From: an uncultured Legionellaceae bacterium
GTDB lineage: Bacteria > Pseudomonadota > Gammaproteobacteria > Legionellales > Legionellaceae
Assembly: GCA_964572685.1 (NCBI GenBank)
Contig: CAZNFJ010000001.1
Location: 7,838 to 71,837, forward strand
Length of the DNA stretch: 64,000 nt
Direction: 5' to 3'
Part shown: one piece after another, positions 1-64,000 of the stretch
Layout: each line of letters starts with the position of its first letter
Numbering within the stretch: the first letter of the stretch is position 1
Made by a program: the position numbers and the translations under genes
Notes under the pieces: generated by a model
What the model saw: the letters and a program-made list of their open reading frames with translations, nothing else
The model's database searches: none
What the model was told of the DNA's origin: nothing

Positions 1-16
1 AGCGAAGAATAAATTT

Positions 17-1165
17 TTGACATTTACATTTCTTATTCCTATAGTGAATTTATTGATAGGAAGTCTAGGTTATTTAAATTTAGCTATTTATGTACAATTT
101 ATATTGATTATTAATGTTATCATTGTCAGTTATTTACTTATTCTCTTTAGACTTAAAAATATCTCATCGAGCTTCTTAAGAAACATGCCTTTGGATAAAA
201 TATTTTCCCATTACAAGAATATCGCTCTTATTCATTTAAATCTGTTAATAAATTATATTTTTTTTGCAGGCGTCATTGTTTTTCTACTACTCCTGTTTGT
301 AGGTACATTCAGCTTGTTTTCGCAAGGATTTTTCATGAAGTTGTTTGAGTGGATATTTGTTTACCCTGTAATTAAAGCTTATAATCTACATGTGATGGGT
401 TTTGCTTGGTCTTTCTTTGTATTGTTAGTTCTTGATTTACTTAATTTTGCAATCTCTAAATATTGGTCATTTCGCTTGTGTTCAGATGACAAAAGTCGTC
501 AAACCATGATGAAATTGTTTAATTGTATAGGTTATACAATTACTTTGGTGATTATTTTAAAAGTGATAGGGCTTCCTTTGCAAAATCTATTATTTATTAT
601 TAGTGGTTTATCAATTGGAATCGGCTTGGGTTTAAAAAATGTACTTTCAGGGCTAATTTCAAGCTTAATATTATTTATGAATAAATCTTTTGAAGTCGGT
701 GATTATATTAAGGTCGGAGATACCAAAGGATATGTGAAAAATATTTCTTTACTTGAGACCCTTATCGAAACAGAGGATAACAATAAGGTCATTTTGCCCA
801 ATCAGTTAATCGCATCGTCAGTGGTACAGAATTATACTTATGGACATAAACAATTTTATAGAATTCATATGACCTATATATTAAAACAATTTAATATCCA
901 AGCGGAAGGCTCAATTAGCTCTGGAATTAAAACGCTTTTACGAAATCAAGCAGGTGTTCTAGGCGACAAACCTCAGCATATCAAACTTATTTTTTCATTG
1001 ATTGAACAAACAACAGATGCTTATCGCGTAGAAATTATTTTTTCTATTGATAATTCATTGCATCTGAAAGAGGCTTTAACGGAAATAAGCCGAAAGATAT
1101 TTAGTCAATTACAAACGTTTAATCAGGCCGTGGTCTTTGAAAAAATGGAATATCCGAGTCAATAG
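17..1165 (+). CDS. MscS-family small-conductance mechanosensitive channel (5' end possibly cut by window edge)
   Basis: Multi-TM N-terminus followed by an MscS-type pore-helix/beta-domain block (GIGLGLKNVLSGLISSLILFMNKSFEVGDYIKVGDTKGYVKNISLLETLIET..NKVILPNQ). The track start is a TTG, and the frame stays open back to nt 2, so the true start may lie upstream of the window. Confidence 0.8.
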   Translation: MTFTFLIPIVNLLIGSLGYLNLAIYVQFILIINVIIVSYLLILFRLKNISSSFLRNMPLDKIFSHYKNIALIHLNLLINYIFFAGVIVFLLLLFVGTFSLFSQGFFMKLFEWIFVYPVIKAYNLHVMGFAWSFFVLLVLDLLNFAISKYWSFRLCSDDKSRQTMMKLFNCIGYTITLVIILKVIGLPLQNLLFIISGLSIGIGLGLKNVLSGLISSLILFMNKSFEVGDYIKVGDTKGYVKNISLLETLIETEDNNKVILPNQLIASSVVQNYTYGHKQFYRIHMTYILKQFNIQAEGSISSGIKTLLRNQAGVLGDKPQHIKLIFSLIEQTTDAYRVEIIFSIDNSLHLKEALTEISRKIFSQLQTFNQAVVFEKMEYPSQ

Positions 1166-1259
1166 ACGGAATCACCCCAAAATACCGAAGTTGTATGAAA
1201 TAATATGCTGGTTTTTGTTTGCCAAAACTGCTAGTCTTTAATCATTTAAGGATAAATTC

Positions 1260-1613
1260 ATGACATGGCATTTTGTAACCAATTTGGAAATTCTTCAGGA
1301 ACAAGGACGGCAAGTTTTTCAAATTGAGTCGAATAAAGTTTTAATGATTTGGCATGAAAATCAAGTGCATGCGGTTCAAGCTCAATGCCCGCATTTAAAG
1401 TTGCCTCTAGCAAAAGCACAAATAAATACCGATAATGAAATTGTCTGTCCTTTTCATAAAAGTGCTTTTGATCTGTGTAGTGGAGAAGTCAAATGTTGGT
1501 CGCCCTGGCCGGCCATGTTAAGCGGCGTCTTGGGAAAAATATCCAAACCCAAAAACTTAGCAGTCTATCCAGTCAAGCTAGAAGATAATCGAATTTTTAT
1601 TAATATTTCTTAG
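1260..1613 (+). CDS. Small Rieske-type [2Fe-2S] domain protein
   Basis: 117 aa with the two Rieske ligand boxes C-P-H (CPHLKLPL) and C-P-F-H (CPFHKSAFD). Its 3' end overlaps the convergent LysR gene by 36 nt. Confidence 0.75.
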   Translation: MTWHFVTNLEILQEQGRQVFQIESNKVLMIWHENQVHAVQAQCPHLKLPLAKAQINTDNEIVCPFHKSAFDLCSGEVKCWSPWPAMLSGVLGKISKPKNLAVYPVKLEDNRIFINIS

Positions 1614-2453
1614 TTTTTTTATTAAAAAGTAATTTAGAGATTCAACTGCCTTGCTCATGTTTTCGGATTTGAGAATACTAATTTGTATATCATGTAGCTT
1701 GGGCAGAAAAGTATCTTTTAAAATTTGTAAATCATGAGGGATCATGCTTTTTTGAATGGCCGTGATGCCAAGACCTGCACGAACTGCCGCCATTTTACCT
1801 GAATAGCTGGGACTGCTATATGTTAAATTCCAAGGGATTTCTGCATTTTCTAGTGCCTGAATAACATCTTCTCGATATACGCAAGGGCTTGGCGAAAGAA
1901 CTAGAGGTATGGTTGATTCTGGAGATAATTCTTTTAAGCGCTTGAGGTTTCCAACCCATTCAACTGATTCTGTGCTAATGATATTGCCAAAATGCGCATA
2001 CGCATTAAAGTTGTTTTTAATCAGAATGATGTCGTATTTGTTTGTTTCAAAGTCTTTCATTAGATTTAGGGTTAAATCACATTCGACATTTAAAATCACA
2101 CGAGGATGTTGTCTAGAAAACTCAACCAAAACATCCGATAAAATCATACTAGCAAAGTCTTCTGGTAAGCCAAAATGAATGTCCCCCTTGATCTCAGGCT
2201 CCTTAAATCGATCAAATAACTCACGATGAAGTGTATATATTTTTCTGGCGTAATTTAGAAAGATTTCACCATCTAATGTCAACGAAGGGTCTTTTCCTCG
2301 AAGGATGAGTTCTTTTCCTATTAAATATTCAAGTTTTGCAATTTGTTGGCTCACCGCAGATTGGGTGCGACCAACCATTTTGGCTGATTTAGTGAAATTC
2401 AATGTTTCGGCAACGGCAATAAAACATTGTAATGCTACGGTATCAATGTTCAT
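1578..2453 (-). CDS. LysR-family transcriptional regulator
   Basis: N-terminal wHTH (FTKSAKMVGRTQSAVSQQIAKLE) plus a LysR substrate-binding-type C-terminal domain. Divergently oriented to the dabB-dabA operon. Confidence 0.9.
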   Translation of the reverse strand: MNIDTVALQCFIAVAETLNFTKSAKMVGRTQSAVSQQIAKLEYLIGKELILRGKDPSLTLDGEIFLNYARKIYTLHRELFDRFKEPEIKGDIHFGLPEDFASMILSDVLVEFSRQHPRVILNVECDLTLNLMKDFETNKYDIILIKNNFNAYAHFGNIISTESVEWVGNLKRLKELSPESTIPLVLSPSPCVYREDVIQALENAEIPWNLTYSSPSYSGKMAAVRAGLGITAIQKSMIPHDLQILKDTFLPKLHDIQISILKSENMSKAVESLNYFLIKKLRNINKNSIIF

Positions 2454-2491
2454 TAGATTTTCTTATCGTTAAGATTAATATAATTAATTTT

Positions 2492-2503
2492 ACTGATATC
2501 AGT
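2492..2503. promoter_or_regulatory. Perfect 12-bp palindrome ACTGATATCAGT, candidate LysR-type operator
   Basis: Perfect dyad located exactly at the centre of the 88-bp lysR/dabB divergent intergenic region (38 nt to each start codon). LTTRs bind dyads in divergent promoters. Confidence 0.4.
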
Positions 2504-2541
2504 TTTTCTATTAAATTTAACATAGATAAATATAAATTCTA

Positions 2542-3954
2542 ATGGGGATTGCAGTGGATGTCTATTCTTTCATGTCATTAATAGGACCTATCCTTGGATT
2601 ATTGGGGATGTTAATGGTTCTAAAAAAAAAATTTCATCAAGCAATTATGTTTTTGATGGGAGGGGCTGCGATTGGACTTGTCGCCAGTTTTAGCGGACTT
2701 TTACTCCATCTATCAGGAGATATGAAGGTTCATGATTTATTAAGTTGCCTGATTTTACTAGTGAGTCTTAACATTCAAAAGTTTTCTTTGGATTATATGA
2801 AGGGAGATTCAGCAATATACCGATATTATATCCTTTTAGGACTTTTGACATTATCGGCCAATATCATGGTTTTGGTCCCTAGTGATGCATTATTTGCTTT
2901 TTTTTGGAGTTTAAATAGTATTTTACTCTCGATTTTAATGATCCATAAGAGTCAATGGAAAGCTGCTAAATACTCAGGCGTTTACACTTTGTTGACCCTA
3001 TTATTGGGGAGTCTATTCTTAGTGCTTGCACGATGTTGGCCACAAGCTATTTTTGCAAAATATTTGCTGGTTTTAGCAGCCATGTGTCAATCCGCCATTT
3101 GGCCTTTTCATCGATGGTTGCTGAGCTCTTTGAATTCTCCAACACCTGTTTCTGCGTTGATGCATGCGGGTATCGTTAATGGAGGGGGGATACTATTAGT
3201 TCGTTATCATGATTGGTTAGTCCAGGATGATGGGGTCATGTACTTTATTTTTATAATGGGATTAATAACTGCATTATCTGCGGGTTATTGGAAATTGATT
3301 CAAGTAGACATCAAAAGAATGTTAGCCAATTCTACCATGGCACAAATGGGTTTTATGCTTATGCAATGTGGTTTGGGTTTGTTTCCAGCAGCTCTTGCAC
3401 ATATTTGTTGGCATGGTTTATTTAAGGCTTATTTATTTCTTAATGCAGGAACAGCGGTTGAGGGTAAGATAAAACCTAAGGTTGTTTCACACCATTTAAA
3501 AGATAAGCTTGGCATGATTGGGGCAACACTTTTGGGTCTATGGTGCTTCGTTCAGACGTCCCATATTCAAGTGAATTTAATGAATACCGAAGGGCTATTA
3601 TTGGTGATGGTTGTTATCACTTTATGGCAATTGTCAAAAAGTTTGGTAAATACTCATCACAGACTATTAATGCTTTTGTTGGTGAGTCTGGGGTCTGCTC
3701 TGTATGGTGAAAGTGTATGGCTAATTGAAGGAATTTTTTCTCAGGGTAGAAGTTTGGCCTTATCTCTAAAGCCTCTTTTTGTCATTGGTATTGGTTTATT
3801 AGTTTGTATTTGGTTTTTTTTGAATGGTTCTTGGTTCAGAGGTTTTAAAAATAGTCGCTGGGGATTAAAAATTTATATGTGGGGTATCAACGCCAGTCAG
3901 CCCTTTGCCAAAACCATGACATCAGTGAGAAGTACTTACCAATATGAGGAGTAA
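2542..3954 (+). CDS. dabB: DabB-like proton-conducting membrane transporter (NuoL/MnhA-family subunit of a DAB inorganic-carbon pump)
   Basis: 470-aa polytopic protein with the NuoL/M/N-family motif WPFHRWLLSSLNSPTPVSALMHAGIVNGGGILLVRY. Its stop overlaps the dabA start (TAATG). Confidence 0.8.
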   Translation: MGIAVDVYSFMSLIGPILGLLGMLMVLKKKFHQAIMFLMGGAAIGLVASFSGLLLHLSGDMKVHDLLSCLILLVSLNIQKFSLDYMKGDSAIYRYYILLGLLTLSANIMVLVPSDALFAFFWSLNSILLSILMIHKSQWKAAKYSGVYTLLTLLLGSLFLVLARCWPQAIFAKYLLVLAAMCQSAIWPFHRWLLSSLNSPTPVSALMHAGIVNGGGILLVRYHDWLVQDDGVMYFIFIMGLITALSAGYWKLIQVDIKRMLANSTMAQMGFMLMQCGLGLFPAALAHICWHGLFKAYLFLNAGTAVEGKIKPKVVSHHLKDKLGMIGATLLGLWCFVQTSHIQVNLMNTEGLLLVMVVITLWQLSKSLVNTHHRLLMLLLVSLGSALYGESVWLIEGIFSQGRSLALSLKPLFVIGIGLLVCIWFFLNGSWFRGFKNSRWGLKIYMWGINASQPFAKTMTSVRSTYQYEE

Positions 3955-6191
3955 TGATGAGTGAGACCATCTGTTTGCAAAAAGAATCATCGATGAAAAG
4001 CAATTCAGCTCATTTGGATATCGATGTCATGGTTCATGAAGCAGCAAAAAAAATAGTACCTGTTTGGCCTTTGAAAACATTCATCGCATGCAATCCGTTG
4101 CAAGGGTTTGAAGATGAGCATTTTGATCATGCAGTGACGCGTTCCTTTTCAACATGGTGTCGCTCTCCGAAAAATGAACAAGAGGAGGCAGTGAATCGGG
4201 AGATGATCAAGTGGTTGAGTCTATTTTTAGATACCGGACAAGCAAGCATCGATGCACCTCACCGTGAAAAAGGTTTTTATGCTTTTTTTTGTATACTATC
4301 ACCTTATGATGCGCCTCTTCATCAATGTCGGGGGGGATTGAAATCTATTTTTGAAATTTTACCAAAAACGCCACAAGAGGCCATTGATTTTTGCTTGAAA
4401 TACCTTCAAATCTCATCAGAGTCTCATATTGATTTTTTGGCGCAAAATTTTGGATATTTATCAGGTTGGTCGGGTTATATTAAGTGGTTGAGTTTATGGG
4501 ATCATCATCACGCTTTTACCAAACAATATCCCATTAACTTATTAGAATATGTTGCGGTTCGTTTAATAATAACCACGTGTTTTTATCCAGAAATCTCATT
4601 GGAAATAAATATAGAGAATATTCAACCTGACTATTTACAAGTATTAAAAGATGATGAGCAAGTTTATGCTGATGTGTTATTGAAGAATTTAAAGCATAAC
4701 TTAGAAAATCAAATCCATGAAGATGAAAAAACTGATGTGCAATTGATTTTTTGTATAGATGTTCGTTCGGAACCTTTACGTCGACAAATAGAAAATCTTG
4801 GTGCTTATGAAACTTTTGGCTTTGCTGGGTTTTTCGGTTTGCCTGTGCGTATTTATGATGAGGATAATAATCATTTTAACGATTGTTGTCCGGTATTGTT
4901 AAAACCTAAATTTAATATTCATAAAATTTATCGGGGCGCTTTAAAAGAAAAGATTTTGCGCAAACGTCATCGGTCCTTATTGCGTTCTTTTTTGAGTGCC
5001 TATCAACAATTGAAATACAATTACGCCACGCCTTTTCAGTTGGCAGATGTTATGGGACCTTGGTCTGGTCTTTGGATGGTTTTTAAGAATTTTTTTCCTA
5101 GACAACTGAATCATTTGAACTCAAAAATACTTGAAAAATTAATGCCGACTGAGGATGTCGAACTTGATATCAATGGAATTCCTAAAAACGAGCAAGTTGA
5201 TTATGCAGAGATTATTTTAAAGCTCATGGGATTGACAAAGAATTTTGCAAAGCTTGTGGTTTTTTGCGGACATAAAAGTACCACAACCAATAATCCTTAT
5301 GCGAGTGCTTTAGATTGTGGCGCTTGTGGGGGTAATGAGGGGCGCGATAATCCGAAAATCTTGGCCAAAATATTAAATCAACCTTTTGTTCGTGAACAGC
5401 TCAGGCAAAGAGGTCTAATGATTCCAGAGGACACCTATTTTATGGCAGCTTTGCACGATACAACAACTGATGAATGTCATTTGAGCTTGAGTAGCCAAAT
5501 TAAACATCAGGTACTTATCGAGCAATTACAGGCTGATTTGCAACTTGCCAGAGAGAAAAATCTCGTTTATCGCAGTGGTTTTTTGAATAATTTTTGGAAA
5601 AATGTGCCCAATAAAAGTCTTAACTGGGCTGAAGTTCGTCCTGAATGGGGTTTGGCGCGAAATGCCGCTTTTGTTGTAGGGCCTAGAAATTTGACCAAAT
5701 CAGTTGACTGTGACGGACGTTGTTTTTTACATTCCTATAATTGGGAAATCGATGATAATGGTTATTTATTAGAAATAATTTTAACTGCGCCGATGGTGGT
5801 TGCACAATGGATAAATCATCAGTATTTATTTTCAACATGGAACAATGTAATTTATGGAAGTGGTAGTAAAATCACCCAAAATATAGTTGGAAAAATAGGT
5901 GTCATGCAAGGTAATGGTAGTGATTTGATGCATGGATTGTCATTGCAATCTGTGAATTTGACGGATGAAAAAGCCTTTCATCAGCCCATGCGCTTATTAA
6001 CAGTGGTTTTTGCGCCACGTCAAAGGGTGATGGAGATTATTTTAAAAAATGATATTTTGCAAAAACTATTTTTTAATGAATGGGTTCATTTAGTGGTGAT
6101 AGAGCCTGTGGAATGCGTTTTTTATCAACTCGAACAAAAACAATGGAAGCTTGTGAAGGAGAATTTAAATGACGAAAGTTCAAGAAAATAA
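3954..6191 (+). CDS. dabA: DabA-like (DUF2309/UPF0753) subunit of a DAB inorganic-carbon pump
   Basis: 745 aa. It has a beta-carbonic-anhydrase-like C-x-D-x-R box (CIDVR, nt 4752-4766) and a His...15 aa...Cys pair in CGHKSTTTNNPYASALDCGACGG. Translationally coupled to the NuoL-like partner. Confidence 0.85.
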   Translation: MMSETICLQKESSMKSNSAHLDIDVMVHEAAKKIVPVWPLKTFIACNPLQGFEDEHFDHAVTRSFSTWCRSPKNEQEEAVNREMIKWLSLFLDTGQASIDAPHREKGFYAFFCILSPYDAPLHQCRGGLKSIFEILPKTPQEAIDFCLKYLQISSESHIDFLAQNFGYLSGWSGYIKWLSLWDHHHAFTKQYPINLLEYVAVRLIITTCFYPEISLEINIENIQPDYLQVLKDDEQVYADVLLKNLKHNLENQIHEDEKTDVQLIFCIDVRSEPLRRQIENLGAYETFGFAGFFGLPVRIYDEDNNHFNDCCPVLLKPKFNIHKIYRGALKEKILRKRHRSLLRSFLSAYQQLKYNYATPFQLADVMGPWSGLWMVFKNFFPRQLNHLNSKILEKLMPTEDVELDINGIPKNEQVDYAEIILKLMGLTKNFAKLVVFCGHKSTTTNNPYASALDCGACGGNEGRDNPKILAKILNQPFVREQLRQRGLMIPEDTYFMAALHDTTTDECHLSLSSQIKHQVLIEQLQADLQLAREKNLVYRSGFLNNFWKNVPNKSLNWAEVRPEWGLARNAAFVVGPRNLTKSVDCDGRCFLHSYNWEIDDNGYLLEIILTAPMVVAQWINHQYLFSTWNNVIYGSGSKITQNIVGKIGVMQGNGSDLMHGLSLQSVNLTDEKAFHQPMRLLTVVFAPRQRVMEIILKNDILQKLFFNEWVHLVVIEPVECVFYQLEQKQWKLVKENLNDESSRK

Positions 6192-6534
6192 TGATTTAGA
6201 TCTATTTTTGGTAAAAAAAATTGAAATCATTTTATTGGGTGAATATCAGCAAATGGTTGCAAAATTTTTGATCGAATCAGGTGTTTCAGGTTATACTCTC
6301 ATCCCCAATGTTTCTGGATATGGGCATAAGGGCTTTCATCAAGGGAATCTTTTGTTTAATGAAAAAACGGCGCAGGTGATGTTTATAGCGGTTTCTGATG
6401 AAAAAACCATTCAAAAAGTAGCTCATAAAATGAGAGATATTTTTAGTGAAAATGCTGGTGTGATGTTTATATCCGATGTTTATGTGCATCGTTTGAATTA
6501 TTTTCAATCCGAGCATAAAAATGAGTTACCATGA
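6169..6534 (+). CDS. P-II (GlnB)-like small signalling protein
   Basis: About 110-120 aa with a P-II-like beginning (KKIEIILLGEYQQMVAKFLIESGVSGYTLIPNVSGYGHKG). It overlaps the dabA 3' end. The start is uncertain (ATG 6169 or TTG 6208). Confidence 0.6.
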   Translation: MTKVQENNDLDLFLVKKIEIILLGEYQQMVAKFLIESGVSGYTLIPNVSGYGHKGFHQGNLLFNEKTAQVMFIAVSDEKTIQKVAHKMRDIFSENAGVMFISDVYVHRLNYFQSEHKNELP

Positions 6535-7354
6535 ACGAACAATTGTCATCGCTTCCAAACATCATAAAGAACAAGTTATTGCTCCGGTTTTTCAGAAATA
6601 TTGGAACTGCCGTTTGATAAGAACAGCTTTGGATACTGATTTACTGGGAACATTTACTGGGGAAGTTCCACGAGTGCATGATCAATTGACGACTTGTCGA
6701 ATGAAAGCCTACCAAGCTGCCTCATTGGCGATGCAAAGCTGTGCAATCGCCTCTGAGGGGTGTTTTGGACCACATCCATTGATTCCATGGGCGCCCATGA
6801 ATCATGAAGTGATGGTGCTTGTTGATAAAGAGCGAGATATCTTTATTCAAGAAGAATTATTTTCCTATGAAACCAATTATTCAACGCTTCAAATTGATAT
6901 AAATAGTGAATTAAGTGATTTTTTAGAAAAAGTAAGATTTCCTTCTCATGGTTTATGTATACAAACCAAGGACTTGGATAAAGTGATTGCAAAGGGCATT
7001 CAGACGCATGATGATTTACAAAAAGCCTTGAAAAAAGGATTTTTATTGGATGAAGTCTTGCTTTTGAGTACTGATATGCGGGCGTTATTTAATCCCATGA
7101 GAATGAAAGTTATTGGTTTATTAGCAGAGAAGCTTGCGCAAAGAATTTTAAAACTTTGTCCCGCCTGTCAAATGCCCGGATTTGGGAAGGTAGGCGTGGA
7201 AGGTGCCTTGCCTTGTAGGGCTTGTCATATGTCTTCTAATGATTATGCCTTTGAGATTTTAGGCTGTGTTAAATGTCATTATCAGGAGCGACAGTGTCGT
7301 TCGGATGGTAGAGAAAGTATTGAGCCGCAGTTTTGCGATTTTTGTAATCCATAA
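6521..7354 (+). CDS. Uncharacterised 277-aa protein with C-terminal Cys-rich (zinc-ribbon-like) region
   Basis: Long ORF overlapping the P-II-like gene by 14 nt. The C-terminus carries CPAC..(17)..CRAC and CVKC..(20)..CDFC pairs. I recognise no catalytic motif. Confidence 0.6.
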   Translation: MSYHERTIVIASKHHKEQVIAPVFQKYWNCRLIRTALDTDLLGTFTGEVPRVHDQLTTCRMKAYQAASLAMQSCAIASEGCFGPHPLIPWAPMNHEVMVLVDKERDIFIQEELFSYETNYSTLQIDINSELSDFLEKVRFPSHGLCIQTKDLDKVIAKGIQTHDDLQKALKKGFLLDEVLLLSTDMRALFNPMRMKVIGLLAEKLAQRILKLCPACQMPGFGKVGVEGALPCRACHMSSNDYAFEILGCVKCHYQERQCRSDGRESIEPQFCDFCNP

Positions 7355-7366
7355 AAGAGTGCTGGA

Positions 7367-8293
7367 ATGAGTTTTATTACAAATGATATATCATTAATTT
7401 TAAGTCGGCTAGAAGCAGGTGATGTCGTGGCGATCCCGACTGAAACGGTTTACGGACTGGCTGCTGATTATGCCAATGAGAAAGCCATTGAAAAAATATT
7501 TGCAATGAAAAAGCGACCTTCGCAACATCCTTTAATCATGCATATTTTACCTGAATGGGATATTTTAAAATGGGTAAAAGATGTGCCAGATGTTGCCTGG
7601 GTAGCAATGAATCGATACTGGCCAGGACCTTTGACACTGGTATTCCATTTAAAAGAACAAATGGTATTGCCTTTGATAACCGGAGGGCAAGAAACAGTTG
7701 CCATTCGTGCTCCTAGTCATCCACTCATGATGAATTTATTAAGACAATTTGGTCGACCTATTGTTGCCCCCTCTGCTAATCCTTTTGAAAAACTAAGTCC
7801 TACAACAGCTTCTCATGTGTACAAGCATTTTTTACATGAAGATTTAGCTATTCTAGATGGCGGTCGATGTGATATTGGTATTGAGTCGACTATTGTGGAT
7901 ATGGCGCATCAGGTCGGCGTTATTTTAAGAGCAGGACAATGCGATTTTTCATTTGCATCGCTCAAAAAACAAACCGATATACGTGTTCCTGGTGCGCATT
8001 CTAAGCATTATCAACCATATAAGCCCTGCTATTATTTTGAAAATTTAGCAACTTATACAGGGTCTCTTAAAGATTTTTATATCATGCGTTTTGAGCCCAC
8101 ACCTCATCAAAAAACCAATTATCTCTTTCCTTTAGATTTTAATGAGGTCTGTTTTGAGTTTTATTATCAACTTCAAAAGGCTGATGAAAGCGATGCAAAA
8201 GCCATTTTGATTGAACTACCTCGAAATATTGATTTTCAAATGATCACAGATAAAATCAAAAGAGCGGCTAAATTGTTCTGTGATTCAGATTAG
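7367..8293 (+). CDS. tsaC: L-threonylcarbamoyladenylate synthase (Sua5/YwlC/TsaC family, long form)
   Basis: N-terminal YrdC-domain motifs (VVAIPTETVYGLAAD, RPSQHPLIMHI, GPLTLV, IRAPSHP, APSANP). The 308-aa length implies a Sua5-type C-terminal domain. Confidence 0.9.
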   Translation: MSFITNDISLILSRLEAGDVVAIPTETVYGLAADYANEKAIEKIFAMKKRPSQHPLIMHILPEWDILKWVKDVPDVAWVAMNRYWPGPLTLVFHLKEQMVLPLITGGQETVAIRAPSHPLMMNLLRQFGRPIVAPSANPFEKLSPTTASHVYKHFLHEDLAILDGGRCDIGIESTIVDMAHQVGVILRAGQCDFSFASLKKQTDIRVPGAHSKHYQPYKPCYYFENLATYTGSLKDFYIMRFEPTPHQKTNYLFPLDFNEVCFEFYYQLQKADESDAKAILIELPRNIDFQMITDKIKRAAKLFCDSD

Positions 8294-10583
8294 AATTGGC
8301 GATTTCTGAAGTTTCCAATAGATGATGATAAGATTGTGTTTCAATAATTTTTTCTCCATGTTTAAGAAGATATTGGACAATTTTAGCTTGTAGATCGATT
8401 GAAATGTAGGGGCAACTGATCAGCTGTCTAAATAAAAAGTTACATTGATGAACGCGCTCAATAGGAGAGGCCTTTATTATAATATCTCCAAGTTCAAATG
8501 TTAAATTGATATTGAGTGTTTGTAAAATAAAGGATATGAACATGCTTCTCAATACATGCAGGCCAGATGGAGGTAAAAAGTCAATCAAATTATTTTCTTT
8601 GAGTAGTGTGATGATGAGTATAATTTTATTGATTTGGTATGTGGTTTGATAGGGATTGAGTATCAGTAGAGCCATGTTCATTTTGATATGGTTTTCGAGT
8701 GGTAATACTTGATGAATTAATTGCGGATTTTGCTCATTGATGCGTATCAAATGGTCGAGTAATTTGATTTGCATATCATGATGAGTGTGCTGGTACATCG
8801 CAAAAATAATTTGAATTTTAAAATGAGGTAAAATATCTAGATCTGCCAATGTATTCAAATACACCAGATGGTTTTCCAAAGAATTTTGAAGTTGGAAAGA
8901 TGGATTGGTAAATAGCTGCTTTAAAAAAATTTTCATTTTTTGTTGGTGGGGCAGTTGCTTTTGGTTTCTATTATTTAAGTTGAAGAGTTTAAATAATAAA
9001 TTATAATCCTCAGTGCGAAGTTTATGTCGAAATAAATGAACCTTTTCAAGAAAGTTCAAGTTGTTGAGAATTTCATATAAATAATGACTTTGGATTCCCC
9101 GGTTCTTGATTAATAATCTGAGTGATGTGATTTTTAGTCGAAATGTATCGAGTTTATCATCTTTTTTAAAGTAAGTTATCTTTTTTTCGAGATTATCTAA
9201 CCACCAGTTCAGATATTTATCATGAACCTTGAATGAGTAAATATTTAATATAGCGGATGTCAATCTATTCAAATCAAGCCAACATAATATTTTCTTGAAT
9301 TGGCGCAGATTTAGTTTTAAAAACAAATGCTCATGTAGGGAAGAGTGTGGATTATTTTCATACAGCATTTGTAGAACAAGCAAATCAGAATCAAAATTAA
9401 TATCGCAAGACATTTCATATTGAGCATGTTTTAAATATTTTTTTATAAGGGGTTGGGGGTGATGTTGTAATTGAGAGAATAATTTTGATCTTTGATGATA
9501 ATCCTTATTCAGAGACAAAGGGTCGTATTGAAAATAGGAAAGTAAGATATTTAATGAAATAAATCCATGTAAAGCGGCCATTTCCATTCTATGCTCTGGA
9601 GTAAAAACGCCTTCTATCTCCATAGGATTGTAATTATTTTGATAATTTAAAGTGACTATATATTCTTCGTGTATATTAGAAATGATGGTTTCAGTTATTT
9701 GCAAACGTTCGATACAATCATAATGTGTTTGAAGACGTGCAGATGGAATAACGAGGTCATAAAGTGGATGGTTTTTGAGTGAGAGCAAAAATGCTAAATT
9801 GAGTACGGGTTTTTGAAGAGCGTCATGAATGAGTTGTAGCTTTTGCTCATTGGAAAGTAGAGATTCATTACTTAAAAATGCTTGAAAATGAACTTTGGAT
9901 GCAGAATAAAGATGATTATCTAAGCCTAGACTAAAAAAGAACTGTTTATATTCAAAGGGAATATCTGAATTGACAAAGCCCAATAACAATTGGTGTCGAT
10001 AAGTATGAATATATAGATTTTTGGTCAATAGAGATAGGAAAACAGTTTTTTCTAATAAATTTTTAAAATCAATTTCATTAAATGCGCGCCAAGTCAACCG
10101 AAATTCATTCTGACTGTATAAAGAAGCAAGCGTAAATAATATATCGGGTTTTTCATGAAGTTTAAGATTGGCTTCTAAAATTTGTATAATCCAGTGAATT
10201 TTAAGATCTAACTTTTTAAAACAATGGTCAAAATGAAGATAATTTTCGATAAAATATTTTTTTTCTTCTTCTCGATAAGGCGATCTTAAGAACTCAATCA
10301 CTCTGTGATAATTTCTAAATATGGGTTGATTGATAGAATATTGCTTTGCAAGAGACAATTGATGAAAAGGCAATGCGGCGTTTAAAGGCGACTTTAAGTA
10401 TTTTTGAAGATGTGCTGGGTGTGTCACTAAAATATGATGAATCAACTCTCTAAAATAGAATAACTCACGGGTATTGTTTTTTGCATTTTTATAAGCGACT
10501 AGCAATTTTTCAATATCTTGATAACTCAATAAATGCAAAGTCATAATTTGTAAATTTTTACATAATTCAAGTATGTTTATCAT
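8268..10583 (-). CDS. 771-aa orphan protein, all-helical by composition, no recognisable domain (candidate Dot/Icm substrate)
   Basis: Uninterrupted 2.3-kb ORF, Leu/Asn/His/Gln/Lys-rich, with no signal peptide or TM segment. Noticeably AT-richer than its neighbours: hand counts of two 60-nt lines gave about 30-32% GC, against about 45% in one thrS line. Confidence 0.7.
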   Translation of the reverse strand: MINILELCKNLQIMTLHLLSYQDIEKLLVAYKNAKNNTRELFYFRELIHHILVTHPAHLQKYLKSPLNAALPFHQLSLAKQYSINQPIFRNYHRVIEFLRSPYREEEKKYFIENYLHFDHCFKKLDLKIHWIIQILEANLKLHEKPDILFTLASLYSQNEFRLTWRAFNEIDFKNLLEKTVFLSLLTKNLYIHTYRHQLLLGFVNSDIPFEYKQFFFSLGLDNHLYSASKVHFQAFLSNESLLSNEQKLQLIHDALQKPVLNLAFLLSLKNHPLYDLVIPSARLQTHYDCIERLQITETIISNIHEEYIVTLNYQNNYNPMEIEGVFTPEHRMEMAALHGFISLNILLSYFQYDPLSLNKDYHQRSKLFSQLQHHPQPLIKKYLKHAQYEMSCDINFDSDLLVLQMLYENNPHSSLHEHLFLKLNLRQFKKILCWLDLNRLTSAILNIYSFKVHDKYLNWWLDNLEKKITYFKKDDKLDTFRLKITSLRLLIKNRGIQSHYLYEILNNLNFLEKVHLFRHKLRTEDYNLLFKLFNLNNRNQKQLPHQQKMKIFLKQLFTNPSFQLQNSLENHLVYLNTLADLDILPHFKIQIIFAMYQHTHHDMQIKLLDHLIRINEQNPQLIHQVLPLENHIKMNMALLILNPYQTTYQINKIILIITLLKENNLIDFLPPSGLHVLRSMFISFILQTLNINLTFELGDIIIKASPIERVHQCNFLFRQLISCPYISIDLQAKIVQYLLKHGEKIIETQSYHHLLETSEIANSNLNHRTI

Positions 10584-10655
10584 ATTAAGCCCACTTAGGT
10601 TGCAAATTAATCAATTATACAGATATTTTATAATAAAAAAAGTTTTTAATGGACC

Positions 10656-10683
10656 TTGACAAGGCTTTGTTGCATGCTAAACT
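10656..10683 (+). promoter_or_regulatory. Sigma70-type promoter for tRNA-Val
   Basis: TTGACA (10656-10661), 16-nt spacer, TAAACT (10678-10683). There is an A/T-rich UP-like tract upstream, and the mature tRNA 5' end lies 18 nt downstream. Confidence 0.45.
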
Positions 10684-10701
10684 AGCGACAGTTTGAATGA
10701 A

Positions 10702-10776
10702 AGGCACGTAGCTCAGTGGTAGAGCACCACCTTGACATGGTGGTGGTCGGTGGTTCGATCCCACTCGTGCCTACCA
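10702..10776 (+). tRNA. tRNA-Val (anticodon GAC)
   Basis: Hand-folded cloverleaf. The 7-bp acceptor stem AGGCACG/CGTGCCT is fully paired. D arm GCTC-AGTGGTA-GAGC, anticodon arm CCACC-TTGACAT-GGTGG, T arm GGTGG-TTCGATC-CCACT, with an encoded CCA. Confidence 0.95.
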
Positions 10777-10785
10777 TATTTGATT

Positions 10786-10811
10786 AGCCCCTGATTTTGG
10801 GGTTTTTTTTT
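10786..10811 (+). terminator. Weak rho-independent terminator after tRNA-Val
   Basis: Short GC stem (AG)CCCC-tgatttt-GGGG(TT) followed by a 9-T run. It lies inside the long track version of the thrS ORF, which argues for the downstream thrS start. Confidence 0.4.
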
Positions 10812-10838
10812 ATTCATCAAAGTCTAAAGGAAAATGCC

Positions 10839-12746
10839 GTGCTGAATTTGCGATTGCCTGATGGTCAAGTTCGTTTAATCGATCAACCCATGACGGTTAT
10901 TGACTTTGCTAAAACGATCAGTACAAGTCTTGCCAAAAGTGCAATAGCCGCTGAAATCAATGGAAAATTGGTTGATATGTCTTATCTTTTAAGCGAAGAT
11001 GCAGAGATTAAAATCATAACTGAAAAAGATGAAGCTGTATTAGAAGTGATTCGCCATTCAAGCGCACACTTGATGGCACAAGCGGTCAAGGCATTATTTC
11101 CCACCGCAAAAATGGCTATTGGACCTGTCATTGACGATGGATTTTATTATGACTTTGATTATGAGCGTTCTTTCACGCCGGAAGATTTACAAGTCATCGA
11201 AAAGAAAATGCAAGAGTTAGCAACAGCTAATTATGCTGTTGAACGGTTGACGATGACTCGTCGGGAAGCTTTGGATTTTTTTGAACAACAAAATGAAAGT
11301 TATAAAGTTGAGTTGATTTCGGCTCTTCCTGAAGGTGATACAATTAGCTTGTATCGTCAAGGTGATTTTGTGGACTTATGTCGTGGACCACATGTTCCTT
11401 CTACCGGCCGTATAAAAGCAGTTAAATTAATGAAATTAGCCGGCGCATATTGGCGTGGTGATGTTAATAACCCGATGCTGCAAAGAATTTATGGTACGGC
11501 ATGGGCCAATAAAGAGGCCTTGAACGCCTATTTACATCGATTAGAAGAATCAGAAAAAAGAGATCATCGCAAATTAGGGCGCGCTTTGGATTTGTTTCAC
11601 TTTCAAGATATTGCGCCTGGTATGGTGTTTTGGCACCCCAAGGGTTGGACACTATATCAAATTTTAGAACAATATATGCGGAATCGTTTAAAAGACTACG
11701 GTTATCAAGAAATTCGAACGCCACAAGTTGTCGATCGCGTATTATGGGAACAATCTGGGCATTGGCAGAATTTTCGTGAAGAAATGTTTATCACTGAAAC
11801 TGAAAATCGTCATTACGCAATCAAACCCATGAATTGTCCTTGTCATGTGCAGGTTTTTAATCAAGGAATTAAAAGTTATCGTGATTTGCCAATTCGTTTT
11901 TCAGAGTTTGGCAACTGTCACCGTTGTGAACCAAGTGGTTCTTTGCATGGGTTAATGCGCGTGCGTAACATGGTTCAAGACGATGCTCATATTTTTTGTA
12001 CTGAAGAGCAAATTCAAAGTGAAGTTAGTCATATGTTGTCTTTATTGCAATCGGTATATAAAGACTTTGGTTTTGAGAACATGTTTTATCGTTTAGCTTT
12101 GCGTCCAGAAAAACGAGTTGGCGATGATGAAACTTGGGATAAAGCCGAATATGCATTGGCCCAAGCCATGCGTGAACATGGTATGCAATGGGTTGATGCT
12201 CCTGGAGAGGGAGCTTTCTATGGTCCTAAGATAGAGTTTACTTTATCAGATTGTTTGGGACGTAAATGGCAGTGTGGTACCATTCAGGTTGATTTTTCGA
12301 TGCCGGTACGTTTAAGTGCAGAATATGTCGCTGAAGATGGCCAAAAACATCATCCGGTGATGCTGCACAGAGCAATATTGGGTTCTTTTGAGCGTTTTAT
12401 TGGAGTTCTGATAGAACATTACGCAGGAAAGTTTCCAACATGGTTGGCTCCTATTCAAGTGATGGTGATGCCGATTAGTGAAAAACATAATAATTATGTG
12501 CAAAATGTTGTCGAACATTTGCAAAATTTAGGATTTAGGGTACAATTTGACTTGAGAAATGAAAAAATTGGATTTAAAATTCGCGAACATACTTTGCAGA
12601 AGATTCCATTTTTTATCATTCTTGGTGACCAAGAATATCAGCAGAAAGAAATCAGAGTGCGTTCTTTAGATGGTACAGATTTAGGTGCTATGAGTATTGA
12701 TGGCTTTGCTGAATTTTTGCAGGAAAAAATTAATCAAAAAAATTAA
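10839..12746 (+). CDS. thrS: Threonine--tRNA ligase
   Basis: TGS, editing and class-II core motifs are recognisable ([32 protein letters not shown]..). Start moved to GTG 10839 ([17 protein letters not shown] 8 nt upstream) because the track start lies in the tRNA terminator T-run. Confidence 0.95.
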
Positions 12747-12761
12747 CAGGAGGGCATAGAT

Positions 12762-13295
12762 ATTTGCGCATCTATGAAGCGTGACAATGATAGGGCACGC
12801 ATTAATCACCAGATTACTATACCAGAAGTGCGTCTAATTGATGCAGAGGGTGAACAAGTTGGTATTGTTTCAACAAGAGAAGCATTACGAGCGGCAGAGG
12901 AAAGTGGGTTGGATTTAGTTGAAATTTCCCCTACTGCCAAACCGCCTGTATGTCGTATCATGGACTATGGTAAATTTTTGTTTGAGGTTAGTAAAAAACA
13001 AGCAGAAGCCAAAAAGAAACAGAAACAAATTCAAGTGAAAGAGTTGAAGTTTCGTCCTACGACTGAAGAAGGGGATTATCAGGTAAAACTACGCAACCTG
13101 GTCCGTTTCCTAGAGCACGGTGATAAAGTTAAAATTACGCTGCGATTTCGTGGTCGCGAAGTAGCGCATCAAGATTTGGGTATGAAAATTCTTGAGCGTT
13201 TGCAACAAGATACAGCGGAATTTGGAATTGTCGAGCAACAAGCTAAGCGTGAAGGTCGACAGTTATTGATGGTTTTATCGCCGAAAAAGAAATAA
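12762..13295 (+). CDS. infC: Translation initiation factor IF-3
   Basis: IF-3 N- and C-domain sequence ([26 protein letters not shown]..; [17 protein letters not shown]). Proposed ATT start at 12762, 8 nt after GGAGG (12749-12753). The first in-frame ATG is at 12774. Confidence 0.9.
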
Positions 13296-13325
13296 TTGTC
13301 ATTTAACAATGCGGAGTGTATTTGT

Positions 13326-13526
13326 ATGCCAAAATTAAAATCTCATCGAGGCGCTTGTAAGCGTTTTCGTAAAACAGCTAGTGGGGCCATTAAACGCAAA
13401 GGCGCTTATCGTAACCACATTCTTACCAAAAAAGCAACGAAGGCAAAACGTCATTTAAGAACTGATTGCACACATTTGAAACCTTGTGATGCTAAGTTGG
13501 CGGCTCGTATGTTGAATGGTGGTTAG
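13326..13526 (+). CDS. rpmI: 50S ribosomal protein L35
   Basis: [20 protein letters not shown]... is a typical L35. The track ORF is N-terminally over-extended. Confidence 0.95.
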
Positions 13527-13540
13527 AGAGGAGTATTGCA

Positions 13541-13900
13541 ATGCCTAGAGTTAAACGTGGTGTGACCGCCAAAGCGCGTCATAAAAAAATATTGAGTCAA
13601 GCGAAAGGTTATTACGGCGCTCGTAGTCGTACCTATCGTGTTGCGAAACAAGCCGTGATCAAAGCAGGCCAATATGCCTATCGTGATCGTCGTCAGAAAA
13701 AACGTCAATTTCGTGCTTTATGGATTGTGCGTATCAATGCAGAAGCGAGAGCATGTGGCTTAAGTTATAGTCAATTGATGAATGGTTTGAAAAAAGCCGC
13801 AATCGAATTAGATAGAAAAGTATTAGCTGATCTAGCTGTTCATGATAAAGCAGCATTTGCTCAAGTGGTTGAACAGGCGAGAGCTGCATTGGCCAGTTGA
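13541..13900 (+). CDS. rplT: 50S ribosomal protein L20
   Basis: [18 protein letters not shown]...[18 protein letters not shown] is canonical L20. Confidence 0.95.
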
Positions 13901-13933
13901 TCGATAAAGTAAAACTTTTGGTTTTCACTTTTT

Positions 13934-13960
13934 AAGGAGGCGCTGGCCTCCTTATTTTTT
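13934..13960 (+). terminator. Rho-independent terminator / possible pheST attenuator
   Basis: Perfect 8-bp stem AAGGAGGC-gctg-GCCTCCTT followed by ATTTTTT, 14 nt before the pheS ATG. Confidence 0.6.
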
Positions 13961-13974
13961 AAAGAGCATTTCTT

Positions 13975-14988
13975 ATGGCGCAAAGTATAGAAGAATTACA
14001 AAATCAGGCGTGTCAGGAGATTGATACAGCCTCTCATCCAAAAGATCTCGAGCACATTCGCATTCACTATCTTGGAAAAAAGGGACGTTTGACGGAAGTG
14101 ATGAAAAGCTTGTCCAATTTGTCTGCAAGTGAGAAGCCTAAATTAGGTCAATTGGTCAATGTTGCCAAAACCGTGATTCAAGAACGTCTAGATTCCAGGG
14201 GCCTAATTCTTCAAGAACAAGTTCTTCAAGAACAGATTCTAGCCCAAACTATTGATGTGACTCTTTCAGGTCGTGTCTGTCCTGTGGGACATTTACACCC
14301 GGTCACTCAAACGAAAAATCGCTTGGCTGATTTTTTCTTGAAATTGGGATTTGACTTGATGACAGGTTCTGAAATTGAAACTGATTTTAATAATTTTACC
14401 GCATTAAATATTCCCGAACATCATCCCGCTCGCGCGATGCATGATACTTTCTATGTGGCGCCAGGACATCTATTAAGAACACATACCTCGCCTGTACAAA
14501 TTGGTGCTTTAAAACAAGGCGTTCCTGTTCGAGTGATTGCGCCGGGTCGTGTATTCCGTCATGACTCTGATGTGACGCATACGCCGATGTTTCATCAACT
14601 TGAAGGTTTGATGATCGATAAAACATCGCATCTAGCTCATTTGAAATATATTTTACAACAAGCGTTTTCTTATTTTTTTGAAAAAGAAATCCAATTTCGC
14701 TTTCGACCATCTTATTTTCCTTTTACCGAACCATCTGCAGAAATGGATATGACTTGTCATCAATGTGAAGGCAAGGGCTGTCGTCTGTGCAAGCATACTG
14801 GATGGATTGAAATTGGTGGTTGTGGCATGGTGCATCCGAATGTTTTAGATGCAGCAGGCGTAGATTCCAACCAATACCAGGGCTGGGCCTTTGGTATCGG
14901 ATTAGATCGTTTAGCCATGCTTGCTTATGGTATTGACGATTTACGCATGATGTTTGAAAACGATGTCATGTTTTTGCAACAGTTTTAG
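13975..14988 (+). CDS. pheS: Phenylalanine--tRNA ligase alpha subunit
   Basis: Class-II motifs ([43 protein letters not shown]). Confidence 0.95.
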
Positions 14989-14999
14989 GAGTGCCGTTG

Positions 15000-17381
15000 A
15001 TGAAAGTATGTGAATCATGGTTATATCGTTGGACACAACCGAATTTATCACATGAGCAAATGGTTGAACGTTTTACCATGGCTGGATTAGAGGTTGATGC
15101 TTGTGAAATGGCTGCTCCTGAATTTGAAAATGTTGTGGTTGCGGAAGTTATTGAAACCAGAAAACATCCAGAAGCGGACAAATTAACCATTTGTCAGGTG
15201 GATAATGGCGAAGCTATCGTTCAAATTGTATGCGGTGCTTCGAATGTTCGCGAGGGTTTAAAAGTCGCTTTGGCCAAATCAGGTGCAAAATTACCTGGGG
15301 GTGTGAACATTGGCCAAGCTAAATTGCGTGGTGAACCCTCTTTTGGAATGTTATGTTCTGCTGTAGAACTGGGGTGTGCCGATACGTCTGATGGCATTTG
15401 GGAATTACCAAAAGATGCGCCAGTTGGTAAAGATTTTAGAGACTATTTGTCTCTTAATGAACGTATATTTTCTTTTGAATTGACACCTAATCGCGGAGAT
15501 TGTTTTAGTGCACTTGGTCTAGCTCGTGAATTGGCAGCACTTTCAAATACCCCTTTTATAAGCAGACAGATTTCGGCTGTTACACCTCAGCATGATGAAA
15601 CTTTATCAATAAAAGTCGAAGATCACTCTTTTTGTCCACGTTATACAGGACGCATGATTAAAGGCATACAACCGCATATTTTATCACCCCTGTGGTTAAG
15701 AGAATCTTTAAGACGATTAGGTTTGCGAACTATTCATCCTGTAGTTGATGTGCTGAATTATGTGATGTATGAGTTGGGTATGCCGATGCACGCTTTTGAT
15801 TTACATAAAATCAAGCGCGAAATAGTTGTTCGTCGTGCCGGTGAACAAGAAAACATGACCTTGCTCAATGATAAAAAAGTGAATTTAGAGTGTGGAACTC
15901 CCTTGATTACCGATGGTCAACATCCTATAGCTATTGCCGGTGTCATGGGGTCCTTAGAGTCGGCAGTTGATGGCGATACCATTGATATTTTCATTGAAAG
16001 TGCATATTTTAATCCGATTGCCATGGCTGGTATTGCAAGACGTTATGGTCTATCAACCGATGCGTCTATGCGTTATGAGCGAGGCGTTGACCCAAATTTG
16101 CCAATTGATGCTTTAGAAATCGCGACTCAAATGATTTTGGACCTTGTTGGCGGTCAAGCAGGACCTGTTCAAGTGATTGAAGATATCAATCATTTACCAA
16201 AACATCAGAAGGTGAATTTCTCTCCAGATTTATTTGTTCGTCGTACAGGCATCGTATTATCTCATGAAGAGATAAAAGCAATGCTTTCACGCTTGCATTT
16301 TGAAATACAAGAGCAGGATAAGTCATGGCAGGTCGCTGTGCCGAGTTATCGTTTTGATATTACTCGAGATGTCGATTTGGTTGAAGAAATTCTTAGAATT
16401 TTTGGGTATGATAATATTCCACCTATTGTACTTGAGGGAGAATTAAAATCTGGTCGAATGGATGCTCTAGAACTAAAAAGTCGTCAGTTTAGCCAAGTGC
16501 TGTGTCAATTGGGTTACCATGAAGCCATCAGTTATGCGTTTGTTGATGCAAAACTTCAAAAAATGCTTTATTCCCATGAAGATGGTATCAATTTAATCAA
16601 TCCTATTTCTCCAGAATTAGCGCAAATGCGCATAGGACTTTGGCCGGGACTTTTACAAGCTTTAAAACATAATGTTTATCGGCAGCAACAATCTTTACAA
16701 TTGTTTGAAACAGGCGTTACTTTCAAAGGATTGGCTCAAGAAAGTGTTGAAGAGGTTTGCATGGCTGGATTATTGTATGGTGATGCAAAAGCGATGAATT
16801 GGTGTTCCCATGATCATGTTTATGATTTCTTTGATGCCAAGGGGCATGTTGAGCATTTATTTAAACAAGATTATGGTTATCGAATTCAGTTTAAAGCAAA
16901 AGCGCATGATGCTTTGCATCCTGGTCAATCTGCTGAAATTTCCATTGATGGCGTTTCTTGCGGTTGGATAGGTACGTTGCATCCTAAGATCCAGCAAGAA
17001 CTGGATTTGCCTTTTGCAGTTATTTTATGGGAGGTGAATTTGTCATCATTACCTAAAGTCCATGATAAAAAGTATCAATCAATTTCTAAGTTTCCACAAA
17101 CCAGAAGAGATATTTCATTTGTGGTTGCAAAATCAGTTCCAGTGCGTGATATCCTAGAGGCTATTCGAAAAGTTCTTCCTTGTGATATATTAAAAGGATT
17201 ACAGGTATTTGATGTTTACGAAGGACCTGAAATAGCGCCTTCACATGTAAGCCTGGCACTGGCTTGTATTTTCCAGGATACGGAAAAAACCTTAGTAGAA
17301 GAAGACATTATGGCTTTTCAGGAGGCTATATTAAATGTGTTGCATAAGGAATTTCATATTAAATTAAGGGATGGACAATGA
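15000..17381 (+). CDS. pheT: Phenylalanine--tRNA ligase beta subunit
   Basis: [11 protein letters not shown]... N-terminus, with tRNA-binding, B3/4, B5 and FDX-ACB regions recognisable. ATG 15000 lies 8 nt after AGGAG. Confidence 0.95.
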
Positions 17382-17674
17382 GTGCGCTGAGCAAAGCAAA
17401 TATTATTGATAAACTTATGGATGGGTTACACTTAAGCAAGCAGGATGCGCGTGCTTTGGTTGAGGGTTTTTTTGATGGTATTCGCGATAAGTTATTGGTC
17501 GGTGAACATGTCAAACTCTCAGGTTTTGGTAATTTTGTTTTGCGCGATAAATGCTCAAGACCTGGGCGGAATCCCAAAACGGGTGAGGAGATTTCTGTAT
17601 CTGCTCGACGTGTTGTGACTTTTCGACCGGGTATGAAGTTAAAAGAAAAAGTTCAATCACGAACCCATCGATAA
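17378..17674 (+). CDS. ihfA: Integration host factor alpha subunit
   Basis: HU/IHF fold sequence ([37 protein letters not shown]) in the classic pheST-ihfA arrangement. Confidence 0.9.
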
Positions 17675-17684
17675 GGTTATCAAG

Positions 17685-18002
17685 ATGTATTATGAAAAGC
17701 ATGTTTTTGTTTGTACCAACCAAAAACCAGATGGAAAAAAGTGTTGTGCGAATGCCAATAGCCAGGAAATTGCCAGTTATTTGAAAGAAAAAATTCAGGA
17801 AATTGGCTGTTGGGGGCCAGGAAAATGGCGTGTTAGTACCTCTGGATGCTTAGGAAGATGTCAAAAAGGGCCTTGCCTACTAGTATATCCTGATAATATA
17901 TGGTATCGTATTGAAAATTTTAAAGATGCTGATAAAATATTGCATCAACATCTGCAAATGGGGCAACCCGTTAAAAAATTGCAAATTTTAGAAGAAATTT
18001 AG
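17685..18002 (+). CDS. Thioredoxin-like [2Fe-2S] ferredoxin-domain protein
   Basis: 105 aa with Cys pattern VFVCTNQK..KCC....SGCLGRCQKGPCLLVYP. Confidence 0.7.
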   Translation: MYYEKHVFVCTNQKPDGKKCCANANSQEIASYLKEKIQEIGCWGPGKWRVSTSGCLGRCQKGPCLLVYPDNIWYRIENFKDADKILHQHLQMGQPVKKLQILEEI

Positions 18003-18091
18003 GTGAAACCTCTTGTTTCTAAGTTCTCATTTGGTTAGAATTTTGCGTTCTTCAATTGAATCAAAGATTCTGGCGGTACGGAGTAAATGAC

Positions 18092-18532
18092 ATGAAAACA
18101 TTTAGTGCCAAATCACATGAAGTGCAACGTGATTGGTATATCATTGATGCCACAGATAAGGTATTAGGGCGACTTGCCGCTGAAATTGCTCATCGTTTAC
18201 GCGGTAAACACAAAGCAGAATATACCCCACATGTGGACACAGGTGATTATATTGTTGTTACAAACGCTGAAAAAGTAAAAGTCACTGGTCACAAGCACCA
18301 GGACAAAATGTACTACCATCACACTGGTTTTCCTGGTGGGATTAAGTCCATTAACTTTGCAAAGCTGCAGTTGGAAAACCCAACTAAAATTATTGAGCGC
18401 GCAGTTAAAGGTATGTTACCCAAAAATCCTTTGGGTCGCGAGATGTACCGTAAACTTAAAGTGTATGCAGGTTCAGAGCACCCACATGTAGCGCAACAAC
18501 CTAAGACATTGGATTTAGAAGGTAAAGCATGA
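18092..18532 (+). CDS. rplM: 50S ribosomal protein L13
   Basis: [20 protein letters not shown]... matches the canonical L13 N-terminus. The track ORF is over-extended. Confidence 0.95.
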
Positions 18533-18963
18533 AATCTCAAATGACTCAATTCTACGGCACAGGTCGTCGAAAAAATTCATCAGCTCGAGTATTCTTGCGA
18601 CCCGGGTCTGGTAACATTGTTATCAACTCACGTCCCATCAATGAATACTTCGTTAGAGAAACTGATTGTATGATCATTAGACAGCCTTTAGAGGTTGTTG
18701 ATATGTTAAGCAAATTCGATATTCTTGCGACCGTTACTGGTGGTGGTATGTCTGGACAAGCAGGTGCGGTTCGTTTAGGTATTGCACGTGCATTGGTTGC
18801 TTATGATGAAGACGGTATGGCTGAAGATTCAGAACCATCTGAAACCAGTTTCCGTAAAAAATTACGTCGAGAACAATTATTGACTCGTGATGCACGTCGT
18901 GTAGAACGTAAAAAAGTTGGTCTTCGTAAAGCTCGTCGAGCAACTCAGTTCTCTAAACGTTAA
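18529..18963 (+). CDS. rpsI: 30S ribosomal protein S9 (with acidic insertion)
   Basis: [18 protein letters not shown] ... [30 protein letters not shown] start/stop coupling with rplM. Confidence 0.95.
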
Positions 18964-18982
18964 GATTCAAGTCTTTTCGAGA

Positions 18983-19007
18983 AGCCCTGTTTATCAGGGC
19001 TTTTTTT
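18983..19007 (+). terminator. Rho-independent terminator of rplM-rpsI
   Basis: AGCCCTG-tttat-CAGGGCT followed by a T-run. Confidence 0.7.
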
Positions 19008-19512
19008 GATCACAATTTTTTTACAACTTCCTTTAATGCAACAGTCTAATATTTTGCAGTCTTTATTTGATTGTTCAATTTAATTTATCGAAGTTCATTC
19101 ATCCTATTAAATTATTTTTTATGAATGGTCCTTTTTATTTTGATTGAGTATGTCAAGTATTGAGAAAGTACGAATGGCTGGAAACAGGCTATATGTATTT
19201 GAATGAATAGATATTAACAATATTTTCAAACTTAAATAAAATATTGCTTGATTTTAAGAGGCGATAATTTAAACTGAATACCGAATTAACCCGTAATAGT
19301 GGATTTTTTAAGAAGTATCGTCGAAACCGTCTATGTGGCACTTCATTTTTTTGCTGAAGTCAATCGCATGCTGGTGTCATTGACTAGATGCTCTAATTGA
19401 CAGAAATTTCATAAAGAAACCTTTCGCTTAGAGGAGCATCTATTACACTATCGCTCTATTCAGAGCTTAATTTGATGATGCTTTATCCTCTTGTAATAAA
19501 TTAGGATGTGAT

Positions 19513-20160
19513 ATGAAACAGTTGAAATTTTTGGTAGGTCTTGGTTTTGTTGCAGCAATAACAGGGTGTGCTGCCACACAGACTGTGATTGAGCATGGAA
19601 AAATGTCTGTTCATACCCAGCAAAGCCAAAGTATTTTTCTAGAGCCTGTGGCTGATAGTCAAAAAACAATTTTTGTGTCGGTGAAAAATAATACCGAAGA
19701 AGAAATTAATATCAGCGGTCAACTCAAAGATCGTTTAAAAGAAGAAGGCTATCAAGTATTAAGTGATGCGCAAAATGCTCATTATGTTTTACAAACGAAT
19801 GTTTTACAAATTGGCAAAATAAGTGCATCTGCGTCAAGTTTAGCCTTGGGTGGTGGTTTTGGTTCTGCGTTAGCAGGAGCGACCGCAGGTGCTGCACTGG
19901 GTAGTTTTGCGCATTCAACCAGCGCTATTGTCGCAGGTGGCTTATCAGGTGGAGTTGTTGGACTTGCAGCCGATGCCTTGGTCAAAGATGTATCTTATTC
20001 GATGATAACCGATGTACAAATCACCGAGCACAAAGCCCATGGTGATAAGCGATATCGAACGCGTATTATTTCTAGTGCTAACCAAGTGAATTTAAAATTT
20101 AGCAGTGCCAAGCCGCTTTTGGAAAAAGGACTTATTAAAGCGATTTCTGGCATTTTTTAA
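19513..20160 (+). CDS. traT: TraT-like complement-resistance / surface-exclusion lipoprotein
   Basis: Lipobox (AAITGC). Collinear with F-plasmid TraT as I recall it (SIFLEPV, FVSVKNNT, Gly/Ala-rich middle, ADALVKDVSYSMITDVQI, RTRIISSANQVNLKF..AKPLLE). Confidence 0.85.
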   Translation: MKQLKFLVGLGFVAAITGCAATQTVIEHGKMSVHTQQSQSIFLEPVADSQKTIFVSVKNNTEEEINISGQLKDRLKEEGYQVLSDAQNAHYVLQTNVLQIGKISASASSLALGGGFGSALAGATAGAALGSFAHSTSAIVAGGLSGGVVGLAADALVKDVSYSMITDVQITEHKAHGDKRYRTRIISSANQVNLKFSSAKPLLEKGLIKAISGIF

Positions 20161-20263
20161 TTGTTGTATTGTAAATTACAGCCTCTCCAAATCAAGCAAT
20201 AATCGATTGTTTTTCAGAGAGGCACGATGGTCTACTTTTTTATTGTAGATGCTTGTCATCAGT

Positions 20264-20935
20264 TTAGCTGAATTTGTAAATCAAAGATAATTCTCCAATC
20301 AGATTGCCTGGTCCCTTGGTGATAAGTGAAGAGGGTGTATTATCGGATAAAAATGACGTCCCGCTATAGAGATTGTAATAGGCGTCTAATCGAACCAATA
20401 TATTTTTTTTGACAATTGTTGTAAATCCTAAGCCAGTTTGAAATCCATTTAGATTATAGCCTTTATTGTAGTTGCCATAGTCACCTGTGCCTTCAGAAAG
20501 AAATCGGCCATTAACGTAACCCAATATCCAATGTCCTGTGACATCAGGAGAAAAAACGTATTGTGGAAGAACTCTGCCGCCAGCTTGGTATCGTTGACTA
20601 TTTTTGACGGAACCATTTGAGTCAATAATACTATTGCTAACGCCTACAGCATCAATAAAACCCTCAATAGCCACTCTAAAATGTTGAGTAAAACCAAAAT
20701 CATATCCACCATAACCACCACCGAGGATCCCTGTGGAAGATAACTGATGGGTTTCAGGTAGATAAGAACGAGAATCTTTGAGCTGCATATTAATGATTCC
20801 TAGACTCCCTGAAAGGTATGCCCCATTTTGAGTCAATATTGACTCATTTATTTTAGGACCCATGTCACCAGCAAAGGCATAAGAGACGACAAATATCGAA
20901 GTAAAAAGACATAATGATTGTTTGAAAATATTCAT
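20264..20935 (-). CDS. Small outer-membrane beta-barrel protein (OMP_b-brl/Opa-like family), paralogue 1
   Basis: Signal peptide MNIFKQSLCLFTSIFVVSYAFA, alternating beta-strand pattern, GGGYGGYDF motif. The track ORF is over-extended at the N-terminus. Confidence 0.75.
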   Translation of the reverse strand: MNIFKQSLCLFTSIFVVSYAFAGDMGPKINESILTQNGAYLSGSLGIINMQLKDSRSYLPETHQLSSTGILGGGYGGYDFGFTQHFRVAIEGFIDAVGVSNSIIDSNGSVKNSQRYQAGGRVLPQYVFSPDVTGHWILGYVNGRFLSEGTGDYGNYNKGYNLNGFQTGLGFTTIVKKNILVRLDAYYNLYSGTSFLSDNTPSSLITKGPGNLIGELSLIYKFS

Positions 20936-20963
20936 TTCATTTCCTCTATTGAGCACAAGTGGT

Positions 20964-21650
20964 TTAGTCAAATTTATACACAAAACCCACATCAGCTTCT
21001 AAAGTTGAAAAATTGTTGGTATAGGAAATAAGTGACGTGCCAGGATTGCCTTCACTATTCGTGCTTATGCCATTGATTTGCGAGGATGCGTATAGGGTAT
21101 ACAATACATCTGTTCGCAGATAAATATGATTCCAAAGAGGGGTTCTAATGCCTGCGCCACATTGGAATCCATTCTCATCAATACTATTGGATACATACCC
21201 ATAGTTTCCATTATCTTGAATATTGAATTTTCCATAGGAATACCCAAGAATAGCATAACCTATCGTATCTGGCGTAAAGGCATAACCGGGTAGGGCTCTT
21301 ACCCCAAGATTGTATTTCATGTGTGCAGTATATACGGGTGAATTTCCATTGAGATCAGCATAGTTTTGGTATGAGGATGCATTTAAATTGGTGGCATTCA
21401 TAAACCATTCAATGCCAAGTTTAAGATGTTCTTGAATTGAAAAATCATAGCCAGCAAAACCACCACCAACTAAGCCTGTCGCACCCAAATGATGCATTGC
21501 TTGAGCAGGTGTTGGCGTAGACTCTTTATCAACTAAGTTAGCAATTCCGATATCACCACCCAAGTAAAAGTGATTATAGTCAGCCGTATGAGCAATTTTG
21601 GATAGAAAAAGCAAAGATAAAAAAGGAATAAGACAAGTATTTTTTTTCAT
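20964..21650 (-). CDS. Small outer-membrane beta-barrel protein, paralogue 2
   Basis: Signal peptide MKKNTCLIPFLSLLFLSKIAHT, GGGFAGYDF motif. Collinear with the downstream paralogue. Confidence 0.75.
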   Translation of the reverse strand: MKKNTCLIPFLSLLFLSKIAHTADYNHFYLGGDIGIANLVDKESTPTPAQAMHHLGATGLVGGGFAGYDFSIQEHLKLGIEWFMNATNLNASSYQNYADLNGNSPVYTAHMKYNLGVRALPGYAFTPDTIGYAILGYSYGKFNIQDNGNYGYVSNSIDENGFQCGAGIRTPLWNHIYLRTDVLYTLYASSQINGISTNSEGNPGTSLISYTNNFSTLEADVGFVYKFD

Positions 21651-21876
21651 TCAAACATCCTTGTATAAATTTCTAAGTAAATTTTATTTTTATATAAACG
21701 ACTCGTCAATAAAATAGCTCGTTAATAATCTTTAGCATCTATGTTCTTAGTTGAGTAACATTAACTAAAAGACCGGGATAAAGAGTAAAATTATTATAAA
21801 CGTCCCTATGAAAATAGTAAATCGTCAAACAATTCGCTCGCTTCGAATGGACTATATAAAAAATCGGTATTTTTTC

Positions 21877-21904
21877 TTGTCATTTTGTCCTTTTTCAATA
21901 TAAT
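21877..21904 (+). promoter_or_regulatory. Candidate sigma70 promoter of petABC
   Basis: TTGTCA, 16-nt spacer, TATAAT (21899-21904), 30 nt upstream of the petA ATG. Confidence 0.45.
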
Positions 21905-21933
21905 GTTAGTTTTGAGTTGTCTGAGTCGATTTT

Positions 21934-22479
21934 ATGTGTTCGAATACAGATTTATCGCGTCGTCAATTTTTGCAAAAAGCCTTATCTGCTATGGTCGGAG
22001 TGGGTGTTTTAGCCAGTCTTTTTCCTTTTTTGCGCTCTTGGTTCCCTTCTCAGCAAACTTTATTAAGTGAGGCTCCCGTTCGTTGTGATATATCCACGTT
22101 GGAGCCTGGTGATTTAATGACGGTCTTATGGCAAGGCAAACCTGTTTGGATTTTACGTCGAACACCTTTAATGGTTCAATCTTTGACTTTAAATAATTCG
22201 CAATTACGAGATCCTCATTCCCGTGAGGCCTTCCAGCCAGCTAATATTCAAAATGATTTTCGCTCTTTGCATCAGGAATATTTTGTGGCCATTGGTCAAT
22301 GTACGCATATGGGATGTATTCCCATGCTTAAACAAAAAGCATTTGTTTGTCCTTGTCACGGTTCTCGTTTTGATTTAGCTGGACGAGTTGTTAAAGATGT
22401 TCCGGCACCGAGAAATTTAGATATCCCCCCATATCGATTTGATGATCTTGGACAAACAATTGTGATAGGAGAAACATGA
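21934..22479 (+). CDS. petA: Ubiquinol-cytochrome c reductase Rieske iron-sulfur subunit
   Basis: Tat signal SRRQFL. Rieske boxes CTHMGC and CPCHGSRF. Confidence 0.9.
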   Translation: MCSNTDLSRRQFLQKALSAMVGVGVLASLFPFLRSWFPSQQTLLSEAPVRCDISTLEPGDLMTVLWQGKPVWILRRTPLMVQSLTLNNSQLRDPHSREAFQPANIQNDFRSLHQEYFVAIGQCTHMGCIPMLKQKAFVCPCHGSRFDLAGRVVKDVPAPRNLDIPPYRFDDLGQTIVIGET

Positions 22480-23630
22480 TGTGGTCGAAAATTGAGAAAC
22501 GTTTTCCTCTTCGCACTTTTTTGTATCAGCATCTGAAGGCCTATCAAGTCCCGGCAACTTTGAATTTTTGGTATGCCTTTGGCATGATGGCACTACTTAT
22601 GGTTTTGAATCAATTTTTCAGTGGTTTTTGGTTGGTCATGTTTTATGTGCCAACCGTTGGCGAAGCATTTTCTTCGATTCAAATACTGATGCATCAAGTG
22701 CCCAGCGGTTGGTTTATTCGTTATTTACACACCACCGGCGCTTCATTTTTGTTTATTGTGCTTTATGCGCATGTGTTTCGAGCTTTTTTGTATGGTTCCT
22801 ACCGGTCGCCTCGTGAAGTCGTTTGGTTTTTGGGAATGTTTTTGTGGCTTTTGATGATGATGGAAGCTTTTATGGGCTATGTTTTACCGTGGGGACAGAT
22901 GTCTTATTGGGGTGCACAAGTTGTTACTTCAGCTCTAGATGGTATTCCTTGGATTGGTGGTGATCTTAAATATTGGTTGCGGGGTGCAGAGCAAGTGGGA
23001 CAGCCTTTATTACAACGATTCTTCGCTTTTCACATCATATTATTGCCTTTTTTATTGTTTATATTTGTCAAGTTGCATATTGTGGCCATTCGTTGTGTGG
23101 GGTCCAGTGAGCCAAATGAGGTTTCTTCCCCTCGACAGAAAAAAATTGCTTTTATCCCTCATCACTTAGCGAAAGAATCTTTGCCTTTGAGTATTTTTAT
23201 TCTTTTGTTTTTTGTGGTGTTATTTTTTTTCCCAAGCTTAGGTGGATTATTTATTGAAGGCGTCAATCAACAGGTTGCCAATCCTTTACAAACACCCACC
23301 CCTATCCATCCGCCTTGGTACATAACACCTTTTTTTGCAATATTAAGGGCCATTCCTCATTTAAGCCTTGGGCTTTTAGTAACCATGCTATCTTTTTTTC
23401 TATTTTTTGGATTGCCTTGGTTGGACAGAAGTTCTGCTCGTACTTTGATGCATAAAAATCGTTTACATCGCTACATGGTCTATGGTTTCTGTTTGAATTT
23501 TGTTGGGCTTGGGATCCTTGGCTGGTTTGAGGTGACTGAGGTGACTCTATTTTTTGCGCGTGTGGCTGTAGGTTTTTATTTTTCCTTTTTTTTGCTCATG
23601 CCTTACTATAGTCGATGGAAATGCTCATGA
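22476..23630 (+). CDS. petB: Cytochrome b of the bc1 complex
   Basis: Polytopic, with conserved His-containing helices (IRYLHTTGASF, FFAFHIILLPF) and a PEWY-equivalent region (HPPWY). Confidence 0.9.
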   Translation: MMWSKIEKRFPLRTFLYQHLKAYQVPATLNFWYAFGMMALLMVLNQFFSGFWLVMFYVPTVGEAFSSIQILMHQVPSGWFIRYLHTTGASFLFIVLYAHVFRAFLYGSYRSPREVVWFLGMFLWLLMMMEAFMGYVLPWGQMSYWGAQVVTSALDGIPWIGGDLKYWLRGAEQVGQPLLQRFFAFHIILLPFLLFIFVKLHIVAIRCVGSSEPNEVSSPRQKKIAFIPHHLAKESLPLSIFILLFFVVLFFFPSLGGLFIEGVNQQVANPLQTPTPIHPPWYITPFFAILRAIPHLSLGLLVTMLSFFLFFGLPWLDRSSARTLMHKNRLHRYMVYGFCLNFVGLGILGWFEVTEVTLFFARVAVGFYFSFFLLMPYYSRWKCS

Positions 23631-24136
23631 AAAAATGGCTCCTTTTGCTTTTTTATCTTACCGTTGGTTTTGCGCAAGGGACTCATGAAAAGGGGCGACA
23701 GTATTTTCAAGTGTACTGTAGTGCTTGTCATGGTTTGAGTCATGGTTCATTAGAAACAGTTCAAAAGCCAGCTTTATCTGCGGAGGATGCTCTAAAGTGG
23801 TTTGGTCGACAACCGCCTGATTTATCATTGGTGACTTTAAAATATTCAAAATCGTGGGTGGTCGCATATCTTACGGGTTTTTATCCTGATGAAGCACAAC
23901 GTTTTGGTAGTAATAATTATTTGCTCCCGAATGTGGTGATGCCTAATGTATTTGCAAGTCAGGGGAAGAATGATAAGATAAATTTAAATAAAATTGCATC
24001 AGATATTGCTGATTTTCTAGATGATGTGTCGCAACCCGAGCGTCATCATCGTCATCAATTGGGTATTTTGGTTTGCTTATGGTGTATGATTATTGTGATA
24101 TTATCAGCAATGTTAAGTAAGATTTATAAAAAATGA
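23627..24136 (+). CDS. petC: Cytochrome c1 (unusually short, about 169 aa)
   Basis: Signal peptide, heme motif CSACHG, PPDLSLV, Met-ligand region VVMPNVF, C-terminal TM anchor. ATGA coupling to petB. Confidence 0.8.
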   Translation: MKKWLLLLFYLTVGFAQGTHEKGRQYFQVYCSACHGLSHGSLETVQKPALSAEDALKWFGRQPPDLSLVTLKYSKSWVVAYLTGFYPDEAQRFGSNNYLLPNVVMPNVFASQGKNDKINLNKIASDIADFLDDVSQPERHHRHQLGILVCLWCMIIVILSAMLSKIYKK

Positions 24137-24219
24137 TTTTTTTTTAATAAATTGACCTAGGAATGTGATAGAATAACTTTTTTATTTGATTCCCCGATAA
24201 GACCCTGGAGATCTACTCA

Positions 24220-24840
24220 ATGGCTATTGTAACTAAACGTACCGTTATGACATTACACACCGATCAATCGGATGTATATAGTCATCAGGTTCGCATTGTA
24301 CTTGCTGAAAAAGGTGTTAATGTTGAACTTGTCTCTGCCGATCCGAATCATCCTTCTGATGATTTGTTAAATTTAAATCCTTATGGCACCGTACCTACTT
24401 TGATGGATAGAGATTTGGTATTGTTTGAAGCACGTATCATCATGGAATATTTGGATGAACGATTTCCTCATCCACCTTTACTACCTGTGTATCCTGTAGC
24501 TCGAGCTGAAAGTAGAAAGATGATGTATCGTATTGAGCATGATTGGTATCAATTGATGGACGCAATTTTAAAGAATGAGCAAACAGAACAAGCACGTGAA
24601 GCTTTAACAGAAAGCCTGATGTCTTTAGAGCCTGTATTTGCAGATAAACCTTATTTTTTAAGTGATGAATTTTCACTGTTGGATTGCATCATGGCCCCCT
24701 TACTTTGGAGATTACCCATGTTGGGTGTTGAAATTCCGGGATCTTGCAAAGGTTTACAGCATTATATGCAACGATTATTTCAACGAGATTCGTTTAAAGC
24801 AAGCTTAACCGACACAGAAAAACAAATGAGAGTCGCATGA
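24220..24840 (+). CDS. sspA: Stringent starvation protein A
   Basis: GST-fold sequence typical of SspA (MTLHTDQSDVYSHQVRIVLAEKGV..., NPYGTVPTL), upstream of sspB. Confidence 0.9.
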   Translation: MAIVTKRTVMTLHTDQSDVYSHQVRIVLAEKGVNVELVSADPNHPSDDLLNLNPYGTVPTLMDRDLVLFEARIIMEYLDERFPHPPLLPVYPVARAESRKMMYRIEHDWYQLMDAILKNEQTEQAREALTESLMSLEPVFADKPYFLSDEFSLLDCIMAPLLWRLPMLGVEIPGSCKGLQHYMQRLFQRDSFKASLTDTEKQMRVA

Positions 24841-25229
24841 AATCTAAAAAGCCATATTTATTAAGAGCTTATTACGATTGGATAACCGATAATGGCTGGA
24901 CGCCTTATCTTCTGGTTAATGCTAATTATCCGCATGTGACTGTGCCGACTCAGTATATTCGCAACGGAAAAGTTATTTTGGATATTTCACCAACAGCGTG
25001 TCGAGAATTGTTGATGAATGCAAAAGGGGTGAGTTTTTCAGCACGATTTGCAGGTCAATTAACGCATATTCAGTTACCATTGGGTTCTTTGCAAGCCATT
25101 TATGCGAAAGAAAACAGTGAAGGATTGACTTTTCAGTCCGAAGAAACTGATAAGCTTGAATCATTTCCTGAAAAAACACCAAATCAAAAGCCTATTTTAT
25201 CCATTGTCAGGAATGATGATAAGCAATAA
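24837..25229 (+). CDS. sspB: Stringent starvation protein B (ClpXP adaptor)
   Basis: KPYLLRAYYDWITDNGWTPYLLVNA..., canonical SspB N-terminal domain. Confidence 0.9.
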   Translation: MKSKKPYLLRAYYDWITDNGWTPYLLVNANYPHVTVPTQYIRNGKVILDISPTACRELLMNAKGVSFSARFAGQLTHIQLPLGSLQAIYAKENSEGLTFQSEETDKLESFPEKTPNQKPILSIVRNDDKQ

Positions 25230-26694
25230 ACTTGAGGGTTTAATTGATTGTACACAATGGCATGCGTTATATCAGAAACATGCCACTGTGAATATCGCAT
25301 CTAAAAAACCCAAGTCTTCCATCTTTTCTCAAAATATTCTTGAATTTATTTATCGTTATTTTAAACCAACTAATGCTATTCATCTTGCGCTTGCCTGTGG
25401 CGATGAAACCCGTTTTTTAGACGTTTTGCAATTGATTCAATGTGCCTGCGAGTATTCTTGGGATATAGATATTTTTATTTTGCCGGAGCTGGCCAAGGAA
25501 TGGCAAAAATTTATGCAATATGAGGAAGTGGTTTTTCCGGTCAAGTTTTCCAGCGATATTCCTTTGAAAAATCTTTATTTTTGTATTCTAGATTGCATTG
25601 CACCTTTGAATGAGAGTTCTTTAAGTGAAGCCCACCAGGTATTGATGAGGGCTGTCGAGCTGCATCCTTCAATGACAATTGCTCTGGATTTGCCTTCGGG
25701 ATTAAATCCCAATACAGGCGCAAGACGTTCTCCTCTTGTGATACATGCCCAATTGACTTTGTGTCGATATGCTTATTTTCAGGGTTTATATACTGGCGTG
25801 GCTCAGGAGTATATTGGTGCCTGTGCAATTTTAACCCCCGAATGGCCTTTGGTTTTGGACTTTAAGCATTATCTTTTAACCACTGACTATCTTCAAGCCA
25901 TTTGGCCCGCTCGGACAGCCTATGCCTCAAAAGCTTCTTTTAAAAGAGTTAAAGTAATTGCTGGGCAAAAATCAATGTTTGGGGCCAGTATTTTAGCTGG
26001 ATATGCAGCTTTTATCATGGGTGCCGGCTGGGTGGAAGTTTTGTTTCAAGAGGGATTAACTCCTCCATATGGACAATTCCCCGAAATTATTTGGCAACCG
26101 ATCGCAAAAGTTTCTGAGATATTAAACCATATTGAAGAAAGAGATATTGTCGTGGTGGGACCGGGCCTTGGCTCTGAAAAATGGGCAGATGATGTTTGGG
26201 CGTTGGTTAAAACTTTAACGAATACGATGGTCGTAGATGCCAGTGCCTTAAAATACCTTGCGAAAGAGCCCTACAAACGAGATAATTGGGTACTCACACC
26301 GCATCCTGGAGAGGCTGCTGCTTTATTGGGGTGGTCAGTGGAAGACGTGCAGTTTGACCGATTCAAGGCAATTCAAGCATTACAAAAAAAATTTGGGGGG
26401 ACTTGTGTTCTCAAAGGCTCGGGCAGTTTAATCGCACATGATACCCAAATTGATTTTTTATCTGCTGATGGAAATCCGGGTATGGCAACGCCTGGCATGG
26501 GTGATGTATTATCCGGACTGATTGCTGGATGTCTGGCACAAATGCCTGATCCACTTCAAGCCACGTTATTGGCGGTAGGTCTTCATGCGCGAGCCGGTGA
26601 TCGGGTGATGCAAAAAAATCCTGCCATGATTGTACGACCCATTAAACTTTTACAAGAATTACAAAATCATATGCAGGATGTTTTATGCAAATGA
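25213..26694 (+). CDS. nnr: Bifunctional NAD(P)H-hydrate repair enzyme Nnr (YjeF); N-terminal epimerase domain looks degenerate
   Basis: C-terminal dehydratase motifs are intact (GPGLG, LTPHPGEAA, LKGSGS, GNPGMATPGMGDVLSG). The N-terminal domain keeps LDLPSGLNPNTG but lacks the GNNGGDG loop. The start is uncertain (25156/25213/25216). Confidence 0.85.
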   Translation: MMISNKLEGLIDCTQWHALYQKHATVNIASKKPKSSIFSQNILEFIYRYFKPTNAIHLALACGDETRFLDVLQLIQCACEYSWDIDIFILPELAKEWQKFMQYEEVVFPVKFSSDIPLKNLYFCILDCIAPLNESSLSEAHQVLMRAVELHPSMTIALDLPSGLNPNTGARRSPLVIHAQLTLCRYAYFQGLYTGVAQEYIGACAILTPEWPLVLDFKHYLLTTDYLQAIWPARTAYASKASFKRVKVIAGQKSMFGASILAGYAAFIMGAGWVEVLFQEGLTPPYGQFPEIIWQPIAKVSEILNHIEERDIVVVGPGLGSEKWADDVWALVKTLTNTMVVDASALKYLAKEPYKRDNWVLTPHPGEAAALLGWSVEDVQFDRFKAIQALQKKFGGTCVLKGSGSLIAHDTQIDFLSADGNPGMATPGMGDVLSGLIAGCLAQMPDPLQATLLAVGLHARAGDRVMQKNPAMIVRPIKLLQELQNHMQDVLCK

Positions 26695-27146
26695 ATCTTT
26701 ATTTAAAATCCTTAGAGTCTACTGAAGCATTTGCAAAAGAAATGGCAGGTGCTTTAAAACCACCATTAATAGTTGGTTTGCGGGGCGAAATTGGTATGGG
26801 TAAAACCAGTTTGGTTCGTGCATTATTACGAAGTTTGGGCATTCAATCAGCCATTAAAAGTCCAACCTTTAATTTGGTAGAAACTTATGAAACTGACCTG
26901 GGTGTGATTCACCATTTTGATTTATATCGCATCAGCTCTCTGGATGATTTGGAGTATTTGGGGTTTCGAGATTATTTACAGGGCCCTCAGATTTGCTTAG
27001 TTGAATGGCCTGAAAAAGTTGAAAGTCTATTGGATGTTATGGTGGAATTTTATATGCCCCAAGATCGAGAGGGACGAACTTTATCGATCAAGGCGAATAC
27101 AATTTTAGGTGAACAAATGATTGCAAAATTGCTGGAAAAAACATGA
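26685..27146 (+). CDS. tsaE: tRNA t6A biosynthesis ATPase TsaE (YjeE)
   Basis: P-loop GEIGMGKTSLVRALL, HFDLYR motif, and synteny between nnr and the amidase. Confidence 0.9.
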   Translation: MQMNLYLKSLESTEAFAKEMAGALKPPLIVGLRGEIGMGKTSLVRALLRSLGIQSAIKSPTFNLVETYETDLGVIHHFDLYRISSLDDLEYLGFRDYLQGPQICLVEWPEKVESLLDVMVEFYMPQDREGRTLSIKANTILGEQMIAKLLEKT

Positions 27147-28285
27147 TGATAAAAATATTCTTCAGTTGCTTATTGTTTGCGATTTCATTGAGTGGTCATG
27201 CTAAGATTTTACAAGGTTTAGATGTGCAATCCACACAAATCACCATGAGGCTAGATTCACGTGTCATGCCAAAAATCTTTAAATTGACACAACCTAATCG
27301 ATTGGTGATTGATTTACCACAAACGGTCATTTCTTCCGCACTTCGGCATGATATGTATCAAAATGGATATTCTATCCGATTGGCGGAGCATGGCCGAGAA
27401 TATACGCGTATTGTGTTGGAATCTTCCTCGTTAAAAAATTTTCACCTGACATCAGCAGGATTTGTTGGAAGAATTTATCAAATTCGTATCAGTTTACAAA
27501 CTGGAGTGACATCGGTATCTGTAGTAAAGCGTTACTCACCTGTTGCAATGACGCCTTCTGTTCGTATGATGCCCATGCGTCGTAAAATTTTGGTGGTGAT
27601 TGATCCAGGACATGGTGGTAAAGATCCAGGTGCTTTTGGCTATTACAAAACTCGTGAAAAGGATGTGGTTTTGCAAATTGCTAAACGGCTAAAAAGAAAA
27701 ATAGATAGTTACCCAGGGATGCAGGCTATATTAACTCGAGATGGTGATTATTTTATTGATTTAAGACAACGGCTCAATATCTCCAGACGATATCATCCTG
27801 ATATTTTTGTGGCTATTCATGCGGACGCATTTACGCATCCCCGATCGCATGGCGCATCGGTTTTTGCTTTATCGCAACGAGGCGCCACCAGTGAGGCTGC
27901 TCGATGGTTGGCTGCTAAAGAAAACTATTCTGAATTAGGTGGCGTGAATTTGAAAGAGCTTGATGATCGCAATGGCATGGTTCGGTCGGTACTGATTGAT
28001 TTGTCTCAAACTGCAACCATCCAAGCCAGCATTAAAATGGGACAACAAGTACTTAGAGAATTGGGACAAGTCACGACATTGCATAATCCACGTGTAGAGC
28101 AGGCTGGATTTTTGGTATTGAAATCACCAGATATTCCCTCCATTTTAGTTGAAACCGGTTTTATTTCAAATCCACAAGAAGAAAGACGTTTGGTATCGGC
28201 AGTTTATCAAGAACAATTAAGTCAATCTATTTTCAATGGGATTCGCCAATACTTTCATGAATATCCTCCAAGAGGACGTTCATGA
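27143..28285 (+). CDS. amiB: N-acetylmuramoyl-L-alanine amidase (AMIN + Amidase_3 domains)
   Basis: Signal peptide and an AMIN-like N-terminal domain. Amidase_3 motifs IDPGHGGKDPGA, FVAIHADA, SILVETGFISN. The symbol is assigned from tsaE-amiB-mutL-miaA synteny. Confidence 0.85.
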   Translation: MMIKIFFSCLLFAISLSGHAKILQGLDVQSTQITMRLDSRVMPKIFKLTQPNRLVIDLPQTVISSALRHDMYQNGYSIRLAEHGREYTRIVLESSSLKNFHLTSAGFVGRIYQIRISLQTGVTSVSVVKRYSPVAMTPSVRMMPMRRKILVVIDPGHGGKDPGAFGYYKTREKDVVLQIAKRLKRKIDSYPGMQAILTRDGDYFIDLRQRLNISRRYHPDIFVAIHADAFTHPRSHGASVFALSQRGATSEAARWLAAKENYSELGGVNLKELDDRNGMVRSVLIDLSQTATIQASIKMGQQVLRELGQVTTLHNPRVEQAGFLVLKSPDIPSILVETGFISNPQEERRLVSAVYQEQLSQSIFNGIRQYFHEYPPRGRS

Positions 28286-29853
28286 GTAGTCGAATTCAGC
28301 GTCTATCATCAGATGTGGCCAGTCAAATTGCCGCTGGAGAGGTGATTGAAAGACCTATTTCTGTTGTTAAGGAATTACTAGAAAATGCTCTTGATGCCAA
28401 GGCTTCTCAAATTGATATTCAAATTTTGGAGGCAGGTTTTCATTCTATTAAAGTATCTGATAACGGTCATGGAATTTTTGAAGAAGATTTATTTTTAGCA
28501 TTAGAGCCGCATTGCACCAGTAAATGTAGCACCCTGGATGATTTATATGCTTTAAATACCAAGGGATTTCGAGGAGAGGCTTTGGCGAGCATGGCTTCTG
28601 TAGCACGTATTGATTTGTCTTCTCGTCCAGCTACTCAAATCCATGCCATGCGCGTGATTTATGAAGAGGGTCGACGTCAATTATTGCCCTGTGTCCGCGA
28701 TATCGGTACCACTATTGAAGTTAAAGATTTATTTTATAATGTTCCTGTTCGTAAAAAGTTTTTGAAAAGTCATGCTTTTGAGTGGTCGGCGATCGACGCC
28801 CTGGTAAAACGGTTTGCCATGTCTGCGCCTGATGTGCATATTCGTTTGATGCATAATCATGAATGGGTTCTAGATTTACCCAGTGCGCAAAGTTCTATAG
28901 AACATTATGCGAGAATTAAAAAGATCTGGGGGAAATCGTTTGAGCAAGCCCGTGAAATTGAAGTAGAACGTTGTGGCTTAAGTCTATCTGGATGGTTAGG
29001 AGATTTGGCAGAGCATCGTAGTCAAAATGATCGTTTATGGGTGTTTTTGAATGGACGTATCGTTCAAGATAAATTGATTCAACATGCTTTGAAACAAGTC
29101 TATATGTCTTATTTGCCAGTCGGTCGGCATCCTCAATGTGTATTGTATCTGCAAACACCTCCGGGGATGGTTGACATCAATGTACATCCAGCCAAACAAG
29201 AGGTACGTTTTGAACAACCTCGATTGATTTATGACTTTATCATGAGTGCCTTAAAACCTTATTGGCAGCAAGCTATTGCTGCCAATGAAAAGCAACTTAT
29301 TCCTGGTGGCACGACAGAGACTTCGATGCAAAATTCTATGTCGACAGTCCATACATCATGGACTATTTGTAATGCGGATTATATCGTCATTTCTAAAATT
29401 CCACACCAGTATCTTGTTCATGTAGAACAATGGTGGTTTTATCATTTGCATAAGCTTTTAAAGAATAAAGAGTCCACATTAGGAACTCGAATTTTGATGA
29501 TGCCTTATGTTCAAATGATTCATCGCTACAATGAAAAATTACTCATGGCAGCCATTGAACTATGCAAGGATTGGGCGATTGATATGCAGCTCTGGGGGGA
29601 AAATAGTATTTGTATCCGAAGCATTCCAGAAGCTTTGCCTCATTTTAATCTAAAAATATTTGCTCAGTTATTGAATCAATTAAGTAAATTAGATGATTTG
29701 AACATTGGCGCTATCGTTAAATGTTGCCCTTTTTCAGCTTATGATATGAGTTGGGATGAATATCAGGCTTTACAAGCGGATATGGACGAGGGCGCTTACT
29801 TAGATTATGCTCGCGTTTTAGATTTAGATGCTTGTCGGAAAATTTTCAAATGA
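28282..29853 (+). CDS. mutL: DNA mismatch repair protein MutL
   Basis: GHKL ATPase motifs (AAGEVIERPISVVKELLENALDA, DNGHGI, GFRGEALASM) and a C-terminal dimerisation region. Confidence 0.9.
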   Translation: MSSRIQRLSSDVASQIAAGEVIERPISVVKELLENALDAKASQIDIQILEAGFHSIKVSDNGHGIFEEDLFLALEPHCTSKCSTLDDLYALNTKGFRGEALASMASVARIDLSSRPATQIHAMRVIYEEGRRQLLPCVRDIGTTIEVKDLFYNVPVRKKFLKSHAFEWSAIDALVKRFAMSAPDVHIRLMHNHEWVLDLPSAQSSIEHYARIKKIWGKSFEQAREIEVERCGLSLSGWLGDLAEHRSQNDRLWVFLNGRIVQDKLIQHALKQVYMSYLPVGRHPQCVLYLQTPPGMVDINVHPAKQEVRFEQPRLIYDFIMSALKPYWQQAIAANEKQLIPGGTTETSMQNSMSTVHTSWTICNADYIVISKIPHQYLVHVEQWWFYHLHKLLKNKESTLGTRILMMPYVQMIHRYNEKLLMAAIELCKDWAIDMQLWGENSICIRSIPEALPHFNLKIFAQLLNQLSKLDDLNIGAIVKCCPFSAYDMSWDEYQALQADMDEGAYLDYARVLDLDACRKIFK

Positions 29854-30800
29854 AACCAGCTGTATTTTGTCTCATGGGACCTACCGCCATTGGTAAAACA
29901 GAATTGGCTTGCTTGTTAAGCGATGAATTTCCGTTTGAATTGGTTAATGTGGATTCGAGTTTGGTCTATCAGGAACTGAATATTGGGGCGGCAAAACCAG
30001 ATAGAGATCAATTGAATCGTTATCCGCATTATTTAGTCGATATTTGTGATCTTCAAACGGTCTATTCGGTGGCTCAATTTTGTGAAGATGTGCATCGAAT
30101 TTGCTATGAGATTTTGGCTCGCGGTCGCTATCCCTTGCTGGTTGGTGGTACCATGATGTATTTTCATGCTTTCCATCATGGATTAGCTAAATTACCAGAG
30201 GCATCACAGACCATTCGTGAAAAAGTAAATGCGTATGTTGCCGAACGAGGTTTACAAGCGATGTATGATGAACTGGTTGTTTTTGATCCGATATCTGCAG
30301 CACGTATACATCCGCATGATCAGCAGCGTCTCACACGTGCTTTTGAAATTTATTGGCAATCAGGTCAAACTTGGTCGAGTTTATTACAGGACACTCATTT
30401 TCAACAACCTTTTGATTGTCATCATTTGGCTTTGTTTCCAGAGCCTAGAAGTTGGTTACATGAACGCATTTCATTACGATTTCATCAAATGATAGATCAG
30501 GGGTTTATAGAAGAAGTACAATCTATTTTAAAAACCCCAAATGTAAATTTAGAACATCCAGCTCTGAGAAGTGTAGGTTATCGACAAGCGATTATGTATT
30601 TACAAGGCGAGTTGGATGCAGCATTGTGGCAGGAAAAAGCCATCGCTGCAACACGACAATTGGCAAAAAGACAAATGACCTGGCTTCGAAGTTTTGAAAA
30701 TCGAGTGGATTTTTTTCAACCCAGTGTAAACATTTTTAAAGAAATCGTAGCGTGTATTCAAAAAATATTGGATAATCAATCATCATCATTTTTGAAATGA
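29850..30800 (+). CDS. miaA: tRNA dimethylallyltransferase
   Basis: P-loop GPTAIGKT, DSSLVYQELNIGAAKP, and ATGA coupling to mutL. Confidence 0.9.
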   Translation: MKPAVFCLMGPTAIGKTELACLLSDEFPFELVNVDSSLVYQELNIGAAKPDRDQLNRYPHYLVDICDLQTVYSVAQFCEDVHRICYEILARGRYPLLVGGTMMYFHAFHHGLAKLPEASQTIREKVNAYVAERGLQAMYDELVVFDPISAARIHPHDQQRLTRAFEIYWQSGQTWSSLLQDTHFQQPFDCHHLALFPEPRSWLHERISLRFHQMIDQGFIEEVQSILKTPNVNLEHPALRSVGYRQAIMYLQGELDAALWQEKAIAATRQLAKRQMTWLRSFENRVDFFQPSVNIFKEIVACIQKILDNQSSSFLK

Positions 30801-30809
30801 GGTTTTTTT

Positions 30810-31019
30810 ATGGATACGCATCCAGTCACTGCTTGTCAACAAAAAAAAATAGAAGTTTATTTAAAAGATTTACCTTTGTGTTGCCCAACACCTCAAATGC
30901 AATTATGGAATGGGCATCCTAGAGTGTTTTTACCCATCGAAGAATCAGGCCACGAGACTTGCCCCTATTGTGGAACAGAATTTATTCTTGTGGACCATGA
31001 AGCACATCAAAAAGATTAA
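30810..31019 (+). CDS. Small zinc-finger (zf-CHCC-like) protein
   Basis: 69 aa with CCPTP....GHPRVFL...CPYCGTEF. This resembles the zf-CHCC domain (NDUFS6 C-terminal type) as I recall it. Confidence 0.55.
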   Translation: MDTHPVTACQQKKIEVYLKDLPLCCPTPQMQLWNGHPRVFLPIEESGHETCPYCGTEFILVDHEAHQKD

Positions 31020-32452
31020 TCCGTTTTTTCATCCGAGTCTGGAACATTTAATGTTGGTGCGGTTGCAGACTGGAGTAACATGACGCTATTGGTCAGCAAT
31101 ATTTTTTCTTGTTGCTTGCGCATCAAATACAATTGATAATTGATTTCAGCAAGCAATATGGCCGTTTCTTTTTGTACTCGAGCAGGTGAGGATTCATTAA
31201 TCATTTGTTGCCAAGGAACTGTATCCTGCTCGCCTGCAGAATTTAGATTATTGGGATTGGCCTTGGGGTTATATAATCGATAAGTTGCCATCTTAAATTC
31301 ATTTAAAGCCTGACTTGATGCCTGAGAAGAATCATCCTCTTCAGGATTGAGTTTTTTTCTGGCGCCCAAGATTTCATAAATATTTTGTATGCCAACAGAT
31401 ACCCGGGCTGCATAAACTCTCAAACCCAAGACATATTTACTCAAGTCGCGAAATGATTTTAGTTGGGTGGCAATATCTGGGGCATTTGAAATATTTTTTG
31501 TAATTTCTTCTAAATCCTCTTTACTCATGGGATCAGGTGGTAAAACACTACCGGTGACATATTTAATGTAGTTTTCTGCAGATTGCTCGGCATTATCAGC
31601 TTTTAATCCATTGCTTAATTCAGATGTTTGTGATGAGCTGTTATTAGATGTGGTGTTATCATACAGTAACGGAGTAGTGAGTAATGAACTATCGAGTTGG
31701 TTCATTAAATATACATTATTATTGATAACGTTTTCACCTTCTTGAGATTGTGGAAAAAAAAGCGAGTTGATATTGCTTGAAGCCAAAGTGTTTAACTTTG
31801 TATCAATCGAACACGCACCTGATGCCGCTTGTCCTTGTGATTTAACTAAATCATTGATATTTGGAAAAATACCCCATGAAGTAGCAAAAACCTTGGATTG
31901 AGTATAGGAGAATTTACAATTGGTATCCCAGTCTTGAGACTGACAATTTCCACGTTGTATATAGCAATAACTATCTGGGGTGATGCTGAGAATATTTTGT
32001 AAGGTTTGGGCAACAGGGCTTGGAAGAGATGGCGAACTATCTAATCGATTACCGGATTGATTGGGATTCTTATTGGCAAACACACGATTGGCTAAGCCGT
32101 TGATACCATCATAGACTGAATTCGCAATAAACGGATATTGATTAATAAAGTTATAATTAATAGATAATGTTGCAAATAAATATTGAACAACTGTAAATTC
32201 ATCTTTAATCGTTTGTGATGGGTTAATCAAATCCGAAGAAACTTTTGTGGTATCTGTGTGCTCGCCCCCAATCATAAAGCCCAAGGCAGCTCCTAAATTA
32301 TAAATATCGCTTTCAATTTGTTGTAAGATACTCATTTCTTCATTGGAATTATTTGAGCCTTCGCTGTAGGAGGGGGTTTCTTGAGCGAAAACCAAGGAGA
32401 GGGTAGTGGATAGTAAGCTAATAAAAGTGAGTTTTTTAATGATGGTTTTCAT
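31016..32452 (-). CDS. icmX: Dot/Icm T4BSS protein IcmX
   Basis: 478-aa secreted (signal peptide) protein immediately downstream of, and overlapping, icmW. Position and size match icmX of Legionella. The call rests mainly on synteny. Confidence 0.8.
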   Translation of the reverse strand: MKTIIKKLTFISLLSTTLSLVFAQETPSYSEGSNNSNEEMSILQQIESDIYNLGAALGFMIGGEHTDTTKVSSDLINPSQTIKDEFTVVQYLFATLSINYNFINQYPFIANSVYDGINGLANRVFANKNPNQSGNRLDSSPSLPSPVAQTLQNILSITPDSYCYIQRGNCQSQDWDTNCKFSYTQSKVFATSWGIFPNINDLVKSQGQAASGACSIDTKLNTLASSNINSLFFPQSQEGENVINNNVYLMNQLDSSLLTTPLLYDNTTSNNSSSQTSELSNGLKADNAEQSAENYIKYVTGSVLPPDPMSKEDLEEITKNISNAPDIATQLKSFRDLSKYVLGLRVYAARVSVGIQNIYEILGARKKLNPEEDDSSQASSQALNEFKMATYRLYNPKANPNNLNSAGEQDTVPWQQMINESSPARVQKETAILLAEINYQLYLMRKQQEKILLTNSVMLLQSATAPTLNVPDSDEKTD

Positions 32453-32904
32453 ACTTCAACCTCTAGTGCTTTAAGAATCAGACGTAAGCGTTGTGGTGAA
32501 AAGACTTTATGCATGAGCCTAAGTCTTTCAAAAGCCAAATTTCTTCGGATGAATGTTGATGCCATTGCATGACCAGAACTCGCAGCTGATTCAGCATAAC
32601 CAATGACTTTAGATGCACTACCCGGGTGTTTTTCATCAATGGCTTGTAACAACCGAAGTCCTCTACTGGTTTTGATGCTGGCAATAATTTGTATAAAAAT
32701 TTCTTCGTGTTTAAGCTGATTGATGTCAATATAATGTATTTCTTCTAATCGTTCGCCAAGATTTTTAAGGGCGATTTCTAATTCTGGATCACCATCTAAG
32801 GTACTGTTCTCTACACTTTCTAGAAAACATATGATGCGATAAATTGAAGGATCAGGAAATTGAAACCAATATTCACTGGAAGCTTGATGGCTCAGATCGG
32901 GCAT
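32449..32904 (-). CDS. icmW: Dot/Icm T4BSS chaperone/adaptor IcmW
   Basis: 151 aa. MPDLSH.AS..YWF...DP.IYR...F.ESVEN.TLDG.PELE and GRGLRLLQAID..HPGSAS blocks match my recollection of L. pneumophila IcmW. Divergent from icmV. Confidence 0.9.
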   Translation of the reverse strand: MPDLSHQASSEYWFQFPDPSIYRIICFLESVENSTLDGDPELEIALKNLGERLEEIHYIDINQLKHEEIFIQIIASIKTSRGLRLLQAIDEKHPGSASKVIGYAESAASSGHAMASTFIRRNLAFERLRLMHKVFSPQRLRLILKALEVEV

Positions 32905-33000
32905 ACAGGACCTTCTTGTTTAATCATTAAAAATTATTATATGATGACTTAGGATAATATGACGTAAATTTCTGCAATATGCAATCTTAAGGAGTGAATC

Positions 33001-33438
33001 ATGTTTATGTGGGTGAAAAAAGTAATTCGTGTGAGGGAGTGGTCGGATTATGATAGAAGTAAAGGTTTTTTGGAGTATGTAAAAAGTTTATTTACTAATT
33101 TATTTAGTTTAAGAAATTGGGATGAACATCCACCGAAAGAGTTTTCTAAAGTGGTTGAACAATACCATTTGCAAAAAGATGATTTGAATAAACGTGCTTT
33201 AATTTTTAAGCGTTTGAGCTTGATATTTTTGATGTTGTTTTTAGCAATTTGTGGATATGCAGGCTATATGTTCTATCTAGGGAGTCCATTCATTGGTTTT
33301 GTTGTGATTTGTATGAGTTTAATTGCGCTTTGTTTGGCTTTTCGTTATCATTTTTATCTCACATTGCTTCAACATAAACGCTTGAATCTTACATTGAGGG
33401 ATTGGGTTGAGCTTGTTTTTCAAAGGAAGTTGTCTTGA
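33001..33438 (+). CDS. icmV: Dot/Icm T4BSS inner-membrane protein IcmV
   Basis: 145 aa with two TM helices and an AFRYHF motif. Directly upstream of, and overlapping (TTGA), dotA, as in Legionella. Confidence 0.85.
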   Translation: MFMWVKKVIRVREWSDYDRSKGFLEYVKSLFTNLFSLRNWDEHPPKEFSKVVEQYHLQKDDLNKRALIFKRLSLIFLMLFLAICGYAGYMFYLGSPFIGFVVICMSLIALCLAFRYHFYLTLLQHKRLNLTLRDWVELVFQRKLS

Positions 33439-36314
33439 TTTTAATTGTATGTTTTTTTTTGTTGTGGAGTTTTCAAGCTGATGCTCAACAAGTACCACTT
33501 AGCACTGTTTTATCTTTTTCTCCTCCTCCAAGTGATCGCTCCATTCAATTTTTAGGTAATATTTTTGGTATTGTGGATGGGGTTTTAAGTGGGACAGGTA
33601 GCCAAATATTTGGCAATATGATGAGCGTTTTTAATGCCGCGGTGTTGGGTTTGGGTAGCATTGTGATTATGTATACCTTAATGATTGGTACAATGAATAC
33701 GGCTCATGAAGGAGAATTTTTAGGTAAAAAGTGGTCTTCTATTTGGATACCTGTACGTTGTAGCACGGGAATGTTACTCATTATGCCCAAAGCATCAGGT
33801 TACTGCTTGATGCAAATCATGATGATGTGGGTAGTGGTTCAAGGCGTGGGCGCTGCTGATAGAATTTGGTCATCTGCTTTGCAATATTTAAATCGTGGTG
33901 GAAAAATTGTACAGGCTCAGATGGGGTCTAAACAAATTTTAAATGCTTTTGTTGGAAAGCAAGATGCAAATTTTATTGGTGCATCTGCGATGTTAACGGG
34001 ACAAGTGTGTATGTATGCCACCCAAAAAGTTTTGGAGAAGGCTCAAACACACTATCAAATAATGGCTAATGATAATCAATCAGGTCCGTGTTTTAACCCT
34101 GTGGATGAAAATTGGCGGGCTTTTTGTCAATATCCGGTACCTTCTTTTTTAGAAACAGTTAATCCTGTTGATTACCAAAAATCTAAACAAACTTTACGTC
34201 GCGATACTCAGTATATGTTACCGATGCCTAATTTTGATTTTGAAGCTGTTCCTGGTGTTTATACACAATTGAATGGTTTATGTGGCGAACTTCATTGGAA
34301 TGATACTCGTAATTTGGACTTTAGTAGAGAGCATTTAAAAAATTTACTTTTTACCGAGGAACAAATTGATTCTTTTGGTTTGAGTCGTGCGATTGCAATG
34401 TCGCAAATGTATAGTCAATTAGCGATGGTTGCTATAGCCATGGTTGATAACAATCCTGAACTAAACTCGCATACACCGTTAGATAATCAGGTTTCATCGA
34501 TAGCTAACTTTCAGTATGGTGTTCCAAAAAATGAATTTGGCGAAACTTGTCAATATTTTCAAGATGATGAATCTTGTGCTTTATGGAATGCGGCAAAGGA
34601 CCAACTTCAAGCACCAGTATTACTTGCTGGTAATGAGTTTATCAATGCGATTGGTATTTATGAAGGACTCATGATGCCTATTTTGAATTTGATGAATGAA
34701 ATTAAAGATGAGGCGCATTTTAAAAAAATGCGTAATTTTATTGGTCAAACTCAGCAATCAGGTTGGATGTTTGCAGGGGCTTATTTTTTTAATTTAGTGA
34801 ATCTTACTGGACCTGTTAACAAAGTCAGTTTGATGAAAGATTTACATTCTGGAATGGACTCTAGCCACTTTTATCAAATACCTTCTTGTAAGAATACTTC
34901 ACAGGGCTTGTGTTGGTTTTTAAAACCGATGGGGTACATGTATCATTATGACTTGGTGGTTCTTGCCATGTTGCAAGGGTGGGGAAATAATCCGCAACAA
35001 GCCAATGATTGTGCCGAAACTTTAAGTTTCACTTCTCCGGGCGCTTTTCAATCCTCTAGTGGCTATGTTGAACCTCTTGGTCATTTTTCCTCAGGGGCAT
35101 GCGCCTCTACTGTTTTAGGGTTTATTGGGAATAGTTATTTTTTTCATTTGCCCGAACAGGCAGGTATGAAACCCATGACCTTGCCTGATTTTCCGATGAT
35201 GTTTGCAAAAATATTTCCTGATGGCGCTGCGCAAAAGTCTCAGGAACAATGCACCAATAAAATCCAGATTGCTGGTTGGAAATGGTGTATGAGTAGTGGT
35301 GGTCTTTGGGGCGTATTTAGTGATCTCATGGTCATGATTGCTAATTTTATCCAAAAAATGCTAGGCATTGCTATGAATATCTTAATTGTAATTCCTTTGA
35401 AGGTTTGTATTTGGCCACAAATGCAATATGCCATGCAGATTTTAACGCACCCATCTAGTAATCCGATTGTTGATTTAGCAAACATGGGCGCAAGTTTTAT
35501 TCAGTCGACATTGTATTCTTATCTTGGAATGTTGGCTATTAGTGGACTGGGTGCTTTTCCAATGATGGGAAGTGTCATTCTAATTTTGTTGGCATTTTTG
35601 ACGCCATTGTATGCTGCCTGGTTGTCTTATTTCGTTTCTATAGGTTTTACCACATGTTATTATATACCACTTCTGCCATATTTAATTTTTACCTTTGGCG
35701 TCATTGCCTGGTTATTTTCTGTGATTGAAGCAATGGTTGCCGCTCCAATTATGGCTTTAGGTATTACAACACCAGAAGGCGAAGGTATTTTAGGTAAAGG
35801 CGAACATGGTTTGATGCTTTTGGTGAATGTCTTTTTACGTCCATCTATGATGGTCATTGGTTTTATTGCCGGCGTGGCGCTTTCATATATCAGTATCTGG
35901 GTTTTAAATGCAGGATTTGATATTGCTGCTGGTTTTTTAAAGGTTAATGCCAGTGAGATGTCACAGGATATTTACGGTATTCATTGGTCTGAATTTCCTT
36001 TTGCGCAATTACTTGGATGTATGTTTTACGTGGTGATTTACATTAGTATTTATCTCACCATTATTCAAAAAACCTTCACACTTATTTTTCTGTTACCTGA
36101 TAAAGTATTGCGATGGATTGGTGGGCATCCTGAAAGTCTGGCCAGCGAAACCCAGCATTGGTTTCAAGAAGGTGCACAAAAACTCGATCAGTTCGGCAAA
36201 GTAACCGATAAAGGTATTGAAACCGGTTTAAATGATTTAAATAAAAAATTTGGAGAAGCGTTATTGGATCATCCAAAGAATTCAATTCAATCTGCGCCGC
36301 CTGTTAGCCCTTAG
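33435..36314 (+). CDS. dotA: Dot/Icm T4BSS polytopic membrane protein DotA (copy 1)
   Basis: 959 aa: signal/TM N-terminus, large central hydrophilic Cys-containing domain, polytopic C-terminus. Has the icmV-dotA operon position. TTG start coupled to the icmV stop, with RBS AAGGAAG. Confidence 0.85.
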   Translation: MILIVCFFLLWSFQADAQQVPLSTVLSFSPPPSDRSIQFLGNIFGIVDGVLSGTGSQIFGNMMSVFNAAVLGLGSIVIMYTLMIGTMNTAHEGEFLGKKWSSIWIPVRCSTGMLLIMPKASGYCLMQIMMMWVVVQGVGAADRIWSSALQYLNRGGKIVQAQMGSKQILNAFVGKQDANFIGASAMLTGQVCMYATQKVLEKAQTHYQIMANDNQSGPCFNPVDENWRAFCQYPVPSFLETVNPVDYQKSKQTLRRDTQYMLPMPNFDFEAVPGVYTQLNGLCGELHWNDTRNLDFSREHLKNLLFTEEQIDSFGLSRAIAMSQMYSQLAMVAIAMVDNNPELNSHTPLDNQVSSIANFQYGVPKNEFGETCQYFQDDESCALWNAAKDQLQAPVLLAGNEFINAIGIYEGLMMPILNLMNEIKDEAHFKKMRNFIGQTQQSGWMFAGAYFFNLVNLTGPVNKVSLMKDLHSGMDSSHFYQIPSCKNTSQGLCWFLKPMGYMYHYDLVVLAMLQGWGNNPQQANDCAETLSFTSPGAFQSSSGYVEPLGHFSSGACASTVLGFIGNSYFFHLPEQAGMKPMTLPDFPMMFAKIFPDGAAQKSQEQCTNKIQIAGWKWCMSSGGLWGVFSDLMVMIANFIQKMLGIAMNILIVIPLKVCIWPQMQYAMQILTHPSSNPIVDLANMGASFIQSTLYSYLGMLAISGLGAFPMMGSVILILLAFLTPLYAAWLSYFVSIGFTTCYYIPLLPYLIFTFGVIAWLFSVIEAMVAAPIMALGITTPEGEGILGKGEHGLMLLVNVFLRPSMMVIGFIAGVALSYISIWVLNAGFDIAAGFLKVNASEMSQDIYGIHWSEFPFAQLLGCMFYVVIYISIYLTIIQKTFTLIFLLPDKVLRWIGGHPESLASETQHWFQEGAQKLDQFGKVTDKGIETGLNDLNKKFGEALLDHPKNSIQSAPPVSP

Positions 36315-36404
36315 TGGGTTTTATTGCCAATTATATCAAGACTAGGTATACTTTTTTAATTGGCTGTATTTTATGGATTTTTTTTGTCTGGCTAGGAGAG
36401 CATC

Positions 36405-39305
36405 ATGCCATTACGAATAGGCTATTTGCTTGTTTTATGCTTTTTTTGTTGTTTGGCTTATTCTCAAGTGCCACTAAGTACCGTATTATCTCTAGCCCCC
36501 CCTCCCACAGATGGTTCCCTGGTTTATTTGGCAAATATATTTGGTACTGTTGATGGCGTTCTTTCTTCCTCTGGTAGTCAGGTGTTTGGCCATTTAATGG
36601 GCGTTTTTAATTTAACCGTACTTGCTTTAGGTAGTATTGTTATCATGTACACGTTGATTGTGGGTACATTGAATACAGCCCATGAGGGAGAATTTTTAGG
36701 AAAACATTGGTCCTCTATTTGGCTTCCTGTGCGAGCGACAATCGGGATGACATTATTGGTTCCTAAAACCAGTGGTTTTTGCTTGATGCAAATTATTGTG
36801 ATGTGGGTGGTCGTGCAAGGTGTTGGTGCGGCAGACAAAGTTTGGAATGAAGCTTTGGATTATATGAATATGGGGGGGCAGCTGATTGCAAAGCAATCTA
36901 GTTCTGAGAGTATTTATAGTATTAACTCGGTTTCCAATCCAGCATACAATGGAGCAACGGCGCTATTAACGGGTCAAGTTTGTGCATACATGATGCAAAG
37001 GCAATTTGAAAAACTAAGAGAAGAATATTTATCTCTCGCCAATCCTGGGGATAATTCTGCCCCTTCGGGGCCTTGTGCTCCAAATGCCACAAAAACATCC
37101 TATATGAAAGATTTCTGCGATAATCCAGTACCTGACTTTTTAGGTGGTCTGAATGCCGTTCAGTTTGCGAATAATAATAGCAGAGCAACAACAACTCGCT
37201 CAACCATGCCTATTCCCTATTTTGATGCCAACGCATTTCCGTCATTTTATGTGACCTTGAGCGACAAATCTATTTGTGGTTCGGTGGCATGGGAAAACAT
37301 GAAATCAACATCGGAACAGGTGCAAGATTTTTTAAAGCTAACCGATTCTCAAGCTGAAAGTATAATAAAATCAAGAGCTATTGCCATACAACAAATGATT
37401 GAATTTTTACAACCCGTTGCACGTGCGATGGTCGATAACAATCCTGAGATTAATAAAAATTTAAGTTCAGCTGATACAGCGACACCTGTAGCATTTTCTC
37501 AATATGGTATTGCGCTCAATAATGACGGTGCTCCATGTTCCCAACAGGGCGGATGTTACACTTGGGGGACAGATACAAATAAATATTCTGTCCTATTTGC
37601 AGGAAATGAGTTTTATAATGCTTTGAATGCTTATGCAGGCGTTATGGAACCTATGCTGAATTTGAAAAATGAGAAATCGTTGTCAGATGCAAAAAAGTTT
37701 ATACAAGGTGCTAAGCAACAAGGCTGGATCTATGCCGGGGGGTATTTTTTTCAATTGATTCGTTTGTCAGGAAATCCAGTTCATTCTGCAACAATTGATA
37801 CGGAATCCGGTTTGGGGGATTCTTCTTTACCAGCGTTAAAGGCGTGTGAAGAAACAGACGGTGATAGTTCCATACTATGTAATACTTTTGGTAATCCAAC
37901 AGCTAACATTATCATTGATAATATTAGTAATATTATTTATGGGTCTGCAGTGAGTTCAAAAGCCGTATCATCTCCTTGCTCGGGAGGAATGAAGTATACT
38001 TATTCAGATAAAGTAACGGCTTATGGTTATGTTTCTGTTGATGCAAGTAATAGCGGTAATGGTAATATACATCATTTTCAAAATATAAATTGTTCTTCAA
38101 CAACATTGGGATTTATCGGGAATACCTTTTTTTTGAGTAACCCAGGACAACCCGACATGAAGATTCCCCCGTTAATCTTTCCAGAGTTTCATCCATATAC
38201 CCCAATAAAAACACCTAAATTTAGGAAGCCTAAATGTAGAACGAAACCATTTTGTCCAGGAATTATTACAGAAGGAATACAATCTGTGATTAGTTATGTT
38301 CTTTCTTTTGTGGTACAAGCTATTTGGTATGCAATCGTCACTTTTTTATCTTCAGCTATTGAAGGAATGTTGGGTAATGTGTGGCAAGCTTTTTCTGTTG
38401 CATTGGATCAGTTACGTGATATGAGTCTAAATCCTATAGTGAATTTAGCCAATGTTGGCGCAGTATTTATTCAAGCGGGAGGTGAAATCATTGTTTTAAT
38501 TATAATTGCAGGTGCGATTGCTATGATGAATGTATATGCTGCTGCAGCCATGGGCTTTATTTTGGCAGTTGCATTGCCCTTTGTTTTGGTATGGGTGATT
38601 TTCTTTTTTACAATTGGGTTCGTTGCTGCGTATTATATTCCTCTATATCCGTATATGATATTTTTATTTGGAAGCATAGCTTGGTTGATGTCCGTCATTG
38701 AAGCCATGGTGGCTGCTCCCATTGTTGCTTTAGGTATCATGTCGCCTGAAGGAGAAGGAATTCTTGGAAAAAGTGAAACAGGCATGATGATTTTAGTGAA
38801 TGTCTTTTTGCGACCTTCAATGATGATCATTGGTTTTATCATGGCGATTGTTTTAACCTATGTTGCGGTATGGATTATAAATTTTCAATACGATATCGTT
38901 GCTAAGTATCTATTGGATTATTCTTCAAGTGGCTCAGTAGCAGCACAAGCGGGTGTGAACTTTAAAACCAATTTTTTTGCTCAGGTTTTTGGATTTGGTT
39001 CTTATATTAGTATTTATGTGAGTATATATCTGACTGTGGCACAAAAGTCATTTGGCTTGATTTTCCAATTGCCCGATAAAGTTTTGCGGTGGATTGGTGC
39101 TCAACAGGAGTCTTTGGGCCAAGAGGTCCAACATTGGGCAGATGAATCCAAACAAAAAACCGAACAAATAGCCGGTCAAGTGGAACAAAAAATGGGTACA
39201 GCTACTTCTGCTCTTAAAGAAAACATGGGTGGTGAAAAAGGTCAAGAAGGCAAACAGTCGGGTAGTGTTGGAGGCGGCGGAGGCGGCGGAGGCGGCGGAG
39301 GTTAA
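36405..39305 (+). CDS. dotA: Second full-length DotA paralogue (copy 2), with C-terminal poly-Gly tail
   Basis: 966 aa, collinear with copy 1. 98/139 residues are identical in the ungapped N-terminal block by hand count, and the C-terminal TM blocks and LPDKVLRWIG are conserved. It has its own RBS (AGGAG) and ATG, and ends in 11 Gly. Confidence 0.85.
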   Translation: MPLRIGYLLVLCFFCCLAYSQVPLSTVLSLAPPPTDGSLVYLANIFGTVDGVLSSSGSQVFGHLMGVFNLTVLALGSIVIMYTLIVGTLNTAHEGEFLGKHWSSIWLPVRATIGMTLLVPKTSGFCLMQIIVMWVVVQGVGAADKVWNEALDYMNMGGQLIAKQSSSESIYSINSVSNPAYNGATALLTGQVCAYMMQRQFEKLREEYLSLANPGDNSAPSGPCAPNATKTSYMKDFCDNPVPDFLGGLNAVQFANNNSRATTTRSTMPIPYFDANAFPSFYVTLSDKSICGSVAWENMKSTSEQVQDFLKLTDSQAESIIKSRAIAIQQMIEFLQPVARAMVDNNPEINKNLSSADTATPVAFSQYGIALNNDGAPCSQQGGCYTWGTDTNKYSVLFAGNEFYNALNAYAGVMEPMLNLKNEKSLSDAKKFIQGAKQQGWIYAGGYFFQLIRLSGNPVHSATIDTESGLGDSSLPALKACEETDGDSSILCNTFGNPTANIIIDNISNIIYGSAVSSKAVSSPCSGGMKYTYSDKVTAYGYVSVDASNSGNGNIHHFQNINCSSTTLGFIGNTFFLSNPGQPDMKIPPLIFPEFHPYTPIKTPKFRKPKCRTKPFCPGIITEGIQSVISYVLSFVVQAIWYAIVTFLSSAIEGMLGNVWQAFSVALDQLRDMSLNPIVNLANVGAVFIQAGGEIIVLIIIAGAIAMMNVYAAAAMGFILAVALPFVLVWVIFFFTIGFVAAYYIPLYPYMIFLFGSIAWLMSVIEAMVAAPIVALGIMSPEGEGILGKSETGMMILVNVFLRPSMMIIGFIMAIVLTYVAVWIINFQYDIVAKYLLDYSSSGSVAAQAGVNFKTNFFAQVFGFGSYISIYVSIYLTVAQKSFGLIFQLPDKVLRWIGAQQESLGQEVQHWADESKQKTEQIAGQVEQKMGTATSALKENMGGEKGQEGKQSGSVGGGGGGGGGGG
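39270..39301 (+). repeat. 9-bp tandem repeat (GGAGGCGGC)x3 + GGAGG encoding the poly-Gly tail of DotA copy 2
   Basis: Read directly: gga ggc ggc gga ggc ggc gga ggc ggc gga gg. An almost pure-GC 32-nt island in an AT-rich genome, abutting the convergent dotB stop. Confidence 0.9.
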
Positions 39306-40426
39306 TTGTTTTCCTGATGCGTGCCTAAGGTAATCAATTTATAGGTTTTTTCGCTGATGATCCCTGCTTCATATTTATCTTTAGCATCTTTTGTCATCAA
39401 TTGACCCTGTTCTCGAACCAGTCTTCGAGTTGCTGAGGTGATATCATGAGGATCACTTTCTAAAAGAATATCTCGAATCTTTTCATCGAATACCAGGTAC
39501 TCCCGAAGCGCAACTCGTTTACCTTCAATCGTTGGTACTAATTTTTGCCATATGCATAAACGAATAGTCTCCAGAATATCAATCGTTCTGCCTAATCGTT
39601 CATCTTTGGAAAAAGAGGTCACCAGACGACGCATGGTTTCTGCTACACCCGAGGTATGTAATGTGGTGTAAACAGGATGTCCAGTCAACGCTGCCTCGAG
39701 AGCAGCACTGATGGTTTCAGAATCTCGACATTCACCTACCATAATTAAACGAGGTTTACGTCTTAGGGCATTTCGAATACCTTCGGCAAAGTTTGGTATG
39801 TGTCTTGGAATTTCAGATTGACTGACAATCGCTGAAGTGGTATTAATTTCATCAAATACAAATTCAATCGGCGATTCATAGGTTAAAACCTTACGATTGG
39901 AATCTTCCTGTTCGATGAGTTCCCGAATAATTGATGCCAATAAAGTGGATTTACCTGAGCCTGTCGCTCCCGTTACAAAAACAATCCCTTCTTGTGGGGC
40001 TAATGCTTTAATGACATCAGGGGGTAGATCCATGGTATCCAAGCGCGGTGGCGTTGTAGGAATGGTTCTCAATGTAATTTGAATACCATCATGACCTTCG
40101 ACAAGACATGCTGTCGCATTGACTCGAAAACGAAAACGTTCTCCTCGTGTCGGTCTGAATTCATAATGAGTATCAATATCTTTTCCAGATAGAAGTTGTG
40201 TAGCTGCATTGGGCCCATAAATGGCATTGATCATATCACTGACTTCTGAATTGGAGAGGTGGCGTGAGGTGATTTGAATCAAACGACCATAAATCTCTGC
40301 CATGATCGGCGCGCCGGTTTGAACGGTGACATCTGAGGCTTGCAAGCCTGTTGTAAATTCGAGCATCTTATCCATGTTGAGACTAGTAAAACGAGGAGGT
40401 TCATTAGGGAATTGCATGAAGGTCAT
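39302..40426 (-). CDS. dotB: Dot/Icm T4BSS ATPase DotB (PilT/VirB11-like)
   Basis: Walker A GATGSGKST, Asp box, Walker B/His box (LIMVGECRD, TGHPVYTTLHT). Upstream genes are dotC and dotD. Confidence 0.95.
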   Translation of the reverse strand: MTFMQFPNEPPRFTSLNMDKMLEFTTGLQASDVTVQTGAPIMAEIYGRLIQITSRHLSNSEVSDMINAIYGPNAATQLLSGKDIDTHYEFRPTRGERFRFRVNATACLVEGHDGIQITLRTIPTTPPRLDTMDLPPDVIKALAPQEGIVFVTGATGSGKSTLLASIIRELIEQEDSNRKVLTYESPIEFVFDEINTTSAIVSQSEIPRHIPNFAEGIRNALRRKPRLIMVGECRDSETISAALEAALTGHPVYTTLHTSGVAETMRRLVTSFSKDERLGRTIDILETIRLCIWQKLVPTIEGKRVALREYLVFDEKIRDILLESDPHDITSATRRLVREQGQLMTKDAKDKYEAGIISEKTYKLITLGTHQENN

Positions 40427-41361
40427 CGTTCATCCACCGTACCGATTACTGGCTGCCAGGTATTACTGGAAATCGTGATTTTGGCTTGATTTATTTTAGC
40501 TTCCAGCTTGGTAAATTTAGAAATCGCTTCTTCATCTTTATCTAGTGCTGCGTGCCATTCGTTGGGATTGATATTTAAAGCTGGAAGAGCTGTAATTCTT
40601 AAGACACGATCATCAATGTGCATCTCTTCAGCATCACCAGTTACACCCAAATCGGTATGAGAAATAAACGGGGGAGAAACCATATTCATCGCCAATAATT
40701 TTCGATATAAAATCATGCCATTGAAATCTTGTTTAATGCGAGCAATACTTTCTTCTAAAATGGTATTGGCTTGTTCGACACCCTGTTGCCAGCCTCGAGC
40801 AACATAAGTTTTCCAAACAGCTGCCTCTGCTTTATTGGTCGGTAATAGACTGGGATGGGGAGGCTCAGGTGATTCATAATCCATCCACAAATATTCGCGC
40901 CAGTTAGGAGCTGTTGTGATGAAATGAGCTTGCTTGTAAACACGATACATTCGATTGGATACTCGAATGGTTTGCAAATCATCTAAATTAAAGGTATTGC
41001 GCCCCTCTAAAAGAACTGGTGGCATGACATTTTGTTCTAAGATTAAGGCATTAAAATCATAGATTTTATCAAGATAGCGCTGTTGAGTAACCAATTCATT
41101 ATCAATTTCCTTGGCGCGTACTGCCAATCCTGTTTGAGCACCCACACTAAGAGCGGTATCCTTAATAGCCGTTTCACGAATTTTATTCATGGACTCTTGC
41201 TTAGATTTGGCTAATTTTTTCTTATTGCTCATCGCCATTAATGACTCGAGCGTAGGGCTTGCATCGTTGTCATCAACGACACGAACTCTTTGTGTGGCGC
41301 AACCCGAAATGAGCAATGCCAGAAAAAAAATCTTGAGATGTTTACCCGTAAAATTTGACAT
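40423..41361 (-). CDS. dotC: Dot/Icm T4BSS outer-membrane lipoprotein DotC
   Basis: Lipobox LISGC, 312 aa, position between dotD and dotB. Confidence 0.85.
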   Translation of the reverse strand: MSNFTGKHLKIFFLALLISGCATQRVRVVDDNDASPTLESLMAMSNKKKLAKSKQESMNKIRETAIKDTALSVGAQTGLAVRAKEIDNELVTQQRYLDKIYDFNALILEQNVMPPVLLEGRNTFNLDDLQTIRVSNRMYRVYKQAHFITTAPNWREYLWMDYESPEPPHPSLLPTNKAEAAVWKTYVARGWQQGVEQANTILEESIARIKQDFNGMILYRKLLAMNMVSPPFISHTDLGVTGDAEEMHIDDRVLRITALPALNINPNEWHAALDKDEEAISKFTKLEAKINQAKITISSNTWQPVIGTVDER

Positions 41362-41836
41362 ATCTTAATTCTATAACCTGATTTCGAGGATATACATGAA
41401 TGCTTGCGCGATTCCCAGCTTGATAATCAATATTTCTTAATATTTCTGCTAAACTTTGGTCTTTGACATTCATATTAATTAATAGGGGGACGGTAGGTGG
41501 ATGTCCGAGAATTCGTAAGCGATAGTGAGCTGCGTGGGCGACACGTTTGATTAATTCTTCAATGGGACCTACCCAATCAATCGATGCACGTGTTTGTAGA
41601 TTATAAGAGCTTGGAATATTAATACGGTTATCAACATCTTTAGGTAACAAAACTTTTTCAATTTTTGCCATTTCCAGCATGGAGTTGCTAATCGAATGGG
41701 CTGCTTCTGCCAATTTTATACTGGCATCGTCACTTGGTGCATTGATCGGTGGTCTTTTTTGCATTGGCGTGGTACAAGCATAAAGTAGCCAAGTAAGAGA
41801 CACCACCAAAATGGACTTTAGCGCATTGTTTTTCAT
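41342..41836 (-). CDS. dotD: Dot/Icm T4BSS outer-membrane lipoprotein DotD
   Basis: Lipobox LLYAC, 164 aa, first gene of the dotDCB operon. Confidence 0.85.
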   Translation of the reverse strand: MKNNALKSILVVSLTWLLYACTTPMQKRPPINAPSDDASIKLAEAAHSISNSMLEMAKIEKVLLPKDVDNRINIPSSYNLQTRASIDWVGPIEELIKRVAHAAHYRLRILGHPPTVPLLINMNVKDQSLAEILRNIDYQAGNRASIHVYPRNQVIELRYVKFYG

Positions 41837-41891
41837 AATTCATTTTTTGATAAGCAGATAGTAATGATTGAATCAGTTGCTTAGTCTAATG

Positions 41892-42449
41892 TCAAGATTT
41901 CGTGTGGAGTATTTCATAAATTGAATAATAAACATCTCCCATTTTGTTGTGTTTTCTGACGGACCATTCTTCCGGATTTAAATGAATAGGAGAAGGAGAT
42001 TCTAGATAGATGAGTCCTTGGGGATTCAATAATTGTTTTTGGGTAATACGGTTTATACATTCTTTCCATAAATCCAATTGGAAGGGCGGGTCAATAAATA
42101 TCACATCAAATTTTTGCTGGCAGGATTCAAGGAAAGCACAAGTGTCTTGATGAATCAGTTTGGCATGAGTGGTTTTGAGCGCTTGTAGTGTTTTTTGAAG
42201 TTGTTGATAAGCCTTAAGATCCTTTTCTATGAATATAGCCTCTTCTGCGCCTCTTGATAAAGCTTCAATACCTAAAGCGCCAGAGCCTGCAAAAGCATCC
42301 AGACATTTAGCTCCTTTAATATCAAATTGTAAAACATTAAACAAGCTCTCTCGTAATCGATTGGAGGTTGGGCGTAAATTATCGACATTCAAAACCTTTA
42401 TTTTTTTACCTTTATAGAGGCCTCTAATAATTCGAATTTCACCAATCAT
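41892..42449 (-). CDS. rsmD: 16S rRNA (guanine966-N2)-methyltransferase RsmD
   Basis: MIGEIRIIRGLYKGKKI...RPTSNRLRESLFN, SAM motif DAFAGSGALGIEALSRGA, DPPF. Divergent from ftsY as in E. coli (yhhF). The track ORF is over-extended. Confidence 0.85.
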   Translation of the reverse strand: MIGEIRIIRGLYKGKKIKVLNVDNLRPTSNRLRESLFNVLQFDIKGAKCLDAFAGSGALGIEALSRGAEEAIFIEKDLKAYQQLQKTLQALKTTHAKLIHQDTCAFLESCQQKFDVIFIDPPFQLDLWKECINRITQKQLLNPQGLIYLESPSPIHLNPEEWSVRKHNKMGDVYYSIYEILHTKS

Positions 42450-42583
42450 GGCATTCCTTAACATCTTTAGATAGATGTATATTATAAAATAGGGGACGCT
42501 GACTGACAATCCACATGTGTGTTAGAATTGAGAATCAAAAAAATAATGGTAAAATAGCTTTTTTATATAATGGATGTTTAAAC

Positions 42584-43561
42584 GTGCGAAATTGGTTTAA
42601 GAAAAAACAACCTGACGAATCTTTGTCTTTAGTTGAAGACGCTATAGCCGATACATCCTGGCAGCGTTTTAAAAATAGTCTGCGAAAAACACGCCAACAA
42701 GTTTCATCAGGCTTTTTGAAATTTTTTAAAAAAGATCAAGTGCTTGATGAAGATTATTGGGAAGAATTGGAAGCGGTTTTAATTACGGCTGATTTTGGCT
42801 TGGCGACAACTCAAAAAATTATTGATTATCTTAAAAGTTTGGCCAAGCAACGTTCTGAAATGGATGGAGAAGCGATTAAAGCGCATTTAAGTGATTATTT
42901 GGTGAGTTTATTGCAACCGATTTCTCAACCTTTTTCTCGGGGTATTGAACATCAACCGCATGTGATTTTAATGGTTGGTATCAATGGTGTAGGCAAAACT
43001 ACGACATTAGCAAAATTAGGTGCGGTGTTTAAAAAAGAGTGTCGTGTTATGATGGCCGCCGGTGATACTTTTAGAGCCGCAGCCATTGAACAATTACAGC
43101 TCTGGGGGCAGCGAGAAGATATTCCGGTGATCGCCCAAACCAGTGGCGCAGATAGTGCAGCCGTTATTTTTGATGCTTTACAAGCAGCAAGATCTCGTGG
43201 TATTGATGTTTTATTAGCAGATACGGCAGGGCGTTTACATACCCAGTCACATTTGTTGCAAGAATTGCAGAAAATTACACGAGTATTGAAGAAGTTAGAT
43301 GCCAGTGCACCACATGATATTGTGATGGTATTGGATGCGAGTATTGGTCAGAATGCCTTGTTACAAGTCAAGCAATTTCATGAGGCTTTGGGTCTGACAG
43401 GTTTGGTGGTCACCAAACTGGATGGAACAGCCAAGGGAGGGATTTTGTTTGCCATTGCTTCTGAATTCAAAATACCATGTTATTTTATTGGTATTGGGGA
43501 AGGCGTAGATGATTTACGTCCTTTTGATCCACAATCATTCGTTCAGGCCATATTAACATGA
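42584..43561 (+). CDS. ftsY: Signal recognition particle receptor FtsY
   Basis: NG domain motifs GINGVGKTTTLAKL, DTAGRLH, TKLDGTAKGG. The start is uncertain (GTG 42584 proposed; track start 42515). Confidence 0.9.
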   Translation: MRNWFKKKQPDESLSLVEDAIADTSWQRFKNSLRKTRQQVSSGFLKFFKKDQVLDEDYWEELEAVLITADFGLATTQKIIDYLKSLAKQRSEMDGEAIKAHLSDYLVSLLQPISQPFSRGIEHQPHVILMVGINGVGKTTTLAKLGAVFKKECRVMMAAGDTFRAAAIEQLQLWGQREDIPVIAQTSGADSAAVIFDALQAARSRGIDVLLADTAGRLHTQSHLLQELQKITRVLKKLDASAPHDIVMVLDASIGQNALLQVKQFHEALGLTGLVVTKLDGTAKGGILFAIASEFKIPCYFIGIGEGVDDLRPFDPQSFVQAILT

Positions 43562-44208
43562 TCATATTCAATCAAGTAACGAAACGTTATACGGGTGGTT
43601 ATGAAGCTTTAAGTCAAATCAATTTTCGAATGGATTCGAAAGAAATGGTTTTTTTAACGGGCCATTCAGGCGCGGGAAAAAGTAGTTTATTAAAATTATT
43701 GGCGATGTTGGAATCTCCAACATCGGGTGAGATCATTGTGAATGATCAGCCCTTGAATATGCTTAAGAAAAGTCAGGTGGCGCAATATCGTTCACAGTTA
43801 GGGATTACCTTTCAGTCACCACATTTATTGAATCATCGAACGGTTTTTGATAATGTTGCACTTCCTTTAATGATTAAAGGCGAGCAAGATGCTTTTGTTG
43901 CAAAACGCGTACAAGCGGCTTTGGATATGGTTGGTCTTTTAAATAAACAAAAAATGTTGCCTATCCATTTATCTTGTGGTGAACAACAACGTGTCGGCAT
44001 TGCACGAGCGGTGGTTCATAAACCTTCTTTGTTACTTGCAGATGAACCAACAGGGAATCTTGATCCTGAATTATCATCTGAAATCATGTCAGTCTTTTCT
44101 CAATTGAATCAGGTTGGAGTGACCATTATGATTGCTACGCATGATTTACCCTTGATTGCTAGTATGAAGCATCGCATGATTCAGTTAAAAGGGGGCCGGT
44201 TATGTTAA
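43558..44208 (+). CDS. ftsE: Cell-division ABC transporter ATP-binding protein FtsE
   Basis: Walker A GHSGAGKSS, signature LSCGEQQR, Walker B LLLADEPTGNLD. Confidence 0.95.
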   Translation: MIIFNQVTKRYTGGYEALSQINFRMDSKEMVFLTGHSGAGKSSLLKLLAMLESPTSGEIIVNDQPLNMLKKSQVAQYRSQLGITFQSPHLLNHRTVFDNVALPLMIKGEQDAFVAKRVQAALDMVGLLNKQKMLPIHLSCGEQQRVGIARAVVHKPSLLLADEPTGNLDPELSSEIMSVFSQLNQVGVTIMIATHDLPLIASMKHRMIQLKGGRLC

Positions 44209-45122
44209 TCAATAAATGGTTTTTTTATCAAAAACAAGCGTTAAAAAGTTGTTTTTTGCATTTAAAATCTCAGCCGATTTTGACCATCATTACCAGTATG
44301 ATGATAGGTTTTATTTTAACCTGGCCAACTTTTTTATGGGTATTGTCGCTGCAAACTAAATCAATGATCACCGATTGGCAGAAACATGCTTATTTTAGTT
44401 TTTATGTTCCCTCTTCCTTAGATCTAATGACTCGAAAGGATATTATTACGCGTTTGCAGGCAACTGAAAACGTGCAATCTGTACGCGTGATTTCTCCAGA
44501 AGATTCTTTGAAAAAATTATTGGATCAAGATGAAGAAAATCTACTACAACAAGCTGGGATGCATAATCCCTTACCTTATGTGCTGGAGGTTTATCCTAAT
44601 CCACAAGTACTTAATCAAGGTGCTTTATCGAATTTTTACGAATCCTTGTCTACCATCCCGTATTTGGAATCTGCTAAGAATGATCTGGGCTGGTTTGAGC
44701 GTTTATCTGCATTTGAACGTTTTTTAACTCATTTTTCGATATTATTGCTTGGGATATTATTATTAGGCGTGACGTTTTTAGTGTCTAATACGTTGCGAAT
44801 GGTTATTCATTCTCATTATGATGAAATTCAAATTTTAAAACTGATTGGAGCCTCTCAAAGATTTATTTTGAGACCTTTTCTTTATGCAGGTGCATTTTAT
44901 GGTTTATTGGGTTCGATAGTTGCCATTTTATCTGTTGATATATTAATGAGTTTAATGCAAGATTATTTTCGGCCATTGGCTATGCTTTATAATTATGTAG
45001 GCCAAATACCTTTAATGAGTTTCTTGCAAGTTTTATGTGTATCAGGTATTGCTGTATTTTTGGGTTGGGTGGCAGCGTGGGTTTTTGTTCGATATTATTT
45101 GAATGCTATTGAACCTGTTTAG
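44202..45122 (+). CDS. ftsX: Cell-division ABC transporter permease FtsX
   Basis: Four-TM FtsX-like permease immediately after ftsE. Confidence 0.9.
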   Translation: MLINKWFFYQKQALKSCFLHLKSQPILTIITSMMIGFILTWPTFLWVLSLQTKSMITDWQKHAYFSFYVPSSLDLMTRKDIITRLQATENVQSVRVISPEDSLKKLLDQDEENLLQQAGMHNPLPYVLEVYPNPQVLNQGALSNFYESLSTIPYLESAKNDLGWFERLSAFERFLTHFSILLLGILLLGVTFLVSNTLRMVIHSHYDEIQILKLIGASQRFILRPFLYAGAFYGLLGSIVAILSVDILMSLMQDYFRPLAMLYNYVGQIPLMSFLQVLCVSGIAVFLGWVAAWVFVRYYLNAIEPV

Positions 45123-45169
45123 CATAGCATGGTATAATTTTCAGTCACACGGTATATAAAGAGGAACAT

Positions 45170-46024
45170 ATGACATCTGTATTTATGCCTACAATTTCTT
45201 CTGGTGGTTTAGATGGTTATATTCATTATGTAAATCAAATACCTTTACTCTCTGCAGATGAAGAAGCCGAGCTTGCCCGAGATTTTCATGAACATCAAAA
45301 TTTAGAAGCAGCGCGAACCTTGGTTTTAGCGCATTTACGTTATGTTGTTCGAGTCGCTCGTGGCTATTTAGGTTACGGCTTGCCTTTGCACGACTTAATC
45401 CAAGAAGGTAATATTGGTCTGATGAAGGCCGTGAAACGATTTGATCCTAGTTTGGGTGTTCGTCTGGTTTCTTTTGCGGTGCATTGGATTAAATCTGAAA
45501 TCCATGAGTATGTTATTCAGAATTGGCGGATTGTAAAGATCGCAACGACCAAAGCCCAGCGTAAGTTATTTTTTAATCTTCGACAAATGAAAAAACGTTT
45601 GGGTTGGATGCAAGCCGATGAAATTGATGCAATTGCCAATGATTTAGGGGTGACTCGCGAAGATGTGATGCAAATGGAGCAACGCCTTAATGCCGTTGAT
45701 GCTTCTATACATGCAGATGATCATGATGATGAGTATGAGCCTTATCATTCTGTTGCTCGCCATTTACAGGCTCCTGACAGTGATCCGTGTTTAATTGTTC
45801 AACATGAGCGTGAATCTGAAGATCAGCACACACAATTGCATATGGCGATGAGTGCGCTGGATGAACGTAGCCAGGATATTCTAAAAAATCGCTGGTTAAA
45901 TGAAGATAGTGCCATGACTTTACAAGATCTTGCTGATAAATATGGCGTTAGTGCCGAACGTATTCGTCAACTGGAAAAAAATGCCATGGCAAAGATTAAG
46001 AAAATGATGGCTTCAATTCACTAA
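45170..46024 (+). CDS. rpoH: RNA polymerase sigma-32 (heat-shock sigma factor)
   Basis: Region 2 ([19 protein letters not shown]), RpoH box ([12 protein letters not shown]), region 4 ([14 protein letters not shown]). ftsYEX-rpoH synteny. Confidence 0.95.
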
Positions 46025-46995
46025 ATTATTTTTTTTAATAGTTCCGTTTTTAAATCCTTATCGATGAAAGCCACTTCAATCGCTTGGCGACTGATGGCTT
46101 TCATGGTTTCATCGCTATACTGAAAAGTCTTTTGAACCAAGTCATATTCTTTATCAATGGTGGTAGACATAAAGGGAGGATCATCGGAATTGATGCTCAC
46201 CATGATGCCCTGGGCCATGAATAGGGGGAAGGGATGGTCTTCTATACGAGGATAAATGCCTAAAACTACATTACTGGTGGGACAAATTTCTAATGGAATT
46301 TGTAAATCTTTGAGCATCGAAAGAATGTTTTCATCTTCAATGGCGCGAACGCCATGTCCAATTCTATCGACTTGACAGATATTAATTGCGGTTTTCATGC
46401 TTTGAGCGTTACCCCATTCACCAGCATGGACCGTGGTTTTTAATCCTGCATCTCTTGCCATATCATAGGTTTTTTTAAATAGTTGTGGCGGGAATCCCAG
46501 CTCATCACCTCCTAAGCCAAAACCGGAGACGAAAGAAAAAGGCTCGAGCTTTGCATGAAGTGCGACTTTCTCGCATGCTTCAACACCAAAATGACGAACG
46601 GCGGTGGTGATGATGCGACCGATAATACCATAATCATTTTGAGCTTTAAGAATTGCCTCACCAATCGCGATTAAATGCTCACGAGATGGAATTTGGCTGA
46701 CTTTTTCTGCATGATCAGGGGAGTACATCATTTCGCAGTAAATGACGCCTTTCAACGCACTTTGCTTCAGGTAATCGTAGGTGATATCAAAATAATCTTG
46801 TGGTTGACGTATTAAAGCAGCTAATTCATCATAAGCTTTCAAAAAATCCATGAATCCATTGGAGCGATAAAAAAATTGGGAGTGGTCTAGTAAATGGTTT
46901 GGGAAATTTAAATGATTGCGAAGGGCTAAATTTTTTGCAATCTCGGGACGAATGGTGCCTTCTAAATGAACATGTAATTCCGCTTTAGGTATCAT
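46021..46995 (-). CDS. add: Adenosine/adenine deaminase family protein
   Basis: Metal-binding motifs [22 protein letters not shown]. Confidence 0.85.
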
Positions 46996-47092
46996 GAATT
47001 CTCTTAATGAAAAGTATTATTCTTCATAGTAGCAAACATTTTGAAAACTAGAAAATCAAAGCGAAATGGGTTATGATGGCAATATTCTAATC

Positions 47093-47296
47093 ATGGCGAG
47101 ATTTTTGATGAATTTGACGTTGGATATTGATAAATTTTATGTCAGTCCTTTTGACAAAATGATGCGAGAATTTGATTCAACACATACAAGTTCTGCCTCT
47201 CAAATCAAAGAAATAGAAAAACATGCGAACATTGCAAAATTGCGTGATGAAGCGATTGTTGAAGATGAAAAAGAAAAAATATGGTCAGGATTCTAA
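47093..47296 (+). CDS. Small hypothetical protein
   Basis: About 67-76 aa ORF ending 1 nt before the thioesterase start. No motif recognised. The start is uncertain (47066/47093/47108). Confidence 0.4.
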   Translation: MARFLMNLTLDIDKFYVSPFDKMMREFDSTHTSSASQIKEIEKHANIAKLRDEAIVEDEKEKIWSGF

Positions 47297-47297
47297 A

Positions 47298-47720
47298 ATG
47301 AGCATTTGGTTTAAACCGATTAGTTTAGATGATTTACGTATTCGAAACGAAAATACTTGCGCCAGTTATTTTGGTATCGAAATCACAGAGATCACTGATG
47401 AGTCCATGACAGCCATCATGCCGGTGACTCAAAAAGTTAAACAACCTATTGGGATTGTTCATGGCGGCATGAATGTTGTGTTGGCTGAAACATTAGCAAG
47501 CAATGCGGCAAATTGTGTCGTTGATATTGAAAAATATTTTTGTGTGGGTCTCGAGATTAATATCAATCATATTCGTTCCGTTCAAGAAGGTATTATTACC
47601 GCCGTCACTCGACCTTTCCATTTGGGCAAATCGACACAAGTTTGGCACATTGAGTTGATGAATGACGCAGGGCAAATCACAGCCGTTTCTCGAATGACTG
47701 CTTCTGTTCTAAAACGTTAA
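47298..47720 (+). CDS. PaaI/YbdB-type hotdog-fold thioesterase
   Basis: 140 aa. The GIVHGGMNVVLAETLAS motif is typical of the PaaI/EntH/DHNA-CoA thioesterase family. Confidence 0.8.
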   Translation: MSIWFKPISLDDLRIRNENTCASYFGIEITEITDESMTAIMPVTQKVKQPIGIVHGGMNVVLAETLASNAANCVVDIEKYFCVGLEININHIRSVQEGIITAVTRPFHLGKSTQVWHIELMNDAGQITAVSRMTASVLKR

Positions 47721-47730
47721 AAATGAGTTA

Positions 47731-48732
47731 TCAAAGATTTTCCAGTAATATCTCTTTTAATGTATCAATCCATATCGTTTGACTATTCAGACATGGAATA
47801 TACTCAAAACTTTCTCCTCCTAGATCCATCCATTGTTCTTTTGCGCTGATGGCAATTTCTTCCAACGTTTCTAAACAATCTGAAACAAAAGATGGGCAAG
47901 CGACTTGAATATTTTTAATACCTTGTTGAGCAAGCTGCTTGAGGGTTTCATCTGTATAGGGTTTGATCCAAGGTGTTTTGCCTAGACGTGACTGAAAAGT
48001 CACCGTATAGTCTTTTGCAGCGATACCCAATGCTTTAGTGAGTTGATCTGAATTTATAAAACATTGTTGACGATAACAAGCTTGTACACGGATATTTTCA
48101 ACATCACAATTGCCTTGGCACAAGGGCTTGCAACCTAAAGACTCTAATTGTCGTTCAGGCAAACCATGAAAGCTTAAAATCAAATGATGATTGGGTTTAA
48201 TAAGCGCTTGCATGCTCTTTGACAGTGCTTCGATAAAACGGGGATGCTGATAAAAATCACGAATGATATTGATACTTGGGATGACTTGTTTGGTGCTCAA
48301 TATCTCGAATACTTTTTCAATACTCGAGCCTGTGGTTGCTGAGGCATATTGAGGGTACAATGGTAAAATAATAAGTTTTTCACAATTTTTGAGGGTGTCT
48401 AGGGCTTGTGCAATTGAAGGATGACCGTAACGCATACCAAAAGTCACTTGATAATGGGGTAACGCTGCTTGAAGATTTTTGGCAAGAAGGTTCGTATTGG
48501 TTAACAAAGGCGAACCTTCTCTGCGCCAGATGGCTTGATAGTTATGACTCGAGGATGTGCTTCGAAAAGGAGCAATGATGCCATGCACGAGAATATAGCG
48601 AATCCAAAAAGGCAGGGTTATTACTCGTTTATCCATCAAAAATTCGTTTAAGTATTTTTTTACACTTTTGGGCGTAGGCGCATCTGGTGTACCTAAATTA
48701 ATTAATAAAATACCTGTTTTTGTCATGAACAT
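47731..48732 (-). CDS. hemH: Ferrochelatase
   Basis: TKTGILLINLGTPDAPT N-terminus, LPLYPQYASATTGS, SFHGLP, CPSFVSDCLETLEEI. Confidence 0.9.
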   Translation of the reverse strand: MFMTKTGILLINLGTPDAPTPKSVKKYLNEFLMDKRVITLPFWIRYILVHGIIAPFRSTSSSHNYQAIWRREGSPLLTNTNLLAKNLQAALPHYQVTFGMRYGHPSIAQALDTLKNCEKLIILPLYPQYASATTGSSIEKVFEILSTKQVIPSINIIRDFYQHPRFIEALSKSMQALIKPNHHLILSFHGLPERQLESLGCKPLCQGNCDVENIRVQACYRQQCFINSDQLTKALGIAAKDYTVTFQSRLGKTPWIKPYTDETLKQLAQQGIKNIQVACPSFVSDCLETLEEIAISAKEQWMDLGGESFEYIPCLNSQTIWIDTLKEILLENL

Positions 48733-48792
48733 AGCAATCCGGGATGAATATTGTCTGATGTTTTATCATTCTTCAGAATAAGGGTCAAGCTC

Positions 48793-50163
48793 TTATAATG
48801 GAAGTCCTCGTAGTCGATTAACAAAGTATTGTATTGTTGAAAATAATGCACAGAAAGAACGTATTGGCCGGTAAAAAAAGACATCTATTAAGTTGAGCCA
48901 TAGCACTTTCAACAGATCAGTTTTATGGTGATATTGATTTAGCGTTAAATAATGGATAAGTAATGAGGAGATACTGACGATGAAAATATAGCTCCAAGCG
49001 ATTAGTAATAACCATAATAATTCTTGTCTATCAATGAGGTTTAAACTCCACCCAATAATAGCCGTGAGATAAGCCACTCCTTCTACAACAGGTCCAAAGA
49101 TTTCAAAGAGAGTATAGAAAGGCATGCCCAAGAGGCCAACACGCCCATAACGAGGATTGAAAAGCATATGCACATGTCTTCCTAGAGAGCGAAGAAGACC
49201 TCTTTGCCAACGTTGTCGTTGTGCCCATAACTCTTTGATGGTGGTTGGTTGAGCAGACCAGGCTATGGCGGATGCTGCATACCTGATTCGGTAGGGAATG
49301 TTCTGAGAGAGACTTTTATCATGAATGCGCATAATAATTTCTGCATCATAGGAATAATTGTCGGTATCAAAACCACCCAATTCAACTAATCGACTGGTTT
49401 CAAATAAAGTGAGAGCTCCTGAGTGACATAAAGAGCCACCAAGAGGGCTCCAAAACTCATGTCCATAAACAAATGAACGTAAATATTCTGTGACCTGTAT
49501 CCCAAGAGTTGGATGATTAGGGATTTTTTTGAAACGAGCTTTCTTGATTTTGGGTTGATCCGGAATAAATATATTGCCTCCTATGGCCACACAATCGGGA
49601 GTGGTTAAATAGATATAAATAAGTCTGCTGAGTGTATCGGGTGTGATGATGGTATCGGCATCAATGGTCACACATAATGGCGTTCGGCATAAATTGAGTG
49701 CAGAATTAAGACAATCTGCAGCAGAGAAGATTTTTTGATCATGTGCTTTGTTGATGACAATAAAATGCGGATGAATGGTGGATTGATAAATCCTATTGAC
49801 ATGGGATGTGGGTATTGCATAACGATAGGATTGAGAGGTTATTTTTAGTTGATAACGTTTTATTAGATGTTTCAGTGTTTGGTCAGTTGAACCATCATTA
49901 ATTACAATTAAAAAAGTATTGGAATAATTGTTTTTTAGAATGGAGTCAATCGCCAACCCAATGTGTTTCTCATAATTGAGTACCGGCATCATGACGGTGA
50001 TACCTAAACCTTCTGGATAAACCAAATCTTTGATCAAATCACTGAAATACGTTTCTTGAAATTTCCGAATAATTCTTGGAATGCTGATAAGAAATAAGGT
50101 AGTGTAACAAATCCATAAAAGGGTAAAATAACATAAAATGAAGCGACTAAGCCAATAAATCAT
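48793..50163 (-). CDS. Membrane-embedded processive family-2 glycosyltransferase (PgaC/NodC/BcsA-like synthase)
   Basis: N-terminal and C-terminal TM helices flank a GT2 domain with INDGSTD, IDADT and the processive-synthase Q-x-x-R-W motif (QRQRWQRG). Confidence 0.85.
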   Translation of the reverse strand: MIYWLSRFILCYFTLLWICYTTLFLISIPRIIRKFQETYFSDLIKDLVYPEGLGITVMMPVLNYEKHIGLAIDSILKNNYSNTFLIVINDGSTDQTLKHLIKRYQLKITSQSYRYAIPTSHVNRIYQSTIHPHFIVINKAHDQKIFSAADCLNSALNLCRTPLCVTIDADTIITPDTLSRLIYIYLTTPDCVAIGGNIFIPDQPKIKKARFKKIPNHPTLGIQVTEYLRSFVYGHEFWSPLGGSLCHSGALTLFETSRLVELGGFDTDNYSYDAEIIMRIHDKSLSQNIPYRIRYAASAIAWSAQPTTIKELWAQRQRWQRGLLRSLGRHVHMLFNPRYGRVGLLGMPFYTLFEIFGPVVEGVAYLTAIIGWSLNLIDRQELLWLLLIAWSYIFIVSISSLLIHYLTLNQYHHKTDLLKVLWLNLIDVFFYRPIRSFCALFSTIQYFVNRLRGLPL

Positions 50164-51206
50164 GGTTGTGTATCCTTGGTAATACTCATATGTTCCAAAC
50201 GAAGTGATGAAATATCTTGCGCGAATTGATCAAGTCCAACTTTTGCTTTTTCCAAGGCTTGTTGTCCTTTTATTCCAAGAATACTTAAACCTTTGGCGGC
50301 TCGAAATCGAACCCACCAGACTTTATCATTTAAAAACATGGATATTGTGTCTACATATTGCTCATCTTGGGTCCTCGCCAGATATTTCAAAGCACGAGCA
50401 CGAATTTGCCAGCGTTCATCACAAAGAGCTTCTTGCAGATGTTGCTGATAAAAAGGTTTTTTGCTGAAGTTCAAATAGGTTAGTGCAGCAAGAGCAAGAT
50501 CTAAAGATGGGTGATGTATGTCTTCTATTAAATAAGGCATTTTCATTTGAATCAGGGGAAGATCTATTAGTACTCGATAATAAAATGTTCTAATTATCGG
50601 AGAGCTTTCGGTTTTAAGTTTTTTGATGAGCATTTTAGGATATTTAAAATTAGCTTCTTTAAGCACAAAAACCATTAGTTCCAAAGGAGAACGACGCCAT
50701 TTAGAAAAAACCAAGGTTGCTTCATCAAATAGTCTCTCATTGGGTTTAATAGCCAGAGCTTTTAAAGCATTGATGGAAATAAGTATGACAGGATCATGTA
50801 ATAAGGAAATGATAATATCGTCGGTCGGATAATCAACTCCATAGCGATGGACCAACTGAAGAAGAACAGCTGCCATGTATCTGTCATACCAAAGAGGAGC
50901 TTTGGCTCTATACTGGATTTGTTCGAGGAAAATCGATTTAATAATATCGATTTTTTCTGGCAACTCATTTTCGATTTCCAATAAGACAACAAAAGTCATG
51001 TGTAAATTTTTTTTTAATTCTATTAAAGTTGCAGAGGAAATATCTGGATAATTTATCAAGGCAGTTTTGAATAAGGCACGGCGTTTTTGTTTAATGGGTA
51101 TCAATTTTTCTAAATGCAGTTTGACAAAAAAACTGGTTATGACTAAAAATATCAGGATAAAAACTTGAATACAAGCCAAAATGATAATGATATCTAAAAG
51201 CGCCAT
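50160..51206 (-). CDS. N-terminally membrane-anchored HEAT-repeat protein
   Basis: One N-terminal TM (MALLDIIIILACIQVFILIFLVITSFFV), then helical repeats. HEAT-like units include DERWQIRARALKYLA and DKVWWVRFRAAKGLS. 4-nt overlap with the GT2 gene. Confidence 0.7.
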   Translation of the reverse strand: MALLDIIIILACIQVFILIFLVITSFFVKLHLEKLIPIKQKRRALFKTALINYPDISSATLIELKKNLHMTFVVLLEIENELPEKIDIIKSIFLEQIQYRAKAPLWYDRYMAAVLLQLVHRYGVDYPTDDIIISLLHDPVILISINALKALAIKPNERLFDEATLVFSKWRRSPLELMVFVLKEANFKYPKMLIKKLKTESSPIIRTFYYRVLIDLPLIQMKMPYLIEDIHHPSLDLALAALTYLNFSKKPFYQQHLQEALCDERWQIRARALKYLARTQDEQYVDTISMFLNDKVWWVRFRAAKGLSILGIKGQQALEKAKVGLDQFAQDISSLRLEHMSITKDTQP

Positions 51207-52651
51207 GTTGCCCCCATTGTCCCACCAACCCATTCACGTTGTCTTTGATTAGGAAATACTTGGTTTTGGTATAAGAAGCTGAAGTTAAAAATGAATTGAT
51301 CGTGGAAAGCGGCAAAGTTGATATAAGGACTTAACATGATTTTATTTTTTAGAACCAAAAAGTTAATGGTTTCTAAATTTGCCAAGTCTGGCGTTGTGCC
51401 TGAACCGATAATCATTCCTGCATACAAATAGGGTTCAATGAACATATGCCTCAAGTTTAGGGTGTAGAATATCGAATTTTGTCCACTACCAGGGAAATAC
51501 ATATAAGATCGAAAAGTCGTATTTAGACCTTGAATTAATTCTTTTGTCACCGATGCCGTCATGCGATTAAATTGCAGATTAGAGGTGATGCGATTAAATT
51601 GTTCACCAACCGAAAAATCAAAAAGTTTGGGCAATACTACATAGGCTTCTCCGCCATAGTTATATTTAGGGAATAAGATGGGTTGATTGGCTACACTTGC
51701 ATCTAAATCTAGATAGACATATTTACCCAATTTGGGGAAGAATTCAACTTCATATTGAAGCGCTTCTTTTTTCAAGCGATTAGCGTAGTTAACTTTGCCA
51801 TAGACTTTGCCTAATTCAGTTTGTCGTCCATAGAAAACTGTGGTGTAGTCCCAGAGTTGTTTTCTATCGGAGATATAATAAAGTTGATCAAAAACCCCCA
51901 GTTCATTTAAATAAATAGCTGTTTGAGGTATTGAGGCTTTTTCAATGGCCTTGACTTTTTCTTTGGATTTTTGATTCATCAAGTATTTTAAGTCAGCTTG
52001 TTTTTTTAATAGAACTAAATGTTTGGGTGCATAAATAAGACCTTTCTGGGTAAGGGCAAGCCCTTTTGAGTAAGCTTTCATCTGAATATGTGCTTGAATA
52101 CAAACAAGATATAAATCAATGTATTTGGGATATTGTTGAATATAGGGGGTGAGTAATGGACATACTTTTGCATAGTGGTTATTTTTAAGCTCTGCTTGTG
52201 CTGATTTCAAAGCGGCATCCACATCTAAAGGAGTTGTAATTGTTTTTTTCGAAGTTTGTAGAACTTGTGCCAGTCGCCATTTGATGGGATAGAACTCGGT
52301 ATTAAAGGGATAAAATAATAAGGCAATTTCTGTCCAGTTCAGCGCCTCTTTGAAGTGTTCTTGTTTTTCAAAGTAAATAATTTTTAAAAGATAGGCATCA
52401 CTGTCTTGTGGGTAATTTTGTAAAATTTGATTGATCAATGCGTTCGCTTTTTGATATTGATTGTTTTCTAAATAAATCTTGGTAATGAGGACCTGGGTGT
52501 CAACATCTGGTTGTTGTAAGGTTTTTGCGTATGCAAAAGCTTCTTTTTTTAAATGAAGATGCTCAAATGTTTTGAGTTGTAAAAAATCATCAGCCCAGGC
52601 GGGTAAGCACAAAAATAATCCTAAAAAACTTAAATAATTAGTTTTTTTCAT
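51194..52651 (-). CDS. Outer-membrane protein: N-terminal TPR domain + C-terminal beta-barrel (PgaA/NfrA/YaiO-like exporter)
   Basis: Signal peptide (..LPAWADD), TPR-like helical half, then an alternating beta-strand half ending in the aromatic terminus ...GATWRF. Confidence 0.7.
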   Translation of the reverse strand: MKKTNYLSFLGLFLCLPAWADDFLQLKTFEHLHLKKEAFAYAKTLQQPDVDTQVLITKIYLENNQYQKANALINQILQNYPQDSDAYLLKIIYFEKQEHFKEALNWTEIALLFYPFNTEFYPIKWRLAQVLQTSKKTITTPLDVDAALKSAQAELKNNHYAKVCPLLTPYIQQYPKYIDLYLVCIQAHIQMKAYSKGLALTQKGLIYAPKHLVLLKKQADLKYLMNQKSKEKVKAIEKASIPQTAIYLNELGVFDQLYYISDRKQLWDYTTVFYGRQTELGKVYGKVNYANRLKKEALQYEVEFFPKLGKYVYLDLDASVANQPILFPKYNYGGEAYVVLPKLFDFSVGEQFNRITSNLQFNRMTASVTKELIQGLNTTFRSYMYFPGSGQNSIFYTLNLRHMFIEPYLYAGMIIGSGTTPDLANLETINFLVLKNKIMLSPYINFAAFHDQFIFNFSFLYQNQVFPNQRQREWVGGTMGATWRF

Positions 52652-53600
52652 GAATCAGTTCTTCTAGGGTTTCTATAAGAGAATATTGATGGCGATAGTT
52701 CACAAGGCTCAATAAACGCTTTAAATCTGGGCATCGATACTGAGAAAATTCCTGGTTGAGATGATACGCTTGCTCGTAAGTTTCAAATTCAATGGTCGAA
52801 GAACTCTGCGCTATCTGGATAATGAGTGACGCCAAATCAATTATTTTAATCGTCTCGAGGCCACCAATATTAATGATTTCTCCAACACTTTTAGGACTAT
52901 TGATAAGAGCTGTGATAAATCCTAAAAAATCATTAACATGACAAAAAGTTCTCACCTGCTGCCCATTGCCAAAGACTTTTAAGGGCTGTCCTTTTTTTGC
53001 AGCTTCAATAAAACGAGGCACCACCATGCCATATTGACCACCTTGTCGTGGGCCAATCACATTGAAAGGTCTTAAGATGCTCATCTTCAAACCATATTTT
53101 TCATGATAGGTTAGTCCATAAGCCTCACAGACTAATTTAGAAATGGCATAATTATTTCGAGTCTTCAATTGTATGTTAATGATTGCGGACATATCCTCTA
53201 GAAGTTTATGGTGTTCATGCTCACCATAAACTTCTGAAGTTGATAATATAAATATTCGTGAATGTGGGGCGTATTCTAGAATTTTTTTTAAAAAATTTTG
53301 TGTGGAATTAATATTGATGTCTAGCACTTTTTCAGGATCATTGAGCACTTGAAAGACTCCAACAATCGCGGCGAAATGATAAATTAAATCGATTTTCGGT
53401 AATATCGTCTGGTAAAGAGAGGTATCTTCTAAATTACCGAAGAAAAAATGGAATTTTTTATTTTGGTTTAAGTTTTTGATGTAATCTGAGTTTTCAGCAG
53501 TACAATTATCAATTCCAAAAACTTCATCACCTTTATTTAAGTGAAAACTTGCCAGATGTGAACCTAAAAATCCGGCCACACCTGTGATAAATATTTGCAT
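52638..53600 (-). CDS. NAD-dependent nucleotide-sugar epimerase/dehydratase (extended SDR)
   Basis: Rossmann motif at the N-terminus (MQIFITGVAGFLGSHL), catalytic YAISK, RPFNVIGPRQ. Start moved to ATG 53600; the track TTG at 53660 would put the Rossmann motif 20 aa in. Confidence 0.8.
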   Translation of the reverse strand: MQIFITGVAGFLGSHLASFHLNKGDEVFGIDNCTAENSDYIKNLNQNKKFHFFFGNLEDTSLYQTILPKIDLIYHFAAIVGVFQVLNDPEKVLDININSTQNFLKKILEYAPHSRIFILSTSEVYGEHEHHKLLEDMSAIINIQLKTRNNYAISKLVCEAYGLTYHEKYGLKMSILRPFNVIGPRQGGQYGMVVPRFIEAAKKGQPLKVFGNGQQVRTFCHVNDFLGFITALINSPKSVGEIINIGGLETIKIIDLASLIIQIAQSSSTIEFETYEQAYHLNQEFSQYRCPDLKRLLSLVNYRHQYSLIETLEELIHEKN

Positions 53601-53704
53601 TCCTTGCAAATTCCTTTTCAAAATTTTACTTATTTTACAAGAAAAGGAAAAATTTTTCAATAAGTGACTATAATTAGTCTAAGGATAAAAAAAGAGTTTA
53701 CTCG

Positions 53705-54955
53705 ATGGAAAAAATTGCAATTATCGGAGTTGGTGTCGTCGGATTAGAATTGGCTGTGCGATTATCTCAATTTTATCAAATTTCGGCGTATAATATAAAT
53801 CAAAAAAGAGTTGAGGAATTAAAAAATGATTATGATAAAAATCATTTGATTAGTGAAGAAGAATTAAAAAGAGCATCTATTCATTATGTTGGCCATCTTC
53901 AGGAGCTTCAAGATTCTTCGATATTCATTATTGTAGTACCAACGGATATTCATCAAGATAAAACCTTGGATTTAGAACCCATCAAACAAGCAACTCAATC
54001 TATGGGAGAAATATTAAAACCGCAGGATATTGTTATTTTTGAATCCTCGGTATATCCGAAATTTACAGAAGAACTTTTGATCCCTATTCTTGAGGAAAAA
54101 AGTGGTTTAAAAGTGAATCAAGATTTTTTTGTGGCATATTGCCCTGAACGTTTTTCTCCACAAGATGCTGACTACGAGTTGCATAAAGTTTGTAAAGTGA
54201 TATCCGCATCGCATCCTAGTGCGGTGTTAAAAGTACAAAGTATTTATCAAAAAATTTGTGCTAGCACTTATATCGCGCCAAATATGGCCGTTGCTGAATG
54301 TTCAAAAATGCTAGAAAATATTCAGCGCAATGTTAATATTGCTTTGATGAATGAGTTTTCAATAATCATGCATGCATTAAATATTTCTTTACATGAGGTG
54401 ATTCAAGCGGCTTCTACGAAAAAAAACTTCCTGCCTTTTCAACCGGGGCTAGTGGGTGGATATTGTATTCCCGTCAATCCTTTTTATTTCATGTACCAAG
54501 CGAGAAAAAAAGGCATTGAACCCAGCTTGATACAAGCTGCTGAAACGGTTAATGAAAGCATGCCTTCATTTTTATTTTCAGAATTATTAAAATTATATTT
54601 TAAACATCAGAAACATCAAGCCAATCCTAATATTGCAGTATTTGGGTTGAGTTTTAAACCCAATATTCCAGATATTCGACATAGTTTGAGTTTAGATTTT
54701 ATCGAGTTAATGGAAAAAAACAATTTATCTTATCGTGTTCATGATCCTTTCATGCAAAAGGAGATGAATTGTCAACCCTTAGAGGATTTTAATGATATTG
54801 ATATTGCTGTATTCCTGGTTAAGCATCAGGTTTATGTGGATTTGGGTTTGGAGTGCTTTCTAACACACTGTCGGAAGAATCCTATTATCATGGATGTTGG
54901 GGGGTTATTTAAAGATATTAAAAAACTATCCGATCTAACTTATTGGCAATTATAG
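53705..54955 (+). CDS. Nucleotide-sugar 6-dehydrogenase (TviB/WbpA/CapL-like, UDP-N-acetylhexosamine dehydrogenase class)
   Basis: KIAIIGVGVVGLELA Rossmann motif, ESSVYP, catalytic-Cys block PGLVGGYCIPVNPFY, FKPNIPDIRHS. Collinear with TviB as I recall it. Confidence 0.85.
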   Translation: MEKIAIIGVGVVGLELAVRLSQFYQISAYNINQKRVEELKNDYDKNHLISEEELKRASIHYVGHLQELQDSSIFIIVVPTDIHQDKTLDLEPIKQATQSMGEILKPQDIVIFESSVYPKFTEELLIPILEEKSGLKVNQDFFVAYCPERFSPQDADYELHKVCKVISASHPSAVLKVQSIYQKICASTYIAPNMAVAECSKMLENIQRNVNIALMNEFSIIMHALNISLHEVIQAASTKKNFLPFQPGLVGGYCIPVNPFYFMYQARKKGIEPSLIQAAETVNESMPSFLFSELLKLYFKHQKHQANPNIAVFGLSFKPNIPDIRHSLSLDFIELMEKNNLSYRVHDPFMQKEMNCQPLEDFNDIDIAVFLVKHQVYVDLGLECFLTHCRKNPIIMDVGGLFKDIKKLSDLTYWQL

Positions 54956-55050
54956 AGAAAATCATGAAACAGATGTCATCTACCTCCTGCAATTGCTTTG
55001 AGTTTTGATGACGACTCACTCCCAACGGTACTGAATCAATAATTATCAAA

Positions 55051-55076
55051 TTAAAAAGCCCTTTATTAAAGGGCCT
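55051..55076 (-). terminator. Rho-independent terminator of ssb
   Basis: The minus-strand RNA would read GGCCCTTTAATAAAGGGCTTTTTAA: a GCCCTTT/AAAGGGC stem plus a T-run, 38 nt past the ssb stop. Confidence 0.55.
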
Positions 55077-55113
55077 TAAGAATAATACTGAACAATTTAC
55101 TCTAGGGTAGAAA

Positions 55114-55584
55114 TTAGAATGGAATATCATCATCCAATAATTCAAAACCTTCATGTTGATCCATTGCTGCAGGTGCTGCATTTTGACTTGGACGTGCTGC
55201 AGGTGTTGCACTTGTTGCAGGCTTATTCATGTCCATATTGGATGTCGAACGAGAATCCAGTAATTGCATTTCATTGGCAATGATTTCGGTGGTGTAACGC
55301 TCAACACCTTGTTGATCTTGCCATTTACGGGTGCGCAAACTGCCTTCAATATAAATTCGAGAACCTTTTTTAGTGTATTCTCCAGCAATTTCACCTAATC
55401 TGTTGTAGAACACGACACGATGCCATTCGGTTCGGTCTTGTTTTTCACCCGTTTGTTTATCCTTCCATGTTTCTGAGGTTGCAATGGAAAGTGTTGTGAC
55501 CGCATTGCCATTTGGCATATATCTGACTTCTGGGTCACTTCCAACATTTCCAATTAATATGACTTTATTAATTCCACGTGCCAC
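55114..55584 (-). CDS. ssb: Single-stranded DNA-binding protein
   Basis: [30 protein letters not shown] fold, Pro/Ala/Gln linker, acidic tail DDDIPF. GTG start at 55584 with a GGAGA RBS; the track ORF is over-extended. Confidence 0.95.
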
Positions 55585-55732
55585 GATTTTCTCCAAAGAT
55601 AATATCTGTATAATTATAACTGAAACTCCAAAACTCCTCAAATATTCCAGACACATCTCTTTAATTCCATTTGAACAACTTTAGAGCGAATGTTACACTC
55701 CTTTTTTGATACATTTTTCGAGATTGTTATTT

Positions 55733-56923
55733 ATGCCTCAGCCCTATGCAAATAAAAAAATCTTATTAGGCGTTTGTGGTGGAGTAGCCGCTTATAAAAG
55801 TGTGGAATTAGCTCGTCTTTTAAAACAAATGGGTGCTCAAGTACAGGTAGTGATGACAGAGTCTGCTCAGGATTTTGTGGGACCACAAACGTTTCAAGCG
55901 GTCACTGGCTTTCCTGTGACGCAAGCAACCAATGATGCAAGTTTTGCACAATCTATGGCGCATATTGATTTGAGTCGCTGGGCAGATATGCTCATTATTG
56001 CACCTGCAACCGCGAATTTCATGGCCAAAATGGCGCATGGTATGGCTGATGATTTATTATCTTTACTATGTTTAATGGTTAAGGGGCCTATTCTTGTTTG
56101 TCCAGCGATGAATGTTCACATGTGGCAACATCCTGCTACGCAACATAATACCATGCTTTTAAAGGAGCGTGGGGTTGTGATTGTTGGGCCAGAAGAAGGT
56201 GAACAAGCTTGTGGTGATGTTGGTGCCGGAAGAATGCGTGAACCACAATGGATTGTAAATGCGATAGATTTGTGGTCGATTGCCGATATATTTCGTGGCA
56301 CACGCTTTGTTTTGACGGCAGGTCCCACGCGCGAACGTATTGATCCTATTCGTTTTATCAGTAATAAAAGCTCGGGTCTTATGGGTTATGCTTTAGCTGA
56401 AGCATTGGCTTTTGCAGGTGCTGAAGTGGTGTTGGTCACAGGCCCTTGTGCCTGTCCCATTCCTCCTGGTGTTCGAGCCCATTGGGTAGAAACAGCTGAA
56501 GACATGTATCAGAAGGTACTTAAACTTTTAACACCTGAAGATTTTTTTATTGGCGTTGCTGCCGTTTCAGATTTTAAGCTTCGAGAGCCTGCTTTACAAA
56601 AAATTAAAAAACAAAATCGAACGCATTTGACCCTTGATTTAGAACTTTCAAAAGATATTTTGTTGAGCATCAAACAACAACAACTCGCTAAAAAAGTGAT
56701 TGGTTTTGCAGCAGAAACCGAAAATCTTTTAGAGTATGCTCGCCAAAAACTTGAAAAAAAAGCGGATATGATCATTGCCAATGATGTTTCGGGTAAGCTG
56801 GGTTTTGAATCTGTTGATAATACCGTGACGATTGTCACCCCTAAGAGTGAAGTGCATTTTCCGGCTGCTCGAAAAATTTTGATTGCTAAACAAATTGTTG
56901 AGTTTTTGAAACAAGAATTATAA
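55733..56923 (+). CDS. coaBC: Bifunctional phosphopantothenoylcysteine decarboxylase / phosphopantothenate-cysteine ligase
   Basis: [16 protein letters not shown] flavoprotein N-terminus, PAMNVHMW, and the CoaB domain ([19 protein letters not shown]). Confidence 0.9.
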
Positions 56924-56934
56924 ATAAAGGAATC

Positions 56935-57396
56935 ATGATGAAAAATTTTGTACAAGTTAAAGTCCTAGATAGTCGTATAGGTGAAAGTATTCCCTTTCCA
57001 ACTTATGCAAGTGATGGCGCGGCTGGTTTAGATCTACGCGTATGCAGTGATGAAGTTATTCGGATAGAACCAGGACAAGTCGAACTTTTATCCACAGGTA
57101 TTGCTATGTATTTGGCTGATCCGCAATATGCGGCCATGCTTTTGCCGCGTTCAGGTCTGGGTCATAAACATGGAATTGTTTTGGGTAACTTAATTGGTTT
57201 GATTGATTCGGACTATCAGGGGGAAATTAAAGTTTCTTGTTGGAATCGTGGACAACAAGCTTATGAGATACAGCCTGGTGAGCGGATTGCGCAATTGGTG
57301 ATTGTTCCTGTTGTTCAAGCACAATTTAAATTTGTAGAACAATTTGAAGCCTCCTCTCGTAATGAAAGTGGTTTTGGCAGTTCAGGAAGACTTTAA
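56935..57396 (+). CDS. dut: dUTP diphosphatase
   Basis: [46 protein letters not shown] motifs. Confidence 0.95.
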
Positions 57397-58802
57397 TGAA
57401 TAAAATTTATCAAATAATTGAAACCAGTCCCAGTATTTTCCGAGCTTATGATATTCGTGGCTTGGTTGATTTACAATTGAACGAAGATGTTTATTTTACC
57501 ATCGGTTTTGCTTTGGCTCGTATCTTAGAAAAACTAAATCGGCAAGAAATTGTAATTGCCTTTGATGGTCGATTAACTAGTAAACCTTATGCTCGTGCTT
57601 TAGAACAAGCATTAAGCTGTCAGGGGATTCATGTGACCATGTTGGGAGTGGTCCCTACGGCATGCATGTATTATGCCACGCATCATTTGGCGATGGATTG
57701 TGGGCTAATGGTCACTGGTAGTCATAACCCCAAAGAATATAATGGTTTGAAATTGGTCTTGGCTGGTCAAACGGCAAAGCAAGAACAAATTCAGGAAATA
57801 TTGGCTGAATCTCAAAAACTGGATATAGGGTTAAGTTTTACTGAGAAAAACTATCCGACTGTCGAAGTGGATATTGTCACTCCTTATGTACAAGAGATTC
57901 TTGGGGATATACATTTAAGTCGTCCTTTAAAAGTGATTGCGGATTTTGGTCATGGTGTAGGCGCGGTGATGGGGCCTGAGCTTTTTAAAAAACTTGGCTG
58001 TGAATTAATTTCGCTCTATGATACCGTGGATGGTAATTTTCCAGCCCATCATCCCGATCCGACCATTCCTAAAAATTTAGAAGATTTGCAAAAAGCATTA
58101 AAAACTTACCATGCCGATATCGGTTTAGCTTTTGATGGAGATGCCGATCGCTTAGGGGTCGTGACTCCAGAAGGAGAAATCATTTGGCCTGATCGCGTGA
58201 TGTTAATTCTGGCTCGAGATGTTTTAAAAAGAAACCCACATGCAAAAATTGTTTATGATGTAAAGTGCTCAAAACAGTTAAAAGAAGGTATTTTACAAGC
58301 GGGTGGCCAACCAATCATGTCACCAACAGGGCATTCTCTGGTAAAAGGCATTATGCGCACTGAAAAAGCGGAATTAGCCGGTGAAATGAGTGGACATATT
58401 TTCTTTAAGGAACGATGGTATGGTTTTGATGATGGACTGTATAGTGCTTGCCGATTATTAGAAATTTTAAGTCAGTTTCCAACACCCCTGGCATTATTTG
58501 AGACTTTACCACCGACACCTGTCTCTACACCTGAAATTAAAATTGATATTTCCGAAGACAAAAAATTTGAATTTATGCAAACATTTGCCGAGTTGGCACA
58601 ATTTGAGGATGCGGAACTTATTAATATTGATGGTTTGCGTTTGGAGTTTAATAATGGGTGGGGTTTATTGCGTGCTTCAAATACATCTCCTTGTTTGGTT
58701 TCTCGATTTGAGGCTCAGACGCAGGAGGATTTGGAACATATCCAAGCACTTTTTAAACAAGAAATTCATAAAATCGATGCCAGCTTGGCATTACCTTTTT
58801 AG
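57396..58802 (+). CDS. algC: Phosphomannomutase/phosphoglucomutase
   Basis: Active-site TGSHNP, metal loop FDGDADR, GEMSGH. coaBC-dut-algC synteny as in Pseudomonas/Legionella. Confidence 0.9.
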   Translation: MNKIYQIIETSPSIFRAYDIRGLVDLQLNEDVYFTIGFALARILEKLNRQEIVIAFDGRLTSKPYARALEQALSCQGIHVTMLGVVPTACMYYATHHLAMDCGLMVTGSHNPKEYNGLKLVLAGQTAKQEQIQEILAESQKLDIGLSFTEKNYPTVEVDIVTPYVQEILGDIHLSRPLKVIADFGHGVGAVMGPELFKKLGCELISLYDTVDGNFPAHHPDPTIPKNLEDLQKALKTYHADIGLAFDGDADRLGVVTPEGEIIWPDRVMLILARDVLKRNPHAKIVYDVKCSKQLKEGILQAGGQPIMSPTGHSLVKGIMRTEKAELAGEMSGHIFFKERWYGFDDGLYSACRLLEILSQFPTPLALFETLPPTPVSTPEIKIDISEDKKFEFMQTFAELAQFEDAELINIDGLRLEFNNGWGLLRASNTSPCLVSRFEAQTQEDLEHIQALFKQEIHKIDASLALPF

Positions 58803-60086
58803 GTGATAAAACATTAAATCTAAGAACTGTTGGTGCTGTAATCGAGCACCAATCTTTTCTTTATGCACGATTTGGTAATGATGTTTTTTTGCTTCTTCTT
58901 CAATGGTTTTTGGGTGGTAGCTGATTCGACCACTGGCTTCAAGATTTTGGGGATATATTTCTGATATTTCAATCGTCAATAGAATTTCCCCAATATTTTC
59001 AAATTCAAAAATTTTTAAAAAATCTGGCATGTAGGGAGAAACATCAAAAGCCATGAGGCAAGCAATGGGTTGGAGATGTTGATTGAGAAATTCGATTGCA
59101 TCTTGGCAGTCTAGTTCATCATAAATATTTTTTTGTTCTGCTTTTTTAAGCATTTCTTTGGAGAAATCAACGCCCCTTAAATGCACGCTTACTTTTTTGA
59201 TAATTTGACCACATAAGCCGGTTCCACAACCCATTTCTACCACATGTTTAAAATTTTTATCAGATAAATACCTGCTTAAATAGTAAGGTAATTGATACTC
59301 AAGAACCTGTGACAAATGTTTATCATAATCATGGGCATAATTTTCAAATAAATTTTGAACATAATCACGGTGATGGGACAAATTCATTTTTTGATTGAAT
59401 AAAGTATCGAGCATGAATTGTAAATGAGGCTCGTTTTTAATTTTTTGCGCAGTCTTTAAATAAAAAAGAGCCGCAGTAAGGTCTTTTTTTTGCCAGTAAA
59501 GGCACGCTAAATTGTATAGGCTATCGTAGTGAGTCGGATGTTCTTGTAAAATTTGACGATAATGAAATATAGCGTCATCTAACCAACCTTTTTTCTGCAG
59601 ACAAGCGGCTAAATTGAAACGTATATCATAACGCTTAGGTTGCCTATAAAGGATTTGGGCATATTGTTGGATGGCCTTGGCAAGATGGTGATATTCAACA
59701 TAAAGATTCGCAAGATTATTGGGTGTTTCTAAATGGTGGGGGTGGTGTTTTAAATTAAAGCGAAAAAAACTTAAAGATTTTTTAAGTTTTTTTTGTTTCC
59801 AATAAACAATGGCTAAGTTACAAATGATATCAGCATCCCATGGAATGTCTTGTCTTAATTTTTCAAAGCTCTCTTCAGCGCCTTGCCAATGGTGCATCGA
59901 CATTTGTGCAATACCCAATTGAAAGAGCGCATAATGAAAATCTGGAGTCTGTTGATGGATGTAATAAAGAAGGCTTGCGGCTTTGTACCAATTTTTTTCC
60001 CGGAACGCGTGCCTGGCGTCTTCATAAATTTTTTTAAGACGCCAGGCACGCGGTTGAATAGAATCATTTAGTACTAATAATGTCAT
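58791..60086 (-). CDS. TPR-repeat / class I SAM-dependent methyltransferase fusion protein
   Basis: N-terminal about 230 aa of TPR-like repeats (YKAASLLYY.., WQGAEESF.., LAKAIQQY.., DDAIFHY..), then methyltransferase motif I VVEMGCGTGLCG. Confidence 0.75.
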   Translation of the reverse strand: MTLLVLNDSIQPRAWRLKKIYEDARHAFREKNWYKAASLLYYIHQQTPDFHYALFQLGIAQMSMHHWQGAEESFEKLRQDIPWDADIICNLAIVYWKQKKLKKSLSFFRFNLKHHPHHLETPNNLANLYVEYHHLAKAIQQYAQILYRQPKRYDIRFNLAACLQKKGWLDDAIFHYRQILQEHPTHYDSLYNLACLYWQKKDLTAALFYLKTAQKIKNEPHLQFMLDTLFNQKMNLSHHRDYVQNLFENYAHDYDKHLSQVLEYQLPYYLSRYLSDKNFKHVVEMGCGTGLCGQIIKKVSVHLRGVDFSKEMLKKAEQKNIYDELDCQDAIEFLNQHLQPIACLMAFDVSPYMPDFLKIFEFENIGEILLTIEISEIYPQNLEASGRISYHPKTIEEEAKKHHYQIVHKEKIGARLQHQQFLDLMFYHLKR

Positions 60087-60657
60087 GATGTAAAAGATGA
60101 GTTTTTAATTGTGAAAGGGCTTGGCCACGATGACTAAGTATATTTTTTTCTTCTGCACTTAATTCTGCAGCAGTACAATGATGGCTATCTACATAAAAAA
60201 TAGGATCATAGCCAAAGCCATGTATTCCTCGTTCTTCATCGATGATGCGTCCTTCCCATTGTCCTAAACCAATCAGAGGGCAAGGATCATGTTCATGTCG
60301 CAAAACCACCATGGCACAATAAAAGTAAGCTTTGCGGTCTTGAATATGTTGAAGATTTTTAATGAGAAGTTGACGGTTTTCTGCATCATTGGCTTTTGTT
60401 CCAGCATAACGTGCAGAGTAAATACCAGGTTGGCCATTTAAACTTGGAATAACCAATCCTGAGTCGTCTGCCATGACGGGTTTTGATGAGTATTTAGCAA
60501 AATATCGTGCCTTGATGAGGGCATTTTCAATAAAGCTTAAACCAGTTTCCTTAGGTTCGCCTAAAGACCATTCAAAAGCGCCCTGACAAGGAATGGGGGC
60601 AAGTATCTGTGAAATTTCTTTAAATTTATGTGTATTATGCGTGGCAATAACAAGCAT
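60064..60657 (-). CDS. rdgB: dITP/XTP pyrophosphatase (RdgB/HAM1 family)
   Basis: MLVIATHNTHKFKE, ADDSGL, GFGYDPIF, SHRGQA motifs. Confidence 0.9.
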   Translation of the reverse strand: MLVIATHNTHKFKEISQILAPIPCQGAFEWSLGEPKETGLSFIENALIKARYFAKYSSKPVMADDSGLVIPSLNGQPGIYSARYAGTKANDAENRQLLIKNLQHIQDRKAYFYCAMVVLRHEHDPCPLIGLGQWEGRIIDEERGIHGFGYDPIFYVDSHHCTAAELSAEEKNILSHRGQALSQLKTHLLHHDIISTK

Positions 60658-60665
60658 GCCTATTC

Positions 60666-60848
60666 CTAGTAGTTAACAAAATCGCCGGATTTATCTTCAT
60701 CAGGTGTACAACCACCAATGCCATATGCGCAAGTCGAACCCGCGGTATTTTTTCCAGTTTCACCATAATCATCGGGTTTTTTTTCAGCAGCACAAGCACT
60801 GATTAGAAGTATTGAGCTGATTAATGATAGTGTTTTTAAGTTCATCAA
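60666..60848 (-). CDS. Small putative lipoprotein
   Basis: 60 aa, signal peptide with lipobox LLISAC, short Gly/Cys/Asp-rich mature part. Confidence 0.5.
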   Translation of the reverse strand: MMNLKTLSLISSILLISACAAEKKPDDYGETGKNTAGSTCAYGIGGCTPDEDKSGDFVNY

Positions 60849-60963
60849 AAAATCCTTTTAAAACATATTTTTAGATATATTAGCTTAAATTGATTAAGAG
60901 CGATATGTGAAAAACATGGTTTTTGATGATGAGAATAAATCTTATTTGATATATAACAATTTT

Positions 60964-60993
60964 TTAAGCATGATGGTTTTTTTCTGTTATAAT
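60964..60993 (+). promoter_or_regulatory. Candidate extended -10 promoter for the ankyrin-repeat gene
   Basis: TTAAGC, 18-nt spacer, TGT-TATAAT (60988-60993). It lies inside the long track ORF, which favours the ATG at 61027. Confidence 0.3.
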
Positions 60994-61026
60994 ATTAGCA
61001 ATTTTGTCTTTTTTTTTGGCTCTTAT

Positions 61027-61818
61027 ATGCAAAGTTTAGCGGATTACATTGTTCAACAGTTGATAAAAAATAATTTAACCTCTGATCAAAAAATTCAAAA
61101 GATTGAACATATCTTTCGTATTAGTCATGATGTTCAATATCATAATGGTCAATATTTTGCACTGGATGTTGAATTGACAGCAGATGATGTGATTGTTCGT
61201 GAGATCAGTGCGGTCAATTTAAGACGTTCAAATGGTAATACTTTATTATTTTTAGCTGCTAAAGATAGAGATTATGTACTCCTTGACTGGTTGATTTCTA
61301 ATGGAGCAGATATCAATCAACGCAATTTTAAACAACAGTGTATTTTGCATGAGGCCATTGAGCATGGACAGTTTGAAATTTTTGAATACTTGTTTAAAAG
61401 GGGGGCTATTCGACTTTATGAACACCATAAATATGCGCGCTTAAAGCTTCAGGAGCTGGAAAGTCAAGTTGAACCTAATATTTCTGTTTATCATGGTGTA
61501 CAAAATATTTTGCAACATTTTGAGCGGTTTCCTTTGAATTACGCGGCATTCATGCGATATCATCTTCAGCAACGAGATCCGGATACTATTTGGCTCACTA
61601 AAATGTATATGTGGCGTTTTATTCATACCTATCGAATTCTAAGAGGGACATTTAAACGACTATCAACTTGCCAAGTATCTGCTATATTATCATATCTATA
61701 TGATTTTCAAGACACATTTTCAGATGATCTTTTAGCCCGTAGCGAACGGTCTAAATTGGCAATATTAAATGATTGTGATGAAGATGCTCATCAAAATTTG
61801 ATGGTAAAGTTTTTTTGA
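61027..61818 (+). CDS. Ankyrin-repeat protein (eukaryotic-like; candidate Dot/Icm substrate)
   Basis: Two clear ANK units (GNTLLFLAAKDRDYVLLDWLISNGADINQRN / QQCILHEAIEHGQFEIFEYLFKRGA). No signal peptide from 61027. The start is uncertain (60907 in the track). Confidence 0.7.
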   Translation: MQSLADYIVQQLIKNNLTSDQKIQKIEHIFRISHDVQYHNGQYFALDVELTADDVIVREISAVNLRRSNGNTLLFLAAKDRDYVLLDWLISNGADINQRNFKQQCILHEAIEHGQFEIFEYLFKRGAIRLYEHHKYARLKLQELESQVEPNISVYHGVQNILQHFERFPLNYAAFMRYHLQQRDPDTIWLTKMYMWRFIHTYRILRGTFKRLSTCQVSAILSYLYDFQDTFSDDLLARSERSKLAILNDCDEDAHQNLMVKFF

Positions 61819-61905
61819 ATAAATCATTCTTTATTCTTTCATACTTGAACTAATTTATTTTTCATTGAATACTATTTTGAACTATTTTTGCAAAGGAGTG
61901 CTTGC

Positions 61906-64000
61906 GTGTTTAAAAAATTAACTTATTCATTAATGTTGGGCTTATTAGGTCATATGACCTATGCTGCTGAGTATGATTGGTGGCCCAATCAATTGGATTT
62001 AAGCCCTTTAAGACATGCCCAAGATGCTGCTCCCACTGCGCGAGACTTTTCCTATCGAAGAGAGTTTGAAAAACTTGATGTCGATGCACTCATTGCTGAT
62101 TTAAAAACATTGATGCGAACTTCACAACCTTGGTGGCCTGCTGATTATGGTACCTATGGGCCTTTTTTTATTCGTATGGCCTGGCATAGTGCAGGGACTT
62201 ATCGTGTGGTTGATGGTCGTGGTGGTTCAGAAGGTGCTATGCAACGATTTACACCACTGAATAGCTGGCCAGATAATGTAAATTTAGATAAAGCCAGACG
62301 TTTACTTTGGCCTCTGAAGCAAAAATACGGTGAGCAAGTCTCCTGGTCGGATTTATTGGTATTGGCCGGAAATGTTGCCATGGAATCCATGGGCTTTCAA
62401 ACTATTGGTTTTGCTTTTGGTCGAGAAGATGAATGGCTACCTGAACAAGTCAATTGGGGCCCTGAACATGCCTGGCTTGGTCATGAACGTCATACTTCTA
62501 AAGGTCAATTAAAAAACCCATTTGGTGCTACACAAATGGGTTTAATTTATGTCAATCCAGAGGGGCCCAATGGTCAGCCTGACCCTCTTGCCGCCGCTCG
62601 CGATATTCGCGTTACTTTTAGTCGAATGGCAATGAATGATGAAGAAACTGTAGCATTGATTGCTGGTGGGCATGCTTTTGGTAAAGCCCACGGTGCGGCA
62701 AATTCCAAAACTTATCTTGGCCCTGAGCCTGCAGCAGCGCCCATTGAACAACAAGGATTAGGTTGGAAGAATAGCTATGGTACGGGGGTGGGTAAAGATA
62801 CCATTTCATCTGGTCTAGAAGGGGCTTGGAGTGTGACACCAAATCATTGGTCTAATAGTTATTTACAAAACTTATTTCATTATCATTGGGTTCAATCCAA
62901 GTCACCTGCAGGAGCAATTCAATGGATTCCAGATGATCCCAAGGCTCAAAAGTTAGTGCCAGATGCTCATGATTCCAAGTTACGACATGCACCCGTGATG
63001 TTTACTACTGATTTGGCTTTAAAAGAAGATCCTATCTATCGTCCGATAGCCGAACATTTTTTGAAACATCCCGATGATTTACAAAAAGCCTATGCAAACG
63101 CCTGGTTCAAATTGATTCATCGTGACATGGGTCCTAGATCTCGGTATTTGGGCAAACTTGTGCCAAACGAGGTGTTTGTTTGGCAAGACCCCATTCCCAA
63201 ATCTAGTTTTGAACTTGTAAACCCCAAAGATATTCAATCGCTTAAAAGTAAAATTTGGGATTCTCAATTAAGCGTTTCGGATTGTGTCAAAATAGCATGG
63301 GCAAGTGCCTCGACTTTTCGAATCACCGACAAGCGGGGGGGGGGCAATGGTGCAAGGATTCGTTTTTTGCCACAAAATCAATGGGCAGTTAATGAGCCTG
63401 GAAAATTATCCCGTATTTTAAACGTATTAAGCGATATTCAGAAAGATTTTAATCAAAAACAAACTGGAAATAAAAGAATATCGATGGCAGATTTGATTGT
63501 TTTAGCTGGAAATGCCGCAATTGAAAAAGCCAGTGGCAATCAAATAGAGCTTCCCTTTAAACCAGGTCGGGGTGATGCGACTCAAGAGATGACCGATGTC
63601 AAATCCTTTGCAGTTTTAGAACCACATGCCGATGCTTTTCGAAATTATGCAGAAGTGAATATCACCAATACCCCACAACAAATGATTGAAAAAGCATCTA
63701 TGCTGAACCTAAGTGTACCGGAGATGACGGTTTTAATAGGGGGCCTTCGCGTATTAAATGTAAATGTAGGCAATACATCTTATGGTGTTTTGACTAAAAA
63801 TCCAGGTCAATTGACCAATGATTTTTTTGTGAATTTATTGAGCATGAATAATCAATGGAAACCAATCAGTCAAAAAGGCATTTATCAAGCATATGATGAA
63901 ATGGGGCGGCCCATTTGGCAGGCGACAGCTGTCGATTTGGTGTTTGGATCAGAACCTCAATTAAGAGCAGTTTCAGAATACTATGCACAAGAAGGCGCAA
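61906..64000 (+). CDS. katG: Catalase-peroxidase KatG with N-terminal signal peptide (3'-partial; runs off the window; absent from the supplied ORF track)
   Basis: I translated by hand from GTG 61906 (RBS AAAGGAG 7 nt upstream): [20 protein letters not shown]|[12 protein letters not shown].., [36 protein letters not shown]. The frame is open to nt 64000 with no stop. Confidence 0.9.
63335..63344 (+). repeat. G10 homopolymeric tract inside katG
   Basis: Counted directly: aagc-gggggggggg-caat, encoding R-G-G-G of the conserved DKRGG(A/G)NG block. Currently in frame. Confidence 0.9.

What the first reader, a model, noticed from the sequence alone, without database searches (positions are those of the whole stretch)
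33435..39305. Two full-length, diverged DotA paralogues in tandem inside the Dot/Icm core locus
Seen in the sequence: ORFs 33435-36314 (959 aa) and 36405-39305 (966 aa) are same-strand neighbours 90 nt apart and are collinear end to end. A hand count of the ungapped N-terminal block (QQVPLSTVLSF...YLNRGG vs SQVPLSTVLSL...YMNMGG) gives 98/139 identical residues. The polytopic C-terminal block (YYIPL.PY.IF.FG.IAWL.SVIEAMVAAPI.ALGI..PEGEGILGK...LVNVFLRPSMM.IGFI) and the LPDKVLRWIG motif are also conserved. Conserved islands, including Cys positions (LTGQVC, SGPC, VDNNPE.N, AGNEF, GW..AG.YFF, LGFIGN), persist through the more diverged central domain. In conserved blocks the nucleotide differences are mostly synonymous, and both ORFs are intact with their own start context. 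This points to an old duplication with both copies under constraint, not an assembly artefact or a decaying copy. Established knowledge: DotA is a polytopic inner-membrane core component of the Legionella/Coxiella T4BSS with a large periplasmic domain. It is encoded after icmV and is itself released in a Dot/Icm-dependent way in L. pneumophila. The well-studied systems carry one dotA. Inference: the two copies may form hetero-oligomers, or alternative condition- or host-specific versions of the DotA module. The divergence is concentrated in the periplasmic domain that would face IcmX and the core complex.
Basis: partly seen in the sequence, partly recalled or inferred. Interest (0 to 1): 0.8.

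Follow-up and report, generated by a model that had tools for sequence, protein, structure and literature searches.

The report
Two old tandem DotA gatekeeper genes
An uncultured relative of Legionella carries two full-length, long-diverged copies of dotA, the gene for the central gate of its Dot/Icm protein-injection machine; both copies have been kept intact across a whole clade, and I found no description of this in the literature I could search.

Summary
Both pass NCBIfam's DotA equivalog cutoff and match the solved L. pneumophila DotA (PDB 9ngy) end to end. Both keep all ten extended-domain cysteines. They lie in icmX-icmW / icmV-dotA1-dotA2 / dotB-dotC-dotD.

The tandem is not an artefact. 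It recurs with the same synteny in at least 11 independent assemblies of uncultured Legionellales. First copies and second copies form separate clades, so the duplication is old. Paralogue synonymous sites are saturated. Both copies are under purifying selection (dN/dS 0.06-0.08 and 0.14-0.17), and dotA2 evolves faster in this lineage.

Independent younger duplications exist in cultured Legionella massiliensis (an icmV-dotA unit, copies 74% identical) and in other lineages. One distant locus holds four DotA/TraY genes in a row.

No paper in the searchable library describes this. The closest precedent is the VirB6 paralogue arrays of Rickettsiales.

Most likely both proteins are working gate subunits, one conserved and one variable. 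Whether they mix in one pentamer or build alternative gates is untested. This is a new variant of a known system, of moderate interest.

The parts
31016..32452 (-). icmX. It is the only copy in the window. IcmX is the periplasmic partner that sits as a pentamer on the DotA pentamer.
   Evidence: NCBIfam NF038225 IcmX E=5e-81, 273 bits, below the 500-bit equivalog cutoff. Position and synteny are conserved in all related loci. tblastn finds no second icmX in the window.
32449..32904 (-). icmW
   Evidence: Pfam PF23130 E=9e-48; NCBIfam NF038222 157.7 bits, cutoff 100.
33001..33438 (+). icmV, first gene of the icmV-dotA1-dotA2 run.
   Evidence: NCBIfam NF038219 102.7 bits, cutoff 100. Its stop overlaps the dotA1 start (cTTGAtt).
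33435..36314 (+). dotA1 (alpha copy, 959 aa). This is the slow-evolving copy in this lineage. It has a full-length Cys-bracketed hairpin (C606-x11-C618).
   Evidence: NF033886 T4SS_DotA 771 bits, cutoff 500. PDB 9ngy DotA E=2e-195. AF2 pLDDT 78.3, and Foldseek finds only 9ngy (E=5e-38). dN/dS 0.06-0.08. Ten conserved Cys plus one extra pair.
36315..36404 (+). 90-nt spacer. It carries a conserved dotA2 ribosome-binding context (TTGCTAGGAGAGC, 6 nt before the ATG) and a promoter-like TTGCCA-17-TATACT at 36324-36352. It has no terminator-like hairpin.
   Evidence: The start context is conserved in L157, L002, L010, L008 and L088 although the spacer length varies from 41 to 181 nt. Promoter-like matches are not enriched over shuffles in the region, so the promoter is only a possibility.
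36405..39305 (+). dotA2 (beta copy, 966 aa). This is the faster-evolving copy in this lineage. Its Cys-bracketed hairpin is shortened (C611-x5-C617) and it ends in a poly-Gly tail.
   Evidence: NF033886 743 bits, cutoff 500. AF2 pLDDT 78.7, and Foldseek finds only 9ngy (E=6e-38, 944 columns). dN/dS 0.14-0.17. Ten conserved Cys plus one extra pair. Hairpin data.
39302..40426 (-). dotB ATPase, convergent with dotA2.
   Evidence: TIGR02524 DotB 673 bits, cutoff 463.
40423..41361 (-). dotC
   Evidence: Pfam PF16932 T4SS_TraI (the DotC family) E=1e-83.
41342..41836 (-). dotD lipoprotein
   Evidence: NF033882 191.5 bits, cutoff 140; Pfam DotD.

Best explanation
[quoted passage not shown] They arose by one tandem duplication of dotA alone (icmV was not copied). 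The duplication happened in an ancestor of a clade of uncultured, non-Legionella Legionellales, and both copies were then inherited vertically in fixed order. Inferred: both are made from the icmV-dotA1-dotA2 run. dotA1 is translationally coupled to icmV. dotA2 has its own conserved ribosome-binding site and perhaps an internal promoter. Both enter the Dot/Icm machine as gate protomers, because the parts that build the membrane chamber and touch DotG (TM1/TM2, and the HH helices with the VIEAMVAAP/PEGEG/NVFLRPSMM motifs) are retained, as is the disulfide framework of the periplasmic domain. In this lineage DotA1 is the tightly constrained 'core' version. DotA2 is a variant whose IcmX/DotG-facing, probably host-exposed periplasmic domain and channel-neck helix are free to change. 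I think the pair most likely gives the cell two versions of the gate, either alternative homopentamers or loosely mixed pentamers, rather than a fixed-stoichiometry heteromer.
For: All ten L. pneumophila extended-domain cysteines are kept in both copies. Purifying selection acts on both: dN/dS 0.079 and 0.136 against a close strain, and 0.061 and 0.167 against a farther one, within the range of neighbouring dot/icm genes. No 100-codon window exceeds 1. The duplication is old: paralogue pS is about 0.70 overall and 0.53-0.82 in every 60-codon window. First copies of two deep lineages group in 88-94% of NJ bootstraps, and in 99% for the HH region, while DotA1+DotA2 group in 0%. Four derived residues are shared by all second copies. 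The pair is retained in tandem with identical synteny in the window, L001, L002, L003/4, L005/6, L007, L008, L010, L088, L154 and L157, and split across contig ends in UBA2469 and WB8_3_061. For the core-plus-variant reading: in the window's lineage 127 sites are conserved in alpha but variable in beta, against 13 the other way, with only 7 fixed differences. The neck/HH1 segment is near-invariant in alpha and variable in beta. The rate asymmetry is reversed in the sister lineage, which fits lineage-specific partition of roles better than a fixed heteromer. DotA, with DotG and IcmX, is known to be the fast-evolving, recombining, presumably host-exposed part in Legionella (PMC6761968). dotA2 shows a high-dS tract between two close strains, consistent with recombination. 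dotA has been duplicated independently at least three more times.
Against: There are no expression or protein data. All carriers of this duplication are uncultured, so nothing about assembly has been observed. Stable 1:1 retention of exactly two copies over a long time, with low dN/dS in both, would also fit an obligate heteromer. There is only one icmX to pair with two DotAs. The phylogeny uses NJ on corrected distances only, with no ML or site-heterogeneous model; beta monophyly is only 76% in the large taxon set and 5-19% in the reduced set. The N-terminal block gives a conflicting signal. The promoter-like site is not statistically supported.
Confidence: 0.5

Rival explanations
1. Obligate heteromeric gate: DotA1 and DotA2 co-assemble in every machine, either as a mixed pentamer (as in heteropentameric ion channels) or as two tiers, each having lost something the other supplies. 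This would be analogous to DotI/DotJ in the same system.
For: Both copies have been kept without exception in every lineage that has the pair, in fixed order and close spacing, probably co-transcribed. The oligomerisation and membrane parts are the best conserved between paralogues. Six sites exist where both paralogues of a lineage share a state that differs from the other lineage. In the N-terminal TM block the sister lineage's paralogues group together in 82% of bootstraps, as expected if the two proteins co-evolve at a shared interface or with a shared partner. DotI/DotJ is a precedent within Dot/Icm (PMC11338181).
Against: C5 symmetry with a single IcmX makes a fixed heteromer awkward (PMC12501162). 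Which copy is the constrained one differs between lineages. Only 7 fixed alpha/beta differences were found in the window's lineage. A related lineage (L155, clade X) works with a single dotA. The N-block signal could equally be ancient gene conversion.
Confidence: 0.22
2. DotA2 has left the gate role. For example, it may be specialised as the released or ejected form of DotA, or be a periplasmic or surface factor that no longer forms the channel.
For: L. pneumophila DotA and IcmX are released in a Dot/Icm-dependent way (PMC12501162 discussion; PMC6761968). In this lineage DotA2's channel-neck helix is poorly conserved and its Cys-bracketed hairpin is shortened. Its tail is Gly-rich and disordered.
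Against: DotA2 keeps the full TM1/TM2 and HH1-5 architecture and the most conserved family motifs. In the sister lineage the second copy is the better conserved one. The short hairpin also occurs in single-copy clade X and some Legionella.
Confidence: 0.12
3. DotA2 is a redundant copy drifting towards loss, or the tandem is an assembly artefact.
For: dotA2 evolves 2-5 times faster than dotA1 at the protein level in this lineage. One unrelated case (L082) has 99% identical copies that could be an artefact.
Against: dN/dS is 0.14-0.17, with intact reading frames in every relative across a divergence where MutL is only about 50% identical. All cysteines are kept. The same tandem appears in Logan, ENA, JGI and NCBI assemblies from different samples. 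At 41% identity the two copies cannot be collapsed or duplicated by an assembler.
Confidence: 0.03

Closest known systems
Legionella pneumophila DotA (PDB 9ngy/9nh0; DotA-IcmX protochannel, Yue et al. 2025, PMC12501162)
   Same: Same family by equivalog HMM. End-to-end alignment at 38-41% identity. Same order of signal peptide, TM1/TM2, large disulfide-rich periplasmic domain and HH1-5. Same ten cysteines. Same gene neighbourhood (icmV upstream, icmWX divergent, dotBCD convergent).
   Different: L. pneumophila and about 70 other Legionella-type genomes sampled here show one dotA near icmV. This clade has two, as far from each other as each is from L. pneumophila DotA. There is an extra Cys pair in both copies, and a shortened hairpin in DotA2.
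VirB6 paralogue arrays of the Rickettsiales rvh type IVA system (RvhB6a-e; PMC2653234; four expressed VirB6 paralogues in Anaplasma, PMC7648143)
   Same: Proliferation of the polytopic inner-membrane channel subunit of a T4SS in intracellular bacteria. The copies are conserved in the membrane core and divergent in the flanking or extra-membrane parts. According to PMC12501162, DotA is the structural counterpart of VirB6 (TM1/2 plus five hydrophobic helices, pentamer).
   Different: A different T4SS type (IVA rather than IVB) and no detectable sequence relationship was tested here. Rickettsiales have 4-5 very divergent copies with huge extensions. Here there are exactly two full-length, collinear copies, although locus L148 has four.
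DotI/DotJ of Dot/Icm, and the tandem dotI duplication of Coxiella burnetii (reviewed in PMC11338181; PMC4454188)
   Same: Paralogous inner-membrane components of the same machine encoded side by side. [quoted passage not shown]
   Different: DotJ has lost the periplasmic domain, whereas both DotA copies are full length. It is a different protein family and a different position in the machine.
Independent icmV-dotA duplication in Legionella massiliensis LegA (L029, NZ_CCVW01000001)
   Same: Two full-length DotA equivalogs (1037 and 1055 bits) in tandem at the same locus, with divergence strongest in the central periplasmic part.
   Different: The duplicated unit includes icmV. The copies are 74% identical and sister to each other in the tree, so this is a separate, younger event. 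The organism is cultured.

Membership tests
DotA (type IVB secretion system protein DotA, NCBIfam NF033886 equivalog) | Whole-protein score above the curated equivalog cutoff (500 bits) | tested here: met
   DotA1 771.2 bits and DotA2 743.0 bits, each covering profile positions 1-790.
DotA | Architecture: signal peptide, TM1/TM2, large periplasmic extended domain, five long hydrophobic helices | tested here: met
   phmmer against 9ngy DotA gives E=2e-195, residues 22-836 against 20-845. The AF2 models have near-identical helix maps. Foldseek finds 9ngy as the only significant hit for both. The hydropathy profiles are similar. The global TM-score is low (0.31-0.36) because the monomer models pack the long helices differently from the in-situ pentamer.
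DotA | Five disulfide pairs (ten Cys) of the extended domain | tested here: met
   All ten L. pneumophila positions hold Cys in both copies. Actual disulfide bonding cannot be tested here.
DotA | Genomic context in Dot/Icm region I, downstream of icmV | tested here: met
   icmX, icmW, icmV, dotB, dotC and dotD were identified around the pair.
DotA | Forms a pentamer docked to an IcmX pentamer inside the DotG cage | not testable with these tools
   Only monomer prediction is available. One icmX is present. The putative IcmX-facing loop and hairpin differ between the copies.
DotA | Required for effector translocation; released in a Dot/Icm-dependent way | not testable with these tools
   This needs genetics or biochemistry, and the organism is uncultured.
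DotA/TraY subfamily (TIGR04346), conjugative TraY type | TraY-type rather than DotA-type member | tested here: not met
   Both proteins pass the subfamily model (307 and 323 bits). They also pass the more specific DotA equivalog, and they sit inside the Legionellales DotA clade.
Paralogous T4SS channel-subunit arrays (the VirB6 expansion type seen in Rickettsiales) | Two or more intact, diverged, co-oriented paralogues of the polytopic channel subunit kept under selection within one T4SS locus | tested here: met
   This is a functional analogy only; no homology to VirB6 was tested here.

The most novel reading that the evidence does not exclude
The two DotAs are obligate partners that build a heteromeric gate with the single IcmX, either a mixed pentamer or two stacked rings. 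That would be a Dot/Icm machine whose central channel is intrinsically asymmetric. The repeated, independent dotA duplications (this clade, L. massiliensis, the four-gene array in L148) would then mark a general route by which T4BSS gates diversify, parallel to the VirB6 arrays of Rickettsiales.
Probability: 0.2. Interest if true: 0.7.

Novelty: new variant of a known kind. Interest (0 to 1): 0.45.

Why it matters
[quoted passage not shown] A whole clade that has kept two deeply diverged DotAs next to one IcmX for a long time asks a concrete structural question: can the gate be heteromeric, or can a cell build alternative gates? It also shows that the component known to evolve fastest and to recombine in Legionella also diversifies by duplication. 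The same thing has happened independently in a cultured species, L. massiliensis, so the question can be tested by genetics and cryo-ET without culturing the MAG organisms. The parallel with VirB6 expansion in Rickettsiales suggests a common evolutionary response of intracellular bacteria at the T4SS channel subunit.

Tried and rejected
1. Recent gene conversion as the cause of the conserved N-terminal block is rejected. Paralogue pS in that block is 0.66-0.81 in all alpha/beta genomes. Ancient conversion or co-evolution in the sister lineage remains possible.
2. Positive selection was not detected. No 100-codon window has pN/pS above 1. Site or branch models could not be run.
3. Independent duplications in each of the two deep lineages (scenario T3) is disfavoured. 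Diagnostic characters are ambiguous (7 for T1, 6 for T3), but NJ bootstraps give 0% for DotA1+DotA2 and 88-99% for the first-copy clade.
4. The shortened Cys-bracketed hairpin of DotA2 is not taken as evidence of lost IcmX docking. The same short form occurs in the single-copy clade X and in some Legionella. The paper's text does not give residue numbers for the IcmX-inserting hairpin, so the equivalence is unproven.
5. There is no second icmX or other duplicated dot/icm gene in the window.
6. Organism naming failed. The source is an unnamed NCBI MAG contig of 78,385 bp, and no paper mentions the related MAG names.
7. Several literature searches for 'two dotA' and similar phrases were swamped by the chelator DOTA or by unrelated duplication papers. 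Gomez-Valero 2019 PNAS and Burstein 2016 could not be opened by the ids I tried.
8. The global TM-score against 9ngy is low, so the AF2 monomers are not useful for judging the assembled conformation.
Full report
**Observation.** The window holds two same-strand ORFs. The first is 33435-36314 (959 aa, TTG start). The second is 36405-39305 (966 aa, ATG start). They are 90 nt apart. BLASTP aligns them collinearly from end to end: 403/981 identical (41%), 57% positives. The quoted motifs are all present.

**Identity.** Both proteins exceed the curated cutoff of NCBIfam's DotA equivalog model NF033886 (771 and 743 bits; cutoff 500), and each covers the whole profile.
- The neighbours are icmX and icmW (divergent), icmV (immediately upstream, its stop overlapping the dotA1 start), and dotB, dotC and dotD (convergent). 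This is Dot/Icm region I.
- DotA1 matches the solved L. pneumophila DotA (PDB 9ngy) at E=2e-195.
- AlphaFold2 models built from 85-86-sequence alignments are confident for both (pLDDT 78.3 and 78.7, pTM 0.73) and have nearly superimposable helix maps.
- Foldseek against the PDB finds 9ngy DotA as the only significant match for each (E about 5e-38, more than 920 aligned columns). The global TM-score is low because the isolated monomer packs its long helices differently from the in-situ pentamer.
- All ten cysteines of the L. pneumophila extended domain (five disulfides in the structure paper) are conserved in both copies. Both also share one additional, clade-specific Cys pair.

**Not an artefact, and not unique to this genome.** The same icmV-dotA-dotA-dotB arrangement appears in independent assemblies, embedded in the same mutL-miaA ... 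rsmD-ftsYEX-rpoH synteny.
- Logan runs: L001, L002, L003/L004, L157.
- ENA: L005/L006, L154.
- JGI: L007, L088.
- NCBI MAGs: UBA10507 (L008) and UBA4759 (L010).
- In MAGs UBA2469 and WB8_3_061 the two copies sit at the ends of two contigs, as expected when an assembler breaks between paralogues.
- The carriers are uncultured 'Legionellales bacterium' or 'Gammaproteobacteria bacterium' MAGs. The window's own source is an unnamed NCBI contig.

**Age and history.** Paralogue synonymous differences are saturated (pS 0.70 overall; 0.53-0.82 in every 60-codon window), so there has been no recent gene conversion.
- In an NJ tree of 74 DotAs (902 columns, 100 bootstraps) the paired clade is monophyletic (100%).
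- All first-position copies fall in one clade (alpha, 87%) and all second-position copies in another (beta, 76%).
- With a reduced taxon set and three distance corrections, first copies of the two deepest lineages group in 88-94% of replicates. DotA1+DotA2 never group.
- Taken by domain, the C-terminal hydrophobic-helix region gives 99% for the first-copy clade and the extended domain gives 61%. The N-terminal TM block instead groups the two paralogues of the sister lineage (82%).
- Clade-diagnostic characters are split: 7 for one old duplication, 6 for lineage-specific pairing, 1 for the third option. Four of the seven are derived states shared by all second copies.
- I conclude that one duplication predates the split of these lineages. 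The N-terminal block has a partly concerted or co-evolving history.
- One related lineage (L155, clade X) has a single dotA between icmV and dotB. It either lost the second copy or branched before the duplication.

**Selection.**
- Against a close strain (L157), dN/dS is 0.079 for dotA1 and 0.136 for dotA2.
- Against a more distant relative (L002), dN/dS is 0.061 and 0.167. The neighbouring dot/icm genes range from 0.03 to 0.23.
- No 100-codon window exceeds 1.
- In the window's lineage DotA2 changes faster than DotA1. For example, identity is 82% against 64%, and 72% against 54%, for the same genome pairs. In the sister lineage the second copy is the slower one.
- In the window's lineage 195 aligned sites are conserved and identical in both copies. 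A further 127 are conserved in alpha but variable in beta, 13 are the reverse, and only 7 are fixed differences. So DotA2 differs mainly by relaxed or diversifying change, not by a new fixed signature.
- The segment aligned to the L. pneumophila channel neck (L719-M729, HH1) is nearly invariant among alpha copies and variable among beta copies.
- Between the two closest strains, dotA2 has a tract of elevated dS starting after codon 100 (0.14-0.39, against 0.02-0.18 in dotA1). This suggests allelic recombination, as reported for dotA in Legionella (PMC6761968).

**Where the copies differ.** Identity between the copies is 63% in the signal peptide-TM1-TM2 block, 32% in the periplasmic extended domain and 48% in the HH region. 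These figures are almost the same as each copy shows against L. pneumophila DotA.
- The loop aligned to L. pneumophila residues 205-220, described as contacting IcmX, differs in length and sequence between the copies.
- A hydrophobic hairpin bracketed by two conserved cysteines (L. pneumophila C612-x10-C623) is full length in DotA1 (x11; predicted as two strands) and shortened in DotA2 (x5; no strands).
- The shortening is confined to beta copies of the window's sub-lineage. It also occurs in single-copy clade X and in a few Legionella, so it does not show loss of function. I could not confirm from the text that this is the hairpin that inserts into IcmX.

**Expression signals.** dotA1's TTG overlaps the icmV stop and is preceded by GGAAG.
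- The spacer before dotA2 has an AGGAGA ribosome-binding site. Its wider context (TTGCTAGGAGxGC ... ATGCCATT) is conserved in six relatives although the spacer varies from 41 to 181 nt.
- There is a promoter-like hexamer pair at 36324-36352 and no terminator-like hairpin between the genes. Promoter-like matches are no more frequent than in shuffled sequence, so the promoter is only a possibility.

[quoted passage not shown] It is capped by an IcmX pentamer and caged by DotG. The complex is closed at rest and rearranges on host contact, and both proteins can be released (PMC12501162).
- Both window proteins keep everything that builds that chamber. My best reading (confidence about 0.5) is that both are working gate protomers, one constrained and one variable.
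- On this reading the cell gets two versions of the gate's periplasmic, IcmX/DotG-facing and probably host-exposed surface.
- The reversal of which copy is constrained in the sister lineage, the small number of fixed differences, and the existence of a single-copy relative all argue against a fixed heteromer.
- Strict co-retention and the N-terminal co-variation keep the heteromer alive as a rival (about 0.2).
- A copy that has left the gate role (about 0.1) and a decaying copy or artefact (about 0.03) are less likely.

**Wider pattern.** Among the 80 best genome loci (about 78 genomes, mostly Legionella species), six genomes show two dotA genes.
- Four of the six belong to the clade described above.
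- The fifth is cultured Legionella massiliensis LegA. There the whole icmV-dotA unit is doubled, the copies are 74% identical and are sister to each other, and the divergence is mosaic: nucleotide identity is 92% at the 5' end, 80% at the 3' end, and undetectable by blastn in the middle.
- The sixth is an uncultured Legionella with 99% identical copies, which may be very recent or an artefact.
- A distant metagenomic locus (L148) carries four full-length DotA/TraY-family genes in a row after icmW-icmV, only 24-31% identical to one another.
- dotA duplication is therefore recurrent.

**Literature.** Searches of the held library found no description of duplicated dotA.
- The 58-species Dot/Icm study (PMC6761968) contains no occurrence of 'duplicat', 'paralog' or 'two copies'.
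- The 2024 review (PMC11338181) discusses only the DotI duplication in its text. Its Figure 6 marks duplicated components with a 'D', but the figure itself is not held, so I could not see whether DotA is marked.
- Other candidate papers did not mention it.
- Some key papers could not be opened, so absence from the literature is not proven.
- The nearest known analogue is the four- to five-fold expansion of VirB6 in the Rickettsiales rvh system. VirB6 is the structural counterpart of DotA (PMC2653234, PMC7648143).

**Verdict.** This is a real, old, selectively maintained tandem pair of DotA gatekeeper genes that characterises an uncultured Legionellales clade. It is a new variant of a known system, of moderate interest (0.45). 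It is more testable than it looks, because L. massiliensis offers a cultured case.

Noticed in passing
L148:5132-16648 (JGI Ga0214917_10000888): After icmW and icmV come four tandem full-length DotA/TraY-family ORFs (760, 729, 803 and 1213 aa). Each passes TIGR04346 (156-244 bits, cutoff 100) but falls below the DotA equivalog cutoff. They are only 24-31% identical to each other, mainly in the C-terminal region. This resembles the VirB6 arrays of Rickettsiales.
   Followed up: partly
L029:9516-16453 (Legionella massiliensis LegA, NZ_CCVW01000001): The whole icmV-dotA unit is duplicated in tandem in a cultured species. The DotA copies are 74% identical. Nucleotide identity is 92% over the first 1 kb and 80% over the last 1.1 kb, and the middle is undetectable by blastn. 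N-block pS is 0.33 against 0.61 elsewhere. No paper was found that mentions this.
   Followed up: partly
L082:9242-15901 (uncultured Legionella sp. binchicken_co266_183): The arrangement is dotA-icmV-dotA, with the two dotA copies 99% identical at both protein and DNA level. This is either a very recent duplication or an assembly artefact.
   Followed up: no
window 36405-39305 compared with L157:6001-8898: Between two otherwise very close strains, dotA2 has three-fold higher synonymous divergence than dotA1 and the flanking genes. The rise starts after about codon 100 (pS 0.05, then 0.14-0.39). This looks like an imported allele or recombination tract.
   Followed up: partly
window 35250-35288 (DotA1 C606-C618) and 38235-38255 (DotA2 C611-C617): A Cys-bracketed hydrophobic hairpin just before helix HH1 is C-x11-C in DotA1 but only C-x5-C in DotA2. 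It is C-x4-C in several DotA2 orthologues and in single-copy clade X. It may be the hairpin that inserts into IcmX in L. pneumophila, but this is unconfirmed.
   Followed up: partly
window DotA1 C526/C556 and DotA2 C525/C563: An extra conserved cysteine pair is absent from Legionella DotA. It is present in all beta copies and in the DotA1 clade but not in the long first copies of the sister lineage. It is a candidate sixth disulfide.
   Followed up: no
N-terminal 150 residues of DotA in L003, L005, L007 and UBA2469 (L011/L012): In the TM1-TM2 block the two paralogues of the sister lineage group with each other (82% bootstrap), although the rest of the protein groups by copy. Synonymous sites are saturated, so this reflects either ancient gene conversion or co-evolution with a shared partner.
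   Followed up: partly
L007:6797-8001 (JGI 3300081920): In this relative the two dotA copies are 1.2 kb apart, and the gap holds a DDE_3 transposase fragment (7171-7404, minus strand).
   Followed up: no
L009:13368-15968 (MAG WB8_3_061, RGPR01000003): An 866-aa ORF on the opposite strand follows the first dotA. It matched none of the window's reference proteins, and the contig ends before the second dotA, which is on another contig (L013). It may be an inserted effector-like gene.
   Followed up: no
L138:2-688 (JGI Ga0207012_1022): At the contig start there is a partial DotA-like ORF on the minus strand. It is 63% identical to the C-terminus of the main dotA that lies 3.5 kb downstream. This may be another, inverted, partial duplication.
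   Followed up: no
window 8268-10583 (-): A 771-aa ORF with no Pfam match lies in the lowest-GC stretch of the window (31% against about 38%). It sits next to a tRNA gene at 10702-10773. It is an orphan or a candidate horizontally acquired or effector gene.
   Followed up: no
window 39270-39302: DotA2 ends in a run of eleven glycines. Beta-copy tails are generally Gly/Ser/Lys-rich and disordered, whereas alpha-copy tails are Pro-rich.
   Followed up: no
window 2542-6191 and 19513-20160: A DabB/DabA-type inorganic-carbon transporter pair (Proton_antipo_M plus DabA, 699 bits) and a TraT-family lipoprotein gene lie in an otherwise housekeeping chromosomal region.
   Followed up: no
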